Program-made: the position numbers and the translations under genes
The notes under the pieces: generated by a model
Told to the model about the DNA's origin: nothing
Seen by the model: the letters and a program-made list of their open reading frames with translations, nothing else
Databases searched by the model: none
Assembly: GCA_963810275.1 (NCBI GenBank)
Contig: CAWENF010000003.1
Coordinates: 32,001 to 96,000 of the forward strand
Reading direction: 5' to 3'
DNA from: an uncultured archaeon
GTDB taxonomy: Archaea; Thermoproteota; Bathyarchaeia; Bathyarchaeales; Bathycorpusculaceae
DNA: 64,000 nucleotides
Shown: one piece after another, positions 1-64,000 of the stretch
How positions within the stretch are numbered: the stretch's first letter is position 1
How the letters are laid out: each line of letters starts with the position of its first letter

Positions 1-616
1 CGATTAACAAAACACCAATCACAGCTGCGATAAATGTGCCGGCTGTATAGCCTATGACAGCTCCAGAAGTACCAAAACCGAAAATAATTAAAACAATAAT
101 AATCGCAGTTTTGGAGATATTTTGCAAAACAAGCATTACACTATTGAGCTCAAGACGCTCATAGCCAGTAAACGCAGCAGTGGCCGCAGCAACTAGCCCC
201 ATAGCAAATATGGAAAAAGAAACAAGCTGGATAAGCGGAGCTACAACTGGACGATTAAATATGTTAGTTGCCAAAAAGTCCGCAAAGAAAAACGAGAACA
301 AAGAGAGAGCTAAACCAACAGCAACTTCGAAAATAATACCAGTTAAATACACGCTGCGGATCTCGTCCAATCGGTTTTCTGCACGATACTGCGCAGTAAA
401 GCGAACCATGGCAAAGTTCATGCCCCAGTCACGAAAAATCTGAATAAGTAATGGAACAGTAACAACAATAGTGTAGAGACCATACTGATCAGAACCCAAC
501 AGCCTAGCGATAAAAATCATACCCACCGACAGTATGACTGTAGAAATAACCAAACCCCACAGCATATGAAAACTGCCCTTAGCCGAAACCCTAGCTATAT
601 CCCCAACTTTGGCCAT
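1..616 (-). CDS. Oligosaccharide flippase / polysaccharide biosynthesis exporter (Wzx/RfbX-like), runs off the window edge
   Basis: Manual translation from ATG at 616: MAKVGDIARVSAKGSFHMLWGLVISTVILSVGMIFIARLLGSDQYGLYTIVV...; the 'ARLLG..YG.Y' motif and hydrophobic helices are typical of MOP flippases; not in the ORF track because it is truncated. Confidence 0.85.
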   Translation of the reverse strand, partial: MAKVGDIARVSAKGSFHMLWGLVISTVILSVGMIFIARLLGSDQYGLYTIVVTVPLLIQIFRDWGMNFAMVRFTAQYRAENRLDEIRSVYLTGIIFEVAVGLALSLFSFFFADFLATNIFNRPVVAPLIQLVSFSIFAMGLVAAATAAFTGYERLELNSVMLVLQNISKTAIIIVLIIFGFGTSGAVIGYTAGTFIAAVIGVLLI

Positions 617-799
617 TGACTAGTAACCCATTATGACCAAAGCAATCTACAAAGAAGCGTTTATGAATTATGGTTAAAAGCCAATGCTAACAAAATAAAA
701 AAGTCACAATCACCAACTAAAACCATTAACTAAACTTTCAACCCGTCAAGTTAACCACGACAGTAATTAGTACTTTAAACATATTTGACAAGCAACTAA

Positions 800-2878
800 T
801 CACACAGTTGCAGCTGTACCGTTCACACTGAATAACCAAGCATCGCCAACACGTGAAACCACCATGAAATTGGGAGATGAAAGAAGCCCTTTCACATCGA
901 AATGGCGATAGGTAGGATTTTCCAGATTATATGTAGTTGCCATAGAACCAACATAAATGTACGAAATATTATATTTAGCCAAAAGAGGAATAGCGTCTGA
1001 ATTAGAGGCATTGCTGGTTAAAATTTTCATTAAGGGCTCATATCCTTCTATATAGCTGTACGCACAAACGGTATATCGACCGGTAATGGGCATTACAAAC
1101 TGTCCACTATCACCCATTGACACCAAAATATTGGCATTAGCAGACAGATGGTCATTAATCCAACCCATCAAAGAGATATCTGCATCGGCAATAGTTTCAA
1201 ATGTACCAAACTGAAAATCAATGTTTTTAATCTTATTTTGTTGTTCATCTATAAGGTTATCACCATAAGACAACATAGTACCCCCCAGCATTATGAGCAA
1301 GCCTAGAACCCAAACTTTTTTCCTGAAATACTTTAGGACTGGTATATGCGGTCTCTTATCCAGTAACCAATTAAAGACAAAAACAATACAGGAAAATGCA
1401 AAGAAAAATACAAGACTTAGAAAAACAGTTCCAGGAATAAATAGATGCTGCCAAACACGCAGTGGATTCAATAAAGATGTCATAATATCAATTTGAAAGT
1501 TAAGTGATAATGTCAAATAACCTATTAATGTGAAGAACAAGAGATAGAAAAGTATTAAACCTCTCCTAAAACTAAGTGGAAAAACATAGTTCAACCTTTT
1601 AGATGCAAAAGGAAGACAAATTCCAATTAACAGGAACCAATTCCAAGGCGCAAACTGAAAAAGAAAATCATATTTTGCAAAGAATACGGAAAGTTGTGGT
1701 AAATCTAGAAACCAATTGAAACTCACAAGGGACCGAATAGATTCCGATAGAGAACTTGTCTCATTGGTCATGTTTGAAAATTGAACACCAACAATGTGAG
1801 AAGTGTAAATGGAATAAAAATAGGGAACAGCCAACATAACAGGCAACAAAAAGCCAAAAAGAATAATCAAACTTCTTCTATTCCAAATAGAAGAAAATGA
1901 AAAAGACCGCTTAGACCTAAAAACAGAAAACATTTTGACGATCAAAACTAATACCAACCAAACCACCGCTACGAACAGAGCATCAGGATATGTTTCTGCG
2001 GCGATAAAAATAACTAAACCCATAAGAAAAGCGTTAAACCAAGTAACCCTTTCTTTTAATAAAAAAACATAGAATAAACCCAAACAACTAATTGAGAGAT
2101 AAAATGACAATAAAAGAGGCAAGCCTCCCCAAGCTATGGGCAAAATTGTTAAGCCAGTAAAAAACGGAACGATAATCAAGCCTAGTAGAGCAACAGGTAG
2201 ACTCTGGAAAATAGATTTTAAAGAAGAGTAAGTTGCAAAGGCAATCAAAACAGGCAAAATAACACTAAATAGTAAAACAACCTTCTGTACAGCTACCCCA
2301 AGCAATGCTACAAAAAAGCCACACAAAACATGGGCACCCGACGGATAGTCTAGAACAAAATTGCCAAATGGAACCGAAGAACGAGAGAACAAAGCATTGG
2401 AATGGTCCAATAAAACCCTGACTATTAAAGAGTGCAAAGCAGAATCATCATTTGTTCCTCCATAATGCCCAACGGGAATGCTGGAACTAAGAAACAGTAA
2501 AGTTGTTAGTACACAAAAAACCGCAATTATTGGCGCATAAATCTTTAAAGTAAATTTAGGTAAATTCGGTTTAAAGCTCTTGCGCCCAACAACTGTTCCA
2601 ACGCAGGCTAGAGCCAAAATAAAGATAGATGGAAAAATCAAGGGCGCATTAAAAGCCGAGAAAATAAGAACAAAAAGAAAAATAAAAACAAAACCAAATA
2701 AAATTCTAAAGCTCACTTTTTGGATGAAATCAAATGAATTTAAAAAACCATATGAGCGCTTACCTAAAACAGAAATAAACCTAAGAAGACCATAACCAAC
2801 AAAATAGAGAGCAAATAAACTTAAAACTGCAAACAAGAAAGAATCAATAAAAGTAATCTGAGACCAATCCCACCACAT
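800..2878 (-). CDS. Polytopic membrane protein, GT-C fold-like glycosyltransferase (DUF6541-like)
   Basis: 692 aa, many TM segments, loop motif NDDSALH..., YP.G.H, soluble C-terminal domain ending in 'YNISYIYVG'. Confidence 0.6.
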   Translation of the reverse strand: MWWDWSQITFIDSFLFAVLSLFALYFVGYGLLRFISVLGKRSYGFLNSFDFIQKVSFRILFGFVFIFLFVLIFSAFNAPLIFPSIFILALACVGTVVGRKSFKPNLPKFTLKIYAPIIAVFCVLTTLLFLSSSIPVGHYGGTNDDSALHSLIVRVLLDHSNALFSRSSVPFGNFVLDYPSGAHVLCGFFVALLGVAVQKVVLLFSVILPVLIAFATYSSLKSIFQSLPVALLGLIIVPFFTGLTILPIAWGGLPLLLSFYLSISCLGLFYVFLLKERVTWFNAFLMGLVIFIAAETYPDALFVAVVWLVLVLIVKMFSVFRSKRSFSFSSIWNRRSLIILFGFLLPVMLAVPYFYSIYTSHIVGVQFSNMTNETSSLSESIRSLVSFNWFLDLPQLSVFFAKYDFLFQFAPWNWFLLIGICLPFASKRLNYVFPLSFRRGLILFYLLFFTLIGYLTLSLNFQIDIMTSLLNPLRVWQHLFIPGTVFLSLVFFFAFSCIVFVFNWLLDKRPHIPVLKYFRKKVWVLGLLIMLGGTMLSYGDNLIDEQQNKIKNIDFQFGTFETIADADISLMGWINDHLSANANILVSMGDSGQFVMPITGRYTVCAYSYIEGYEPLMKILTSNASNSDAIPLLAKYNISYIYVGSMATTYNLENPTYRHFDVKGLLSSPNFMVVSRVGDAWLFSVNGTAATV

Positions 2879-3204
2879 TGCCTACTCCTCACAAAATCCA
2901 AAAAAGAATATCCGCACTGATATAATCCAATTAATCAAACATCGCACTGAAGTAGACAAGTAATTGTTCAATTTGCGGATCAGCCACTAACCCCCTCTAT
3001 CACGTATTTAACAAATATATCCTTATTCTAAACACATTGAAAATAAGGAGAAAGGAACGTTTACAGTGATATAAAATATCCAGAAGCAGTGACTGAATTG
3101 TTCTAACCAGTAAGATAATAATTAAACTCTACAAAAGAAAAAACCAATTTATCGGAAAAGGTTAAAAACAAAATAAGTAATCAGAGTCTTTAAGGTGCAA
3201 TCAA

Positions 3205-4203
3205 ATGAGTAATAAGACCATTGGAATCACAGGGGGCTCTGGCTTTATCGGTTCATCAATAGCCACAGGGCTAAACCAGAATTTTACTGTAAAGCTTATC
3301 GACTTAAAAGAGCCGCAAAGGAATCTCCCAGAAAACGTCAGCTTCCAAAAATGCGATATTACAAAAAAGAATGAAGTTGAGGTAGCTCTAAAAGACACAG
3401 ATCTGGTAATACATGCAGCCATCATTCAGATTCCAACTATCACAGAAAAAAAAGAGTTAGCCTACGAAGTTAACTTCATCGGAACTCAAAACATATGCCA
3501 AACTGTTGCAAATAACGAGAGAATAAAAGGACTTATCCTAGCAGGTTCATGGCATACAATAGGTGAAAAGGGCTTAAAGGGCACTATAAACGAAGAATTC
3601 GGATTCAGACCAGACAAAGTCGAAGAACGCGCCAGACTTTATGCACTCTCAAAAATGGCCCAGGAAGCAACAGTTAGATTCTTCGATGAGATGACACCTA
3701 AAGTATTTGGCATCATCAGAATGGGAACAGTTTTAGGCGACAGTATGCCAGAGAAAACGGCAGCAAACATATTCGTCGAAAATGGATTAAAAGGAAAACC
3801 ACTAACACCATTCAAACAAAGCATGTACAGACCAATGCTATACGTTGACATAAAAGATATTGCAAAAGCTTACGAGATTTTCGCAAAAAGAATTGTACAA
3901 GGCGAGATAAAAAAAGACGGCAACAGCATGTCGGACATATTCAATATTTACTACCCAGAAGCCATAACAATAATCGAACTAGCAGAAATAACTAAACAAG
4001 TAATCACAGAACAAACCAATGGAAAAATCCAACCAAAAATCGATATAATAGACAATAAACAACCAGTTGCCTTTGATGAAAACGACAAAAAGCAGATTGA
4101 AGTAGACACAAGCAAAGCTACCGCACTCTTAGGAAACCTGAAACTTAAAAGCCCAAAAGAATCAATAGAAGACATAGTAAAAATAAGGGCCTCTCGGCTC
4201 TAA
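3205..4203 (+). CDS. NAD-dependent epimerase/dehydratase (extended SDR)
   Basis: ITGGSGFIG Rossmann motif; YALSK catalytic YxxxK. Confidence 0.85.
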   Translation: MSNKTIGITGGSGFIGSSIATGLNQNFTVKLIDLKEPQRNLPENVSFQKCDITKKNEVEVALKDTDLVIHAAIIQIPTITEKKELAYEVNFIGTQNICQTVANNERIKGLILAGSWHTIGEKGLKGTINEEFGFRPDKVEERARLYALSKMAQEATVRFFDEMTPKVFGIIRMGTVLGDSMPEKTAANIFVENGLKGKPLTPFKQSMYRPMLYVDIKDIAKAYEIFAKRIVQGEIKKDGNSMSDIFNIYYPEAITIIELAEITKQVITEQTNGKIQPKIDIIDNKQPVAFDENDKKQIEVDTSKATALLGNLKLKSPKESIEDIVKIRASRL

Positions 4204-4236
4204 TTCAGCTTCTTTCTTCTCCCTGCAAAGTAATGT

Positions 4237-5394
4237 TTAGCTATGATTTTTTGCATTGACAATTGCAGTTGCCACAGATTTGACTTCTGAAGATGTTAGC
4301 CCTGAACTAGAAGGTAAGTTTAGGCCACAATGTGATAGTTTTTCAGCTACAGGATATTCCTCACCAAAGAAAAGACCCATCTCCCGGAACACCGGTTGTT
4401 TATTCATTGGAATAAAAAAAGGTCTCGTATCAATCTGACTAGAACACAATTTTTCCATTAAACAATCACGGGATAATCCAAATTCGGGCTCAACCAGCAT
4501 AGAATACATCCAATAAACATTCTTGGCCCAAGGCTTCTCAACAGGCAAGGTTAAACCAGCGACATTCGATAAAAATTCATTATACCGCCTTGCGTTTTCT
4601 CTTCTCATCTCTACGAATTCTTCAATACGCTCAAACTGAGCTAAACCAATAGCCGCCTGTAGGTTAGTCATTCTGTAGTTATAACCTACTTTTGAATGAA
4701 GATAAACACGACTGCCTTTAGGGAAGCATAAGTCTCTGAGAGAACGGGCATTTTCAGCCAAGTTTTCGTCGTTAGTTACAACCATGCCGCCCTCTCCGCA
4801 GGTTATGATTTTGTTTGCATAAAAGCTGAAGCAGCCCAAGGTGCCTAATCCACCCGCTTTCTTGCCTAAATATTCGGCGCCGTGAGCTTCTGCAGCATCT
4901 TCTATGATAGATAAGCCGTATTCATCCGCCAGTTTGGAGATAGACCCCATTTCTACTGGATGACCATAGATATGAACCGGCATTATAGCCTTCGTTTTGT
5001 CAGTAATCTTTTGCTCAATTTGAGACACATCCATGTTCCAAGTATCAGGTTCGGAGTCAACCAAAACAGGTTTCGCACCGCAATAAAGAAGAGGAAAAAC
5101 AGACGCTATCATGGTAAGCGCGGGAACTATGACCTCATCATCCTTCTTTAAATCAAGAGAGGCTAAGGCTAAATGGATGGCGGTCGTTCCACTTGTTGAA
5201 GTTATGCCATATTTACAGCCGCAATAATTAGCGAACTTTTCCTCAAATTCTCCAACGTACTTGCCCCTTGACGAGATCCAATTGGTCTTAACACAATCAC
5301 TTACATATTCGAGTTCCTTACTTCCTAAAAGTGGAACACAAACAGGAATCATCTTTAATTGCTCCTCGTCCGAGCTACAAAAACCATATTCCAA
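4237..5394 (-). CDS. DegT/DnrJ/EryC1/StrS PLP aminotransferase, perosamine-synthase-like (true start probably near MIPVC, ~5350)
   Basis: IEDAAEAHG, FSFYANKIIT.GEGGM (PLP lysine), GYNYRMTNLQAAIG; adjacent to gmd. Confidence 0.88.
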   Translation of the reverse strand: MEYGFCSSDEEQLKMIPVCVPLLGSKELEYVSDCVKTNWISSRGKYVGEFEEKFANYCGCKYGITSTSGTTAIHLALASLDLKKDDEVIVPALTMIASVFPLLYCGAKPVLVDSEPDTWNMDVSQIEQKITDKTKAIMPVHIYGHPVEMGSISKLADEYGLSIIEDAAEAHGAEYLGKKAGGLGTLGCFSFYANKIITCGEGGMVVTNDENLAENARSLRDLCFPKGSRVYLHSKVGYNYRMTNLQAAIGLAQFERIEEFVEMRRENARRYNEFLSNVAGLTLPVEKPWAKNVYWMYSMLVEPEFGLSRDCLMEKLCSSQIDTRPFFIPMNKQPVFREMGLFFGEEYPVAEKLSHCGLNLPSSSGLTSSEVKSVATAIVNAKNHS

Positions 5395-6110
5395 ACATTC
5401 TCATCGACAGCGCTATCTACCCTCATAAAAGGGCAAATCTTTAAAACTTCAAATCCTGCCTGCTCAAGGTAATACTTGGTCTCCTGTGGAAAATAAAACC
5501 TAACAATATGTTTCTCATCTATTTCTTCGCAGGTTCCGCCAGACTTTTTGTTGAAAATAAGGAGTTTGTAGTTGACTTCACAAATTTGATCAGCTGATCG
5601 CAGTACTGGCTGAGCAAACCGAAGAAGCTTTACATCGGGGGTTTGAACAGTTTTAAGTCTTGAGTCAGGTAGTAATCTCATTACTGCTAAACCATTCCAA
5701 ACGTCGAAAATGAAAAGCCCACCAGGCTTTAGGTGTTTGTAAACATTCTCAAAAGTGTGAATTATACTTGTAGTTTCAGTTATGTACCCCATGACTGCAA
5801 ACATTGCCAAGCAGACATCAAATGTCTCATTTAATGATACTGTCCGAATATCGCTGTTAACAAATTTGCAGGCACACTTGTGTTTTGCTACATCAAGCAT
5901 ATTCTCAGACAGATCTACACCAGTTACACCGTAACCTTTTTCAAAAAGGACTTTTGTGTAATTTCCAGTTCCACACCCAAGCTCAAGTACACTTTTAACA
6001 GCATGATCTTTGAAGAAAGATTCTATGAAATTCATTTCAGAAAGGTAATCTTTATCCTGATAGAGCAAATCGTAGTATTTTGCTAGATTAACGAAACTTT
6101 CAGCTTTCAT
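5355..6110 (-). CDS. Class I SAM-dependent methyltransferase (sugar N-methyltransferase-like)
   Basis: YYDLLYQDKDY..E N-terminus, VLELGCGTG motif I, LKPGGLFIFD. Confidence 0.82.
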   Translation of the reverse strand: MKAESFVNLAKYYDLLYQDKDYLSEMNFIESFFKDHAVKSVLELGCGTGNYTKVLFEKGYGVTGVDLSENMLDVAKHKCACKFVNSDIRTVSLNETFDVCLAMFAVMGYITETTSIIHTFENVYKHLKPGGLFIFDVWNGLAVMRLLPDSRLKTVQTPDVKLLRFAQPVLRSADQICEVNYKLLIFNKKSGGTCEEIDEKHIVRFYFPQETKYYLEQAGFEVLKICPFMRVDSAVDENVWNMVFVARTRSN

Positions 6111-6516
6111 TTATCATCACTTTATCAAATTCTTTTCCTAAATAGGGACCCTGCTTAACCTCAATCAACTTAGTATCCTCAAGCATAGAAAAACCATGCC
6201 CACCAGCAACAAAAAATATAGTCGAACCACACGACAACTCAACACACTTAAACCACTTTCCTTGGCTATCATACAAATCAACCTTTGCACAGCCAGATTC
6301 AACATGAACTATCTCCTGAATCTCTCGAATTAAAACCTCTTTTTTCAAATGAATATGAGGTTTAAGCATTGTTCCTCTATTATAAGAGCTCACTGCTAAC
6401 TGCAGCGGAAAACTTTTTTCTGACAAAAAATTTGTCCCTTCTTTTGTCTCTTCAGCATGCATAATAATAGCAATAAGTGAACCGTCTTCCGAAGTAACTT
6501 TTTCCAAAAAAATCAC
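6100..6516 (-). CDS. Cupin-fold protein (WbuC-like) in nucleotide-sugar cluster
   Basis: PHIH...QE...GGHGF...IEVKQGPY cupin metal motif. Confidence 0.72.
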   Translation of the reverse strand: MIFLEKVTSEDGSLIAIIMHAEETKEGTNFLSEKSFPLQLAVSSYNRGTMLKPHIHLKKEVLIREIQEIVHVESGCAKVDLYDSQGKWFKCVELSCGSTIFFVAGGHGFSMLEDTKLIEVKQGPYLGKEFDKVMINES

Positions 6517-7568
6517 CGATCCAATCCTTGATATCGCGAAATTATCTTTGCCTCACTAGGATAATTCGAAGCGTCCCAAGGAAAACTTTCACCTTTTTGC
6601 CAACGCTCCCACCTTTGAAGATCCTCTTTAACCATGATCTCAACCAATTTATCAAACGTCACAGTAGGCGACCACCCGAGTTCTGCCTTAGCCTTAGTAT
6701 AATCGCCACATAGTCTTTTAACATCCACAGGTCTTAGAAATCGCTTGTCAACTTTTACGTAATCCTGCCAATCCAATCCACATATATTAAAAGCCTTTTC
6801 AGCAAACTCTCTAACTGAATGCGCCTCATTAGTGGCAATGACATAATCGCTAGGTTCCTTTTGCTGTAAAATTAGCCACATAGACCAAACATAATCGGGA
6901 GCATAACCCCAATCACGCATTGCATCTAAATTTCCCAAGTAAAGATCTTTTTCTATCCCCAAAGCAATTTTTGCAACGGTATTGGAGATTTTTCTTGTAA
7001 CGAACTCAAGCCCCCTTAAAGAACTTTCATGGTTAAACAAAATGCCATTACAAGCAAAAAAATTGTAACCCTCGCGATAAATCTTGGTTATCCAATAACT
7101 ATAGAGTTTAGAAGTTGCATAAGGACTAGATGGATGAAAAGGCGAAGACTCATCCAAGTTCGCAGTATGCCCATTGCCATATAACTCGCTAGTCGAGGCT
7201 TGATAAAACTTGATTTCAGGATTTGTTTGCCTTATCGCCTCTAAAACACGGGTAACCCCCAAACCAGTGATTTCGCCAGTGCTAATTGGCTGTTCAAAAG
7301 ACGCTCCTACAAAACTCTGAGCAGCCAGATGATAAACTTCATCGGGCATTGAAAGCCGAATAGCCTCAACCATTGAGCCCGCATCAACCAGGTCGGCGGA
7401 AATAAGATTTATCTCTTCAAATATCCCCAGATATTGTAAACGCCAAAAATTAGGTGTCGACAACCTGCGATAGGTCCCAAATACTTTATAGCCCTTTTTT
7501 AGCAAGAAATCAGCAAGATATGCGCCATCTTGACCAGTTACACCTGTAATAAGAGCACGTTTAACCAT
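6513..7568 (-). CDS. gmd: GDP-mannose 4,6-dehydratase
   Basis: ALITGVTGQDGAYLA, YHLAAQSFVG.SF, FYQASTSELYG, NGILFNHES, RDWGYAPDYV. Confidence 0.95.
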   Translation of the reverse strand: MVKRALITGVTGQDGAYLADFLLKKGYKVFGTYRRLSTPNFWRLQYLGIFEEINLISADLVDAGSMVEAIRLSMPDEVYHLAAQSFVGASFEQPISTGEITGLGVTRVLEAIRQTNPEIKFYQASTSELYGNGHTANLDESSPFHPSSPYATSKLYSYWITKIYREGYNFFACNGILFNHESSLRGLEFVTRKISNTVAKIALGIEKDLYLGNLDAMRDWGYAPDYVWSMWLILQQKEPSDYVIATNEAHSVREFAEKAFNICGLDWQDYVKVDKRFLRPVDVKRLCGDYTKAKAELGWSPTVTFDKLVEIMVKEDLQRWERWQKGESFPWDASNYPSEAKIISRYQGLDR

Positions 7569-7859
7569 TTATTAACTCGCCCAAGTTTGTAGGAAATAAA
7601 GAATAGGCTTGATATTTAGCTATCGGATAACAAAGGATAAGCAAAACCACAAGCGAATCGCTCTACTACGGATGAAACCAAATTAATAACTGACCAACAA
7701 AGAAAATTACGGATAAGAATTCAAGACACCGCATGATGCTTTCTGTGAAAAATCACATGTTTATTGTTAACTAAAATAGATACCAATACAAGAACTAAAA
7801 CAACGGTTCCATGTTAGCCGGACTTAAAGATCAGTATGAATTTGACCCAGTCGATATTG

Positions 7860-8310
7860 ATATAGTTGGTTTAGTAGAATCAAACATCTGTTTGTAAAAG
7901 CAGACGCACAATATTTACTCTTTAAACAGGAAGCCTTTGATGTTGTATATGGCTTAGGTTCAATTGAGCACTAAAAAAATACGAGAAAACAATTAATGCA
8001 TCTTACAGGGTTCTTAAAAATAATGGACAAGCACTTTTTACCGTTCCAAACAAACGCAGCTTACACACTATAATCGAAAGACCATTAAGGCAAGCATTAG
8101 GCTTATGGATAACATCGGTTTGGATAGCCGTTTGCAATCGAACTAGTTACGAATTTCTTTACTCAGAGTGGCCTTTTAAGAATAAGACAAAGTTTAAAGC
8201 CGTGGGATAATAGAGTCACAACATCATTGCTAAGGCATATATGAAGCAGAATAATGGGTTTGGAAAACTATCTAAAAAATGGAGTTTCTTAATTTGTGTT
8301 TTTGGTACAA
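7860..8310 (+). pseudogene. Degraded class I methyltransferase (Methyltransf_11-like) remnant
   Basis: Fragments readable across frames: KHLFVKADAQYLLFKQEAFDVVYGLGSIEH* then INASYRVLKNNGQALFTVPNKRSLHTIIERPLRQALGLW; stops and frameshifts; boundaries approximate. Confidence 0.6.
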
Positions 8311-8348
8311 AGAAAAAAGGTATAGCTCAGCCCGAATTGCCTACAAAA

Positions 8349-10265
8349 TCAAGTCAATGAACTATTTGTTGCAGTCGACTTAAACCATGAAGTTAGCCAA
8401 GCGTTCTCTTGGCTAATAGTCATGTTCTTTAACTCGAAAACGTCTGAATGAACCTCCTTAAGAATAGGTTCTTCTAAGGAATTAATCGAATAGAAAAAGG
8501 GTTGCCAACTTCTGGAAATAACAAGTACCCTAAAGTCGTTGTAGTTGCTGCTATTTAATACAGGTGGAGTATTAACCCAGGGATAAGAAACATTTTTTGG
8601 TGTACCGTTTAAAAGGTCTGCTAACGTTCCAACATGTATATAAGCTTCTGTAATCGCTTGAACCCAAGCAACCTCACCTTCATACACAATAGGTGGATTA
8701 TAAACTGAATCGCCAATACAAACTATGGTTGTACTAGGCTCAAAGTTTTCTCGAACCCAATAAAGCTCATCAGCATAATCTTTAAAAGAAACATAAATCA
8801 GCGGAGAATCAACAAGCCGAATAAATGAGAAAGATAGTAAAATTGTAAAAATACAAATCAAGGGAAGAAATTTTTTCAACTTTTTACTAATAATAATTGG
8901 TGATAACAATGTCAAAAATTTTCTGAATTTCAAATTTAATTTATCAAAATTTATGAATACACCTACAAATAAAAACAAAGAAATCGATATTAAAAGAGGA
9001 ATGGGATAATACAAAGCATAACGGTAGTGTCCATAAGAAAATAGAGGCAACATAAAAGAAGGAGTAAAAGCCCAAGCCAAAAGCAGTGTGCGCGCATTCT
9101 GGCTTATGCGTAACTTGCTGAACCTAAAAAGAAGAGCTATTACGCCCACCATCGACAAAAGCAAGACAAAAGAATTCTCCATTAGAAAAGGCTGAAAATC
9201 AAAACCGCTGGAACTACCAGCGAAAACAGAAGGAATGAAGGCACCTACGTTATTGATAGAGGGACTATAAGTTGAAGTTAAAGCGCCAACCTGAACATTA
9301 TAATCCCAAATTTGACTGAAAACAAAAGGCCCAATGAGCAGAACGAGTATAGATGGTAAATATACTATAAAAGTAGTTTTCAGCAGCCTAAGCTTATTCT
9401 GGGAGGTTAAAAGCGAAATTACAGTAAAAACGCTTATAATACCAGTACTGACTAACCAAGCAGGATTATAAACTTGCAGTAAAAAGAATTGGCAAATCGA
9501 TGCCAACATAACATATTTTAATTTACCACCATCCAAAGAACGCAAATAAAGACCAAAGAAAAGTGTCAGGATAACAAGCGCAAAGAAGTTCTCATATAGC
9601 TGCGAGGATAAAACCAAAATAGTACTAGATAAGCCTGTGGCTAAAGCAGCCAAAACCGATAGCTGCTTATTTGTATTCTTAAAAAAGAAGTATGTTGCTA
9701 AGGTGTATAAAGCCCCTATTAAGGAGGGTATTATTTTAACAATGACGTCTGAGGAGAGATTTAGAAATAATAACGGTGAAAACACTGTGGAAAAGATACG
9801 AGTAGATGTCATCCGGCTGAGCCAACTTATTGAAATGCCATGATTCGAAATATCGTTAAAACTTATCATATAATAAGCAACATCCCCCCCAGTCGGGTAA
9901 GGATGCCATAGATAGCGCTCGAGCATTAAAAAAACCATTAGAACTACAGAAAAAATAAGAACTAATTTTAGCAAAAAGCTACTATTAGATTGAGGCACCT
10001 CTGACTCAACAGTAGTGCATTCAAGTCTTTTCTTCCTTAAGATAATAAAAAAGATAGGGACAGACAAAGTGACAAAGAAAAAACCCGTGAAAATAAAAGG
10101 AAACGCACTATTGCTTACGTCACTAAACGCTAGAAGAGGATAACCAATTGTGGGCACATCAACAATCAAGCTCAATAAGTAACCGCAAGAGAGAATAACA
10201 AAAACCAGAGCCACAATATAGAATGATGCCTTCAGTGTGGAAGAATACCCCTTCCAATTTATCAT
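8349..10265 (-). CDS. Polytopic membrane protein, GT-C fold-like
   Basis: 638 aa, multiple TMs, YPTGGDVAYY acidic loop motif, soluble C-terminus. Confidence 0.55.
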   Translation of the reverse strand: MINWKGYSSTLKASFYIVALVFVILSCGYLLSLIVDVPTIGYPLLAFSDVSNSAFPFIFTGFFFVTLSVPIFFIILRKKRLECTTVESEVPQSNSSFLLKLVLIFSVVLMVFLMLERYLWHPYPTGGDVAYYMISFNDISNHGISISWLSRMTSTRIFSTVFSPLLFLNLSSDVIVKIIPSLIGALYTLATYFFFKNTNKQLSVLAALATGLSSTILVLSSQLYENFFALVILTLFFGLYLRSLDGGKLKYVMLASICQFFLLQVYNPAWLVSTGIISVFTVISLLTSQNKLRLLKTTFIVYLPSILVLLIGPFVFSQIWDYNVQVGALTSTYSPSINNVGAFIPSVFAGSSSGFDFQPFLMENSFVLLLSMVGVIALLFRFSKLRISQNARTLLLAWAFTPSFMLPLFSYGHYRYALYYPIPLLISISLFLFVGVFINFDKLNLKFRKFLTLLSPIIISKKLKKFLPLICIFTILLSFSFIRLVDSPLIYVSFKDYADELYWVRENFEPSTTIVCIGDSVYNPPIVYEGEVAWVQAITEAYIHVGTLADLLNGTPKNVSYPWVNTPPVLNSSNYNDFRVLVISRSWQPFFYSINSLEEPILKEVHSDVFELKNMTISQENAWLTSWFKSTATNSSLT

Positions 10266-10346
10266 ATAGATGCTATCCCCTCCTTTCTCTTCACAGATTT
10301 AACGATTGTATTGCATAAGTGCTCAAAATAACTTACCCTTCAAAAA

Positions 10347-11603
10347 TCACTTTGTATATATGTAACTCGAAAGTGTTTCAAAATATTTATCCCATGTAAA
10401 ATCTCGAGGGTTTATCTTTGTGTTAATCCTCGCGTTCAAAGCAGAACGTAATCCTTCTGCAAAGCAATCCACTGAGGGATAAGCTTGAAAGACATAACCA
10501 CTAGTAAGTACCTTCGGCTCTATCTCCATTTCAGTAGAACAAACTATCTTATTTTGTTGAGCTAGTGCTTCGTAAACTGTGATGGCGTAATCACCCCAGC
10601 CTGGATAGGCAAAGATCTCGCTTGCATAATAATAGTTAAGCAAGTCCTCTTCATCAATAAAGCCGACAAATATTATTTTATTTGATACACCAGAGTCTCT
10701 GGCTAAATTTTTCAAACGTTTCTCATCAGGACCTCGTCCACCAATAACTAGGACAATATCTGGGAATTCCTTCGATATCTTCAAAAAAGATTTAATGAGC
10801 AAATCAATCCTTTTTCTCGAGTCTAGTCGGCTAATGGTAAGAATGACTCTTTTGCCTGAAACATTTAACCTTTTTTTAATATCTGAAGAAGGCAGAAAAT
10901 TAACCATACTTTCTGAGATAGGGGAAATAGGGAGAACAACAGCCGATTTATTATAGATTTTTTTTACTTCCCACGCCATATGGTTAGAGAGAACAAAGAC
11001 CTTTTTGGCACGTCTAATTGCGATAAAATCCAGAATAGCGAGAGCCTCTATACCAAATTGCTTAAGTAAGCTCATCTTGATTTTTGGCTTGATGAACTCT
11101 TTATGCCCTGGAACCGAATTTCTGATTATTGAAAATACCCTTTTATGAATTAAAGAGTATTTTATTAAATCTTTATCAAGCCAAAAAATGGATCCATGCA
11201 AATGCAGAACATAGTGTATAGGTGTGAAAAGAGTAGCTAAGTATAATTCGATCCAACCAGCCCAACAGCATCCAATGACAACATCTGGAGACAACTTTTT
11301 AAGTTTACTCCTTAAGGCAAGGACCCTGCGTATTGCAGATAAGGGAGACATATAACTCGCATTCTTATACCCTTGCCAACGAACAATATCTAGCTCTTCT
11401 AACTCCTCGTTTCCAAAGAGCGCTTCTTTTTCCGCTTTAAATGTTAACAAATGAGTTTCCGTAACGCCACCAAAGTATTTTGCCTCTTCAATAGCAACTC
11501 GCTCAGCGCCACCCGCGCCACTAAGTTGGCCATAAAGGATTACAATACATTGGGAATTTACCATATTACAGACCATTTTTCTATAGATAAAAACATAAGC
11601 CAT
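10347..11603 (-). CDS. Glycosyltransferase family 4
   Basis: GGAERV, ISRLDSRKRID, YEALA motifs. Confidence 0.88.
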   Translation of the reverse strand: MAYVFIYRKMVCNMVNSQCIVILYGQLSGAGGAERVAIEEAKYFGGVTETHLLTFKAEKEALFGNEELEELDIVRWQGYKNASYMSPLSAIRRVLALRSKLKKLSPDVVIGCCWAGWIELYLATLFTPIHYVLHLHGSIFWLDKDLIKYSLIHKRVFSIIRNSVPGHKEFIKPKIKMSLLKQFGIEALAILDFIAIRRAKKVFVLSNHMAWEVKKIYNKSAVVLPISPISESMVNFLPSSDIKKRLNVSGKRVILTISRLDSRKRIDLLIKSFLKISKEFPDIVLVIGGRGPDEKRLKNLARDSGVSNKIIFVGFIDEEDLLNYYYASEIFAYPGWGDYAITVYEALAQQNKIVCSTEMEIEPKVLTSGYVFQAYPSVDCFAEGLRSALNARINTKINPRDFTWDKYFETLSSYIYTK

Positions 11604-11631
11604 TCTCTAATTTATTAAGCTACATCAAAGT

Positions 11632-12789
11632 CTAATTTTTAAGATTCTTGTACAATTGAGCAAATTTACGTTTTGTCTTAGAACTGTCATGATATTTTTT
11701 AATGAACTTCAGGGCATTATCAATCAACCTTTCTTTTAATGATTTTTCAACAATCAGTTCATCAATGGCTTCAACAATACTTTTTGAATCACCCTCCACA
11801 AGCATCGCGTTTTCTCGGTGGATAAACCAACTAGAACAACCAAACTCATTGGAACTAAGTAATATAGGGACACCACACGCCATTGCCTCAAGCGCAGCAG
11901 ATGGCAGCCCCTCAATGTTACTAGGCAAAACAAAAAAATCAGCTGATCGCAGTAATCCGGGAATATCATCTGGGTTTATCGAACCATAAAAAAAAACACT
12001 TTCACTCAGATTCAACATCGAAACTTTCAACCTAAGTAAATTTTCGTCTGGACCTTCGCCTACAACGTAATATTTTATATTGGGATATTTACCTTTAAGC
12101 AAACTAACTGCTTCTATTACACTCTCGATATTTTTTTGCTTATCAAGTCTAGCCACGGTAATCAGTTTAGGATAAGATGAATTCACTAATGAGGGTAAAA
12201 CCTGAGAATTGAATTTCGAAAGATCAATTCCTTGACTTAGTAATACTTGTTTCTTAGTCAACACTTTGGAATACCATACCATGTCTCGATTGACTATTAT
12301 TCTATCGGCAAAAGTAAAAGTAAGTCGTTCCTGCAAACTAATTATTCTCGCGATTAAAGGGCCAATGGTATATCTTTTTTTTACCAAAAATCTTGTAGGC
12401 TCGGATATTCTAATAATAGTCTTTCTTCCTCTAAGTTTACCTGCAAAAGAAGCAATAAATCCTGAGTAAGGATGTCCTCCCAAACTAACAATTACTCTAT
12501 TTTTTGAGGATTTTTGGACGGTCATAAACAATGCATATAACAGATAAGTTGCATACCCAAGAAAGAGTTGCCCTCCTTTTGCATGAGGATAGAAAGGGAT
12601 TGAATATATATGACTATATTTTTGGCGTAGAGTCTTTAGGCCTGATTCACTACCGATAATATAAATATCAAAAATTGATTTATCGATATGCTTCTCTATG
12701 AGCGGAACGTACTTTTGGATATAACCATTTTCATTGAAAGCAGGTTCAAGAACAAGCAGGAGTTCCTCTTTTATTACAGTATCTAACAA
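11632..12789 (-). CDS. Glycosyltransferase family 4
   Basis: VARLDKQKN, EGLPSAALEAMACGVP. Confidence 0.9.
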   Translation of the reverse strand: MLDTVIKEELLLVLEPAFNENGYIQKYVPLIEKHIDKSIFDIYIIGSESGLKTLRQKYSHIYSIPFYPHAKGGQLFLGYATYLLYALFMTVQKSSKNRVIVSLGGHPYSGFIASFAGKLRGRKTIIRISEPTRFLVKKRYTIGPLIARIISLQERLTFTFADRIIVNRDMVWYSKVLTKKQVLLSQGIDLSKFNSQVLPSLVNSSYPKLITVARLDKQKNIESVIEAVSLLKGKYPNIKYYVVGEGPDENLLRLKVSMLNLSESVFFYGSINPDDIPGLLRSADFFVLPSNIEGLPSAALEAMACGVPILLSSNEFGCSSWFIHRENAMLVEGDSKSIVEAIDELIVEKSLKERLIDNALKFIKKYHDSSKTKRKFAQLYKNLKN

Positions 12790-12813
12790 ATTACCACCAA
12801 TTTAGTTCCAAAT

Positions 12814-13941
12814 TCATATGTTGCCGTTCTTCTCATTAACCGCTTGAAGGTAGACCGAATCAAGACTATCAAGAACATTTTGCCAACCAAACCTGTCAAT
12901 AGCAGCCTGTCGTGCATTTGAGCCCAACTCTTTCCTAAGCGACAAGTTATCAAGCAAGTCCAGTATTGCACTAGCTAAGGCTCTTGAATTTTTTGCGGGA
13001 ACAAGAAGGCCACTTTTGTGATTATCGATTATACAGTTAACCCCAGGAATATCTGAAGCAACTATTGGAGCCGCACTTGCCGCAGCTTCTAGTACCGAAA
13101 CAGGCAAACCTTCTTTTATAGATGGAAAAACAAACACCGTTGCCTTACCTAAAATACTGGCAATTCTCTCTCGAGGCAAACTATCGCTGATAATAACGAA
13201 ACCTTCAAGGTCATAACTTTTTACCATGAGCCTGAGTTTACTTTTAAGGGGGCCATAACCAATCAACAATAACTTTGCTTCATTGTTCTTTTCATGAATA
13301 ATTTTTGCAGCCTCAATCAAATACTCAAGTCCCTTTTCCGGAACAAAGCGACCAGCCCAAACTATAAGATTAGACTCTCTTTGGGCAGAGGGCTTAAAAA
13401 GCCCAGTGTCAACACCATTTGGAATAATACTGATTTTTTCTGCTGGAAAACCAAATTTACTAATCTCTGCAGCCTCATCATAAGTAAGGCAAATAATTCT
13501 ATTTGCTTTTCTGAAAACACGACTGATTGCACGCAAGTAAGTCTTTTGAGCATAATTAACCGCAAGCCCCCTATCTGCATATACTCCATGTACGGAAATT
13601 ATAAAAGGGCAAGCTAATTTTTCAGCAATTCTCAATGATTGAACAGAAGGTAAAAACAGATGCGACTCAGCATGAATAATATCAGGGTTAATTTGTTTAA
13701 GTGTCGATGATAATGTCGGAAGACACGGATAATCTTGGACTTTTCCCTTCAAAGCAAAATTCACTCCATTTAGTCGATGAATATAAAAATTATCAGACAA
13801 AATTTCGCTTTGACGCCCATTTTTATTCCAAGTTACTACATGAACCTCATTACCACGTTTTTTCTGCTGTTCAGATAATTCATAAAAATAATCACGCGGC
13901 ATATCTGGAAAAAACAAATGCCTAATTCTTGCGATACGCAT
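12814..13941 (-). CDS. Glycosyltransferase family 4
   Basis: IPNGVD, GRFVPEKG, EGLPVSVLEAAAS. Confidence 0.92.
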   Translation of the reverse strand: MRIARIRHLFFPDMPRDYFYELSEQQKKRGNEVHVVTWNKNGRQSEILSDNFYIHRLNGVNFALKGKVQDYPCLPTLSSTLKQINPDIIHAESHLFLPSVQSLRIAEKLACPFIISVHGVYADRGLAVNYAQKTYLRAISRVFRKANRIICLTYDEAAEISKFGFPAEKISIIPNGVDTGLFKPSAQRESNLIVWAGRFVPEKGLEYLIEAAKIIHEKNNEAKLLLIGYGPLKSKLRLMVKSYDLEGFVIISDSLPRERIASILGKATVFVFPSIKEGLPVSVLEAAASAAPIVASDIPGVNCIIDNHKSGLLVPAKNSRALASAILDLLDNLSLRKELGSNARQAAIDRFGWQNVLDSLDSVYLQAVNEKNGNI

Positions 13942-13943
13942 GA

Positions 13944-14900
13944 CTACGCACTAATTTTATTATTTATTCTCGTTAACGCATATAATGTGATGGCAGTCGA
14001 CAGCATAAAAAAGCCAATAAGAAGGAAAGCAATAGCCGCTAATGCTATATTGGTTATAATCCGTTGTTCAATAGCATAAAGATTAAACATCCAAATACCA
14101 AAAAAAACGCCAATAATAAGAGAGAATACTCCGGGCACTCCTAAATATGTAATCGGTCTGTCTTCAACAACCAAACGTACGAGATTCATTATAAGACTTA
14201 TTCCATGTGACCATGGATGTTCAGACGACGTCTCATTTTCTAGACTACCATATTTACAGGAAATCGGGACTTCACACATACGAAGCTGGGTTTTATTTAT
14301 CTTATGAAGAATCTCAATACTGGCGCTCATACCCTTATTAGAAAAAGAACCCAACTGATCCAGGGCAAGTCTACTGTAAGCTCTAAAGCCACTTTGGGCA
14401 TCGCTTACGCTATTTTTACCTGTGCCATTGCTTAAAGTTGTGATGACTTTAATTCCTATTTTTCTATAACGAGGCATTTCAGCACAACCAGCTTTATCTG
14501 TAAAGCGGCTTCCTAAAACAACCTCTGCCATACCTTTCTTGATAGGCTCAACCAGCAGAGGAATCTGCGCAGGGTCATGTTGACCATCAGAATCGAAAGT
14601 AACTAAAACATCAGCATTCAACATCTTGGCTTTTTTAAACAAGCTCTGTAGTGCAGCTCCATAACCTTTGTTTCGTTCATGACGAATTACCACTGCCCCT
14701 AGTCGCTCAGCGATTTCACCTGTTAAATCGGCCGAACCATCATCACAAACAATAACTATATCCGAAAACTTTTGTGCTTCCATAACCACTCGAGCGATAG
14801 CTTTCTCCTCATTGTAAGCTGGAATTCCAGCTACAACTAGAAGACCTGACTTGTTAAGATTTAAGTTAGGCAAATTAATGGCTTCTTCAATGATTACCAT
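13944..14900 (-). CDS. Glycosyltransferase family 2, dolichol-phosphate hexosyltransferase-like (DPM1/AglJ-like) with two C-terminal TMs
   Basis: IPAYNEE, DDGS.D, N.GYGAA, DSDGQHDP, DAQSGFRAY. Confidence 0.88.
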   Translation of the reverse strand: MVIIEEAINLPNLNLNKSGLLVVAGIPAYNEEKAIARVVMEAQKFSDIVIVCDDGSADLTGEIAERLGAVVIRHERNKGYGAALQSLFKKAKMLNADVLVTFDSDGQHDPAQIPLLVEPIKKGMAEVVLGSRFTDKAGCAEMPRYRKIGIKVITTLSNGTGKNSVSDAQSGFRAYSRLALDQLGSFSNKGMSASIEILHKINKTQLRMCEVPISCKYGSLENETSSEHPWSHGISLIMNLVRLVVEDRPITYLGVPGVFSLIIGVFFGIWMFNLYAIEQRIITNIALAAIAFLLIGFFMLSTAITLYALTRINNKISA

Positions 14901-15007
14901 TTTTGTACAAATGCCTCTTGTGTTAGCAATTCTTCTAAGCCAATTTTTAACGGAAGCTTTGGCACATATCCTAATAATGTTTTAACATAAATAGTTTCAA
15001 TTCTCAT

Positions 15008-15373
15008 CTATTTATTCGCCTGCAACATTGCCAAGTATAATGCAAACGACCAATCAGTTGACCAGCGTTTCGCGATTAGGTTTCCCCAGTTCTGGGCTAT
15101 TTGACTTGTTTTCTCTGCAAGTTCTCGTCCCACCGTTCTGCTTAATCGATGGAATTGGCTATAAATTATTCTTTCCAGTTTGCCTATGATAACAAAGATT
15201 CTATTAGCTAGGTATGCACTGCAAATGTTTTTTGCTACTTTTATCGTTAAATCTACAAGCACTCGGTCTATTCTATGTAATACTCTAAACCATACTCCTG
15301 CACGTATGGCTTTTCGCTTAAGTTTAGATAGCCGCCTTCTATCTAGCAAAGTGGAAGTCGCTTTTTGAGCCAT
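15008..15373 (-). CDS. Small basic hypothetical protein
   Basis: 121-aa R/K-rich ORF co-oriented within the cluster. Confidence 0.6.
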   Translation of the reverse strand: MAQKATSTLLDRRRLSKLKRKAIRAGVWFRVLHRIDRVLVDLTIKVAKNICSAYLANRIFVIIGKLERIIYSQFHRLSRTVGRELAEKTSQIAQNWGNLIAKRWSTDWSFALYLAMLQANK

Positions 15374-15482
15374 GCCCTATTCTGAAGCTCCGATGAACCC
15401 TCCTATCCGTATATACATTTAAAAAAGCTTATGGTAATAACACCTTTTAATATATAATTTTAAGAATAGAAGGAGATCTTAC

Positions 15483-17009
15483 TTAGTCGGACTTAATGAA
15501 GGAAAATACAGCCATCTCGCCAGACTGATAAACCTCCTTGAATTCAGGGGGGAGCGATGAAATACCATACCAACCTTCTCCGCTTACCCACCATACTGTG
15601 TATACTGTGTTATTGCCAGCGTCTAAAGCTACCTTTGAAGAATTAACCATGTCGACGACAAGTTTAGTCTCATTCTGAATGTGCGTAGCCAGTGAACCAT
15701 GATTTACAATTACTATAGGAATTCTATGGACATAGAGTCTAGCTAAATCATACAGCCCATAATGAAGAATTAAAACAGAATCGTTGTTATAATTGCTATC
15801 TACCCAATTTAAACATGCAAGCAAAGATGGAATATTGGATATTGGTACAACATTTTGCACCATCGAAGATGGAACAAACGCCAGATATGAATTATATTTC
15901 GAAAAAATTGGAATCTGATCTTCGGGGGGGGCTGCCAAATAAAATCCAGATAAAACTATTAAAAATATAATATAAACTAACGCAAAAAGTTTAGGTACTT
16001 GGCGCCTGATTCTATTCTGATGATCTTTCCATATGCTCCAAAGTCTATCGAGACCTTCAACGGCAAAAAAGAGCAAGGGATATACGAGCAAAAAAACCCA
16101 GCGTTGCCAATCATATAACGGCAGATTTGTGGAAACCATAAGTAATACTACAGCACCCAAACACCATACAACCCAAAGCCTTAAAGACCAGTCTTTCACA
16201 CGCTTAAAACCAATTGCAGCCAAAGGCAGTATCAAAAAGTAACAATACAGAAACAACCCACCCATATATAGAGCCAAAGAAATTGAAGCCTCAGATGCAA
16301 CATTGACCGAAGGTATATCTAAGCCACCTGTGCTTTGCATATATATCTTAAACAAGAACAAACCAAAAGCCAAACTAATTGCTACAAAAGAATAAATGAA
16401 ATCATTATGTCTTCTTTTAATTAGAAGAATCAAGGTTTCAACTCCCAAAATAAAAAACAAAATAACTGAAATTAACTGATGGCTCAAAACAGTTAACAGG
16501 ATAAACACAGAAGCATAAGCATACCGTTTTGGCGAATTATAGGTCTTCAAAACTATCAAAGTGGCAAATAAGAAAATCAATGCAAAACTTTGGGCATAGC
16601 GATCCCAAGAAATGCGCAATGAAACGAAATAAAGGGCAATGAAAAGAGCTACAAGAAAAGACTTGAACCCGCCCCAACCTAAACCACGTCTAGCATACAG
16701 AAAGGCCATTATGCATACTAAGCCCATAAGCAATGGTCCAAAAATTTTTATTACTAAGACGGGGTCACCCAGTAACCAATAGGCTACTGTTCCAAAAGAA
16801 TAGAACAACTGATAATCAACCAAAGCTGAAAAACTAGATAAAGCCTGACCTGACTCTATAATTGGAATGTAATGCAGGGTATCCAAACCGAGAGGGTATG
16901 GCCAAGACAATATTTCAGGTATAAACCGCAGCAACAGTGGAACAAAGAAAGACAAAAGAATCCAACTATTATGCCTCAAAAAGGGCAAAAAATTGCTGGA
17001 CTTATTCAT
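15483..17009 (-). CDS. Polytopic membrane protein, GT-C fold-like; paralog of 17203-18717
   Basis: PYPLGLDTLHY, LRISWD, VWWVSGEGWYG shared with neighbour. Confidence 0.6.
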   Translation of the reverse strand: MNKSSNFLPFLRHNSWILLSFFVPLLLRFIPEILSWPYPLGLDTLHYIPIIESGQALSSFSALVDYQLFYSFGTVAYWLLGDPVLVIKIFGPLLMGLVCIMAFLYARRGLGWGGFKSFLVALFIALYFVSLRISWDRYAQSFALIFLFATLIVLKTYNSPKRYAYASVFILLTVLSHQLISVILFFILGVETLILLIKRRHNDFIYSFVAISLAFGLFLFKIYMQSTGGLDIPSVNVASEASISLALYMGGLFLYCYFLILPLAAIGFKRVKDWSLRLWVVWCLGAVVLLMVSTNLPLYDWQRWVFLLVYPLLFFAVEGLDRLWSIWKDHQNRIRRQVPKLFALVYIIFLIVLSGFYLAAPPEDQIPIFSKYNSYLAFVPSSMVQNVVPISNIPSLLACLNWVDSNYNNDSVLILHYGLYDLARLYVHRIPIVIVNHGSLATHIQNETKLVVDMVNSSKVALDAGNNTVYTVWWVSGEGWYGISSLPPEFKEVYQSGEMAVFSFIKSD

Positions 17010-17202
17010 TAATCAGCCTCAAACAAACCTTTGATACTTGGGAATAAGCAAACTCTAGAGCTACACCGAAGAATTTGCTCAGAGGTATATAGATTATTGC
17101 CATACTTAGCCACCCAAACAAGTTATTTTCCAGAGCAGAAACTATTATAGTTAACGTTCAAAAACTTAGTGCGTCGTCCCATCATGCAAACATAACCCAA
17201 AA

Positions 17203-18717
17203 CTATTCAAAATATTGGTAAACTGCAATTCTCCCAGATACGTGGACCTCATGAAAGGCAGAAGAAACATTACTCTGTCCATACCAACCCTGTCCATTAA
17301 CCCACCAAACTAAATAAATGGACCCATTGACCTGGGATAAAACACAGGGCGCAACTTCTGAAGGGTTATCATACTCATAAAGTATGAGTTGACTGCTGTT
17401 TAGATAGTAAATCTCCCACCCATAAAAGGCTCTATGAGACAACAACCGATCACTGCCTATCATATTGATGCTTAACCACTCCATTGCAGAGGTAACATCG
17501 GGACAATCAGAAATTGAAACAGTATTTTGGAGCATTGAAGTCGGCAACTGATAAACAAAAGGATTAACATCATCCGAAAAATAGAAAAAAGGTTGTTCAG
17601 CCGTACCCAATATTAATCCTCCGCTGAAAACAGAAGTAACTACAACAAGAAAAACCAAGCTACTTGAAAGCAACTTTAAACCGCTATGCTGTACTGAACG
17701 CATTCTAAGCCGATCCACTCCTGCTATAACAAAAAATGCCAAGGGATAAACAAGCAGCATAGCCCAACGTAGGTTACTGGGACTAACTAGAGGAACAAAA
17801 GACAATATGAGGCATATCAACGCCCAGAAAATCAGTTGGAGATTTGAAAACTTACGCAAACCCAAAAACGCAAAAGGTATTAGAGGTAGGAAGCAGAATA
17901 GCAAAAAAATTGTTGTGCTAACAAACAATGCCAAGTATGAAGAGAAACCAAACAGCGCCAACCAGCCGTCAGTTTGCGAAAAACCGAATATCAAACGAAA
18001 CTCAGGTACACTCGAACTAAAAAAGAAAACACTCAAGAAAACTGCGACAGCGGGCAAACACACAACAAACAACCGCTTCGCTTCAACAAATTTCTTCGCT
18101 ACGAAGCGATGCATCAAGGTTAACCCAATGATGCCTAACAAGATTGCGGCAAGCAACTGTTCTGAAAGCACCACAAAAACCATGACCAAAGCAAGCACTA
18201 AATACCGTTTTGCTGAACCAGAAAAAGGTCTACTAAAACCAAACAACATCAAAGCCAAAAACAAAAAGATGAGCGCAAGCTCACTTCGAAGCATATCCCA
18301 AGAAATCCTTAACGCCACAAAATATAGCGACGCCAGAAGCGCCACAGCTAAACTCTTAACATAGCCCCATCCTAAACCCTGACGAGCAAAACCGAAAATA
18401 GATAAACCCAAAAACCCATGAAGAACAACCGCAAGCACCTTTAAAACCATAAAAAGCGAACCACCACCAGAAAATACCAAAAGCACAATAGCGTAAAACA
18501 AAGGTGCAGTACCAAAAAAACCGCCTAAATCAATATTGCCATTATTCCAATTCTCAACAGTAGGCACGTAGTGAGCCATTATGTCAAAACCTGTAACATA
18601 AGGACCCATCAAAACTTCAGGTACAGCACGCACAAATAAAGGGATAAGAAAAGCAAGCAACGGAAACAGCCAACCATACCTGAAGACACTGATCAGCTTA
18701 CCATGCAAACCCAGCAT
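17203..18717 (-). CDS. Polytopic membrane protein, GT-C fold-like; paralog of 15483-17009
   Basis: PYVTGFDIMAHY, LRISWD, VWWVNGQGWYG. Confidence 0.6.
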   Translation of the reverse strand: MLGLHGKLISVFRYGWLFPLLAFLIPLFVRAVPEVLMGPYVTGFDIMAHYVPTVENWNNGNIDLGGFFGTAPLFYAIVLLVFSGGGSLFMVLKVLAVVLHGFLGLSIFGFARQGLGWGYVKSLAVALLASLYFVALRISWDMLRSELALIFLFLALMLFGFSRPFSGSAKRYLVLALVMVFVVLSEQLLAAILLGIIGLTLMHRFVAKKFVEAKRLFVVCLPAVAVFLSVFFFSSSVPEFRLIFGFSQTDGWLALFGFSSYLALFVSTTIFLLFCFLPLIPFAFLGLRKFSNLQLIFWALICLILSFVPLVSPSNLRWAMLLVYPLAFFVIAGVDRLRMRSVQHSGLKLLSSSLVFLVVVTSVFSGGLILGTAEQPFFYFSDDVNPFVYQLPTSMLQNTVSISDCPDVTSAMEWLSINMIGSDRLLSHRAFYGWEIYYLNSSQLILYEYDNPSEVAPCVLSQVNGSIYLVWWVNGQGWYGQSNVSSAFHEVHVSGRIAVYQYFE

Positions 18718-18766
18718 TTCTTATCCCAAATATTAGGTAATAAAAGCCTAAGTAACTACACAAACA

Positions 18767-19930
18767 TTAAGAAGCTTTGCTTTTAAGCAAATCAAAATAC
18801 AACCGCTCATACTGTTTGGCAACAGAACCCCAGCATTCACGCCTAGCAAATTGAAGATTCTGCCAACACATCTTTTCTGTAACGTCAGAATCATAAAGCA
18901 CATCTAAAATAGCTTTTTTGAAGCTTTTTACATCGCCTTCTGGAACTAAAAGCGCTGAGGCGCCTTCATTTACCAATTCTTTTATTTCAGGCAATGCGGA
19001 AGCAACAATGGGTTTTCCAAACCCGCAAGCCAAATGAAAAACGCCGCTTGTTCCAGTAGCCGTTGCATAGGGTAAAACAACAACATCAGAGCCGCAAAAT
19101 ACTTTTTCCACATTTTCTTGAGGGACATAACCCAAAAACTCCACACCTTTGGGTGCAACAGCCCTCAAATCAGACAAATAACTCGGATAGTTAGGGTGAC
19201 TTTCTCCGGCCAAAACCAATTTTATTCCAGGAGTTTCTTTTGAAATTTGCTCGTAAGCCTCAAAAAGCGTCGGCAACCCTTTAAAAGGGCTCATGTGCCC
19301 AAACATCAACACAACTTTATCTGATTTCTTATTACAATGAACTAAACGATCCACATTAGAGAGAACTGTGCCATGTGGGATGTAACTAATATTTTTTGAA
19401 CTAAACCGTTTTTGGATATCCTCGGCATACCACCGAACAGGAGTAACTAAACTAGAAGATAAAACAGCGTGCCGCATAGCCAAAAAAATGCCTACACGGT
19501 TTATAAAGCTGGACTTGATTTTTAACTTCTCAAAGTTCACTCTGTCAGCTAAGTTATGAAGTAAAACGACAGTTCGCAACTTAAACAAGCGACATAAACC
19601 AATTAAGGCGAAACCAAAGAAATTAGATAAACGGCTATTTCCATAACTCTGAAAATGCAAATTAAAATGCACTATATCCGGCTTTAAACCCAAAATAATC
19701 TTAATTAGCCTCAAAATAGAAATCGGGTTGTCACCCCGCCAAACTCTAAAAACTTCAATCTTGCCTTCAGCACCAACCACCTCGTGGCTGCTTGCGCCAT
19801 TAACAACATCAGATAATACATAGACTTTGCTAATTGCCGCTCTTGCAGCTATCGCCTCTACTAAATTCTGGGCATACTCGCTTAGACGGGCGTGAGTAGG
19901 TGGATAACAAGACACAAAGCAAACACGCAT
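18767..19930 (-). CDS. Glycosyltransferase family 4
   Basis: IPHG, FGHMSPFKG, VLPY....SGV..LA..FGKPIVAS. Confidence 0.88.
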   Translation of the reverse strand: MRVCFVSCYPPTHARLSEYAQNLVEAIAARAAISKVYVLSDVVNGASSHEVVGAEGKIEVFRVWRGDNPISILRLIKIILGLKPDIVHFNLHFQSYGNSRLSNFFGFALIGLCRLFKLRTVVLLHNLADRVNFEKLKIKSSFINRVGIFLAMRHAVLSSSLVTPVRWYAEDIQKRFSSKNISYIPHGTVLSNVDRLVHCNKKSDKVVLMFGHMSPFKGLPTLFEAYEQISKETPGIKLVLAGESHPNYPSYLSDLRAVAPKGVEFLGYVPQENVEKVFCGSDVVVLPYATATGTSGVFHLACGFGKPIVASALPEIKELVNEGASALLVPEGDVKSFKKAILDVLYDSDVTEKMCWQNLQFARRECWGSVAKQYERLYFDLLKSKAS

Positions 19931-20234
19931 CTATGGACTTCACAAAACATTATGCCACGGCGCATTTTAATAAGGTTTTAGTCAAAAGTAAGAAAGAAAA
20001 ATCACAAACAAGATACCGGCACTAGACTCAAAATCCCAACCCGCAAAAAATAGATCCAAACACTAAAACAAAGTTGTTGTTGTTGCTGCATCTATTCACC
20101 CACTAGCTGTTGCAACAACTACAATCAATCCAAAATTATTCATCTTAACGCTGATAAGAAACATAATCTAACCATAACTCGAACCATCAGCAGTTACAGC
20201 TCCCTTAACAAACTCACGTAGACATCTCTCTCAC

Positions 20235-21182
20235 TCAACCGACCTGATTTTCGGAGACCTTCAAAGCATACAAACCACGCAAACCCTCATTCAAACTAAT
20301 AGAAGGCTCAAAACCTAGCATGCGCCGCATCTTAGAAATATCGGCATAACTATTCTTAATGTCACCGCCACGCTCACCAACAAAGTTAATGTCAAGTTTC
20401 TGTTTGGACAACTTTAGTATTGTTTCAGCCAACTGCTTAATAGTTGTAGACTGACCCGAACCCACATTAAAGATTTCACCTGACACCGAACGCTCAACGC
20501 TAGCAACCACTGCAGCTGCAACATCCCGCACATTAACAAAATCCCTAGTCTGCAAACCATCACCATAAACTGTCAGAGGTTTTTTCTGGATACAACAATC
20601 CATAAAACGGGTTATCACGCCGCTATAATCGTTGAGTGGCTGCCGAGGACCATAAACGTTGAAAAACCTCAAGACCACAGTCTGCAACAAACCTCGAGCG
20701 CTAAAACCTTGGGTGTAGCGTTCGCCTAAAAGTTTAGACTCAGCATAAGGCGAAATAGGATTAGTTCTTATGTCCTCGGTCACAGGCAAAACTTCAGGAT
20801 CACCGCAAACTGCGCAGCTGGAAACAAACACAAACCTGGAAACGCCAGTTTCAGCGCTCAGCTTAAGCATATTTTGTGTACCATTCAAGTTTATATCAAA
20901 AGTCAACTCTGGATTCTTAACCGAAATTGGTACGCTAACCAAAGCGGCAAAATGAGCCACCGCATCAATACCCCGTAAGCATTCCTTAACAACAATTGGG
21001 TCCCGAATGTCACCTTTAACTAACTCAGCTTTACCTGAATTCAAATGGACCTCAACATTACGAATGTCACCTGAAGATAAGTCGTCCAAGATTCTAACGT
21101 TATGTCCCTCTTTGATTAAGCAATCAACCGTGTGGCTACCTATGAAGCCTGCGCCGCCTGTGACTAAAACCGTTCGTGACAT
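20235..21182 (-). CDS. UDP-glucose/GlcNAc 4-epimerase-like SDR
   Basis: LVTGGAGFIGSH, SPYAESK, LRFFNVYGPRQ, GDGLQTRDF. Confidence 0.88.
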   Translation of the reverse strand: MSRTVLVTGGAGFIGSHTVDCLIKEGHNVRILDDLSSGDIRNVEVHLNSGKAELVKGDIRDPIVVKECLRGIDAVAHFAALVSVPISVKNPELTFDINLNGTQNMLKLSAETGVSRFVFVSSCAVCGDPEVLPVTEDIRTNPISPYAESKLLGERYTQGFSARGLLQTVVLRFFNVYGPRQPLNDYSGVITRFMDCCIQKKPLTVYGDGLQTRDFVNVRDVAAAVVASVERSVSGEIFNVGSGQSTTIKQLAETILKLSKQKLDINFVGERGGDIKNSYADISKMRRMLGFEPSISLNEGLRGLYALKVSENQVG

Positions 21183-21417
21183 AGACGTAATGGTGCACCT
21201 GCTTGTTATTGTATATTACATTAGAAAAAACTTAAAACACCAACAATCCAATCTTAGAGTTAACTATTGGTTTTCATTTTTCTAATATAAGCCCAAAAAC
21301 GACAGCGATGACTTCGGGATCGCCAAAATTTATTATTAATAATTATGCCAATTAACCCCTGCAGCTAACACTTGCTTCAGTGGAAATATTCAATCTCTGC
21401 ATGTGTACTGTACAAAT

Positions 21418-22662
21418 TTAAGATAAAAGACCTTTATTGGCGGCTGACCCCATCGAGCCATCTTTAGCAGTTTTCGTCCAGTCACGGGGTCGTCTAAAGA
21501 CCAGCTTCAGAAATGCCCATCCAGCGATAAACATTTGCAAAAGCCAGTAAAGGTATATTGAGGGGATCCAGATGATGTTTCGTTTTTTAATGGGTTTTTC
21601 TGAGGCTGTTAAGGCTACACCGATTGAAACTAGCGATACCGCTGTTAGAGCTATCACTAGCCCAGTGAAATTCAAAATTGGTGTGCTCTGAGATAGGAAA
21701 AGCACCACTAAGAACCAGTTGAGGTAGCTTAGTAGCGAAATAACCATCATGAATGGGCCACCCATTGAGATTTCTGCGTCGACGGTGCGTTTGTTTATGT
21801 TTTCCAGTAACCGCCCATATTTGAGGCTGGTTTCCATGTAGCCACGGTACCAACGCACCCTTTGTTTAACCAAACTGCGCAGTGAATTTGGAGTTTCCTG
21901 CCATGAACAAATGTCTGGAGTGTACTTTATTCTATGATTCTTCTCAACCAGACGTAGTGCAAATTCAACGTCTTCTGTTAAGGAGTTTTCATCCCAGCCA
22001 CCCAGCTCCTCAATCACATTGCGCCTTATGAACTGGCAAGTGCCGTTAAGGGGAACGAACAGTTCCAGTTTTTCTCTACCACTAAGCAACATCTGAAACC
22101 AAGCTTTTTCCTCCATGGCTATAACTCGTGTTAGAGCACTGCTTTTCTCGTTAATCGAGATGGTTCTTCCCTGTATTGCTTTGATGCTCTTGTCGTCAAA
22201 GTAAGAAGTTGCTTTACACAAAACATCTGGTTCAGGCAGGCTATCTGAGTCGAATACCGCTATAATTTCCCCGTTGGTATAAGAAAACGCAAGGTTAAGC
22301 GCAGCAGGTTTGCCGCAAGTACCCTGCTCGGAAACAACCTTAAAGATTTCAGGATATTTCTGTTCAAACTCCGAGCATATTTTCATGGTGTCATCCGCAG
22401 AGTTTCCATCAACCACCACCACTTGGATTTTTTCTTTCGGGTAATCCAAAGCCAGAATGCCATCTAAGCAACGACGAATAACTAACTGCTCGTTTTTTGT
22501 TGGAACAATAAAGGAGTATTTAGGCTGGTAACTGCTAGGGGGAAGGGCAGTTTGGATTTTGCGTTTGTTACGCACACCAATGTAGATGATGGCGCCATTG
22601 TATAGAGACCAAAAAAGCAGTACAGCCAGCAGCACCATGGATATTATGTCAACAACAATCAT
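21418..22662 (-). CDS. Processive GT2 glycosyltransferase (cellulose synthase/PgaC-like)
   Basis: GKPAALN, FDSD, LTED and QRVRW (QxxRW) motifs with flanking TMs. Confidence 0.88.
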   Translation of the reverse strand: MIVVDIISMVLLAVLLFWSLYNGAIIYIGVRNKRKIQTALPPSSYQPKYSFIVPTKNEQLVIRRCLDGILALDYPKEKIQVVVVDGNSADDTMKICSEFEQKYPEIFKVVSEQGTCGKPAALNLAFSYTNGEIIAVFDSDSLPEPDVLCKATSYFDDKSIKAIQGRTISINEKSSALTRVIAMEEKAWFQMLLSGREKLELFVPLNGTCQFIRRNVIEELGGWDENSLTEDVEFALRLVEKNHRIKYTPDICSWQETPNSLRSLVKQRVRWYRGYMETSLKYGRLLENINKRTVDAEISMGGPFMMVISLLSYLNWFLVVLFLSQSTPILNFTGLVIALTAVSLVSIGVALTASEKPIKKRNIIWIPSIYLYWLLQMFIAGWAFLKLVFRRPRDWTKTAKDGSMGSAANKGLLS

Positions 22663-22975
22663 GGTTTTCCCGCCTTCAAGCCTGCAAGCCCGATGGGGGC
22701 GGCGTAGATCCGATTTATTCTAAATAAGTTGAGTTTGCCCCAAACCGTCAGGTCTGCAAACCGACAGGCACGAGGGAGAATAAACCGCTTTTTCATTACA
22801 AATGTCACTATACCCGTTAAACTTTTTAACCTTATGTTTTGCCCTATTTATATTAAGTAATCAGCCCGAATGTTTTACTGCAAGACACATAAATAACTAT
22901 CTGAATTACCGCTATTCAGCTAAGGTAAATTTAGAGACCCTCGTTTTAGAAATTTTAAAAATAAATAACTATGTA

Positions 22976-23587
22976 TTAAGAACTCATAAACGTCACAAAA
23001 TCCGCCAAACTTCGAGGCTGAAGGACATAATTTGTTTTACGCTCTCTCCCAACCGTCGAAGAAGGCACAGCACCATAATCATGCCCAGGATAAATCTCCA
23101 AGTTATCGGGCAACGTTACGATTTTGTCAAACAAACTATGATATAATTGTTCAGAGTCACCGCCGGGCAAATCGGTTCTACCGCATTCCCCAACAAACAG
23201 CGTGTCGCCAGTAAGGAGTTTCTTCCCGTCAACTATGAGGCAGATGCCATCTTTGGTATGTCCTGGCGTGTAAAGTACCCTGATTATGGTTTTGCCAACT
23301 GAAAGTTCGTCACCGTCCTCAACCCGAACGTCACAGTCCACTTCTGCTTGTTTATGAGCAACGATTACTGCTCCGGACGCTTGCTTGAGTTGGCTATTAC
23401 CTGCAGTATGATCGGAGTGCCCATGAGTATTTATAATATATTTGAGTTTGAAGCCTTCCGTTTGAAGTATTTTGATGATCTTGCCAGCATTATAGCTTGA
23501 ATCCACCACGGCGGCTTCACATGTCTGTTTGTCAGCGATTATATAACTGAAGTTGTCACCGTGCTGCTGAAGTTGCCTAAAAAACAC
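22976..23587 (-). CDS. MBL-fold metallo-hydrolase (glyoxalase II/ETHE1-like)
   Basis: THGHSDH, TPGHT, TGDTLF, PGHDY. Confidence 0.9.
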   Translation of the reverse strand: MFFRQLQQHGDNFSYIIADKQTCEAAVVDSSYNAGKIIKILQTEGFKLKYIINTHGHSDHTAGNSQLKQASGAVIVAHKQAEVDCDVRVEDGDELSVGKTIIRVLYTPGHTKDGICLIVDGKKLLTGDTLFVGECGRTDLPGGDSEQLYHSLFDKIVTLPDNLEIYPGHDYGAVPSSTVGRERKTNYVLQPRSLADFVTFMSS

Positions 23588-23588
23588 C

Positions 23589-24080
23589 TTAAACCCTCTC
23601 CTGCTCGGCTCGACGCTTTGTCAGCATCTCTTTTGCCAACACTCTTCCGTTTTCAGAATAGATTAAATCAACTATTTTTTCCCAGTCAAAACCTTCCCGT
23701 ACGTTATAGGTAGGATATTCTTCGGGGGTAAACATAACCAGTTTGTCAGCGTCATAAAGTGACTTAAAAGCGTCACTGGGCGCTTCGGGGTGGTCATGGT
23801 GTGTAGCTATTATAAGACAGACTTGCCGAATGAAGCTCTCGGAGCAATCCATTTGCTTGAGCAGTTCGGTAGCAATTTCAGGTCCCTGCTCGTATTGGTC
23901 TTTTATGCTGCAGCCACCGATGTCATGAAGGATAATGGAGGCGTAAGTTAAGTCCTCCATCGGAAACTGCGCTGGAAAATGCTGCTTTGCTAAATCCAAG
24001 ACGCGCTGTGTATGAGCTACACCAAAGTCGTTTTTGTCAAGGATTGGCGTAGCGAGTTGCCAAAGTTTCTGTAAGTCCAA
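23589..24080 (-). CDS. HD-domain phosphohydrolase
   Basis: H...LHDIG...HH...DADKL. Confidence 0.8.
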   Translation of the reverse strand: MDLQKLWQLATPILDKNDFGVAHTQRVLDLAKQHFPAQFPMEDLTYASIILHDIGGCSIKDQYEQGPEIATELLKQMDCSESFIRQVCLIIATHHDHPEAPSDAFKSLYDADKLVMFTPEEYPTYNVREGFDWEKIVDLIYSENGRVLAKEMLTKRRAEQERV

Positions 24081-24153
24081 ACCTTTTCACTCTGTAGACT
24101 TGATTTTGGATAAACAGTATAAAAGCTGTTTCTGTCCCAAAAACAAGAAGATA

Positions 24154-24903
24154 TCACTGGTTAAGCAACAGTTTTGTCATAGCTTTGACGTCATTAGGCG
24201 GAAAACCCGAATAATACTTTGCAAAGTACCCAAAGAACTCTTTCTCGGTAACGTATGGCTTGAGTTTCTGTGCCCAGGCAGAGGTGTCGGTTGCTCGATC
24301 CACTTCTGCTTTACCCAAGGTACCATCTACAACTTTGCGGTCGCCTTCCCAGCGCATATAAAGAAAACCAGCGGTAACCTCACAGATGTCAACCATCAGA
24401 TCGGTGCTGGTCCACGCCAACGCCACACCTTGATCCCGCAACAAACCGTAGAATTCGGGGGTGAGCCATGTTTTGTTCCGGACTTCCACCACGTAAAGGT
24501 TACCTTTGGGAAGCAACCGCAGGTAAGCCTCTAAATCCGCCATGTGTTTGCTGGTAAAGGTAGGCGGGAATTGGAGCAGGAGAGGCCCCAGTTTTTCCTC
24601 AAGCAAGTCAACTCTGGATAGAAAAGCGTCTGTTTGGGGCTGGCAGTCTCTAAGCATACGGATATGGGTTATTAACTGAGGAAACTTTATTGAAAACAAA
24701 AAGCCCTCCGGGGTCTGGGCATGCCAGTTCTTGACTGTTTGCTCGGAGGGTATACGATAAAACGTACTATCTACCTCAACCGTGTCAAAATGCGAAGCGT
24801 AATACGAGAGGTAATCCGCTGCTTTCGACTTAGGCGGATAGAAACCTCCACGCCAAAACGCGTAGCTCCACCCCAACGTCCCGAGGTGAAACTTAAGTAT
24901 CAC
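24154..24903 (-). CDS. DUF72 (YecE-like) TIM-barrel protein
   Basis: GT.GWSY..W.G.FYP, TVEVDSTFY.IP, LLLQFPP, EVRN..W. Confidence 0.9.
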   Translation of the reverse strand: MILKFHLGTLGWSYAFWRGGFYPPKSKAADYLSYYASHFDTVEVDSTFYRIPSEQTVKNWHAQTPEGFLFSIKFPQLITHIRMLRDCQPQTDAFLSRVDLLEEKLGPLLLQFPPTFTSKHMADLEAYLRLLPKGNLYVVEVRNKTWLTPEFYGLLRDQGVALAWTSTDLMVDICEVTAGFLYMRWEGDRKVVDGTLGKAEVDRATDTSAWAQKLKPYVTEKEFFGYFAKYYSGFPPNDVKAMTKLLLNQ

Positions 24904-26329
24904 TGTCTTTACCCTTCAGCAGCAGCCAGTTTTTTTGACCAGACCTCTTAAGCCGAACCAAAACATAGCGCCCCTTCAAGCGCTGGCCGTCAAGCGTAAC
25001 TTCAATTTTGTCCTTCTCCCACAGTTTAGGAGTATACTTGCCATGATCCCATATCTTGACTGAACCAGCACCGTACTGACCCTTTGGGATGGTGCCCTCG
25101 AATTTGGCGTACTCATATGGATGATCCTCAGTTTCCACCGCTAGGTGCCGCACGTTTGGGGCTTCAGGTATGCCTTTGGGGACAGCCCAGCTTTTAAGCA
25201 CACCACTATTCTCCAGCCGGAAATCCCAGTGAAGATGTGAGGCATCGTGTTCCTGCACCACAAAAATGTAAGGCTCTTTAATTTCTGATTGTTCCCTGGG
25301 TTCTGGGGTTGCTTGGAAATTACGTTTAGCTACGTAAGCACCTAATTTTTCGTCGGAAGGCAGGGTTTTTAGTTGTTCACCGGTTAATTGGTCGAGCGTG
25401 CATTGTTCTGGTTTTTTGTCGTCTCTTAATCTTTTAAAACGTGCCATTCTCAATTTCCCATCCGATGTCAATACTTGGTAGGCGACTTCACAGACCAACT
25501 TGGGTTTCAGCCAAGTGACTACGTCGCCCTGTTCAGGCGTAAACGCCGCAGTATCAGATTTGATTTCGCCAAATTTATCCATTAAACTATGCAGCACCGC
25601 CTCGCTAAAGCCTGTTCCGACTTTTCCCACGTAAACAGGCTGCCCGTTTTGGTCGTAGACACCCAGCAGAAGTGCACCAAATGTTTCTGAACGAACATTC
25701 TGGCCGTGAGTAAAACCGAAAATGACGCAGTCAGCGGTTTTGAGCTTCTTAATTTTAAGCCAGCTGCCAGTACGCAAGCCTTCCTCATATTGACTGTCCT
25801 TGCGTTTCGCCACAACACCCTCCAAGCCTTTCTGCAGCGCCAACTCGAAGTAGGCTTCGCCTTTTTCCTCAATAAAATCACAGAGCAACACATTTGAGCC
25901 TTCCTTGACGGTGCGCTGGAGTATGGCTTTACGTTCAGTTAACGGCAACTGCGTGAGAGGGTCTCCGTCTTTTTCAAGGATGTCAAACACGATGTAGACG
26001 GCGGCGTGCTGCTGGGTTTGGCGCCTGATTTCGCCCTCAGAGACCGCTTGCCCCCGTTTTAGCAAAGTTTGAAAGTCAGGTGCACCATTTTCCATGACAA
26101 CAATTTCCCCGTCCAAAACCACATTGGATGCAAGTCCTGTTAGCTGGTTTAGTTCAGGAAAATTCTGCTTGAGCTCTTTACCATTACGACTCCTGAGGGT
26201 AAACGGCTGCTCAACATAAGCTAAAGCGCGGAAGCCGTCCCATTTAACCTCAAAAATCCAGCCCGAACCCGAAAATGGTTCCTCAGCAGATTTCGCAAGC
26301 ATGGGACGATAGAAGCGTGTTCGGGTCAT
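24893..26329 (-). CDS. ligD: LigD-type ATP-dependent DNA ligase fused to C-terminal 3'-phosphoesterase (PE) domain
   Basis: PMLA, EVKWDGFR adenylation motif, EGVVAKRKDS.Y, RLRDDK; PE: FVVQEHDASHLHWDFRLE, SWAVPKG, FEGTIP.GQYGAG.V.IWD.G. Confidence 0.93.
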   Translation of the reverse strand: MTRTRFYRPMLAKSAEEPFSGSGWIFEVKWDGFRALAYVEQPFTLRSRNGKELKQNFPELNQLTGLASNVVLDGEIVVMENGAPDFQTLLKRGQAVSEGEIRRQTQQHAAVYIVFDILEKDGDPLTQLPLTERKAILQRTVKEGSNVLLCDFIEEKGEAYFELALQKGLEGVVAKRKDSQYEEGLRTGSWLKIKKLKTADCVIFGFTHGQNVRSETFGALLLGVYDQNGQPVYVGKVGTGFSEAVLHSLMDKFGEIKSDTAAFTPEQGDVVTWLKPKLVCEVAYQVLTSDGKLRMARFKRLRDDKKPEQCTLDQLTGEQLKTLPSDEKLGAYVAKRNFQATPEPREQSEIKEPYIFVVQEHDASHLHWDFRLENSGVLKSWAVPKGIPEAPNVRHLAVETEDHPYEYAKFEGTIPKGQYGAGSVKIWDHGKYTPKLWEKDKIEVTLDGQRLKGRYVLVRLKRSGQKNWLLLKGKDSDT

Positions 26330-27186
26330 TTCTGCTGTTCCAGTTGCTGAAGAGTCTCCCGCAACGCCGACATCAAGTTTTTAGCTTGCTCCTCAGGCTG
26401 CTTGGTGACTGTGATTTTTTCGCCTTTTTGTTTCTGCTCTATGAGTTGCTGCACTTTCTCTTGATAGGTATCATGGAATTCACCGATGTTGAAGTCCCCT
26501 GATAGGTCAGATATGATTTTGACTGCGAGGTCAAGTTCAGTTTTCTTAGGTTCGGGCAGGCTGCCAAGTTTCTCAAAATCTCGCGGATCCACAACATCAT
26601 AGGCATAGCGTAGTGTAGTTAAAACCAAGGCACCCTTGTATGTATGTAGCAACGCCGGATACTCTTTGGTTCGCAACGTAATTTGGGCGGCCCCAGCTTT
26701 GTTGGTTTTCTCAAGCGCTCGAAGCAGCAAGTTATAGGAGTCTTTGCTTTTATCAGGTAACAAAGCGTAGGTACGGTCAAAATACACAGGATCCACGGAG
26801 AAGTAATCGACGAATTTGCTTATGCGAATGCGGCGGTCAGATTCGGGGCGAACTGCATCAAGTTCTGGCTTTTCAAATATTATGTATTCATCCTTGGCGA
26901 CCTCATATCCGCGCACAACCTCATTCCAAGGCACAACTTTGTCTTCTTTAGTGCAGACCTTAACATACTTCAACGGGTACCCATCAGTTTTATGCAAAAA
27001 ATGAAAGCTAACACCCTTATCGTAAATCATCGAGTACAATTTGACTGGAACGTTGACCAAACCTATTGTTATAGAACCAGACCACATGCTCCTGCTAGGA
27101 GCCGCTGCGCTTGGCGTCTCAGGCTGCTGCTCAATGGATTCTGTTTGTTTTTGTTCTGAACTCAAAAAACATCCTCCGCAAAACAT
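26326..27186 (-). CDS. ku: Prokaryotic Ku protein (NHEJ end-binding)
   Basis: RSMWSGSITIGLVNVPVKLY, RGYEV.K..Y, F.D.Y, NLMSALRETL. Confidence 0.95.
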   Translation of the reverse strand: MFCGGCFLSSEQKQTESIEQQPETPSAAAPSRSMWSGSITIGLVNVPVKLYSMIYDKGVSFHFLHKTDGYPLKYVKVCTKEDKVVPWNEVVRGYEVAKDEYIIFEKPELDAVRPESDRRIRISKFVDYFSVDPVYFDRTYALLPDKSKDSYNLLLRALEKTNKAGAAQITLRTKEYPALLHTYKGALVLTTLRYAYDVVDPRDFEKLGSLPEPKKTELDLAVKIISDLSGDFNIGEFHDTYQEKVQQLIEQKQKGEKITVTKQPEEQAKNLMSALRETLQQLEQQK

Positions 27187-27256
27187 TGATTAGTGTACAG
27201 TTAAATTTAGTCGGGTCTATGGTTTAACCTTTTTTGACGGTTAGAGTTACTGTTCT

Positions 27257-28531
27257 TTATTTTGCAGGATTAGTGCATACTACTTTAGCAATGTGCCCCA
27301 AACCAGTAAAAAAATGATCAGGTTTTTTGTTGGGGCAATGCGTCTCAGCCATTTTTGCTTTGGTCGACTCCAGTGCCTCCCGCGCTCTCAGTCCACCTAA
27401 CTCGTTAGCAACTTCTTTTAGGCGCTTAGGGATGTTTATGTGCTGGGGACATCGTTCCAAGCATTGCCCACAATCCTTGCAGATCTCCGCGTCCGCCCGT
27501 ATGCCTGTCAAACCTCCCATCAGGAACAAAGCGTACATTGAGCGGGCTTGCTGTTCGTCGCCGGTTAGGCAGAACTCATTGTATGCTTGGAAGTTGCGAG
27601 GTATGTTTACCCCGTTAGCACAGGGCATGCAGTATTGGCAACCTGTGCATGGTATGGTTAAGAGTTTGCAGTACGCTTCAGCGACTTCACTTGTTACTTT
27701 GAGCTCTTGCGGGGTCAATGAGTTGGGCAGGGTGAATTCGGCGATTTTTAGGTTCTCTTCTACTTGGGCTTCGTCGTTCATGCCTGACAGCGCGAGGGTA
27801 ACTTCGGGATGGTTTAGAACCCAACTCAGCGCCCAATCAGCCGGACTACGCTTAATAGGAGCATTGTCGTAGATGTCGTTTATTGCCTTTGGAAGGTTAG
27901 CTACTAGGTTGCCGCCTTTAAGCGGCTCCATAACTATCACCGCCAAGTTCTTGGAGGCAGCGTACTTGAGTCCCTCGGTTCCCGCCTGCAACTTTTCATC
28001 CAGCATGTTGTACTGGATTTGGCACATCACCCAATCTGCTGCATTTATGATTTCCTTAAACGTGCCGAGACCACCATGGAAAGAAAACGACATGTTAACG
28101 ATTTTTCCTTCAGTCTTGGCTTTCTCTAAGAATTTGACGGCGCCGAAATCCTGCAATTTCTTCCAAAAGTTCGCTTCCAACCCATGAAGCAAGTAGTAGT
28201 CTATGTGGTCGGTTTGGAGTTTTTCAAGAGAGGCATCAAGCATTCTTTGCATGTCCTCCGGTTTCTGAAGCATAAAGGGCGTGAGTTTTGTGGCGACTTT
28301 AACTTTTTCTCGATAACCGTCCCTCAAGGCTTTTCCGAGCACTACTTCGCTTTCGCCATTGTGATAAGGTGGTGCGGTATCTACGTAGTTTACGCCCTTA
28401 TCTATGGCAAGGCGTATTTGCTTGATAGCCCGCTGCTCATCAATGGTTTGCTCCTTCATCGGCAGGCGCATGCAGCCGAAGCCGAGAACTGACAAGCGAT
28501 CACCGTTTTTAGGAACAATTCTGTACTGCAT
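27257..28531 (-). CDS. Aldo/keto reductase with C-terminal 4Fe-4S dicluster
   Basis: LGFGCMRLP, DTAPPYH, LQTDHIDYYLLH, CTGCQYCMPC, C..CGQC...CPQHI. Confidence 0.9.
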   Translation of the reverse strand: MQYRIVPKNGDRLSVLGFGCMRLPMKEQTIDEQRAIKQIRLAIDKGVNYVDTAPPYHNGESEVVLGKALRDGYREKVKVATKLTPFMLQKPEDMQRMLDASLEKLQTDHIDYYLLHGLEANFWKKLQDFGAVKFLEKAKTEGKIVNMSFSFHGGLGTFKEIINAADWVMCQIQYNMLDEKLQAGTEGLKYAASKNLAVIVMEPLKGGNLVANLPKAINDIYDNAPIKRSPADWALSWVLNHPEVTLALSGMNDEAQVEENLKIAEFTLPNSLTPQELKVTSEVAEAYCKLLTIPCTGCQYCMPCANGVNIPRNFQAYNEFCLTGDEQQARSMYALFLMGGLTGIRADAEICKDCGQCLERCPQHINIPKRLKEVANELGGLRAREALESTKAKMAETHCPNKKPDHFFTGLGHIAKVVCTNPAK

Positions 28532-28609
28532 AACTCATACACTCCAAACAAAACAATACAGGTAATATCAAGGAAAAAAACAAAGCGAATAACTTAAAGA
28601 TATGCTAAG

Positions 28610-29515
28610 TCACCTGTCGAGGCGACGCTTCGTTCCAAACATTCCTTTCCAGGGGTTCGCAGCACGTTTGGGAACTGTGAAGAGAGTGTAGTCTGTGGCG
28701 ATTAAGCTCTTTGTGACTTCCTTCCACTCCAAAGGCGTCGATGCAGTAGCTTCAGGCGTGGGGCGCAGGCTGTAGGGGATGACCATCGTGCGCATGGGTG
28801 AGTTCTGCAGGTAATCAACAAAGACTTTGCCGGGTTTTTTGGTGTCTTTAAACTCGGAAACAATAAGCGGGTTATGTTTAGCGAGTTCAATACCAACTCT
28901 GTGCACGTACGCTCTTGCCTCCTCAAAAATGTAGTCGGGCTCCACAGGCACAACTACATGCAACCCCTTCTTACCCGAGGTTTTCACGTAAGCTACCAAA
29001 CCCATGTCGCCCAACTGATCCTTTAACTGCAGCGCCACCTCCGCTGCATCGCCAAGGGTTGCGGGCAATTCAGGGTCAACGTCGAAAAACAGCATATCTG
29101 GCTTATCCAAATATGTGGTTGTGGCAAACGGCATGTGAATTTCTAAGGCTGCTAGATTCCCTAGCCAAATCAGGGTGTCTAAATCGTTACATACCACATA
29201 GTTTACGTCCCGTTTAGAAGTGGTGGAATAAATTGGGTGTAACTTAACCCAGTCAGGGGTGCCTTCAGGAGCGTTCTTCTCAAAAAAACTGTTTTTGCCT
29301 AGCTCCCCGTTTTTTATGCCATCGGGGTAGCGGGTAAGAACCAGCGGGCGATCTCGGATTATGGGCAGAATTTTTGGGGCGAGACGAATGTAGTATTCAA
29401 CAACCATGCCTTTAGTGACGTTAACAGTTGGATATAGAATTTTTTCGAGGTTTGAGAGGGAAACTTTTGTGAGTTTGCTTAGGTTTTCGGTCACGTTTAT
29501 TTCCTCAAAAAGCAA
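28610..29515 (-). CDS. Stand-alone LigD polymerase (AEP primase-polymerase) domain
   Basis: SNLEKILYP, RYPDG, FFEKNAP, FDVDP (DxD), KTSGKKGLHV, VFVDYLQN, PYSLRP. Confidence 0.92.
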   Translation of the reverse strand: MLFEEINVTENLSKLTKVSLSNLEKILYPTVNVTKGMVVEYYIRLAPKILPIIRDRPLVLTRYPDGIKNGELGKNSFFEKNAPEGTPDWVKLHPIYSTTSKRDVNYVVCNDLDTLIWLGNLAALEIHMPFATTTYLDKPDMLFFDVDPELPATLGDAAEVALQLKDQLGDMGLVAYVKTSGKKGLHVVVPVEPDYIFEEARAYVHRVGIELAKHNPLIVSEFKDTKKPGKVFVDYLQNSPMRTMVIPYSLRPTPEATASTPLEWKEVTKSLIATDYTLFTVPKRAANPWKGMFGTKRRLDR

Positions 29516-29799
29516 GTAAATAGTTTTATGTTAAGTCTAGGTTTTTTGTTTTTGGGCTACACCATCTTAACTGAGTTACAACTAACATCATGATTGTTTC
29601 CATTTTCCGGAAAAAAAACCAACTTATCATGCAAATGGCAAATTTAATGTAGAAAACTAAACTTTTTCACAGTTAACCCTATATACTATACATCAGCTAT
29701 ATTATTTCTGCTGAATTTAATCAAGGAAAGGGTAATTCTACTTACCATAATCTTTTCGAGACAATTCGCTAAACTAAAAAATGGGGGAGATAATAAAAG

Positions 29800-30435
29800 A
29801 TGAAATCCAAAAAGCCAACCTTAGAAGACCAACTTGCGTTTATCTCAGCACAGAATGAAATTTACCCAACCGAACTGTTCTCTGGACTTGTCGAAGCCAA
29901 AGAAGAAGATGAAAAAGTTAAGATTGGACAGTTAACAGTAGAGTACCGCGGCAACGTAGGCAGCCAAGCCATATTCCTAATCACAAAAGAAGGCAACGTA
30001 GTAGCGCAGTTCCGCGTGCCAAACGAAACTTTAACCCGAAGCGACTTAACCTTTGACAGCTCCATGGATACAGGCCGAGTCAAAAGAGAAATCGCAAGGC
30101 AAAACCCACTGCCTTCACAACTAAAAATCGAAGACCTACGAGTCGGCATGAAAAAAATCAACGTAACCGCCGAAGTCACAGAGGTTTCCGAACCATCCAA
30201 AGTCCACACCCAGTTTAGAGATAACGCCGTGGTTTCAAACGCCACCGTACAAGACGAAACCGGCAGAATCCTGCTTTGCCTATGGGATCAGCAAGTTGAT
30301 TCTGTACATGTTGGTGACTTCATCGAGGTTAAAAACGCGCATGTAGCTTTGTTTAAAGGTGAGAAGCAGCTGCGGTTGGGTAAGAAGGGGTCGGTTAACG
30401 TTCTTGAGCATCCGCTTGAGGGCGAAGCCGCCTAA
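29800..30435 (+). CDS. OB-fold ssDNA-binding protein (RPA/SSB-like) with N-terminal extension
   Basis: KIEDLRVGMKKINVTAEV...DETGRILLCLWD...GD.IEVKNA.V..FKGEKQLRLG. Confidence 0.82.
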   Translation: MKSKKPTLEDQLAFISAQNEIYPTELFSGLVEAKEEDEKVKIGQLTVEYRGNVGSQAIFLITKEGNVVAQFRVPNETLTRSDLTFDSSMDTGRVKREIARQNPLPSQLKIEDLRVGMKKINVTAEVTEVSEPSKVHTQFRDNAVVSNATVQDETGRILLCLWDQQVDSVHVGDFIEVKNAHVALFKGEKQLRLGKKGSVNVLEHPLEGEAA

Positions 30436-30857
30436 AACTCCAAATTTAGAGAAGTAAAGAGCTCAGCTAGCGTCACAAAACTTATTTCTCTTTTATAGAA
30501 GTTCTAGTGATATTTCGAAGCTCTTTTTTAACAGAATACTTTTTTGGAAAAACGTAATAACAAAAAATTCTTGCATCGTAAGCTAACTCATACTAACAAG
30601 TTTGATGCAACCAAACCCTCCATAACATCGCCCAAACAATAAGAAAAAAAGAATAAGAAAATGATCAAAACCTGCTTAAACTCACATGCCTAAAACGGGC
30701 AAATTCATTTTCACTTTTACAGTTTTGAGTTTTTCAGTTTTGTTTTCCGCTTTTTCTCTTTTCAAAAATAACTAAAACGTAGTTGTGACAACAATCCTTC
30801 AACACAAGATAGGTTAGAGAAGAAATGGAGAATATGGAAAGAAGAAAAAAGGCCTAT

Positions 30858-31247
30858 TTAGGCATATTTTTTGTCGTTATAACAGTACCATCGTTGATAC
30901 TGGGGAATCCACGTTAAGGGTTTGCCACATGTGGGGCAAAGCGGTGGAGAAGTAGACTGTTGCTGAGCAGACTGGGCAGGGACCGCGGTTTGTACAGGCT
31001 GCTGATGAGCAGGTTGGGCGGCGCTTTGCATTTGCGGTTTAAGGATAATGTAGTCAGCGGCTGCTTGAACTTCGTCCCACGGAACATCTTGTGTTTCCCC
31101 GTCGGCGTTTTCTACTGTTAGGGAAATCCCGTTTTTGCCTACAGAAAATGCTAAGTCTTTAACTTTTCCAACTTTACGTCCTTTAGCGTCAATAACTTCC
31201 ATAGAGATTAAGGCGTCTCTGGTAAGCGGTTTATCGGTTCCACTCAT
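30858..31247 (-). CDS. PRC-barrel domain protein with C-terminal zinc ribbon
   Basis: LISMEVIDAKGRKVGKVKDL...VPWDEV....DYIIL; Q/P/A linker; CPTCG...WYCYND. Confidence 0.78.
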   Translation of the reverse strand: MSGTDKPLTRDALISMEVIDAKGRKVGKVKDLAFSVGKNGISLTVENADGETQDVPWDEVQAAADYIILKPQMQSAAQPAHQQPVQTAVPAQSAQQQSTSPPLCPTCGKPLTWIPQYQRWYCYNDKKYA

Positions 31248-31391
31248 GTTGAATCACTCAAACTCTGATAGTGTCCCCCTTGTTTAAAGAATTTTCGATA
31301 AAACAAGAAGTGTAAAAGAGCGGCGTTGACGCTAAATTAGCAAGGGCTAAATACTACAGCAAGATTTCTATTAGGGTAGAGGTGCTTTTTA

Positions 31392-31598
31392 ATGTCAGAA
31401 AACAATGCATTATCCACTGAAAACGTGGAGAAAATTAAACAAGCTGCAAATGAATTTAAAACTACAATACTCAATTACTTCAAAGACCGCAACGTAGAAG
31501 TCAAAGAATGGAAGTTCGCCGTTGAAAACACCACCGAAGCTTACACAGTTGATGTCGCAGCTAAAATCGTTATCAAAAATACCAAACCATCCCAGTAG
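31392..31598 (+). CDS. Small hypothetical protein
   Basis: 68-aa ORF preceded by GAGGTG SD-like motif. Confidence 0.6.
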   Translation: MSENNALSTENVEKIKQAANEFKTTILNYFKDRNVEVKEWKFAVENTTEAYTVDVAAKIVIKNTKPSQ

Positions 31599-31604
31599 CC
31601 CCTT

Positions 31605-31925
31605 TTGGAGCACCGGAAGGTGGAGCAACAAACACTAAAACCCAACCCATTTTTTGTGGTAGGCGCCAAAATAATCGCCAGCCGTCCAATCAACTTCCTC
31701 GCAGACCCCTTCATTCCAAGACTACTCAACAATTACCTGTCAGAAATCCTAGAGAATTGGAAAACAGAAGGGTTACTGACCAGCTACCATTTTAGAGTTG
31801 TGAGACTTTCTAGATTAACGTACAAAGTCGAAGTGCATTTGTTGGTCAGTAAAGAGGAAACTAAAAAGATGATTATAGACTATATCAACGACAAGCTGGG
31901 TCCAGCGTTGAATAACTACATCTAA
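31605..31925 (+). CDS. Hypothetical protein
   Basis: 106-aa ORF directly downstream of 31392-31598. Confidence 0.5.
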   Translation: MEHRKVEQQTLKPNPFFVVGAKIIASRPINFLADPFIPRLLNNYLSEILENWKTEGLLTSYHFRVVRLSRLTYKVEVHLLVSKEETKKMIIDYINDKLGPALNNYI

Positions 31926-31944
31926 CGTAACTCAAAAAAGGCAG

Positions 31945-32547
31945 TTACTGAAGGGGGATTTCCCAGTAGCTGATTATGTCACCCTTAACCCATCTACCGC
32001 CCAAACTACGCACCACATCGTTGATGTCTTCCCATTCGGCTTTGAGAAAAGTCACAGGCTTTACCACCACAACGTCTTCTTTGACGCTAAAACTTAGTAG
32101 TTTACGTTGGTCAGGAGTAAACTCATTTTCCATTTTGGATGCATACCGGCTCAGCGGAGGCTGAGTGGGGCGAGGAACAAGAGGTTTAACTTCAGGAACG
32201 AAAGTTGCCGCAGGTTTGGGCTCTGTTTTATTTGCTACTACATTGGAGGCTGGAGTGGGTTCAGTGAGCTTGGGTTCTGAAACAGAAGCATTTGAGGAGA
32301 GTTCCAACGTGGGAAATTCGGGGGTGTCAGCTACATCACTAAAAGTGGCGCTTCTAATTACTAATGAAACCTGCTGCGTGAACAAATCCAATTTAGCGTC
32401 CAAAAGTTCCACGTCAGAAGGCAAATTCAGGGTTGCGCCTTTGCCCTGCAATAGTGCGACAAGCTGATCAGGAGTAAGTTTTACAGTTCGGAGTTTCATG
32501 CTGCACCAGATGCCTCTAAGCAACCGATAACATAAAAGCCTTGCCAT
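31945..32547 (-). CDS. Hypothetical protein, two domains joined by a Pro-rich linker (start probably ~32499)
   Basis: ORF track; C-terminal 'W..INDVVRSLGGRWV.G....YWEIP'. Confidence 0.6.
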   Translation of the reverse strand: MARLLCYRLLRGIWCSMKLRTVKLTPDQLVALLQGKGATLNLPSDVELLDAKLDLFTQQVSLVIRSATFSDVADTPEFPTLELSSNASVSEPKLTEPTPASNVVANKTEPKPAATFVPEVKPLVPRPTQPPLSRYASKMENEFTPDQRKLLSFSVKEDVVVVKPVTFLKAEWEDINDVVRSLGGRWVKGDIISYWEIPLQ

Positions 32548-32598
32548 ACCAAGGAAACTGCGGTTTCTTGGGTAGAAAAAAAGGGAAAAAGGTGTTTG

Positions 32599-33180
32599 TT
32601 AATGTTTTCTGTTTGCCAACCAGTCGGCAAAGTTACCTGAATAAACGCCCCAAGAGTGCAGACGGGGGGTAACTGCTCGGAGTAGTGATGGGCAGGCTAA
32701 TGCGACGATGGGCAGGTTTAGGGCGTAGGTTCCAGGCAGCAGAGGCCATGCGACTTCGGCAGGGAATATACCGACGGCGACGAACTGCCAAAGTATTGCT
32801 ATGGTGCCGATTAAGAGGGAAACTGCGTAGACAGATATGAGGACTGCAACTGCTTTGCCTGTTTTTGCTTGGGCTGCAAACCGCGGGATGAGAAACCAGT
32901 TTATACAGTATATGACTACGACTGTTGTGACTTCAATCCATGCAAGATGCAGCGGTAAAGCTTCAACGTAGACTCCGCCAATGTAAGCACCTATCATGCT
33001 GCCGACCAGTCCGCTCCAACCGAACCATATGGGCACGACGCCTAGGAGGATGATGGGGAGGTAGAGGAAGGTGAAGTTGGGCAGGGCGATTATGTGTGAG
33101 AGGTAGAAGAATATGGCAAAGAGTGCGGCGACCATTGCCATTATGGAGACTTGTTTTGCTTTGCTTTGCTGTGCGTTCAT
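32599..33180 (-). CDS. ECF-type S-component / QueT-like membrane transporter
   Basis: ~6 TMs, N-terminal 'AMVAALFA' AxxxA motif, FG..G.VG..IG. Confidence 0.55.
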   Translation of the reverse strand: MNAQQSKAKQVSIMAMVAALFAIFFYLSHIIALPNFTFLYLPIILLGVVPIWFGWSGLVGSMIGAYIGGVYVEALPLHLAWIEVTTVVVIYCINWFLIPRFAAQAKTGKAVAVLISVYAVSLLIGTIAILWQFVAVGIFPAEVAWPLLPGTYALNLPIVALACPSLLRAVTPRLHSWGVYSGNFADWLANRKH

Positions 33181-33286
33181 GTGAATCTGAGGTCTTGAGG
33201 GTTATTGTGAATAAAAACCTTGTCGACTGTAAGACAATTGTAATACAAGTTGACGGCTGGTTAATTAAACACAGTCAAGAAGAAAA

Positions 33287-36200
33287 TTAAGCGCCTATTT
33301 TGCTACGTCGAAGCATAACAATAGTCACAATTGCAGCACAAACAATCACAGCCACAATACCAGCCACAATAATTAACGAATCCATGGTCCACAGTTGTTC
33401 GACGGGTTCGAACACAATCTTCACATCGTTAATGCTAAAATGCGTCATGAACCACACGTAATAGTTTTCTACATCTTGCGTGTAGACTTGGCTGTCAATA
33501 GGCAAGTTGTCGATGTAGATAACGGGTTTTGAGCCCAAGGGCACCTGACTTTTAGGTATTGTGATGTTACTTGTACCGGTTGTGCCTGCTTCGCTTGTTA
33601 TGGTAAAGGATATGATTGTCGTTTGTTCGGTTTGGTCTGTTTGTATTTTTGCATTGCTGATTTGAGTTGCTGTGATATTGCCGCCGCTGATGACAATCTG
33701 GTCTGTGGTGGCACCATCGGTTTTAGTTACGTTTAACGGTTCAGGGACCGGCGTCTGTGTCGGCGAACGGGTCAGGGAAGGTGCAGACGTTGGTTGACGC
33801 GGTTGGAGTCGATGTTGGTTTAAGGTTAATGGTTGGGTTTGCAGTCGGCGAAGGAGTAGGCGTAGGGGTTGCAGTCACCTGCACAAATATGTTGATATTT
33901 GTCTGTGCAGTGTTTCCAGCCCCATCAGTGACCAACAATTTAACAGTATATGTACCTACGTCTAGATATGTGTGGGTTGGAGCTGCGCCAGTACTCGCTT
34001 CGGCATCTCCAAACTCCCAATAATAACTTGTAATACCAGAACTGTCGTGGCTAGCGGAGCCGTCAAAGGATACAGCGGTGCCTTGTATGATGGTTTGGCT
34101 GGAACCAGCGTTCGCTATTGGAGCAGTAACATCAAGAATAATTGATGCACTATAAGTAGAGGTTAAACCTGTGTTATCTTTGAACTGAACGTAAACAGTA
34201 TTGACACCTTCCTCCCCCTCCAAAGACCAAGACTTCGTGGTTATGAAACCCTGCCAGTCAGACCAATAGGAGTTGTCGTTTGAGAAACGCATCTCTGCCA
34301 CATTTGAATTGGCGTCGGTTAGCGATAACGTGAGGGTTACTGTGCCTGAGTTTGTATATTGTGTCCCGCTATTAATTTCAATTGAACCGGTTGGTGGAGT
34401 TGTATCGAGGATAATTGTATCCCGGTAGGTTTGGGAGGTTAAGCCTGCGTTGTCCTCAAACTTGGCATACACAGTTTTAGCTCCGTCGCCACCAGAAAGA
34501 GTCCACTGCTTGGTTGATAAGAAGCTCTCCCAACTATTCCAGGAAAGGTTATCATTTGAGAAGCACATCTGCGCCGAGCCCGAGTTAGTGTCAGTTAAGG
34601 TTAATGTGAGTTCAACGTTTGGCGCTGTTGTATAGGTTTCGCCTCCGTCGATGGTTATTGAACCAGTAGGGTTAGTTGTGTCAAGGATGATTGTGTCGTT
34701 GAACAACGAGTTTAAACCTGCGTTATTTTGGATTTGATAATAAACTGTTTTTTGGCCTTCGTCACTAGCCAACGTCCAAGGTTTAGTCGGAGCAAACGTT
34801 TCCCAAGTCTCAGTGTCCCATTTGCCGTCGTTGCTAAAACGAACTTTCAAGATCCCCGAAGTTGCGTCGTTTGCCGTTAGAGTTAAAGTCACCGATTTGG
34901 AGGTTGAGTAGGTGTTGCCGCCATCGATTTTCACGCTGCCTAAGGGGTTAGTTTTATCCAGTTTAATTCCAGACAAAGTGTGGTGAGTTTCTTCGTTTCC
35001 GCTGATGTCGGTGGTCCAGAACTCTAGCGTGTTGTCGGCAGCTTCTGTGGTGATTTGAGGCTGCCCGTCAGCTGCGACTGTTTGGATTTTGCCTCCGTTT
35101 ATTATATATGAGGTTTGTTTTACACCGAAGTAATCTTGGGCGGATAGGTTAATTTTGAAGTCAGATGTGTGCCATTGCTCGTCATAATCGTCTGTGGTTA
35201 TTGGCGCTGTGCCGTCAAGGAACCATAGCATCATGTTTTTGAACATGGCTTGACAATCTCTATCGTCAATCCAGTCGTCGGAGCCAACGCCGTTCCAGAA
35301 AACCACTTTGCCAGGTAAAGAATCTGTGGCTATGATTTTGGCGTGCTCGTCAGCTAACTTGGCTATGGCTACAGCGTTTCGGGTAGTTGTCGGCTTGTAT
35401 GGCGTCATTGTCGGTTTCAAGCCCCTTAATGTGGTATCCGACGGCGAAGTCGCCGTATCCGTTGTTCATAATTGGGTGTGTGTCGTCTTCGACAACTAAG
35501 TCGCCTTGTCCGGTGGCATCGCCTTCTGAAGTTGCTCGAACAACGTAAGCTAACAGAGCATCAGAGTAATATAACGAATCTATACCTGTGACGAGCAGGT
35601 TGCCGCCACGCTCCTCCAAATACGTGTTTAAGGTGCTTTGCTCCTGTGCGGATATGTTTCGGGCGTAGTTATAGGTAATCACAACAGGGTAACTGCTCAA
35701 AATGTCTAGATCGGAGGTGTAACTGTAGTAATAATTGTAGGAACGATAGTCATAGTTGATGTTCATGGAATCCAAAACGTTTAGCGTTGTCCAAAGCTCG
35801 TCGTTGTCAGAGATAATGGCAATTTTTTGACTTACAGGTATAATGCGAGTTCGCTCGTTATTGTCGATGCTTACTTCTTGGTATTTAGGCACCGCGTAGG
35901 CAGTTATGTTGCAAAAACCAGTAGGTAAAGCCATTAAAATTGAGACTTTCCCAGATTCCCCGCTTGCTAAGGTTCCAAAGTTGGAGCTTGCAACTATAGT
36001 TCCGTCAATGTACATCACGAGGTCAACATCGAATTCACTGGTTAACCCGAAGTTGAAAACTTTTGCCGTAAAATTCAAATTTGTTTGCGGCGTCCAGATT
36101 CTAGGAGTTTCTAAAGTTACTACCAAATCATGCTGGCTCGACTGCGCAATATATGGAACGTACCCTTTGATGGGCATCCAAATCCAATATGTGGTATCGT

Positions 36201-38328
36201 CAGGTGTAGTATAGATGTCGCTGAGTGAGAAGTCAAAAACCCCATCTGTTTCCAAATCACTATCGCTAACGCCAACAACAAAAGTAGCCGAGGAATTATG
36301 CGCATCAAGATAGAGAATATTTATAGGGTTAAAGACATCCCAAGCTCTTGTATCATAATCCCATCGCAATATCTGTGTTCCTTCGTTACCCACCAAAATC
36401 ATAAAATCAGCCCCAATGGAGTCGTTTTGTCCGGGATAATAGCTTTGAGGCATGCCTGTGCTTATGTTCTGGTCCGCATCAACCATTATGGCAGTATCGA
36501 TATCTTCAAGGGCATTGTTCCAGTTGTGGTAATAGTCCACTTTAAAGAATACAACTCCAGATTGGAGTTGGCTGTAAACTGCTTTGGGAGTACAGCCGAG
36601 GTTGTAGTCAGGGCCAGAAGCGATTTGCGTCCAGCCATCATTGTCGGGGTCAGCTACAACCAAATAATTTACAGCTAATTGGTTGTTGACGAAGCTGGTT
36701 TCGCTTTCGCCTAAAGCAGGCTTAACGTAGTAAGTCACGTTGTAGGTACCTAACCCCTTTGGAGTCCACGTGACTACTCTGGAGTCAGTGCGATAAGCCG
36801 CTAAATTGGATATTATATCAGAATCCACTTTTGTGCCGTTAACGATCAGGTAAAGTTCCACGTCTGTTTCATTCATTGAGCCCTTATTGACTGCTGTCAA
36901 ATTGAAGCTTTGAGCAAAACCCAGCATGGCATAGGAAGGTTTTTCCCAAGTCTGTGCTGCAAGGTCATGCTCGACAGGTTCTTCTTCTACGCCGCGTTGT
37001 GCGTTAACTAGACCATAGCCGAAGTAATTGTCAAAGCCAGGATCGCCAATGTCTTCGCAGGTTGCCTCCAGCTGGGCTCTTACGAACTGGTGCTGTCATG
37101 CTTGGGTACTGGCTCCAAATTAGGGCGGCCACGCCGGCCACGCCGGGGCAAGCCATAGATGTACCGCTTAGGCTAGCATAATTCAAGGGGTATCCGCGTT
37201 CGGTGTTTAAGGTTACAGTGTAATTTGGCATAGTCGAGAAGATACTAACACCGGGAGCGGCAACATCCACCCAGTTGCCGTAGGTGCTAAACGACGCCTT
37301 GCTATCATTTGATTCGTTGCAGAGACTGCTACTGCGTTTTCGTAGGCTGCGGGGTAGTGATATTGATCGGTGTTGTCGTTTCCCGCTGCCGCAATGAATA
37401 ACACACCATGCGAAGTCGCGTAGTCAACTGCAGCAGCTATTGTATCGCTTTGGTCGGTTCCACCCCAGCTGTTGCTTAAAATGTTGGCGCCTGCGTCGGT
37501 TGCATTAATAATGCAGTTAGCAAGGGTAAAATATGAACCGGACCCGGTTGCATCTAATCCTTTCTCAGCCATAATTTTGACGTTAGCTGTTCCAGCGATG
37601 CCTAAGCTGTTGTTTATGGTAGCGGCGATTATTCCTGCGCAGTGGGTTCCATGTCCATTATCGTCTTGGGGATATTGGTCATTGTTGACAAAGTCGTAAC
37701 CAAAAGGAATGTAGTTGTCTTGCAGGTCAGTATGGTTGTAGTCTATGCCTGTGTCGATGACTGCCACAAGCAAATCTGCGTTGCCCGAAGTGGAGTTCCA
37801 AGCAAAATCGACATTCATGCGTTTTGGTCCCCATTGTTGACTCCAAGAGGGGTCGTTTGGAGTTGAATCGATTCTGTATCTGCCGTTTGGCTCCACATAA
37901 TTTGGGATGCCAGAGTTATGCATTCGGTCAATAAAGCCAGAAGCTACAGAAACCGGCACTTTAACGACAAACGAGACTTTCTCACCCATAGAAATAGTGT
38001 CTATAACCTGTCCGCTGTTTTGGGAGATAAAACCAGTTACCTGGTTTTTGTTGGCGGCAGTGTTGTTTACTCCCACGATGAGTTCCAGCGTATTTTGGCT
38101 ATCGACGTAGCTATTGAGGTTCTCAGCATTTAAGTGAAGAGAAGCTTTTCCGCCTTTTAGGCCGTCAGAATGGTTTACACTTGAAAGATTACTTTGTAAC
38201 CCGCCGGAGTCACGATGAATATTAATCGAAGGAACGATTGCAGATGCAACAGCCACATTACTGCATGCAAGCAAGATGAATATTGTGAGTAAACATAATA
38301 GTTTAGAAAAACTATTTTGTGCCAACAT
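33287..38328 (-). CDS. Large surface-anchored S8 (subtilisin/thermitase-like) protease with CARDB-like, three Ig-like repeats, PKD, Pro/Thr linker and C-terminal TM; split by about four frameshifts
   Basis: Signal peptide; VAVIDTG (Asp), HGTHCAG (His), AAAGN, SGTSMA (Ser, in 37031-37270); continues through ORFs 35350-36927, 33741-35420 (WEFGD PKD) and 33287-33544 (TM + basic tail). Confidence 0.85.
34134..34958 (-). repeat. Three tandem ~92-aa Ig-like repeats (276/276/273 bp) inside the protease
   Basis: DKTNPLGSVKIDGG / DTTNPTGSITIDGG / DTTPPTGSIEINSG, each with FSND...W..F...K.W.L...G..TVY. Confidence 0.85.
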
Positions 38329-38563
38329 TACCCCGGTGACCTTGGCATTAGTCTTAAAAACATATTATTTATAAGAATCGCCTTTCCGTCTTTTAGAAAC
38401 ATTAAAGGTGAGTCTGTTCCTATTACGTTCAGAAACCCTCTTTGGGAAGGGAGAGGGTAGTTTAAGCTGCTTCACAGGCGCTCCTCAACGACGCTTAATC
38501 ACATGCAGGGATTTTAAAAGTTTAGCAAATCAACGCTTATTGAGAAATAGCTTAGAGAAAAAA

Positions 38564-39085
38564 TTAGATATGTTGACTAAGTAATTTCTGCATATCCAAA
38601 GCTGAAAGGTCAAGGTTACATTTCGGGCAGGTCTTCTGGATCTCCTGCTTTGCACCCACCTTGAGTGCTGTTCCACAGTGAGGGCAGAAGTAAGTCAGGG
38701 TTTGTCCTCTCTGAACTAATTCTGATATCAATTCATCTATCGTCAGCGGCTTGGAAGTGCTTTGTTTGATTTTTTTGCGTGAAGACTCAGCTTTTTTCTT
38801 CACCGCCTCAACAACCTGCGGGTCAGTGCTTGTAGTGAAGTACTCGCATCGAGCACTCTGCACATAGGGCTCGTCAAGGTCAGTACCGTATAAGCCGCAG
38901 GTGCCAGTCTGGAAAAAGACACAAGCCATACAGCTGGTTTTACGGTATTCTGCGTCAAGCGTTTTGTAGCAGGTGGGGCAAACTTCGACTTCTTTGCCGT
39001 CTTTAACTGTGGTCAATGCAATTCCACGGTATTGTTGTTTGCAAACGGGACAGGTTGGCTTTGGCATAGTTATCCCAGAAAACAC
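38564..39085 (-). CDS. Multi-zinc-ribbon hypothetical protein
   Basis: Five CxxC pairs (CPVC, CPTC, CMAC, CPHC, CPKC). Confidence 0.7.
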   Translation of the reverse strand: MFSGITMPKPTCPVCKQQYRGIALTTVKDGKEVEVCPTCYKTLDAEYRKTSCMACVFFQTGTCGLYGTDLDEPYVQSARCEYFTTSTDPQVVEAVKKKAESSRKKIKQSTSKPLTIDELISELVQRGQTLTYFCPHCGTALKVGAKQEIQKTCPKCNLDLSALDMQKLLSQHI

Positions 39086-39195
39086 TGATTTAACAGTTAT
39101 TTAATGTTAGCCCAAAAAATCTTTCACTCACATTTAAAAAAACATTTAGTCCCCAAAGCAACTGTTAAGGATAAACTAAATATCTAAAATGGGTA

Positions 39196-40065
39196 TTGTT
39201 TGGTATGGGATTTCAGCACCGGAAAAGCAAGCCAAACGGCAAAATAGGCGACTATGGCAAGTTTATGCGTAAAAAAGCCATTAAGAAACTTAAACAGCAA
39301 ACCAGCACCCACGAGAATGAACACCGAATTTTAACTCAAAAAGAAACATCAGAGATTACGCTTAAGAGGCTTCACATTTTGGGAAGCCAAAAATTTGGCG
39401 CCTCCCCTTACAGCGAACACTTTGAAAGGTGGCTTTTAAACATCGAGGCAGTAATAACCGAGTTCACTATGCACCCTGACATAGGTGTTGACGCCAAATT
39501 TCAAGATGAAACCAAAGAAGCATTGGATACGGTGAAGCGCCAGCTTATGGACCGAAAACAAGCCGAGGAGCTGATAAACCAGGACGCGGGGGAACTGGAA
39601 AAGTTTAGGGAACAACTTAAGCAAACGGATTTAGAGTACGCCATGAAAGCAATGGCCATAAAGGTGCGTAAGCGCAGAGAAACCAATCGGCTCAACACTG
39701 AAATCGAGTATCTTAAGCGCGAGCAGGACATGATTATCCGCTTGAAAACAGGGTTCTTCCGATTCAGATCTAAGCGGAAAAGGGAGGAAAAAGAGGCTCA
39801 AATTGTGCAGGACCTCAACAGCCGCCAAACCGAGTTAGAGTTGACGATTCTGGATTTCGCGGCAGAGCATAAAGAACTCAAAGACGACTATGACCAAAAA
39901 AGAGACCCACTATCCAAGCAGATTAAAAACCTGCAGAAAACCATCGGCATCTCCGAAACCGACGCCTCTTTGGAGGAGCGGTGGTTTGCCTGCGGAGCCT
40001 TAATCGACGCCGTGAACAGCTACCTGCAACGTAAAGCCGCCGCCTCACCTAAAGAGGAAACTTAG
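39196..40065 (+). CDS. Coiled-coil hypothetical protein
   Basis: 289-aa K/E/R-rich helical ORF. Confidence 0.65.
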   Translation: MFGMGFQHRKSKPNGKIGDYGKFMRKKAIKKLKQQTSTHENEHRILTQKETSEITLKRLHILGSQKFGASPYSEHFERWLLNIEAVITEFTMHPDIGVDAKFQDETKEALDTVKRQLMDRKQAEELINQDAGELEKFREQLKQTDLEYAMKAMAIKVRKRRETNRLNTEIEYLKREQDMIIRLKTGFFRFRSKRKREEKEAQIVQDLNSRQTELELTILDFAAEHKELKDDYDQKRDPLSKQIKNLQKTIGISETDASLEERWFACGALIDAVNSYLQRKAAASPKEET

Positions 40066-40491
40066 AAGTCATCTTTGTCTATGCGGTAGATGTACCAGTC
40101 GAGGCCTTTTGCTCTGTTTTTTGGATCGAAATCCTGCGCTGGCTTATTCCACTTATCGCTTTAGTCTGCTGCTTGATGAAATCGAACATTGCTTTGCTTA
40201 CCCCTGTTTGCGGTAGTCTTCTTGCAAAGATGTCTTCCAAAAGGGTTGGCAAGCTAGAAAGGTAGAGTACGTGAAGTAGTATGTGAAGTAGCCTTCCGGT
40301 TTACCGTTGATTGTGGCAATGTATGCATGGTATCGGGGTTGAGCGGGTTGATAATCGCGGCGCAAGCTGGTTCTTGCTTCTTGGTCTGCCGGTGGGAGGT
40401 GCTCGTATTCGGGGACATCAGCGATTAAGATCAGTAAGGTACCAAAGTTTTCGGCGGTTACTTGTGTGATCTGGACAGTGTTTTGTTGCAT
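40062..40491 (-). pseudogene. GNAT acetyltransferase (diamine acetyltransferase-like), frameshifted/degraded
   Basis: YEHL, YYFTYSTFLA, EDYRKQG; downstream frame fragments WNKPAQDF and DWYIYRIDKDDF*. Confidence 0.6.
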
Positions 40492-40667
40492 ACATGCACA
40501 TGTTTAGGATGGGACAAAAGCGCTATATTTTAGCAGAAAAACAGTGTTAAAGCTAAATGCAGGGCTTGCTTGAAGATTATTGCCAACCCAACTTCGCGTT
40601 TTTTTGAAAGGATTTAAAAACACTGTAAGGGCTAGCCAGAATTAACCCCGTTTGCAGTATTTTTTGG

Positions 40668-40699
40668 GTGGTGGCGGGGGTGGGACTTGAACCCACGAA
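40668..40699 (-). repeat. att site (copy of tRNA-Leu 3' end), distal boundary
   Basis: GTGGTGGCGGGGGTGGGACTTGAACCCACGAA identical to 49029-49060. Confidence 0.95.
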
Positions 40700-40774
40700 A
40701 GGACTTTTCTTTCCTGCTGAAAGAAAATCCCTGCCAAAAGAAAGGGCTTCATTTGGGTTTAGTTTGTTTTCCAT
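40668..40774 (-). CDS. Integrase N-terminal fragment int(N)
   Basis: MENKLNPNEALSFGRDFLSAGKKSPF-VGSSPTPATT reads through att in the same frame as int(C). Confidence 0.75.
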
Positions 40775-40787
40775 ATGTTATTTCTCC

Positions 40788-40853
40788 GTATCCTTATTTG
40801 ATACAATAATTAATCACTCAATAAACAAATATAAATGTATCACAATACGATAC
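40788..40853. promoter_or_regulatory. Paired palindromic operators GTATC-N7-GATAC around a TATA-like box between divergent int(N) and a small gene
   Basis: GTATCcttatttGATAC 40788-40804; GTATCacaatacGATAC 40837-40853. Confidence 0.55.
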
Positions 40854-40867
40854 TTAAGTGACTACCG

Positions 40868-41052
40868 ATGCATAAAGCCATCCTATCAGAACGTGAAAGA
40901 ACATCTACTAACCAAGTTCCTTGACGATGAACCCAATAACCGATGAAACCTTCCGCATGCTTAAAATGAGGATTAAGCGAAATTATCCCACCATAACTCA
41001 AGATTTTCAGCTAATCAGTCAACTATTAAATAAGCTGGAATCTTCCACATAG
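40868..41052 (+). CDS. Small helical protein (possible regulator/directionality factor), one frameshift
   Basis: MHKAILSERER/LLTKFLDDEPITDETFRMLKMRIKRNYPTITQDFQLISQLLNKLESST*. Confidence 0.5.
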
Positions 41053-41359
41053 GGCTTATTTTTACCATATTTTATTTTAGAATTTACTTCTTTAATTATT
41101 GGATACCTTTTCCTGAGGTTGGGGTATACCACCCTCTATCAGTCATCATATGAACCATAGAACATAGTAATTGATCTTTTGATTAGTGGATTATTAGAAC
41201 AGTAAGCAATCTATTATTTACTCATCAATTAACTTTGGCATCATTTCTCTCATAGTAATTATTTGACTATTGAATCCTATAGGGGGGTAGCATAGTTGTG
41301 GGAAAAGGTCATTGATTTAAGTTACTGGTTTTTCATTGCCTTATTTGAGCATAATTTAA

Positions 41360-41920
41360 CTAAAATTGTCTTTCTGTTACATGATATGTCCTTTGGTCAA
41401 GTATTTGATTATTTAAGACAATTATTGCAATGAAGTCACTGTTATAAAGTTCAGAAAAATACGTGTCCAAGTTAACTGTTACAGCTAATTTGGTATCGAT
41501 TCTTTCACTTGGCTGAATTATATCAAATATTTGTGTTTTGTTAAAGGGGTCATTAGCAACCTCAGACCTTCTGACAATTAGAGTTAGACCACTAAAGTCT
41601 TTGTCTTCAAAGTTTTGAATCGCTACATCAAAATTTATGGACATTGCCACTCCACCAGGATTGTACCAGCCGTAGGTTGAGTTGAATTTCACTATTTTTA
41701 CATTATATATTTGAGTGATTGTCGGGTTTGGAGAAGGTGATGTAATGTTGAGTCTTGGTGAAGGTGTTGTTGGTATAGTGGTTGAAGTTGGTGTCGGTTC
41801 GGTTTCTGGCGATAAATCGTGCGACTGATTATTCAGTAGGTTATCGAATGAAAAAACTATGATAACGCTTGAGATTAAGACAAGTGTGAGAGTGATTATA
41901 ATTGCCTTTTTTGCAGATAT
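41360..41920 (-). CDS. Membrane-anchored surface protein (N-terminal TM, Pro/Thr stalk, Ig-like domain); apparent ATA start
   Basis: Open frame extends upstream of the listed GTG: ISAKKAIIITLTLVLISSVIIVFSF...PTPTSTTIPTTPSP...; C-terminus paralogous to 42465-43050. Confidence 0.65.
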   Translation of the reverse strand: MSAKKAIIITLTLVLISSVIIVFSFDNLLNNQSHDLSPETEPTPTSTTIPTTPSPRLNITSPSPNPTITQIYNVKIVKFNSTYGWYNPGGVAMSINFDVAIQNFEDKDFSGLTLIVRRSEVANDPFNKTQIFDIIQPSERIDTKLAVTVNLDTYFSELYNSDFIAIIVLNNQILDQRTYHVTERQF

Positions 41921-42097
41921 CCGTAAGCCCTCTTAATTTTTGATTATTTATCTCCGAATAAAAGCATTCTTGTATAGACTTCTTGACTAAGACATAGTCA
42001 ACTTTTCTTGACTTAGATGGCAGACCAGATTTCATACATAATAGAATTTGATAATTCTTTTAGTCAAAGTGCGTGTTTTTGTTTTTCTGTTTTTTGT

Positions 42098-42280
42098 TTA
42101 TCTTTTTGGTATAAGTATATCTGTATAGCAGAACCAGCTATTGCGAATAATGAGAAGTAAAAGAACTCTTTTGATGCCTCTGTTGGCTTGGGATAAAGTT
42201 ATGTAACCTCCAATTATGGCAATTGCAAACAGGGATATTGAAAGTAAAGACAAAAAACGATATTGTTTTGTTAGAGGCAT
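42098..42280 (-). CDS. Short TM-containing ORF, possibly a truncated surface-protein cassette
   Basis: 60 aa with N-terminal hydrophobic helix; own operator-like motif upstream. Confidence 0.4.
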   Translation of the reverse strand: MPLTKQYRFLSLLSISLFAIAIIGGYITLSQANRGIKRVLLLLIIRNSWFCYTDILIPKR

Positions 42281-42464
42281 ATTTCCAATATTGTTTTATC
42301 TACTTTATCTAACTTGTTAATGTTACAAATACAAAAACTATACGGGTTTCTTGACTAAGCCACGTCACCGTTTCTTGACTATATAGGGGGTACACCTTGC
42401 CGTGGGAAAAGGTAAGTATTTTTAACTTTATTACTGGTTTTTCGGTGCCTTCTGATAACTAATC

Positions 42465-43050
42465 CTAATTTATAGAATAGTATCTTTCAGCTAAAACTTG
42501 CCCATCATAAATGAGGGTAACCTGATAAGTCAAATCTCTAGCCTCAAAATAATGGTTTAAATCGACAAACAAGTCACATCTTGCTTGAGCTGATTGATTT
42601 GGCAAAACATACGGAATTGTAGCTTCACATGAATATTCGTTTTTAGCTACCTGATGTTCAGCTAAATTATGAATCAATACGGTTGCATTATTCATTTGAA
42701 CTAACCCTGTATTTGTAACTAGAACGTGAAAAGAAATGATAGTTGAAACTCCAACTACTACACTTGGATAAATTGTGTCATAAGTTATTGAAGTTATGTT
42801 TGCCCTAGCAAACGCTTGGTTTTTGACATCTTCTATATCATTTTCGATGTCTGAAATTTGTCTGGTCAGATTGGCTATTTGACTTGTTAGATTAGCAATC
42901 TTTATGTCTTTTTCATTTATTTGAGTTTCAAGTTGGGTAATTTCTGAATCTTTCTGAAGAGACGCATTATAGTAGTATAGCGTGCCACTCAGTGAAGTTA
43001 CTAGTAGCATAATAATGGCGGCAGTTACGATAATTAATCTGACCTTTTTC
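42465..43050 (-). CDS. Membrane-anchored protein: TM, coiled-coil stalk, Ig-like C-terminal domain
   Basis: MKKVRLIIVTAAIIMLLVTSL TM, heptad ITQLETQINEKD...; ATG 43050 lies about 25 nt below a TATA-like box. Confidence 0.75.
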
Positions 43051-43170
43051 ATAGTTTTAGGTTTATTCAATTCAAATAAAAGCGTTCTTGTCCAGACTTC
43101 TTGACCAAGCCCTGTCAACGTTTCTTGACCAGAAAATAGAGGGTATACACACTATCACTGGAAAAGGTGG

Positions 43171-43315
43171 TTATGGATTTTTCCTTTTCCCACCATTTTC
43201 ATATTCACAGAAGCATTTGAATTCTTCTGGACTTCTGATTATCCCTCTATCCATTAAATTTTGGTAATCTTCAAAGTCATAAATGAAACCACATCTTCTT
43301 ACATCTTAGAAGCAT
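43171..43315 (-). CDS. Small Cys-containing zinc-finger-like protein (one frameshift)
   Basis: MLLRC/RCGFIYDFEDYQNLMDRGIIRSPEEFKCFCEYENGGKRKNP*; stop is 2 nt before a boundary site. Confidence 0.4.
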
Positions 43316-43358
43316 CTTAATTCTTACCACTGGCAACACCTAATAGAGAAAGAAATTA

Positions 43359-44775
43359 TCAGTTAGAGAATGGGTTAACTGAGAAGCTAACCCCATCTCC
43401 ATCGCTTGAAAGTTCCGACTGCTTAGTTTCCTTATGCGTTATCGGATAATACTTGAGTGCTACACCATCCTTCTCCTCTTTAAGCAATCCAGCACAAGCG
43501 AAATTCTTAAGCATACCACGTAAACGCTTGTCTGAACATCGTCTCTGCTTCTCATAAGAGTATATGTTATGTATTTCTTGAATCCTAAGCCCCGTACCTA
43601 AGTAGATTTCATTTTCGTTGAATGCTTTCTCGATTATTTTCCAGACTGCATATTCTTCAGGTGTCAAGCCTAAGCTGTTGCATTTTAGGATTGGTTCATA
43701 GACCTTTTTGGCATTTTCAATGTCAGATGAGTTAGCATAAATACATGAGTTGTCAGGTGTTCGGTCTCTATGTTGGAAGTTTAGTAAAGCCCAAGCTTCG
43801 GCAAGAGCATATAATCTAGGGAAATCACGTTGAGCTTTAGGTGCCAAGTTATCGATGTTTTTGAAGAACCAATCTTTCAAGTTCTCCATATCTTCAGCTT
43901 TAAACAGCACCTTCTTGATGTTTGCTTCCTTAATACGTTGTACCCGTTGCTTTAAGCCAACTCTTGAGGGTTCAGTTCTCATACCATTCGTTAAACTTGA
44001 GGTCAGTCATTTTTCTAGCTTGTAACTCAATGCCTTTTTTGATTTTGTCAGGATTATCACTTGGACTTAACAGATAGTTTCGGCTAACCTCTTGCTCATC
44101 CATTTCGCCAAATGCTGATGCAAACAGGGCAGTAAAGTATCCTTTAATCAGGACTTTTTTGGTTCGGTGGCTTCCATTCCCTGCCTTGTCTGTAACCAAG
44201 TAAGTGGATATCCTGTTTCCTGAGTTGTCATGACTTAACAGGCTTCTTATGTTCTTTAGCAGTTCATAGTTTGGCAAATCGTAGAAGACCACTATCTTCT
44301 TTGATAAATCAATGAAGTATGCTGTATGGCGTTTAAGGTCATTCCATTCTTCCCAAACTTCTTTTGGGTCGCCTTTCTTTGCACATTTGCTCATATCTAT
44401 TGGCTGTAGATTGCGGTCATCAACTGGAATAGCATTTGAACTGTAGATTAAGGCTCTAGGCGTTGAATCATTAATACCCACGATTGTATCAGAGTTAGGA
44501 TGTCGGAAGTACCATAAGCTTTCTGTTATGTTGAGGGTTTTGCCTACTGATGATTCTCCTGTTAAGACAACGTTTCTTTGTTCCTCTTCGGTGAATGTCA
44601 AGACGTTGACTAGGAATAGGGGTATCTTGACGTTTTCATCTTCATAGACTGTGGTGGATAATGCTCTGTTTAATTCGTCAAAGCCAATTTCATTGTTGAG
44701 GTATTGGTCGATTAGCTGTTGTCTTTCTCGAGTCTGGGCGTCATTATCAGTTGGATTCATCGTTTGCATCTCCAT
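43359..44775 (-). CDS. Rep-like P-loop ATPase/helicase (MCM-related AAA+) with C-terminal wHTH; frameshift at ~43975 splits it
   Basis: Walker A TGESSVGKT, DEQEVSR arginine-finger region, 'QRDFPRL..L..AWALLN..HR', C-terminal HTH; the two ORFs overlap by 11 nt. Confidence 0.65.
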
Positions 44776-44956
44776 TTTTTATGCAGTCTAACAACATTTG
44801 CTTATACTCACTGTACTGCTCCATCTGCGTTAACACGTCAACGTGGTAACACAAAGGGGAACAGTATTTTTGTGCAGGGCTAGCGGAAACAAAATTCATA
44901 CCGCAATTCCTGCATTCTTTTTTGGATTTAATTTTTTGCTTGCTCAATTTTATCAC
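44747..44956 (-). CDS. Small zinc-finger protein
   Basis: CRNCG..F......QKYCSPLC. Confidence 0.65.
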   Translation of the reverse strand: MIKLSKQKIKSKKECRNCGMNFVSASPAQKYCSPLCYHVDVLTQMEQYSEYKQMLLDCIKNGDANDESN

Positions 44957-45029
44957 AAAATATATATCCTCAAGGAAGTATAGATGGTATAAAGTTTATA
45001 CTTAGTATCAACATGTGTATCTTAGAGGC

Positions 45030-46001
45030 AATGGAATGGATTAGACCAAAAGGAGAGAAGTCAAGACTATCAAGGAATTGAACGTCAATATTGCAGAGAA
45101 GACATTCTAATAACATTACTTGATGGCGATTTTGGATTCAATGAACTTGTCAGAAGATTTGAACATTCAACTGAAAAAATCAAGCAAGGAAAAAGAACCT
45201 ACAGCAGAGGTACAGTGTATAAATATCTTAGTGATTTAGTTGACGAAAATGAAAATTCAATATAGCGATAACAAGCTTGAATACGGAAAGTTGAGGACTG
45301 ACCTTATTCCTTAACTTCAGATGGACGAAAGGATTGACTGAAAAACTAACTTACCCCTTAGACATAATTCGCAGATGAATATGTTACACGTAAAATTCCG
45401 AGAATATATAAGTTCTAAAAAACCACCTTTGTATTTAACAGATGAAGGAAGGGAAGAAGCAAGAAAACAAGGATTATTTAATTCATTTAAAACAACTACC
45501 TTTTCCGCTTATAGAACGAGTTATTCTTAGCTACAAATACAAGGTTTTTGAAGCATCTTATTAGAATTTCAGACAAACCACCGATGAAAACATTCCGTTA
45601 TACTTCGCCTATAGGAAAAAACAAGGGAATTTAAACGAATTCCTATACTCATGGGTGAGTACATTCAAGATTCCTAAAAAAGAACTTACTAAAGCGGAAG
45701 AAAGAAGATTGCTTAAAATGAAGTTGCCACAGCAAATAAAAGAAAGACACTCGAATGGATAATTGAAAGTCATAGATGATGTACTGAGAGATTATAATAT
45801 TTTCAGATAGTGAGATTCTTGAGATGTGGTTGAGAACATGGTTTACTAATAGCTAATGATTCTGAGCCATTTAGAAGTGAAAAAACTGAGCATACTCAAG
45901 ACGAGATAGAGCAAATGAAACGCAAGATTAGAGAGCATATGATAATTAATGAGAATTTAGAAAACGGTATACTATCAAATGTTAAACATCTTTTCCCGTG
46001 A
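45030..46001 (+). pseudogene. Winged-helix transcriptional regulator, multiply frameshifted
   Basis: Fragments: EDILITLLDGDFGFNELVRR...YSRGTVYKYLSDLVDE; PYSLTSDGRK; LYLTDEGREEARK; boundaries approximate. Confidence 0.55.
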
Positions 46002-46346
46002 CAGGGTATACCCACCCTATGGTATCTTTTCCTGCGACATGGTGTACCCTCCCCCCATCAACCTCTCCAAAAATGAAGCTAATATGCTTAACATCCACAG
46101 GCATATCTGAAAAAATTAAGCTATGGCATCCCATATAATCGTAAATGCCCCTGCTAACTAGCTGAGGGGAGTGGTTTTGATATCGCTATATATGTTAAAC
46201 TTCCCTAAGGCAAATAGAGACTGAAAAGCTTACCATGCCTACATTATAAAGAGTCATGATTAGACCCTTTTCACGGGGTTGAGTGTACCTACCCTGCGAA
46301 GTTTTTTATTTATTTTCATTGTATTAAACAATATCTTGGTGGTTCA

Positions 46347-47203
46347 ATGAGTTGGTTTTCTGAGCGAAAAGGGATAACAAAAGCTAAGAACAGAAATTCA
46401 ACTTGAGTCGATTGATAATTGCTTTGCAAAACCAACTCTGGAATCAGTTGGAACTTTTCTACTGGAAAGAAAATAACAGAAAATATTATACTAAAGATGG
46501 CTATTTTAGTGAGCTAATAGAATTCCTCTGGAACGATTTCTATAAGGAACCTATTGATGAGATTCCACATAAATGGAGCGATTGTCATCGTCTAATTAGA
46601 GAACGGTTTTTTGAAAGCCAATGGTATCGCAGTATACGACTTTACTTGAAGCAGTAGTTAAACTCAAAAGCTATGATACTATGGAATTTCAAAATGCATG
46701 TAACCTTATTCTGGAAAAGGGACTATCAGCTTATCGGTTTATAGATGGAAAGATAACTGAGATAACGTCTAAGGAAGAGATTTCCGAAATTGAAGAAGCA
46801 ATAAATTCTCCAATCGCAGTTGTCCAAACTCATCTGAAAAAAGGTTTAGATTTATTTTCTGATAAGCAGTCTCCCGATTACCTTAATTCAATAAAAGAAT
46901 CAATATCGGCCGTTGAAGGTCATTATGTAAATTGATAACTAAAAAATCAAAACGCAACATTAGGTGAAGCACTCAACGCTATAGAACGCCAAACTGGTGG
47001 AACTATCTTTCATCCAGCATTAACTGGAGCATTTCATAAATTATATGGTTATACAAATGATGCAGATGGAATAAGACATGGTCTTAAAAGATGAGTAAAG
47101 TAAACTGCAGGCTTCTGAAGAGGCGAAGTTTATGTTGGTTACTTGTTCAGCTTTTGTTAACTATCTTATCGCTAAAGCATCAAAGGCAGGCATCAAATTA
47201 TAG
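46347..47203 (+). CDS. AbiJ-NTD4-like + HEPN-type defence protein, several frameshifts
   Basis: Reconstructed MSWFSERKG...LQNQLWN...AYRFIDGKI...DYLNSIKESISAVE...HPALTGAFHKLYGYTNDADGIRHGL...EAKFMLVTCSAFVNYL. Confidence 0.72.
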
Positions 47204-47284
47204 TATAGACCTTTTCACAGGGTAGGGTGTACATACCCCTAGCAATTTGATAAAATTATTAAATAAAGACTAGACATTAACCGA

Positions 47285-47851
47285 TTGATTGCAATGTGGA
47301 TAACACCGAAACATAGACATACAGACTTTCATGACCCATTAACGTTTGATGATAAAGTAACGATTTTTTATGAACAAACTCTAGGATGGCAGTTAGACAT
47401 AGCTGAGCAAGTAATCGATAACATAAACCATAGTGGATTTGGTGCTCTGTCAATTGCAGTAAGCTATTTTGAAATGATATCTAAATATCGAAGCGGTTTC
47501 TTAGGTAGGCAATCAAGGCATCATTTTAAACAAGGGGTACATATTGTCTTTCCAATACTTAGAATAGCACCGCAAGAGGTAATCGATAGCCTTCTCGACA
47601 TTTTTTATGATGGTTGTCGTTGTGGTCTATACCATAGAGGGCTTACTAACCCTCAAGTGATGCTTACGGGAGAATTAGAGACACCAATTGCTTACAATGA
47701 CTCAATTCATCAACTGATTATAAACCCTAGGAGACTGATTACTGCATTAGAGATGGATTTAGAGAATTACATTAGACTCCTACTAAATCCAACTAATGTT
47801 CAATTAAGAATTAACTTTGAACAACGTTTTGATTATGATTCTTCCCACTAA
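47285..47851 (+). CDS. HEPN-like protein (R-x4-H), putative RNase toxin
   Basis: FGALSIAVSYFEMI helix and YDGCRCGLYH motif. Confidence 0.6.
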   Translation: MIAMWITPKHRHTDFHDPLTFDDKVTIFYEQTLGWQLDIAEQVIDNINHSGFGALSIAVSYFEMISKYRSGFLGRQSRHHFKQGVHIVFPILRIAPQEVIDSLLDIFYDGCRCGLYHRGLTNPQVMLTGELETPIAYNDSIHQLIINPRRLITALEMDLENYIRLLLNPTNVQLRINFEQRFDYDSSH

Positions 47852-47887
47852 TAGGGGGTGTATACCCTCTACTATGGGAAAAGGTAG

Positions 47888-48001
47888 TTACCAATCATCA
47901 TCTAATTCTTCAGGGAATAAAGGGTCATCAAATAGAATTAAACCATCTCCTTGACTATCTTCAATTGAATTTCTTTCTAAGTTGCTTATCGGATTCTTCA
48001 T
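47888..48001 (-). CDS. 37-aa acidic peptide downstream of integrase
   Basis: MKNPISNLERNSIEDSQGDGLILFDDPLFPEELDDDW*; stop 2 nt before a boundary site. Confidence 0.4.
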   Translation of the reverse strand: MKNPISNLERNSIEDSQGDGLILFDDPLFPEELDDDW

Positions 48002-48136
48002 TATATGTGCTAGTTGATTGTCCAGCCGTTGACTAAGACTATGAAAGAATTTAATGCCAATCAATATGATGAGAGACTAAAAAGCCTAAGAGAAAAAAGA
48101 ATATGATGAAGGATAAAAAGTCAAACATCCAATCAC

Positions 48137-49057
48137 CTAACAGATAGGTTTTGGCTTGTTTAGGCAATATCCCCACTCAGTTTTTGTTACTAAGCTATAG
48201 CCGTCAGCAAGATATCTGGTTAGTTCTTCTTTGCTGTCTGCATAAACGACATTGTATTCGTTAGCTTTGACCCATGATTTCACAATATGGATATATCTCA
48301 ATGTGTTTGTAATGTTGCAATGCCTAGCAAATCTTTGTGTATCCACAATGTCTTTGGTTTTGAAGTACTGCCATGAAATCGCAAAATGTCTAAAGGTATG
48401 GAAGTGAATTCTTAGAAAATCCTGATTACCTGTTTCTTTGGCTAATCGTTTCTTATAATCACGGATGTTATCGTTTAGTGCTTCAGAAGTGAGTACTTCG
48501 GCAAAGATTCTTTGACCTTTCTTTGGAATTTGTAGAAGCATCGCAAATAATTCATCACTTATGTGATAAGTCAGAGTTCTATGACCTTTATTTCCAACAA
48601 TCATTATAGTTTTATTTTGAGCGTTGAAGTCTTTCCAAGTTAATCGCCAAACTTCACCTGCACTTGCACCAGTTTCAACAGCAACCTTGATTCTTGTTCT
48701 ACAATTCAAGTTACGAACACGATAAAGAAATTGCTTAACCATTTCAGGACTTGGAACATACATCTCTTCGTTATCATATGCTTTGAAGGGTGGTTTCTCG
48801 AAAGGAATACTTAGATACTCAGCATATTGTTCAACAACATCCAAAGCGTTCTCCTTTGTACCATCTTTCCATGCTTTTGACAGAACTTGATTAGCCATCT
48901 CTTGAGGAGAACCACTAAGTTGCTTGAGATAACGCATTTTTCGCTCTATAGTGCTTTCTCTATTCCCTTTCTTGTTCAGTAACCAAACTGCAAAAGATAC
49001 TGTTTGATTCACTAACGGGGGTTCTAGAGTGGTGGCGGGGGTGGGACTTGAACCCAC
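48137..49057 (-). CDS. Tyrosine recombinase/integrase, catalytic fragment int(C)
   Basis: ETGASAGE (Arg-I position is Ser), KG, HTFRH, RH..ITNTLRY; frame begins inside the att/tRNA 3' end. Confidence 0.9.
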   Translation of the reverse strand: MGSSPTPATTLEPPLVNQTVSFAVWLLNKKGNRESTIERKMRYLKQLSGSPQEMANQVLSKAWKDGTKENALDVVEQYAEYLSIPFEKPPFKAYDNEEMYVPSPEMVKQFLYRVRNLNCRTRIKVAVETGASAGEVWRLTWKDFNAQNKTIMIVGNKGHRTLTYHISDELFAMLLQIPKKGQRIFAEVLTSEALNDNIRDYKKRLAKETGNQDFLRIHFHTFRHFAISWQYFKTKDIVDTQRFARHCNITNTLRYIHIVKSWVKANEYNVVYADSKEELTRYLADGYSLVTKTEWGYCLNKPKPIC

Positions 49058-49060
49058 GAA
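49029..49060 (-). repeat. att site overlapping tRNA-Leu T-arm/acceptor/CCA
   Basis: 32-bp identity with 40668-40699. Confidence 0.95.
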
Positions 49061-49223
49061 GGCCTGCGCCAGAGGATCTTAAGTCCTCCTCCATATCTTA
49101 GGGGCAAATTGTTTTTATCTGGGATGAAGGCCTGCGCCAGAGGATCTTAAGTCCTCCTCCATATCTTAGGGGCAAATTGTTTTTATCTGGCCGCCTATTT
49201 AGACCTGGCTCGGATACCCCGCC
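49030..49223 (-). tRNA. tRNA-Leu(TAA), CCA-encoded, non-canonical intron at position 22/23 plus an internal 65-bp duplication
   Basis: Acceptor GGCGGGG/CCCCGCC, anticodon arm GAGGA-CTTAAGA-TCCTC, long variable arm, GTGGG-TTCAAGT-CCCAC; relaxed BHB GTCT/AGAT + AAA bulge + TAGG/CCTA; exons 49199-49223 and 49030-49092. Confidence 0.88.
49058..49190. repeat. Perfect tandem duplication, 65 bp x2 with 3-bp spacer
   Basis: 49058-49122 = 49126-49190. Confidence 0.95.
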
Positions 49224-49254
49224 ACCAGCAACCCAATAGAGTCAACAATGGACT

Positions 49255-49268
49255 GTTTAAGTTTTTTG
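49255..49268 (-). promoter_or_regulatory. BRE/TATA-like promoter of tRNA-Leu
   Basis: CAAAAAACTTAAAC about 35 nt upstream of the tRNA 5' end. Confidence 0.5.
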
Positions 49269-49381
49269 CATCGAACACCAGCCAACTTGAGAAGGACAAC
49301 GTGATGCGCCAGAAAAGTGGGAGAACAAGTCAGCCAAACAAAAGCCTCGCGCAGAGGTCAAGTTTAACGACTTAAAGGAAT

Positions 49382-49603
49382 TTACATTTGGACGGTCTTT
49401 AGTCGCTCGATTTCTTTGTCTAAGTGCTCAACAGCGGCTAGCAGCCTCTTCTTTTTGCGCTCCATCAGCTCAACCAGTTCTTCTTTTGTGGGGGACGCAT
49501 CATCGCCATCTTCATACCCATGCCGCCGCCCATCCAGGGCATGTGGTGTGACATGTCATGAGCCGCCCCAAGGACCTTGGGCGCCCATTTTTTGCCAATC
49601 CAT
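49382..49603 (-). CDS. Small Met/His/Gly-rich coiled-coil protein (DUF5320-like), two compensating indels
   Basis: MDWQKMGAQGPWG/HDMSHHMPWMGGGMGMKMAMMRP/TKEELVELMERKKKRLLAAVEHLDKEIERLK. Confidence 0.5.
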
Positions 49604-50355
49604 AAAATTTCACCCCAGCCAAAAATCGTATAAAAGCGTTCATGTTCACTGCGGGTTCCGTTAACTTATCCTTATGTGACTACCCAAGGGAGTATACAGT
49701 GCTTTTTGTTGTTCCCTGTTACCAACACATGATTATATTTGATCATTGGGAGTATTGTATTGCCGGTTGAGGAACACGCTTCACGGCATCATACGGGGAC
49801 TGATCTTCCGCAAACAAGTAAAGACCTGATCTGCGATGACTTCAAAGAAAAAGCTTTAAAATGAGCGAGAAGGCAGCCGATGAGTGTCAGTGGGGTTTAG
49901 ACTCAACCCGGCAACCCTCCCTTCTTTTTGCAAAATTTTTTCGGCTTGAAGCTGTTCTTTGCAGCTCAAATAATATTGGGCATCGTTGTGAAAAGTTGTC
50001 TTGTTCTATGATATATTGTAATGCCTGTAATTTTTTAATTTTAATAGTGTCTTAAGCGCGTATTTATCTTCTATATTTACCGACCTATACTCGGTTGTCA
50101 ATTGATGCATATTTTCTAAGCGGACCTATCAAGCCGCCACAATTACAGTAAAATGGTTTAATGCCGCATTTAAAAGAAAAACTTATTATCACACTTAAAT
50201 ATACGAAAGAAAGGCTGCAACCCCAAAACGGAGATTATAGCTTTTGACGCAATCTTTTGGTGCCGTTAAAAACGTCACGCCCAATAAGACAAAAAGTAAA
50301 ATGTCATCGCTCACCCGTCAGCAACCATAAAAACACCCAAAACCAAAACAATAGT

Positions 50356-50730
50356 ATGCCAAAAATACATTACACCCAACACAAAGTGAACGAAGTTTTA
50401 GAAAACCTAAACCCACAACAGCTGCAAACAGTTGAGAATCTACGGCAACTCATAAAAAACGCCTTGCCCGCAGCTGAGGAAACAGTACGACAAGGCAGAA
50501 TTACGTTTAGAACCCATGACAGAGACCTCGTCTGGTTTACAGTCACCAAAAGCCATGTGGATGTGGAGTTCGCCAGGGGCTCAAGCCTCAGCTCACCGCT
50601 TCTAAAAACAAGAGGCACCGCAGAGGAAAACCCGAATATACGCCATATCGAAGTAAACAACTTCACCGAAGTAAATTATGAACTTGATAGGCTTGTTCGA
50701 AAAGCGGAATCCGTGAGTTTTGAGCATTAA
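50356..50730 (+). CDS. DUF1801 (YdhG-like) protein
   Basis: LRQLIKNALPAAEETVRQG, HVDVEFARG..L, RHIEV; ATG at 50356 preferred. Confidence 0.75.
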   Translation: MPKIHYTQHKVNEVLENLNPQQLQTVENLRQLIKNALPAAEETVRQGRITFRTHDRDLVWFTVTKSHVDVEFARGSSLSSPLLKTRGTAEENPNIRHIEVNNFTEVNYELDRLVRKAESVSFEH

Positions 50731-50773
50731 CCAAAAACCTAAGTTACTCGCTTCTTCAACCAACAACTAAGCC

Positions 50774-51769
50774 TTAAACCGTTTTGAGGCTGCCCTTCTG
50801 CAATGGGTCACCGTCACGATAGCTGCAGATAACGCCATATTTTCTAACACACTCCAAGCATAAAGCGGGATCACAAAGGGTTGTACTCAAGTAGCGTTCG
50901 CCGCCGTCAGGAGCAATACACACAATCACGCCTCCGCTGAGTTCTTTAGCTAACTGCTGAGCAACATAAAATGCTGCGCCGCTGCTTGGACCCACAAACA
51001 AGCCTTCCTCCAAAGCCAAAAGCCGAGCCGCATCATCCGCCACCGCCGGCTTGACATAGCGGATTTCGTCAACCATTTGAGGATTCCAGATTTTAGGCAA
51101 ATGCTGGAGCCTAAGGTTTTTGAGACCCTGAATAGAACCGTCGCCTTCTGGTTGTACACCGATAACTTTCACTTTTGGGTTAAGCTCTTTTAGGCGCTTG
51201 GACAAACCCATAACGGTGCCTGTAGTCCCCATGCCCGCCACGACATGCGTTACTTCGCCGTCGGTGTCACGCCAAATCTCAGCTGCGGTAGTCTCTTAAT
51301 GGGCAAGTACGTTGGCTTGGTTAGCGAACTGGTTGGGCATAAAATACTTATCAGGATTTTTAGCAGCGATTTCATGCACTAAATCTTCTGCACCGTCCAT
51401 GCCCTTGTCGCCGTCGCTTAGAAGCACTTTGGCTCCAAGCGAGATGAGGATATGTCGGCGCTCCATACTCATGGTTTCAGGCATCACAATCACAGCATCA
51501 TAGCATTTAGCTCTACAAACAAGCGCTATACCGATGCCAGTGTTGCCGCTGGTGGCTTCAATGACAATTTTGCCCGCTGTTAGCCGACCGGATTTTTCGG
51601 CTTGCTCAATCATGTAGAGGGCGATACGATCTTTTATGCTGCCGCCTGGGTTAGTTTTCTCAAGTTTAACGCATACTTCCACGGCTGGGTTTTGATTTAA
51701 GTGTTGGACTTTAACTAGTGGTGTGTTACCAATGTAGTTGAGTATGGTTTTGCCGTTCACATTTGGCAC
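50774..51769 (-). CDS. Cysteine synthase (CysK/CysM family) with an in-frame TAA at 51296-51298
   Basis: IGNTPLV, NPGGSIKDR (PLP Lys), EATSGNTGIG, GMGTTGT, GPSSGA, PDGGERYLST; both ORFs are in the same frame, with TAA where Tyr of 'AHY.TT' is expected. Confidence 0.88.
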
Positions 51770-51842
51770 CGTATAGCTGGGTAGAGTTAGCGCTGGGGCG
51801 CCTATAAAACCTATCCAGATAGGTACCCCAAAATGGGGATGG

Positions 51843-52700
51843 TTATTTGGCGTAGGCTTCCACTAAGTCGCGAGCGGTGATTATGCCAACTATGTTTTCG
51901 TCTTCGACTACGGGGAGTCTGCGTATGTGTTTGAGCGCCATCAAGGCTGCTGCGCGGTGCGCACTAGTGCCGGATGAAACATAGATTAGTGGCTTTGAAC
52001 AGTTCGGTCCTACGTCGGTAAAGAGGTCTTTGTCCATTGCTAAAAAGTTCGTGAGTAAATCGCGTTCGGTAAAGATGCCAAAAGGCATGCCTTCGCGTGT
52101 GATTATGACGCTTCCTATGCGTTGATGCCCCATCATTTTTGCCACATTCATAACTGAGGCTTCCTCGTCCGCTGTGACTATTTTTTTGGTCATAAAGTCG
52201 TTGATGGGCACTTCGGTTTCGGCTACGTCTGGTAAACTTTTGATTAAATCGGCAGAGGTTATTATGCCTGCGAGTGCGCCTGCGTCGTAGACGGCTATTC
52301 TGCCCTTATGGGTTGTCATCATTTTAGCTACCGTTTTAATATCGGTTTGGACTGAGACACCTGTAAGGGGGTAGGACATGACGTCTTCGACTTTCTGGTC
52401 TCCTAATAGTATGCCGTACGCTATAACTTTGCTAAGCAAATCCCGCTCAGTCACGATTCCTATGGCTGTTTTGTATTTCTCAACAATTAGGCTGCCGACG
52501 TGTTTTTGTCCCATAATGTGACCCGCTTCGTCAAGTGACGCTTCGGGGCTAATGGTTATGACTTGGCGTGTCATGAGGTCTTCTGTTAAGCGGTAAAGCG
52601 GCAGGTTTCGTTTATATTGCTCATAAGCTATGTCAATTAAGCCCGGCAACATCCTACGCGTTTGTTTTGTTTGAGGAGTCGCCAACAGAAATTCCTCCAT
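51843..52700 (-). CDS. CBS-domain protein (two CBS pairs)
   Basis: Repeated GIVTERDLL / GIITSADL / GIFTERDLL / GIITARDL. Confidence 0.9.
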   Translation of the reverse strand: MEEFLLATPQTKQTRRMLPGLIDIAYEQYKRNLPLYRLTEDLMTRQVITISPEASLDEAGHIMGQKHVGSLIVEKYKTAIGIVTERDLLSKVIAYGILLGDQKVEDVMSYPLTGVSVQTDIKTVAKMMTTHKGRIAVYDAGALAGIITSADLIKSLPDVAETEVPINDFMTKKIVTADEEASVMNVAKMMGHQRIGSVIITREGMPFGIFTERDLLTNFLAMDKDLFTDVGPNCSKPLIYVSSGTSAHRAAALMALKHIRRLPVVEDENIVGIITARDLVEAYAK

Positions 52701-52916
52701 TATAACATGGCTTCGCGCAGGATATTAAAGTTCCATGACTACCCTCAAGCGACCGACGGCTGTTCACTGCCACAAACCTGACTGGTCAGGTTACATCTTA
52801 GGGGTTTTTGTTTGTTGAGGCGTTCTTGAAAGGATCAGAAAACCGCCTTTCCCAAAAGAAATCGGCGGGGAAAATTCTAAATGCAAGTATCCGCAATATT
52901 TTCACGTTGATTAAGC

Positions 52917-53318
52917 ATGACAGAAAAAGTTGACGTTATCAAACTTCACAAAGACGCACAAGCCCTAATGGAAGCAGGCAAATACGCAGAAGCACGCGAC
53001 CTCTTCGCACAAGTCGCCGAACTTTACTACAAAGGCCAAAACTACTTCGGCTCTGCAGAAATGAGCTACAAAGCAGGCGAATGCAGCTTCCAATTAAAAG
53101 AATATGAAAAAGCAGTTGAGTTCTTCACCAAAGCCGCGGATATCTCGTTTGCTAAAGGCTTTGACCGCTTTGGCTTGAGCGCTCTTGAAAACGCGCGTGA
53201 CAACCAGAAAGCTTTGGGTAACACCGCCGAAGTCGAGACGCTAACCAAAAAGATTGATGAGATAAACAAGAAGAACGCTGAACCAGAAGAAGAATCGTCG
53301 TTCTCGGTATTCTCCTAA
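52917..53318 (+). CDS. TPR/SNAP-like helical repeat protein
   Basis: GKYAEARDLF, AGEC...KEYEKAVEFF.KA. Confidence 0.7.
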   Translation: MTEKVDVIKLHKDAQALMEAGKYAEARDLFAQVAELYYKGQNYFGSAEMSYKAGECSFQLKEYEKAVEFFTKAADISFAKGFDRFGLSALENARDNQKALGNTAEVETLTKKIDEINKKNAEPEEESSFSVFS

Positions 53319-53463
53319 ACACTTTTCTTTAATTTATTTTTTGCAAAGATTCAACCAAGCAGCAATTTTATAGTTAACATTTTTTAGCTCAAATAAGAAA
53401 ATAGGGAACCGTTTAAAGCGAAAACAACTGCTATTCTAGTAATCGAACTACCTGGACCAGAAT

Positions 53464-55119
53464 ATGCCGACCACATTTCAATCCCTCGCTGAACTACTCG
53501 AAAAAGTGGAAGCCACCCAAAAACGTCTCGAAATCATACAGTTAACCGCAGGCTACCTAAAGACGCTCGACACAAACGAGGTGCAAGCAGCGGTGGACAT
53601 GATGGTTGGCAGGGCGTTTTCGAAGTATAGTAAGCGGACGCTGGACGTGAGTTGGGCTACGCTTAGCCGCATGGTGCGGCAGATTTGCGAGTTTGACGGG
53701 GGCTTGTTTCGCGAGGCGATGGCGAATACAGGTGACATTGGTTCAGCTACCAAAGCGGTGCTTGAGCAGGGCAAGCCAAAGAGGCAAATGCAGCTAACCC
53801 AAAAAACGCTGACCATCGCCGAGGTTTGCAGTAGCTTTGAAGCTATAAGCCAAGCTGAGGGCAGCGGCTCACGTACCAGAAAAGAACGCCAAATAGCATC
53901 GCTGCTAAGCCAAGCCACTCCGCTGGAAGCCAAATATCTGGTTAAGATTTTCACGGGCGAAATGCGCACTGGCTTAAGCGAGGGGCTGATGGAGCAGGCG
54001 GTTGCCGAAGCATTCGAAGCGTCTTTGCCACAGGTGCAACATGCAGGTATGGTTTTAGGCGATATTGGCGAGGTCGCAGGCAAACTCAAAGCGCAAGGTG
54101 CGGCGGGTTTGGAAGGGTTGGGGTTTGTAGTTTTCCGTCCTGTGCAGTTGATGCTGGCGCAGACAGCCCAGTCAGTCAACGAGGCGCTATCAGAGATGGG
54201 TGGGGCTGCTGGGTTTGAGTACAAGTACGATGGCGCAAGGGTCCAAATCCACATACAAAACGGCGATGTACGGATTTTCAGTCGACGCTTGTCTGACGTG
54301 ACAGAGAGCCTACCTGAAGTCGTAGAAAATATAAAACAAAACATCCGATCTGAGAGCGCCATCGTGGAGGGTGAAGTCATTGCCTTGGACTTGTCGGGGT
54401 ATCCGATTGCATTTCAGCACCTGATGCGCAGATTCAAACGCGTCAAGGACATTGCGGACATGCAACAAAAAATCCCTCTCACCCTCTACCTCTTTGACAT
54501 CCTCTACCTTAACGGCGAAAGCCTCACAACCCACATCTACCTGCGTCGCCGCCAAATCCTCGCAGATCAGGCAGGAAAAATCGCGTTAAGCAGCCAAATC
54601 ATAACGGACCAGCGCACCTCCGCTGAGGTATTTTTCAAAGAAGCAATAGCCGCTGGGCATGAGGGGTTAATAGCAAAGAAACTCGACAGCCTCTACTCTC
54701 CGGGGCGCAGAGGCAGAAGATGGCTAAAAATTAAAACCACCCTTGAACCACTTGATCTCGTTATAACTGCTGCCGAGTATGGGTATGGACGCCGCAAAGG
54801 CTGGCTAAGCGACTACTACCTCGGCGCATACGATCCAGAGTCAGGCAGGTATTTTGATGTGGGTAAAACCTTCAAGGGCTTAACCGACTTTGAACTCACC
54901 GACCTAACTAACCAGCTAAAAGCAATCACAGTAGCCGCCGAAGGGCACCGAGTGATGGTGATGCCCAAAATAGTAGTGGAGGTCGCCTACAACGAAATCC
55001 AGCAGAGCCCCAAATACCCAAGCGGCATGGCACTACGATTTGCCAGAATCACCCGTATCCGAAGCGACAAGTCACCCGAACAGGCGAGCACGTCTGGGGC
55101 TGGTGAGGGAAATCTATGA
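53464..55119 (+). CDS. lig: ATP-dependent DNA ligase (archaeal ligase I/LigB type with N-terminal DBD); C-terminal frameshift, true end ~55198
   Basis: TGDIG, MRTG, EYKYDGARVQIH, EGLIAK, WLKIK, ALRFARITRIRSDK. Confidence 0.92.
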   Translation: MPTTFQSLAELLEKVEATQKRLEIIQLTAGYLKTLDTNEVQAAVDMMVGRAFSKYSKRTLDVSWATLSRMVRQICEFDGGLFREAMANTGDIGSATKAVLEQGKPKRQMQLTQKTLTIAEVCSSFEAISQAEGSGSRTRKERQIASLLSQATPLEAKYLVKIFTGEMRTGLSEGLMEQAVAEAFEASLPQVQHAGMVLGDIGEVAGKLKAQGAAGLEGLGFVVFRPVQLMLAQTAQSVNEALSEMGGAAGFEYKYDGARVQIHIQNGDVRIFSRRLSDVTESLPEVVENIKQNIRSESAIVEGEVIALDLSGYPIAFQHLMRRFKRVKDIADMQQKIPLTLYLFDILYLNGESLTTHIYLRRRQILADQAGKIALSSQIITDQRTSAEVFFKEAIAAGHEGLIAKKLDSLYSPGRRGRRWLKIKTTLEPLDLVITAAEYGYGRRKGWLSDYYLGAYDPESGRYFDVGKTFKGLTDFELTDLTNQLKAITVAAEGHRVMVMPKIVVEVAYNEIQQSPKYPSGMALRFARITRIRSDKSPEQASTSGAGEGNL

Positions 55120-55178
55120 TAGGCAGTTCCGCAATAAAGGCAAATACGAAACTAGAGAGGACCCAATGAGCGAAGCTG

Positions 55179-55925
55179 ATGACGGAAAAGTTTGCTAAGG
55201 TATTCTACAGTCGACAAACCGTGCTTAAAGAACTTGGTGAAGCTGGACAGAGGAAACTTGATGACGCTCGTGTGGCAGTGGTCGGTGTAGGCGGATTCGG
55301 CGGCGTATCCTCATTTTACCTCACCTTAGCGGGCGTAGGATATGTCCGAGTTATCGACCAAGACATAGTGGATCCCCATAATTTGCACCGCCAAATCCTA
55401 TACACGCCTGACAAACTAAATTACCCCAAAGCCGAAGAAGCCGCAAAGAAACTACAAAAACACAACCCACTTGTAACAGTGGAGGCCACATCGGAAAGCC
55501 TAAACGAATCAAACGCCGAAGCCCTCCTAAAAGACATAGACATCATCGTGGACGGATTAGACAACATGCAAACCCGCCACATCGTCAATCGCACCTGCAT
55601 CAAACTCAAAGTGCCCTACGTTTTTGGTGCAGCCACTGGATTAGAGGGTAATGTCTCCGTGTTTTCTCCGCCCCAAACTGGTTGTATAGACTGTCTGATG
55701 CTGGAAAAAACAGATCCAGAGCAACCCCGCAATCGAGGCATAATCGGGGCCACCGCAGGGGTCATCGGCAGCCTCCAAGCCATAGAAACCATAAAACTTA
55801 TAGCAGGTATCGGCGAACCCCTGCTGGGCAAGATGCTGGTATGCGACTTCTCAGATATGGGCTTCACTACTATACAATTGACTAAAAATCCCTGCTGCAG
55901 GGTATGTAGCGACGATTTGTCCTAA
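55179..55925 (+). CDS. ThiF/MoeB/UbaA-family E1-like adenylyltransferase
   Basis: YSRQ, GVGGFG, D.DIV..HNLHRQ, DGLDN..TR, CIDC and CRVC zinc pairs. Confidence 0.9.
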   Translation: MTEKFAKVFYSRQTVLKELGEAGQRKLDDARVAVVGVGGFGGVSSFYLTLAGVGYVRVIDQDIVDPHNLHRQILYTPDKLNYPKAEEAAKKLQKHNPLVTVEATSESLNESNAEALLKDIDIIVDGLDNMQTRHIVNRTCIKLKVPYVFGAATGLEGNVSVFSPPQTGCIDCLMLEKTDPEQPRNRGIIGATAGVIGSLQAIETIKLIAGIGEPLLGKMLVCDFSDMGFTTIQLTKNPCCRVCSDDLS

Positions 55926-57310
55926 GTAGAGCTTGATGCCACTGTAGGGGCAGCAACGATTGATCGAGGCTGTTTTCGTGAAGTTTTAAAGGTATAGTTT
56001 TTGGTTGCAGTACTTATTACGATAACAGCGGCGATTAAGGCGATACCGACCACAAAAATGGTGTTAAATGCCTTCGCATTGGAAAGTTGTGGACCAATCA
56101 CTTGGTGTCCCTGAACGGTTACGATTAAAGGGGAGGTATAGGTTGATAGGATGCTTGTGGCGATGATGGGCCCCATGGCGCCTCCAACATTTCTTAGCAT
56201 AGTGTTTACGCCTAGACTCACAGCTACGGCGTCGCTTGGCACAGAAATGCTTACCATATTAACTATAGGGATTATAAGCGAGACCACCCCTGATAGAGTG
56301 ACCGCTAAGTCAAACGTAACCATCAAAGCAGATGAGCGGTTAACTATAAGCAAAATTAACCCTGTAATTATGGTGGCTGAAGCCAAAAAAAGAATTGGCT
56401 TAGGACCGATTCTGCTGACGGCTCTACCCATCAAGGGTCCAAGAACAAGCATAATAATCGTCGCAGGCCCCAAAGTGAGTCCAGTCTCTATTATGGTTAA
56501 ACCTAAACCGAAGGGCTCAGGCTGCTGCGCATAATAGACGATAGCGAAGAAAAGCAGAAACATCGCCATGCCACTTAGAATCCCAACCAAATTAGCCACC
56601 AAAACGTTCCTGATGCGCAGAAGCCCCAGATGAATAAGCGGATGCGGCTTATTTCTCTCGTAAAAGAAGAAAGCCATCACAAGCGCTAAACCAGGCACCA
56701 GAAAAGCAAATGATTCCAAAGAAAGCCAACCCATCTGCGGCCCCTCAGTTACATAGATGAGGCTTAAGGCGATACCAGTCATAAGCATCGAGGCACCCAC
56801 ATAATCCACAGGCTTTCTTTCATTGTAGGCATCCTTTTTGAGCACTTTTGCCGTGACAAAAATCAAGATTACGCTAAAGATAAGTGCTGTGTGGAAAGCG
56901 TATTGCCACCCCAAATCCTGAACGACGTAGGAGCCTAAAATTAAGCCTATAGAGGCGCCTATAGCGAAGGTTCCGCTGATTATCCCCTGTGCGGGCGCAA
57001 TTCGCTCTCTGGGAAAAGTGTCGACGATTATGGCAAGCGCCAAAGGTATGATGGCAAACCCTACGCCTTGAATCGCCCTCGCCACTATCAGAAGGTATAT
57101 GGAGTTAGCGAATCCAGCAACGGCAACACCGACTGTGTAGAAACACAGTGCCACCAAGAACATTCGTTTCTTTCCATAGTTATCCCCCATTCGCCCAAAA
57201 AGAGGTGAAGCAACACTGCCTACGATAAGGAGGGCAGAGGTTATCCAGGAGGCGATGGTGTCTGTTGCGCCAAAGTCTTGCTGGATCGTGGGAATTCCGG
57301 GAATGACCAT
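55922..57310 (-). CDS. MFS transporter (DHA2-like, 14 TM); N-terminus probably extends upstream across a frameshift
   Basis: FGRMGDNYGKKR motif A, ARAIQGVG. Confidence 0.88.
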   Translation of the reverse strand: MVIPGIPTIQQDFGATDTIASWITSALLIVGSVASPLFGRMGDNYGKKRMFLVALCFYTVGVAVAGFANSIYLLIVARAIQGVGFAIIPLALAIIVDTFPRERIAPAQGIISGTFAIGASIGLILGSYVVQDLGWQYAFHTALIFSVILIFVTAKVLKKDAYNERKPVDYVGASMLMTGIALSLIYVTEGPQMGWLSLESFAFLVPGLALVMAFFFYERNKPHPLIHLGLLRIRNVLVANLVGILSGMAMFLLFFAIVYYAQQPEPFGLGLTIIETGLTLGPATIIMLVLGPLMGRAVSRIGPKPILFLASATIITGLILLIVNRSSALMVTFDLAVTLSGVVSLIIPIVNMVSISVPSDAVAVSLGVNTMLRNVGGAMGPIIATSILSTYTSPLIVTVQGHQVIGPQLSNAKAFNTIFVVGIALIAAVIVISTATKNYTFKTSRKQPRSIVAAPTVASSST

Positions 57311-57676
57311 TGTCTCAACATAGTTGATGAGTAAAAATAGACAGTTACTGTTAACAAAACACGGTTAGCGTATGAGTATCTTTGGGTGGCTCGCTACTGC
57401 TTAACGCAGAATTGGATGGCTGTATAATCGATCGAGATTCTTTTTTGACTGCAAAAATGGTCTAACAGAAGCAAACTCGAAAAGTAAAATAAAAAATGAC
57501 TTTTAGGGTAAAGTACTGCCACCTCAAAAACTTTTTGTTGAAACCAACTGAACATTTAAGAAAAAAACCGTTTACACAAAATACCAAAATAGTCTTTTAT
57601 AATCGCCAATGAAAAAACTAAAAGCATCTATTATGATTATCAGAAAAAAACAAACAAAAAGAAAGAAGAGATGGAA

Positions 57677-58741
57677 TTACTCTTTCTTTTGTTTGTTTGG
57701 CCGCAGTGAGCGGACGGTTTTCCCTGCACGCCACATTTCGCTTTGACCCATAGCGTTGAGTTCGTCAGCGAGTTTCTGGCGGTAGTCGGGTGCTTTGCTC
57801 TTTTCGAGTACGATGCGGGTTTCTTCGCCTGCAGCGGTTAACTCGTAGAGGCTGTCAAACACTGGTTGAGTTGCGCTTCTGAAGCGTTCTTTCCAGCGTA
57901 GGGCACCGATGCGGGCTGTTTCGCTGCAGTTATTGTACATCCAGTCCATGCCGTTTTCGTCGACGAGGCGTATGAGGCTCTGGGTGAGTTCCTCGACTGT
58001 TTCGTTGAATGATTCACTTGGGCTGTGACCGTTTGCTCGCAACGTGTTGTATTGGGCTTCAAGGATGCCTGCGAGTGCGCCCATAAGAGTGCCGCGCTCC
58101 CCAGTTAAGTCACTGTACACTTCTTTCTCAAAGGTTGTTGGGAAGAGGTAACCTCCGCCGATGGCGATGCCGAGCGCTTTGGCCCGGTCCATGGCTTTGC
58201 CTGTGGCATCTTGGTGAATTGCGAAGCTGCAGTTAATGCCGCTGCCGTCAACAAAGTTGCGGCGCACACTGGTACCTGAACCTTTTGGTGCGACAAGGAT
58301 AACGTCGATGTCTGCTGGTGGGATAACACCTGTTTGTTCTTTGTAAACGATGCTAAAGCCGTGGCTGAAGTAAATTGCGTCGCCTGCTTTGAGAGTGGCT
58401 TTAATTTTTGGCCATAGAGCTTTCTGGGCGGCGTCGGTTAAGAGGAACATTTTTATTGTGCCTTTTTTGGCGGCTTCTTCGAGTGGGAAGAGGTTTTCGC
58501 CTGGAACCCAGCCGTCTGCGACTGCTTTGTCCCATTCCTTTTTGAATATGCCTTCTTTTTCTTGTCCGATTATTACCTTTACGCCGTTGTCTCTCATGTT
58601 AAGTGATTGTGCTGCTCCTTGGATACCGTATCCAAGCGAGACTACGACTTCGTCTTTTAGGATTTGTTGGGCTTTCGCCACGGTAAACTCTTCACGAGTG
58701 ATGACGTCTTCTTGAACGCCACCAAAATCCATTTTCACCAT
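57677..58741 (-). CDS. ilvC: Ketol-acid reductoisomerase
   Basis: LGYGIQG.AQSLNMRD, FSHGF, VAPKGSG, SDLTGERG.LMG, CS.TA..GA. Confidence 0.95.
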   Translation of the reverse strand: MVKMDFGGVQEDVITREEFTVAKAQQILKDEVVVSLGYGIQGAAQSLNMRDNGVKVIIGQEKEGIFKKEWDKAVADGWVPGENLFPLEEAAKKGTIKMFLLTDAAQKALWPKIKATLKAGDAIYFSHGFSIVYKEQTGVIPPADIDVILVAPKGSGTSVRRNFVDGSGINCSFAIHQDATGKAMDRAKALGIAIGGGYLFPTTFEKEVYSDLTGERGTLMGALAGILEAQYNTLRANGHSPSESFNETVEELTQSLIRLVDENGMDWMYNNCSETARIGALRWKERFRSATQPVFDSLYELTAAGEETRIVLEKSKAPDYRQKLADELNAMGQSEMWRAGKTVRSLRPNKQKKE

Positions 58742-58832
58742 TTTATAGTACCTTCAGCCAACCATTTAGCAGATGGCATAATTAAGAATTATGTAGGAAA
58801 ACACCACTAAAAATATGAGGCAACCTCTGGGT

Positions 58833-59003
58833 TTAGGGGATTTCTGTTAGGTTATCCCGCAGCGCAATCCAGCGTTTAAACTCCAACCCAGTGCATTTGC
58901 CTTTGCCCATCCAGCCTTCCCCATACTTCTCGGTTAGCTTCGCGTTATAGGAAGCAAACGTTTCGCATTCTGTGACTTCTAAGCTTGTTTTTTTCTTTTT
59001 CAA
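58833..59003 (-). CDS. Small hypothetical protein
   Basis: TTG-start 56 aa ORF MKKKKTSLEVTECETFASY...; 3' part of listed ORF 58833-59210. Confidence 0.4.
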   Translation of the reverse strand: MKKKKTSLEVTECETFASYNAKLTEKYGEGWMGKGKCTGLEFKRWIALRDNLTEIP

Positions 59004-59022
59004 GAGGGTACACTCCAGTTGG

Positions 59023-60294
59023 TTATTGTGCGTTGTATTTTTGGAATGCCTTCTCCGCCGCGGCTTTAGATAGTTGCTGGACCTTCGCCAAATCCTGAGC
59101 GGTTGGACTGCCGTAAACGGGAAGCGCTGGGCCTGCCAACTCGAAGCCCAAAGATTCCAGTTCGGCAGCAATTTTGCGTGTAGCTTCGCCGCTCCAGGCG
59201 AAACTGCCAAACGTGGCTGCTACGCGGCTGGAGTATTTTTTGGTTTTGAGCAGGTTTAGGAAGTCGGCAATTTTGGGAAATACTTCATGCTCGTAGGTGG
59301 ATGAGCCTACGATTAGGGCTGGTGCTTCGACTAGTGCTGTTAGGGCGTCGACTGGCTGGTCCTCTGAGAGGTTAAAAGTTTTGATTGTGCCGCCGGCTTG
59401 AGCAACGCCTTTTTCTACGGCGTCGAGGCACTGTGCGGTCATGCCGTACATTGAGCAGTAGACTACTGTGACGGTTTTCTTGTAGACGTTGTGGCTCCAT
59501 TTCGCCCAGTCATCAAGCTTCTGCTTGGCGGTCTGGTTAAAGACGGGACCGTGGCTTGGCGCCAAAACCTCAACTTCTAAGCCGTATTTGCTGAATTTGT
59601 CGATAGCTTTAAGCACCCATTCTCGGTGCCCGTTAAACACGGATGCAAAATATTTTTGTGAGCAGCCACAGACGTTTTGTGACTCAGCGTTAATGTCGGA
59701 TTCTAAAATGGCGTCGGGGGGGAGAGTTTTGAAGGCTCCGAAGGCGTCGCAGCAGAACAGGATTTTGTCCTCAGGCAGGTAGGTACTCATGGTTTCGGGC
59801 CAGTGTAGCCACTGCGTCTGTAAGAACCGTAAGTTTTTGCCCCCAAGTGGGAGTGTCATATCGTCTCCTTTGGTGAGTATGGCAGATGGGTCGGTTTGGT
59901 AGAATTTCCTGAAAATGCTTTGGGCCATGGGTGTATAGACTACTTTGATTTTAGGCGCCTTTTTTAGGAGTTGGGGGACTGCGCTGGTGTGGTCGGGTTC
60001 CATGTGGTTTATGACTAAGTAATCGATTTTAGAGAGATCGGTTACTTGGCTTATTTTCTCGAAGTGCTCCGCTGCTTTTGTTTTGTTAACGCAGTCTATA
60101 AGCGCTGTTTTCTCGGAACCTTTAACAAGGTACGAGTTGTATGTGACGCCTTCGGGGATGCTCCAGAGCCCCTCGAAAAGCTGGATGTTTGAGTCATTAG
60201 CTCCCACCCAATAAACGTCTGGAGATATAACTAAAGGTTTAACGGTCAAACAAATTCCCCAGTTGATAATATAGAGTAACGGGGGTTTTGTCAA
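59023..60294 (-). CDS. fprA: Flavodiiron protein (FprA/NorV-like; MBL + flavodoxin), start probably ~60250
   Basis: GVTYNSYL, NHMEPDH, LHWPETM, CDAFG, APSHG, SMYGMT, FGSFAWSGEA. Confidence 0.92.
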   Translation of the reverse strand: MTKPPLLYIINWGICLTVKPLVISPDVYWVGANDSNIQLFEGLWSIPEGVTYNSYLVKGSEKTALIDCVNKTKAAEHFEKISQVTDLSKIDYLVINHMEPDHTSAVPQLLKKAPKIKVVYTPMAQSIFRKFYQTDPSAILTKGDDMTLPLGGKNLRFLQTQWLHWPETMSTYLPEDKILFCCDAFGAFKTLPPDAILESDINAESQNVCGCSQKYFASVFNGHREWVLKAIDKFSKYGLEVEVLAPSHGPVFNQTAKQKLDDWAKWSHNVYKKTVTVVYCSMYGMTAQCLDAVEKGVAQAGGTIKTFNLSEDQPVDALTALVEAPALIVGSSTYEHEVFPKIADFLNLLKTKKYSSRVAATFGSFAWSGEATRKIAAELESLGFELAGPALPVYGSPTAQDLAKVQQLSKAAAEKAFQKYNAQ

Positions 60295-60359
60295 TAATAC
60301 CTTTTGCTTCCACGTTGTTGTTATCGCAAAGCAATTAACCCTAAAAACAAACTATAACC

Positions 60360-60818
60360 ATGGCAACTCTCAAACTTACCGCGGAGCTAGTAGCGCCTTG
60401 CGGCATGAACTGCGGCGTCTGCAAATCTTATCTTGCATACTCACGCGACTTACCCCGAAAGAAAGGCGAAACTTACCATTGCAGCGGATGTATCGAGCGA
60501 AACAAAACCTGCGCCTTCATAAAACGGGATTGTGAGAAAACCCGCAAGGGACGGGTGCGGTTCTGTTATGAATGCAGCGAGATGCCATGCAAAAAACTTG
60601 CAAAACTCGATACAAACTACAGTGCACGCTACGGCATGAGCATGGTTGAAAACCTAAAAATAATCCAGGAGAAAGGCATGAACACTTTCCTTTTAAGCCA
60701 GGAGGATAAGTACCGTTGCCCCAATTGCGGCGACGTGGTTTGCGTGCATGACGCAAAATGCTACAACTGCGATTATCAGGGGCAGAAGCCTAAACAGAAA
60801 GCTGGCAAGAAGCAGTAA
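60360..60818 (+). CDS. DUF3795 Cys-rich protein
   Basis: APCGMNCGVC...CSGC...C...C.......FCYECSEMPC, C-terminal CPNCG. Confidence 0.82.
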   Translation: MATLKLTAELVAPCGMNCGVCKSYLAYSRDLPRKKGETYHCSGCIERNKTCAFIKRDCEKTRKGRVRFCYECSEMPCKKLAKLDTNYSARYGMSMVENLKIIQEKGMNTFLLSQEDKYRCPNCGDVVCVHDAKCYNCDYQGQKPKQKAGKKQ

Positions 60819-61093
60819 GATAAAGCAAGGTGGGTGCCGGATTGCAAATATGAGAAGTAGCTGTTTTCGGTTGTTCTCGCTGATAGATCCTTCTCCTATA
60901 TACAGAGTTTTCATGTTTGTGTTTGATAAATGGTCGTTTTTTCGTTGACAAAGGCTTCTCTGGGCAGGCTTGTTTCTGTAGATATTTGTCGCCGGCGCTT
61001 TCACGAGTTTATTTTTTAAGCAGCAAAGCACTGGGTTTTAAATAACTAAGCAACGTAAGTAACAACTCTGCCCCACAACGCCGTGATAGCTCT

Positions 61094-61645
61094 ATGAGCG
61101 AAAAACCCGTCCACACCCCCAAACACGACCAATCAGTATCCTTCAAAATTGCAGCGGGAGCCATATTCGCTGGTCTTGTTGCAGTTGCCACATTTATTTT
61201 TGTGGTTCCAATTCCCGCAACCACAGGCTACTTCAACTTAGGTGACACATTCATCTACGTTGCAGCCCTGCTGCTAGGACCAGCCGTCGGAGCAGCCGCA
61301 GGAGCAGGCGCAGCCATCGCAGACATCATTGGATTCCCAGCGTTTGCTCCAGGCACATTCGCAATCAAGTTAATTGAAGGATTCATTGTCGGCTACTTAA
61401 CTAGAAAACTCTACAACAAAACAAGAAACCTAACTCTAAGCGCAACCGTCGCCATCGTCATCGGCGGATTAGAAATGGTCGTAGGTTACTTTGTCTATGA
61501 ACAAGTAGTTTTAGGCATCCCGTTTTACGGTGCACTTGCAGAGGTACCATTCAACTTGATTCAGATGATAGCAGGCTTGCTGATTGCAGTGCCAGTGATG
61601 CATGCGGTTCTACGGGTTTTCCCACAGCTTAAAAGCTACTTCTAA
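61094..61645 (+). CDS. ECF transporter S component
   Basis: AIFAGLV.VAT, PATTGYFNLGD, GAAIAD, K..EG. Confidence 0.88.
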   Translation: MSEKPVHTPKHDQSVSFKIAAGAIFAGLVAVATFIFVVPIPATTGYFNLGDTFIYVAALLLGPAVGAAAGAGAAIADIIGFPAFAPGTFAIKLIEGFIVGYLTRKLYNKTRNLTLSATVAIVIGGLEMVVGYFVYEQVVLGIPFYGALAEVPFNLIQMIAGLLIAVPVMHAVLRVFPQLKSYF

Positions 61646-61658
61646 CAGAGGAATACAC

Positions 61659-62666
61659 ATGAAGCTAAAACCCGGCAAAATTCCTGTAGACATCCTAAAA
61701 GACGTGGTCTTCAAGAACCTAGGCGCCGCCCGTCCAGAAGTAGTGTTGGGTCCAGCCTCAGGCATAGACGGTGCAATTCTTGATTTGGGCACAAAAGACG
61801 CAGTGGTCTCCATGGACCCCATTACGGGCGCAGTGGAACACATCGGCATGGAAGCCATCAACATAAACGCCAACGACGTCGCCACATTTGGGGTGGAACC
61901 AGCTTTTTTCTTCAGCTGTATTATGCTTCCACAGAACGCTGATAGCCAAATCATCGAGAAAATCAGCACACAGATGCACCACGCCGCCAGACAACTCGGA
62001 ATCGCAATTGTGGGCGGTCACTGCGAAGTCACCCCAGGTATCCTAAACCCAATCGTTGTCGGCTGTGTTATGGGCTTAACCGAGAAAGGCAAGTACGTGA
62101 CGACAGCAGGGACTAAGGCAGGCGACAAAATTATCTTAACTAAAACGGCGGGCATCGAAGGCACCGCCATACTTGCAACAGACCGCGAAGAACAACTCAA
62201 AAAAGTATTTAGCCAGACACTGCTGGACTGCGCTAAAGGCTTCTACAGCCAAATCAGTGTAGTCAAAGACGCCCTGACCGCTTACAGAGCGGGCGGAGTA
62301 CACGCAATGCATGACCCAACCGAAGGCGGCATCCTAAACGGGGTTCAAGAGATGGCAGACGCAGCGGGCTTGGGTGTAAAGGTGTTTGGTGAAAGGATTA
62401 CGGTGGAGCCTGAAACCGCCAAGATTTGCCGCTACTACGAAATTGACCCGCTTCAGTTAATTAGTTCAGGCGCTTTGCTCATATCAGCTGAACCTAAAGC
62501 CGCCGACAACATTATCGAGAACCTCGCAGAAAAACGCGTCTTTGCGGACGTAATCGGCGAGTTCACAGCTAACCCAAACAAGCGCATCCTACACACAGGC
62601 GACGACCAATCCGAGATACTGCCCAGACCCGAATCAGATCACCTCTGGATAGCCCTAAGCAGATAA
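61659..62666 (+). CDS. AIR synthase-like (PurM/HypE/ThiL superfamily) protein
   Basis: MKLKPGKIP, G.D.A, DPITG, NANDVAT.G, GGH.EVT, AMHDPTEGG. Confidence 0.85.
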   Translation: MKLKPGKIPVDILKDVVFKNLGAARPEVVLGPASGIDGAILDLGTKDAVVSMDPITGAVEHIGMEAININANDVATFGVEPAFFFSCIMLPQNADSQIIEKISTQMHHAARQLGIAIVGGHCEVTPGILNPIVVGCVMGLTEKGKYVTTAGTKAGDKIILTKTAGIEGTAILATDREEQLKKVFSQTLLDCAKGFYSQISVVKDALTAYRAGGVHAMHDPTEGGILNGVQEMADAAGLGVKVFGERITVEPETAKICRYYEIDPLQLISSGALLISAEPKAADNIIENLAEKRVFADVIGEFTANPNKRILHTGDDQSEILPRPESDHLWIALSR

Positions 62667-62672
62667 AACCAA

Positions 62673-63449
62673 CTAAACTTTATGTAAACCGTTGCGGAAC
62701 CCGTTTAGAGGCAACTGTAACGCCCAGTACACAAAGAAAACCGGGTAAAACAGAACATACTCGTAAAGATGAGAATACACCAAGCAGCAACGCAGCTCCA
62801 AAATAGCCTGTGACAAACCGTTCTTAACGCTCCAGTTGTCAGGCGCCTTATCATGCAGGCAATACACGCTGCTGCCCACCGTCACCTTGTATCCGCGGCT
62901 CTCAATGTACCGCACGAGGTATGCGTCCTCGTAGAGGTGAAGTTCATCTGGAATTGTTATGCCCTCCACAGCTTTGCGCAGAATAAGCGTATCGTGCATG
63001 CCACCCCTCAGCTTAAAGCACCGCCGAGCCACTATCGTCTGCACCTTTAAGATTCGCTTGTTTCTGATATTAGGCAGCAAATCAATGTTTACGCCCCACA
63101 CTGCACCCACACCATCCACTAAGTCCTTCAGAACGTTTTTGAACCAGTATTTGCTGAGCAACACGTCACTGTCTAAAAACAGGAACCAATCCGTTGTGAC
63201 TCTACGTATACCCTCTGTTCGCGCAGCCGCCCTGGACCCCTTCATCTGGTAAAGCTGAACGTTATGATGTTTGCGATTGAACGTTTCGACGATTTGAAGT
63301 GTTCTGTCGGTTGAGTAGCCATCGATTACGATGAGGTTGTTTACAGGAACATTTTTGTAAACCGAGTTGAGACATTGGGCGAGAAGGTGCGCACTGTTTT
63401 TTGTTAGTACCACAACATCGACTTTGAGGGGAACCTGCAAAGATATCAT
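62673..63449 (-). CDS. Glycosyltransferase family 2
   Basis: TKNS, IDGYSTDRT, FLDSDV, LYEDA. Confidence 0.85.
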   Translation of the reverse strand: MISLQVPLKVDVVVLTKNSAHLLAQCLNSVYKNVPVNNLIVIDGYSTDRTLQIVETFNRKHHNVQLYQMKGSRAAARTEGIRRVTTDWFLFLDSDVLLSKYWFKNVLKDLVDGVGAVWGVNIDLLPNIRNKRILKVQTIVARRCFKLRGGMHDTLILRKAVEGITIPDELHLYEDAYLVRYIESRGYKVTVGSSVYCLHDKAPDNWSVKNGLSQAILELRCCLVYSHLYEYVLFYPVFFVYWALQLPLNGFRNGLHKV

Positions 63450-63490
63450 CTCATTAATGAGGACTGTTTGCTTTTAAACGTAAACCCAAA

Positions 63491-64000
63491 TTACGATGGT
63501 TCCTGAACAAACAACTGATAAATTGAGTACGCAGCATAGAAGCCGTAGGCAAAAAGCAGCTTGGCGATTAGACGAGGGCTGCCAATGCGCAGCGCCTCAG
63601 AAATTAAGCCAAGGCTCCCTTTAAACGTCCAAACAGTTTGCGGGCGGTAGTGGATGCAAAATGGACTGTAGCAGGCGACGACACGAAACCCTTTGCTTGC
63701 AATCCAGTCCTTGATGTAGGCATCCTCAAAAACGTGAAGGTTTGGGGGGATTTTAATGTCTTTAACGAGGATAGTACGAATAAGAGTGTCGTGGGTGCCG
63801 CCTCGGACTTCAAAGATGCGTCTCGTAGTTGTCAAGAACAGTCGAATCGCTTTGCTGCTTGAAAGAGTGGACCAAACTTCGATGCCCCACACTGCACCCA
63901 CGTCGGGCTGCATGTATTGTTGAGCTTTTTTGTACCAGTCGGCGCAGAGCACGACGTCGCTGTCCACGAACATGAACCATTCGGCGGTGACAGCTTGGAT
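63491..64000 (-). CDS. Glycosyltransferase family 2, paralog of 62673-63449 (5' end outside window)
   Basis: FVDSDV, GAVWG, RGGTHDTLI, VFEDA. Confidence 0.82.
   Translation of the reverse strand: MQAVTAEWFMFVDSDVVLCADWYKKAQQYMQPDVGAVWGIEVWSTLSSSKAIRLFLTTTRRIFEVRGGTHDTLIRTILVKDIKIPPNLHVFEDAYIKDWIASKGFRVVACYSPFCIHYRPQTVWTFKGSLGLISEALRIGSPRLIAKLLFAYGFYAAYSIYQLFVQEPS

What the first reader, a model, noticed from the sequence alone, without database searches (positions are those of the whole stretch)
41105..47885. Cassette-like array: nine ~33-bp boundary sites punctuate the cargo genes of an archaeal integrative element
Seen: a conserved bipartite site recurs nine times inside the element and was not noticed elsewhere in the window. 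In consensus orientation: ACCTTTTCCTGAGGTTGGGGTATACCACCCTCTAT (41105,+), ACCTTTTCCCACAACTATGCTACCCCCCTAT (41279,-), ACCTTTTCCCACGGCAAGGTGTACCCCCTAT (42383,-), ACCTTTTCCAGTGATAGTGTGTATACCCTCTAT (43136,-), ATCTTTTCCCGTGACAGGGTATACCCACCCTAT (45988,+), ATCTTTTCCTGCGACATGGTGTACCCTCCCCCCAT (46024,+), ACCCTTTTCACGGGGTTGAGTGTACCTACCCT (46264,+), ACCTTTTCACAGGGTAGGGTGTACATACCCCTA (47209,+), ACCTTTTCCCATAGTAGAGGGTATACACCCCCTAT (47851,-). Two conserved arms flank a variable 6-8 nt spacer. Copies hug stop codons: 2 nt after stops at 43171 and 47888, 5 nt after 47203, and overlapping 47851. Most intervals hold one or two accessory genes with their own promoter. Established: this architecture resembles integron attC arrays and Acinetobacter pdif modules, but the sequence matches neither the attC RYYYAAC/GTTRRRY ends nor XerCD dif. 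Inference: an undescribed site-specific gene-capture/shuffling system, possibly using the element integrase or host XerA.
Basis: partly seen in the sequence, partly recalled or inferred. Interest (0 to 1): 0.9.

Follow-up and report, generated by a model that had tools for sequence, protein, structure and literature searches.

The report
Gene-end punctuation motif in Bathyarchaeia mobile elements
A conserved 35-base motif sits right after the stop codon of nearly every gene unit in an integrated archaeal mobile element and marks where related elements have swapped genes, but it looks more like a shared gene-end signal than an integron-type capture site.

Summary
All nine sites exist, and the motif is far above chance: 8 pattern matches against 0.15 expected. 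In the 2.26-Mb genome the 20 best profile hits all lie in two integrated elements.

The motif is oriented and about 35 nt long: stop codon, ACCTTTTCC, a short CCCA-N4-TGGG inverted repeat, TGTACC, then a C-rich tail. It follows a co-oriented gene and precedes the next gene start by 40-99 nt.

It occurs in 54 of 120 genomes of the genus, almost only in Bathyarchaeia. It is found in plasmid-like elements, head-tailed proviruses and single secreted-protein genes.

Homology between related elements breaks at the sites, and site-bounded modules recur in different contexts. However, I found:
- no fixed crossover point;
- no inverted recombinase arms;
- no co-occurring dedicated recombinase;
- many solitary sites.

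My best reading is a transcription-unit boundary element. Paired with conserved promoter motifs, it would act as the homology patch for modular shuffling, like PeSL cassettes of T4-type phages. An integron-like capture system remains possible, at about 15%. Function was not tested, because no RNA data exist.

The parts
41104..41139 (+). site S1, after small gene 5 (convergent with S2)
41277..41310 (-). site S2 (lacks GTRTAC), after the minus-strand gene ending at about 41360
42380..42414 (-). site S3, about 50 nt after the stop of the 217-aa membrane/coiled-coil gene
43134..43169 (-). site S4, 2 nt after the stop of the last small ORF of the Rep operon
45987..46021 (+). site S5, after the PadR-like gene 6; in tandem with S6
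46023..46057 (+). site S6, tandem partner of S5; orthologous to the single site in L002
46264..46296 (+). site S7 (subtype TTTTCACGGGG), start of the cargo slot
47208..47240 (+). site S8, after the broken PDC-S32/AbiJ-like gene
47851..47886 (-). site S9, 2 nt after the stop of gene 3. Its far end overlaps the stop of the convergent 188-aa gene. The region 47836-47888 is an imperfect palindrome.
40661..40699 (.). left att repeat (copy of a tRNA 3' part)
   Evidence: D4 (92% over 39 nt)
49022..49060 (.). right att repeat, at the tRNA-like gene 49030-49223(-)
48137..49057 (-). tyrosine integrase whose reading frame starts inside att (SSV-type arrangement, probable)
   Evidence: PF00589 E=1.4e-14
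40577..40774 (-). ORF at the other end that shares the att-encoded peptide GSSPTPATT (putative Int(N) part)
40868..41049 (+). gene 5 (60 aa in the second element), here read in three frames
41360..41930 (-). variable gene, unrelated to the gene at this place in the second element
42098..42280 (-). 60-aa membrane protein gene with its promoter block, 90% identical to the second element
42465..43118 (-). 217-aa membrane-anchored coiled-coil protein (variable module)
43359..44775 (-). Rep-like gene (Walker A; about 505 aa in relatives; no Pfam family), here in two overlapping frames
44747..44956 (-). 69-aa zinc-ribbon protein, first gene of the Rep operon
45044..45334 (+). N-terminal part of the PadR-like core gene 6 (64% to L002 over 97 aa); the rest is broken
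46348..47203 (+). cargo: PDC-S32 / AbiJ_NTD4 candidate defence gene, split over several frames
47285..47851 (+). cargo: 188-aa protein of no known family
47888..48064 (-). core gene 3 (small membrane protein with an acidic tail)

Best explanation
The sites are copies of an oriented gene-end element of about 35 nt. Its layout is: stop codon, ACCTTTTCC, a short inverted repeat (CCCA-N4-TGGG), TGTACC, then a C-rich tail. One copy closes almost every transcription unit of an 8.4-kb element integrated at a tRNA gene. The next gene starts 40-99 nt further on, often behind a conserved promoter-side motif.

I think it works as a boundary of transcription units: a terminator or insulator, probably read by a sequence-specific factor. 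The site, with the promoter motif behind it, is the only sequence shared by otherwise unrelated accessory genes. It is therefore also where related Bathyarchaeia mobile elements recombine, so genes are gained, lost and replaced in blocks that begin and end at sites.

Shown here: position, orientation, distribution, and the breakpoints at sites. Inferred: termination of transcription, and that the exchanges are driven by short homology rather than by a dedicated recombinase.
For: Position and orientation:
- 40 of 104 sites have a co-oriented ORF of at least 50 codons ending within -12..+10 nt of the site start. The figures are 9 of 104 for the opposite strand and 4 of 104 for random places.
- The stop codon abuts or overlaps the site in 19 cases: TAG|ACC 10 times and TGA overlapping 9 times.
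- Divergent promoter regions in the window (44957-45050, 40775-40867) have no site. Operons have one site at their end.
- Convergent genes have facing sites (S1/S2) or share one (S9).
- 59 of 101 downstream co-oriented ORFs start 40-99 nt after the site, and only 4 start closer.
- GTCAAGAAA (up to 1 mismatch) lies within 110 nt downstream of 33 of 135 sites, against 5 of 135 upstream. A second recurrent motif also lies downstream.

Sequence:
- The four T's are invariant in 139 of 139 aligned sites.

Breakpoints at sites:
- 77 of 427 HSP ends lie within 25 nt of a site centre, against 6 of 427 random places.
- 42 of 82 site-bearing intergenic regions hold a breakpoint, against 49 of 315 site-free ones.
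- The breakpoints have no fixed position.

Distribution:
- Sites occur in different kinds of mobile element. These include Rep/integrase elements and terminase-bearing proviruses.
- They occur singly after secreted-protein genes in 2 IMG/VR contigs and in 32 of 44 virus and metagenome loci.

Published precedent:
- In T4-type phages, conserved composite terminator/promoter motifs mediate just this kind of shuffling (abstracts of PMC2839356 and PMC4122927).
Against: - No transcript data exist, so termination is untested (no RNA holder listed).
- The T run is only 4 long. A second run of 5 T's follows in only 18 of 135 sites.
- Only the short CCCA/TGGG repeat has weak pairing support: 75.3% paired against 72.7% in shuffles, and 16 against 7.6 double changes. 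That signal is confounded by subtypes. The two other candidate hairpins do no better than shuffles.
- The arms are conserved more strictly than an intrinsic terminator would need. Host genes do not use the motif. A specific reader protein must therefore be assumed, and none was identified.
- In L007 an 8.6-kb replacement is flanked by two sites that share an unusual left and central part but differ in their tails. That is what insertion by recombination within the site would leave.
- In high-identity pairs the variable part of a site went with the downstream DNA in 2-3 of 6 cases. It never clearly went with the upstream gene in 3 cases. This hints at preferred joints near the left arm.
Confidence: 0.5

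Rival explanations
1. Dedicated site-specific recombination. The sites are substrates of a recombinase (the element integrase, host XerA or an unknown enzyme). That enzyme inserts and excises promoter-gene cassettes, as in integrons or pdif modules.
For: - Modules bounded by sites recur in different contexts.
- The number of modules between conserved flanks varies: W against L001, L002, L004, L006, L009 and L013; L007 against L010; L011 against L021.
- The two sites flanking the L007 insert share left and central parts.
- Both L007/L010 junctions fit a joint at the left arm.
- Sites are confined to mobile DNA.
- Sites abut stop codons, as attC sites often do.
Against: - There is no single crossover position. 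Other pairs break after the right arm or beyond the site: L017/L018, L015/L066, L019/L055 and L016/L005.
- The arms are not inverted repeats.
- Sites lie in both orientations within one element.
- Core genes keep their own site subtypes.
- Many sites are solitary.
- No recombinase tracks the sites. Integrase homologues occur in 103 of 120 genomes, whether or not they have sites.
- No serine recombinase or Y1 transposase was found in G000.
- No whole contig with a site has a terminal overlap: 0 of 35.
Confidence: 0.15
2. Operator or roadblock sites of a DNA-binding regulator, like the stoperators of mycobacteriophages. A repressor bound at oriented sites between genes would silence the accessory genes of integrated elements.
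For: - There are many asymmetric sites per element, in one orientation relative to transcription and in short intergenic spaces.
- The arms are strictly conserved.
- A PadR-like regulator is a core gene of the window's type of element.
- Stoperators are a published precedent (PMC9283540; only the start of the abstract was seen, in the listing).
Against: - The PadR-like gene travels with the Rep element (Rep in 12 of 120 genomes), while sites occur in 54 of 120.
- Sites also occur in proviruses and as solitary copies lacking that gene.
- No common regulator gene was seen among the site-bearing loci.
Confidence: 0.15
3. An RNA-level 3'-UTR element, serving mRNA stability, processing or localisation of transcripts for secreted proteins, rather than a DNA signal.
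For: - The site is always on the sense strand directly behind the stop codon.
- 54 of 131 upstream ORFs end in a membrane anchor with a basic tail.
- Sites fold somewhat better than shuffles: mean z -1.3 over 105 sites.
Against: - There is no convincing covariation.
- No Rfam family matches.
- 77 of 131 upstream genes are not of the anchored class.
Confidence: 0.1
4. A selfish miniature repeat (REP/REPIN- or MITE-like) that spreads by transposition into intergenic DNA.
For: - The unit is short and partly palindromic, lies between genes, and sometimes occurs in tandem or in facing pairs (S5/S6, S1/S2).
- Some pairs share both flanks' neighbours but carry different site subtypes.
Against: - There are only 20 copies, all inside two integrated elements.
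- No Y1 transposase was found in the genome, which is 92.6% complete.
- Copies have a fixed phase to stop codons and a fixed orientation to genes.
- No target-site duplications were seen in the flanks printed.
Confidence: 0.05

Closest known systems
PeSL cassettes (promoter-early stem-loop) of T4-type phages (abstracts of PMC2839356 and PMC4122927 read)
   Same: Both are small conserved intergenic regulatory motifs that flank non-essential genes in plastic regions. In both, insertions, deletions and replacements between close relatives begin and end at them. Here the site is often followed by a conserved promoter-side motif, which gives a composite terminator-side/promoter-side unit.
   Different: This is in archaea, not phages of bacteria, and the sequence is unrelated. 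Terminator and promoter activity are untested here. No mini-circles were seen. The motif is shared by several kinds of mobile element and by solitary genes.
Integron attC sites and gene cassettes
   Same: Both have one site at the 3' end of each cassette-like unit, often touching the stop codon, with unrelated genes between sites and variable arrays beside an integrase gene.
   Different: This motif has no R''/L''-L'/R' palindrome and no conserved attC cores. Sites lie in both orientations. The genes have promoters. No IntI/attI platform is present. No fixed crossover point exists.
pdif modules of Acinetobacter plasmids (XerC/D sites); recalled, no paper read
   Same: Both are short sites that bound accessory-gene modules found in different contexts.
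   Different: dif-like sites have two inverted 11-bp arms around a 6-bp spacer and alternate in orientation around a module. Here the arms are unlike each other, and sites in an array are direct repeats.
Stoperators of cluster A mycobacteriophages (PMC9283540; start of the abstract seen in the listing)
   Same: Both are many asymmetric sites spread over a mobile genome, between genes, in one orientation relative to transcription.
   Different: Stoperators are shorter and are bound by the phage's own immunity repressor. No matching regulator is known here.
Morons of tailed phages (recalled)
   Same: Both are independent units of promoter, gene and terminator inserted between other genes. The single site after a secreted-protein gene in virus contigs L073 and L074 fits this.
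   Different: Moron terminators are not one conserved sequence shared across elements.
Recombination motif of Sulfolobus conjugative plasmids (pNOB8/pING family; recalled; not found in the library)
   Same: Both are short motifs repeated in archaeal plasmids at the borders of rearranged segments.
   Different: That motif has a different sequence, host and plasmid type, and no reported tie to gene ends. I could not check the source.

Membership tests
integron attC | Imperfect palindrome (R''-L''...L'-R') that folds as a single strand, with conserved core sites at both ends | tested here: not met
   The left arm (ACCTTTTCC) and right arm (GGTGTACC) are not complementary. Only a 4-bp repeat has weak support. 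Two other helices do no better than shuffles. The attC core motifs themselves were recalled, not searched for.
integron attC | Array beside an IntI integrase with attI and a common promoter; cassettes mostly promoterless and in one orientation | tested here: not met
   Sites lie on both strands within one element. The next ORF starts 40-99 nt after the site in 59 of 101 cases, with conserved promoter-side motifs. The integrase sits at a tRNA att site. IntI-specific features were not tested.
integron attC | Cassette boundaries at one fixed crossover point in the site | tested here: not met
   Boundaries fall at the left arm, after the right arm, and beyond the site.
Xer/dif-type sites (pdif modules, archaeal XerA dif) | Two inverted binding arms around a 6-8 bp spacer | tested here: not met
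   The alignment of 139 sites shows unlike arms. The definition of a dif site is recalled.
Xer/dif-type sites (pdif modules, archaeal XerA dif) | Binding and recombination by Xer | not testable with these tools
   This needs protein and DNA assays.
PeSL-like composite regulatory cassettes | Conserved intergenic motif flanking non-essential genes in plastic regions | tested here: met
PeSL-like composite regulatory cassettes | Indel and replacement breakpoints between close relatives lie at the motifs | tested here: met
   77 of 427 HSP ends against 6 of 427 random. 42 of 82 site-bearing regions against 49 of 315 site-free regions.
PeSL-like composite regulatory cassettes | The motif holds an active terminator and an active promoter | not testable with these tools
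   Only position speaks for it. No RNA run was listed.
PeSL-like composite regulatory cassettes | Mini-circles formed by exchange between neighbouring motifs | tested here: inconclusive
   0 of 35 whole contigs with a site have a terminal overlap. The laid contigs were too short to tell.
stoperator-type operator sites | Many asymmetric sites in one orientation relative to transcription | tested here: met
stoperator-type operator sites | A cognate repressor encoded by the same element | tested here: inconclusive
   A PadR-like gene is in the core of the window's type of element. It is absent from other site-bearing loci. Rep-type elements occur in 12 of 120 genomes against sites in 54 of 120.
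REP/REPIN elements | Many copies spread over the chromosome, with a RAYT (Y1) transposase | tested here: not met
   All 20 copies lie in two integrated elements. PF01797 has 0 matches in G000, while the control genomes respond.

The most novel reading that the evidence does not exclude
The sites are the recombination substrates of an undescribed archaeal cassette system. Promoter-gene modules would be cut out and inserted at the conserved left arm, next to the stop codon, by a recombinase not yet recognised. This would let Bathyarchaeia plasmids, proviruses and chromosomal islands trade surface-protein and defence genes.
Probability: 0.15. Interest if true: 0.9.

Novelty: new variant of a known kind. 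Interest (0 to 1): 0.55.

Why it matters
Bathyarchaeia are abundant and uncultured, and almost nothing is known about how their genes are regulated or exchanged.

This motif would be a first handle on three things:
- It may be a sequence-specific signal for the end of transcription units in an archaeon. Archaeal termination is otherwise known mainly as plain runs of T.
- It is a practical marker for finding accessory modules and mobile DNA in Bathyarchaeia bins.
- It appears to be the joint at which surface-protein and defence genes are reshuffled among different kinds of mobile element.

If the joints turned out to be made by an enzyme, this would be a new gene-capture system in archaea.

Tried and rejected
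- **Loose pattern in relatives.** The pattern matched about as often as its reversed control in 101 relatives, so genome counts were useless. Only visible clusters were followed up.
- **Rfam.** At E<=1 on window 38000-52000, only two sub-threshold tRNA/tmRNA-clan hits appeared, both at the att sites. No RNA family matches the motif.
- **ARAGORN.** It found no tRNA in the window. The tRNA-like gene at the right att is seen only through the repeat and the Rfam hits.
- **Column-pair mutual information.** No Watson-Crick covariation was found.
- **Named helices.** Only the 4-bp CCCA/TGGG repeat rose slightly above the controls.
- **CRISPR-repeat mimicry.** A crude scan found no CRISPR array in G000, so the idea could not be tested.
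- **Second T run after the site.** This is not a consistent feature.
- **Sequencing runs.** No RNA holder was listed. Three DNA runs of one study were listed, held as contigs with small shares.
- **Laying those runs.** This gave short contigs only. Several stop in or beside sites or beside the promoter repeat. Assemblers break contigs at repeats anyway, so I draw nothing from this.
- **Circular contigs.** None were found.
- **A recombinase tracking the sites.** Integrase homologues are nearly universal. Serine recombinase and Y1 transposase families have no match in G000.
- **Fixed crossover at the left arm.** I held this model for a while, then dropped it as a general rule.
- **Literature.** The Bathyarchaeia virus paper PMC10848311 was searched for six terms and the passages read; it does not mention such a motif. 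Searches found no description of it. Supplements were not opened.

Full report
**1. Observation**

The nine sites are real. The pattern CTTTTC-N6-14-GTRTAC matches 8 times in the window against 0.15 expected. A sequence model built from 19 copies finds nine places in the whole 64-kb window, all between 41104 and 47886.

An nhmmer profile run over the whole genome (2.26 Mb, 28 contigs) puts its 20 best hits (score >=13) in only two places. These are C3:73104-79886 (the window's element, 9 hits) and C21:213015-226938 (11 hits). The next best hit scores 10.5. The motif is therefore not a genome-wide repeat.

**2. The element**

The sites lie in a low-GC island (0.33-0.39 against 0.43-0.49 in the flanks). 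The island is bounded by a 39-nt direct repeat at 40661-40699 and 49022-49060. That repeat is the reverse complement of a tRNA 3' part (sub-threshold tRNA-clan hits).

A tyrosine integrase (PF00589) begins inside the right repeat. An ORF at the left end carries the same repeat-encoded peptide. This suggests an SSV-type integrase split by integration; I rate that as probable, not proven.

Comparison with relatives gives this backbone:
- integrase, then small gene 3, then a site;
- a cargo slot;
- a PadR-like gene;
- a zinc-ribbon gene and a Rep-like gene of about 505 aa with no Pfam family, then a site;
- membrane or secreted proteins, each with a site;
- a facing site pair;
- small gene 5.

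Cargo in the slot looks like defence genes. The window holds a PDC-S32/AbiJ_NTD4 gene. L004 holds a DUF4062 protein. L001 and L006 hold a protein with a weak HEPN-like match.

**3. Anatomy of the site**

From 139 aligned copies, the layout is (G)ACCTTTTCC, then C-A-N4-T-G-G, then GTGTAC(C), then a C-rich tail. The four T's are invariant. The left arm and the G-T-A of the right arm are above 90% conserved.

The arms are not inverted repeats of each other. The short repeat CCCA/TGGG around the variable four bases has weak support. It is 75.3% paired against 72.7 +/- 0.7 in shuffles, with 16 against 7.6 double changes, but these mostly come from one subtype. Two other candidate helices do no better than shuffles.

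Column-pair analysis shows no Watson-Crick covariation. Sites fold a little better than shuffles (mean z -1.3).

**4. It is a gene-end element**

- 40 of 104 sites have a co-oriented ORF of at least 50 codons ending within -12..+10 nt of the site start. The figures are 9 of 104 for the other strand and 4 of 104 for random places.
- In 19 cases the stop codon touches or overlaps the first base.
- The next co-oriented ORF starts 40-99 nt after the site in 59 of 101 cases, and closer in only 4. That leaves room for an archaeal promoter.
- Divergent promoter regions in the window have no site.
- Operons carry one site at their end.
- Convergent genes face each other across two sites (S1/S2) or share one. 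S9 lies in an imperfect palindrome.
- Downstream of the sites lie recurrent promoter-side motifs. GTCAAGAAA (up to 1 mismatch) follows 33 of 135 sites, against 5 of 135 upstream. A second motif follows 11-17 sites.

**5. Distribution**

The model finds sites in 54 of 120 genomes of the genus, in clusters.

An exact 20-base pattern of the commonest subtype occurs in 29 stretches among 185,579 species genomes. By label these are:
- 23 Bathyarchaeota or Bathyarchaeia;
- 2 'Crenarchaeota archaeon';
- 2 'uncultured archaeon';
- 1 Methanocella MAG;
- 1 Chloroflexia MAG.

The same pattern occurs in 2 IMG/VR contigs and in 42 metagenome stretches.

Carriers are of several kinds:
- Rep/integrase elements like the window's; Rep occurs in only 12 of 120 genomes;
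- proviruses with a large terminase;
- arrays of secreted-protein genes at the same tRNA;
- single genes in virus contigs.

32 of the 44 virus and metagenome loci hold just one site. Of 131 upstream ORFs, 54 end in a membrane anchor with a basic tail, and 77 do not.

**6. Sites and mosaic structure**

The window's element and the second element in the same genome share five blocks. The ends of those blocks fall at S2, S3, S5, S7 and S9.

Over 22 loci:
- 77 of 427 ends of HSPs of at least 200 bp lie within 25 nt of a site centre, against 6 of 427 random places.
- 42 of 82 site-bearing intergenic regions hold a breakpoint, against 49 of 315 site-free ones. This contrast is inflated by host flanks and by the sites' own conservation.

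Single cases:
- A 148-aa gene with both flanking sites is 96% identical in L003 and L015, in different neighbourhoods.
- Two 97%-identical proviruses (L007, L010) differ by a replacement, 8.6 kb against 1.3 kb, whose two joints lie at the left arms of sites.
- An array at one chromosomal place has five sites in L011 and two in L021.

**7. No fixed crossover**

I compared the flanks of all pairs among 135 distinct sites. This gave 36 pairs alike only upstream and 22 alike only downstream.

In the high-identity cases the joint lies:
- at the left arm (L007/L010 at both joints; W/L001 at S2);
- between the loop and the tail (L003/L015);
- beyond the right arm (L017/L018, L015/L066, L019/L055, L016/L005).

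The variable part of a site goes with the downstream DNA somewhat more often than with the upstream gene. The numbers are small, and the upstream-only class is dominated by old paralogues.

Core genes keep their own site subtype across elements. This fits descent with the gene rather than turnover by a recombinase.

No recombinase tracks the sites.

**8. Reading**

The simplest account is a boundary element of transcription units that travels with accessory modules. Being the only shared sequence, it serves as the patch where related elements recombine.

This is what has been described for PeSL promoter/terminator cassettes of T4-type phages (abstracts read). It also fits the moron concept (recalled).

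Two features remain unexplained:
- The arms are strictly conserved and host genes do not use the motif. This calls for a specific reader protein, which I could not identify.
- The L007 insert is flanked by sites with the same unusual left half. This keeps a site-directed mechanism alive.

I put the boundary/shuffling reading at 0.5. The alternatives are a dedicated recombination system at 0.15, a stoperator-like operator at 0.15, an RNA-level element at 0.1 and a selfish repeat at 0.05.

**9. Limits**

- There are no transcript data.
- The only DNA runs are short contigs.
- ORFs were called by a simple longest-frame rule.
- The window's assembly seems to carry single-base indels. Gene 5 reads in three frames at 100% identity to its paralogue, and metagenome contigs lack one base at 40929/40936, 43298 and 43978. 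Some 'broken' genes may therefore be intact.
- Supplements of papers were not opened.

Noticed in passing
window 41997-42013, 42348-42380, 43098-43130 (read on the minus strand): A second conserved motif lies between a site and the next gene. It consists of paired GTCAAGAAA(C) boxes, partly as the palindrome GTCAA-N6-TTGAC. It follows 33 of 135 sites in many genomes. It is probably the operator/promoter of the secreted-protein genes. Membrane-anchored ArsR-type HTH genes lie nearby in other loci.
   Followed up: partly
loci L005, L007, L016 and others, 50-90 nt after sites: A second recurrent promoter-side motif (TCTTTTAAGCAAGGTCAA) follows 11-17 of 135 sites and occurs almost never upstream of them.
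   Followed up: no
window 40868-41049, 43298, 43972-43982, 45044-47203: Several genes are split by single-base frame changes. Gene 5 reads in three frames at 100% identity to its copy on C21. Metagenome contigs lack one base at 40929/40936, 43298 and 43978. This points to assembly indel errors rather than decay, at least in part.
   Followed up: partly
window 49058-49190: A perfect tandem duplication of 68 bp (two 65-nt copies, 100% identical) lies inside or beside the tRNA-like gene at the right att site (D2). It may be an intron-like insert or an assembly artefact.
   Followed up: no
G000 contig C21:212600-228150 (L001): A second element of about 15 kb has 11 sites, a different integrase (281 aa) next to another tRNA, a Rep gene with about 20 stops, and five large secreted beta-helix/PKD-type proteins. 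Its left end is 90% identical to the window element's left end, including an Int(N)-like remnant. It looks like a recombinant of two element types.
   Followed up: partly
window 47836-47888: The S9 region is an imperfect palindrome of about 50 bp: two site-like halves head to head, sharing the right arm. Its self-complement score is 12, against -6.4 +/- 5.4 in shuffles, and the best shuffle also reached 12. It could serve both convergent genes.
   Followed up: partly
L066 (contig binned as Chloroflexia) and L047 (binned as Methanocella): Sites occur on contigs of two non-Bathyarchaeia bins. L066 carries the same site-flanked modules as L015, with flank scores of 110-118 out of 120. The cause is either mis-binning or transfer; this was not resolved.
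   Followed up: partly
window 1-20000: Another long low-GC stretch (0.34-0.40) lies at the start of the window. It holds no site. It was not examined.
   Followed up: no
window 43359-44775 and L009:5146-6678: The Rep-like protein (about 505 aa, with a Walker A motif) matches no Pfam or PHROG family. Close relatives occur in only 6 genomes of the genus and more distant ones in 6 more. It may be a new replication protein family.
   Followed up: no
window 45497-45509: A left-arm-only look-alike (ACCTTTTCC with no right arm) lies inside the broken PadR-like gene region (I6, I11-I13). It was not found by the profile.
   Followed up: no
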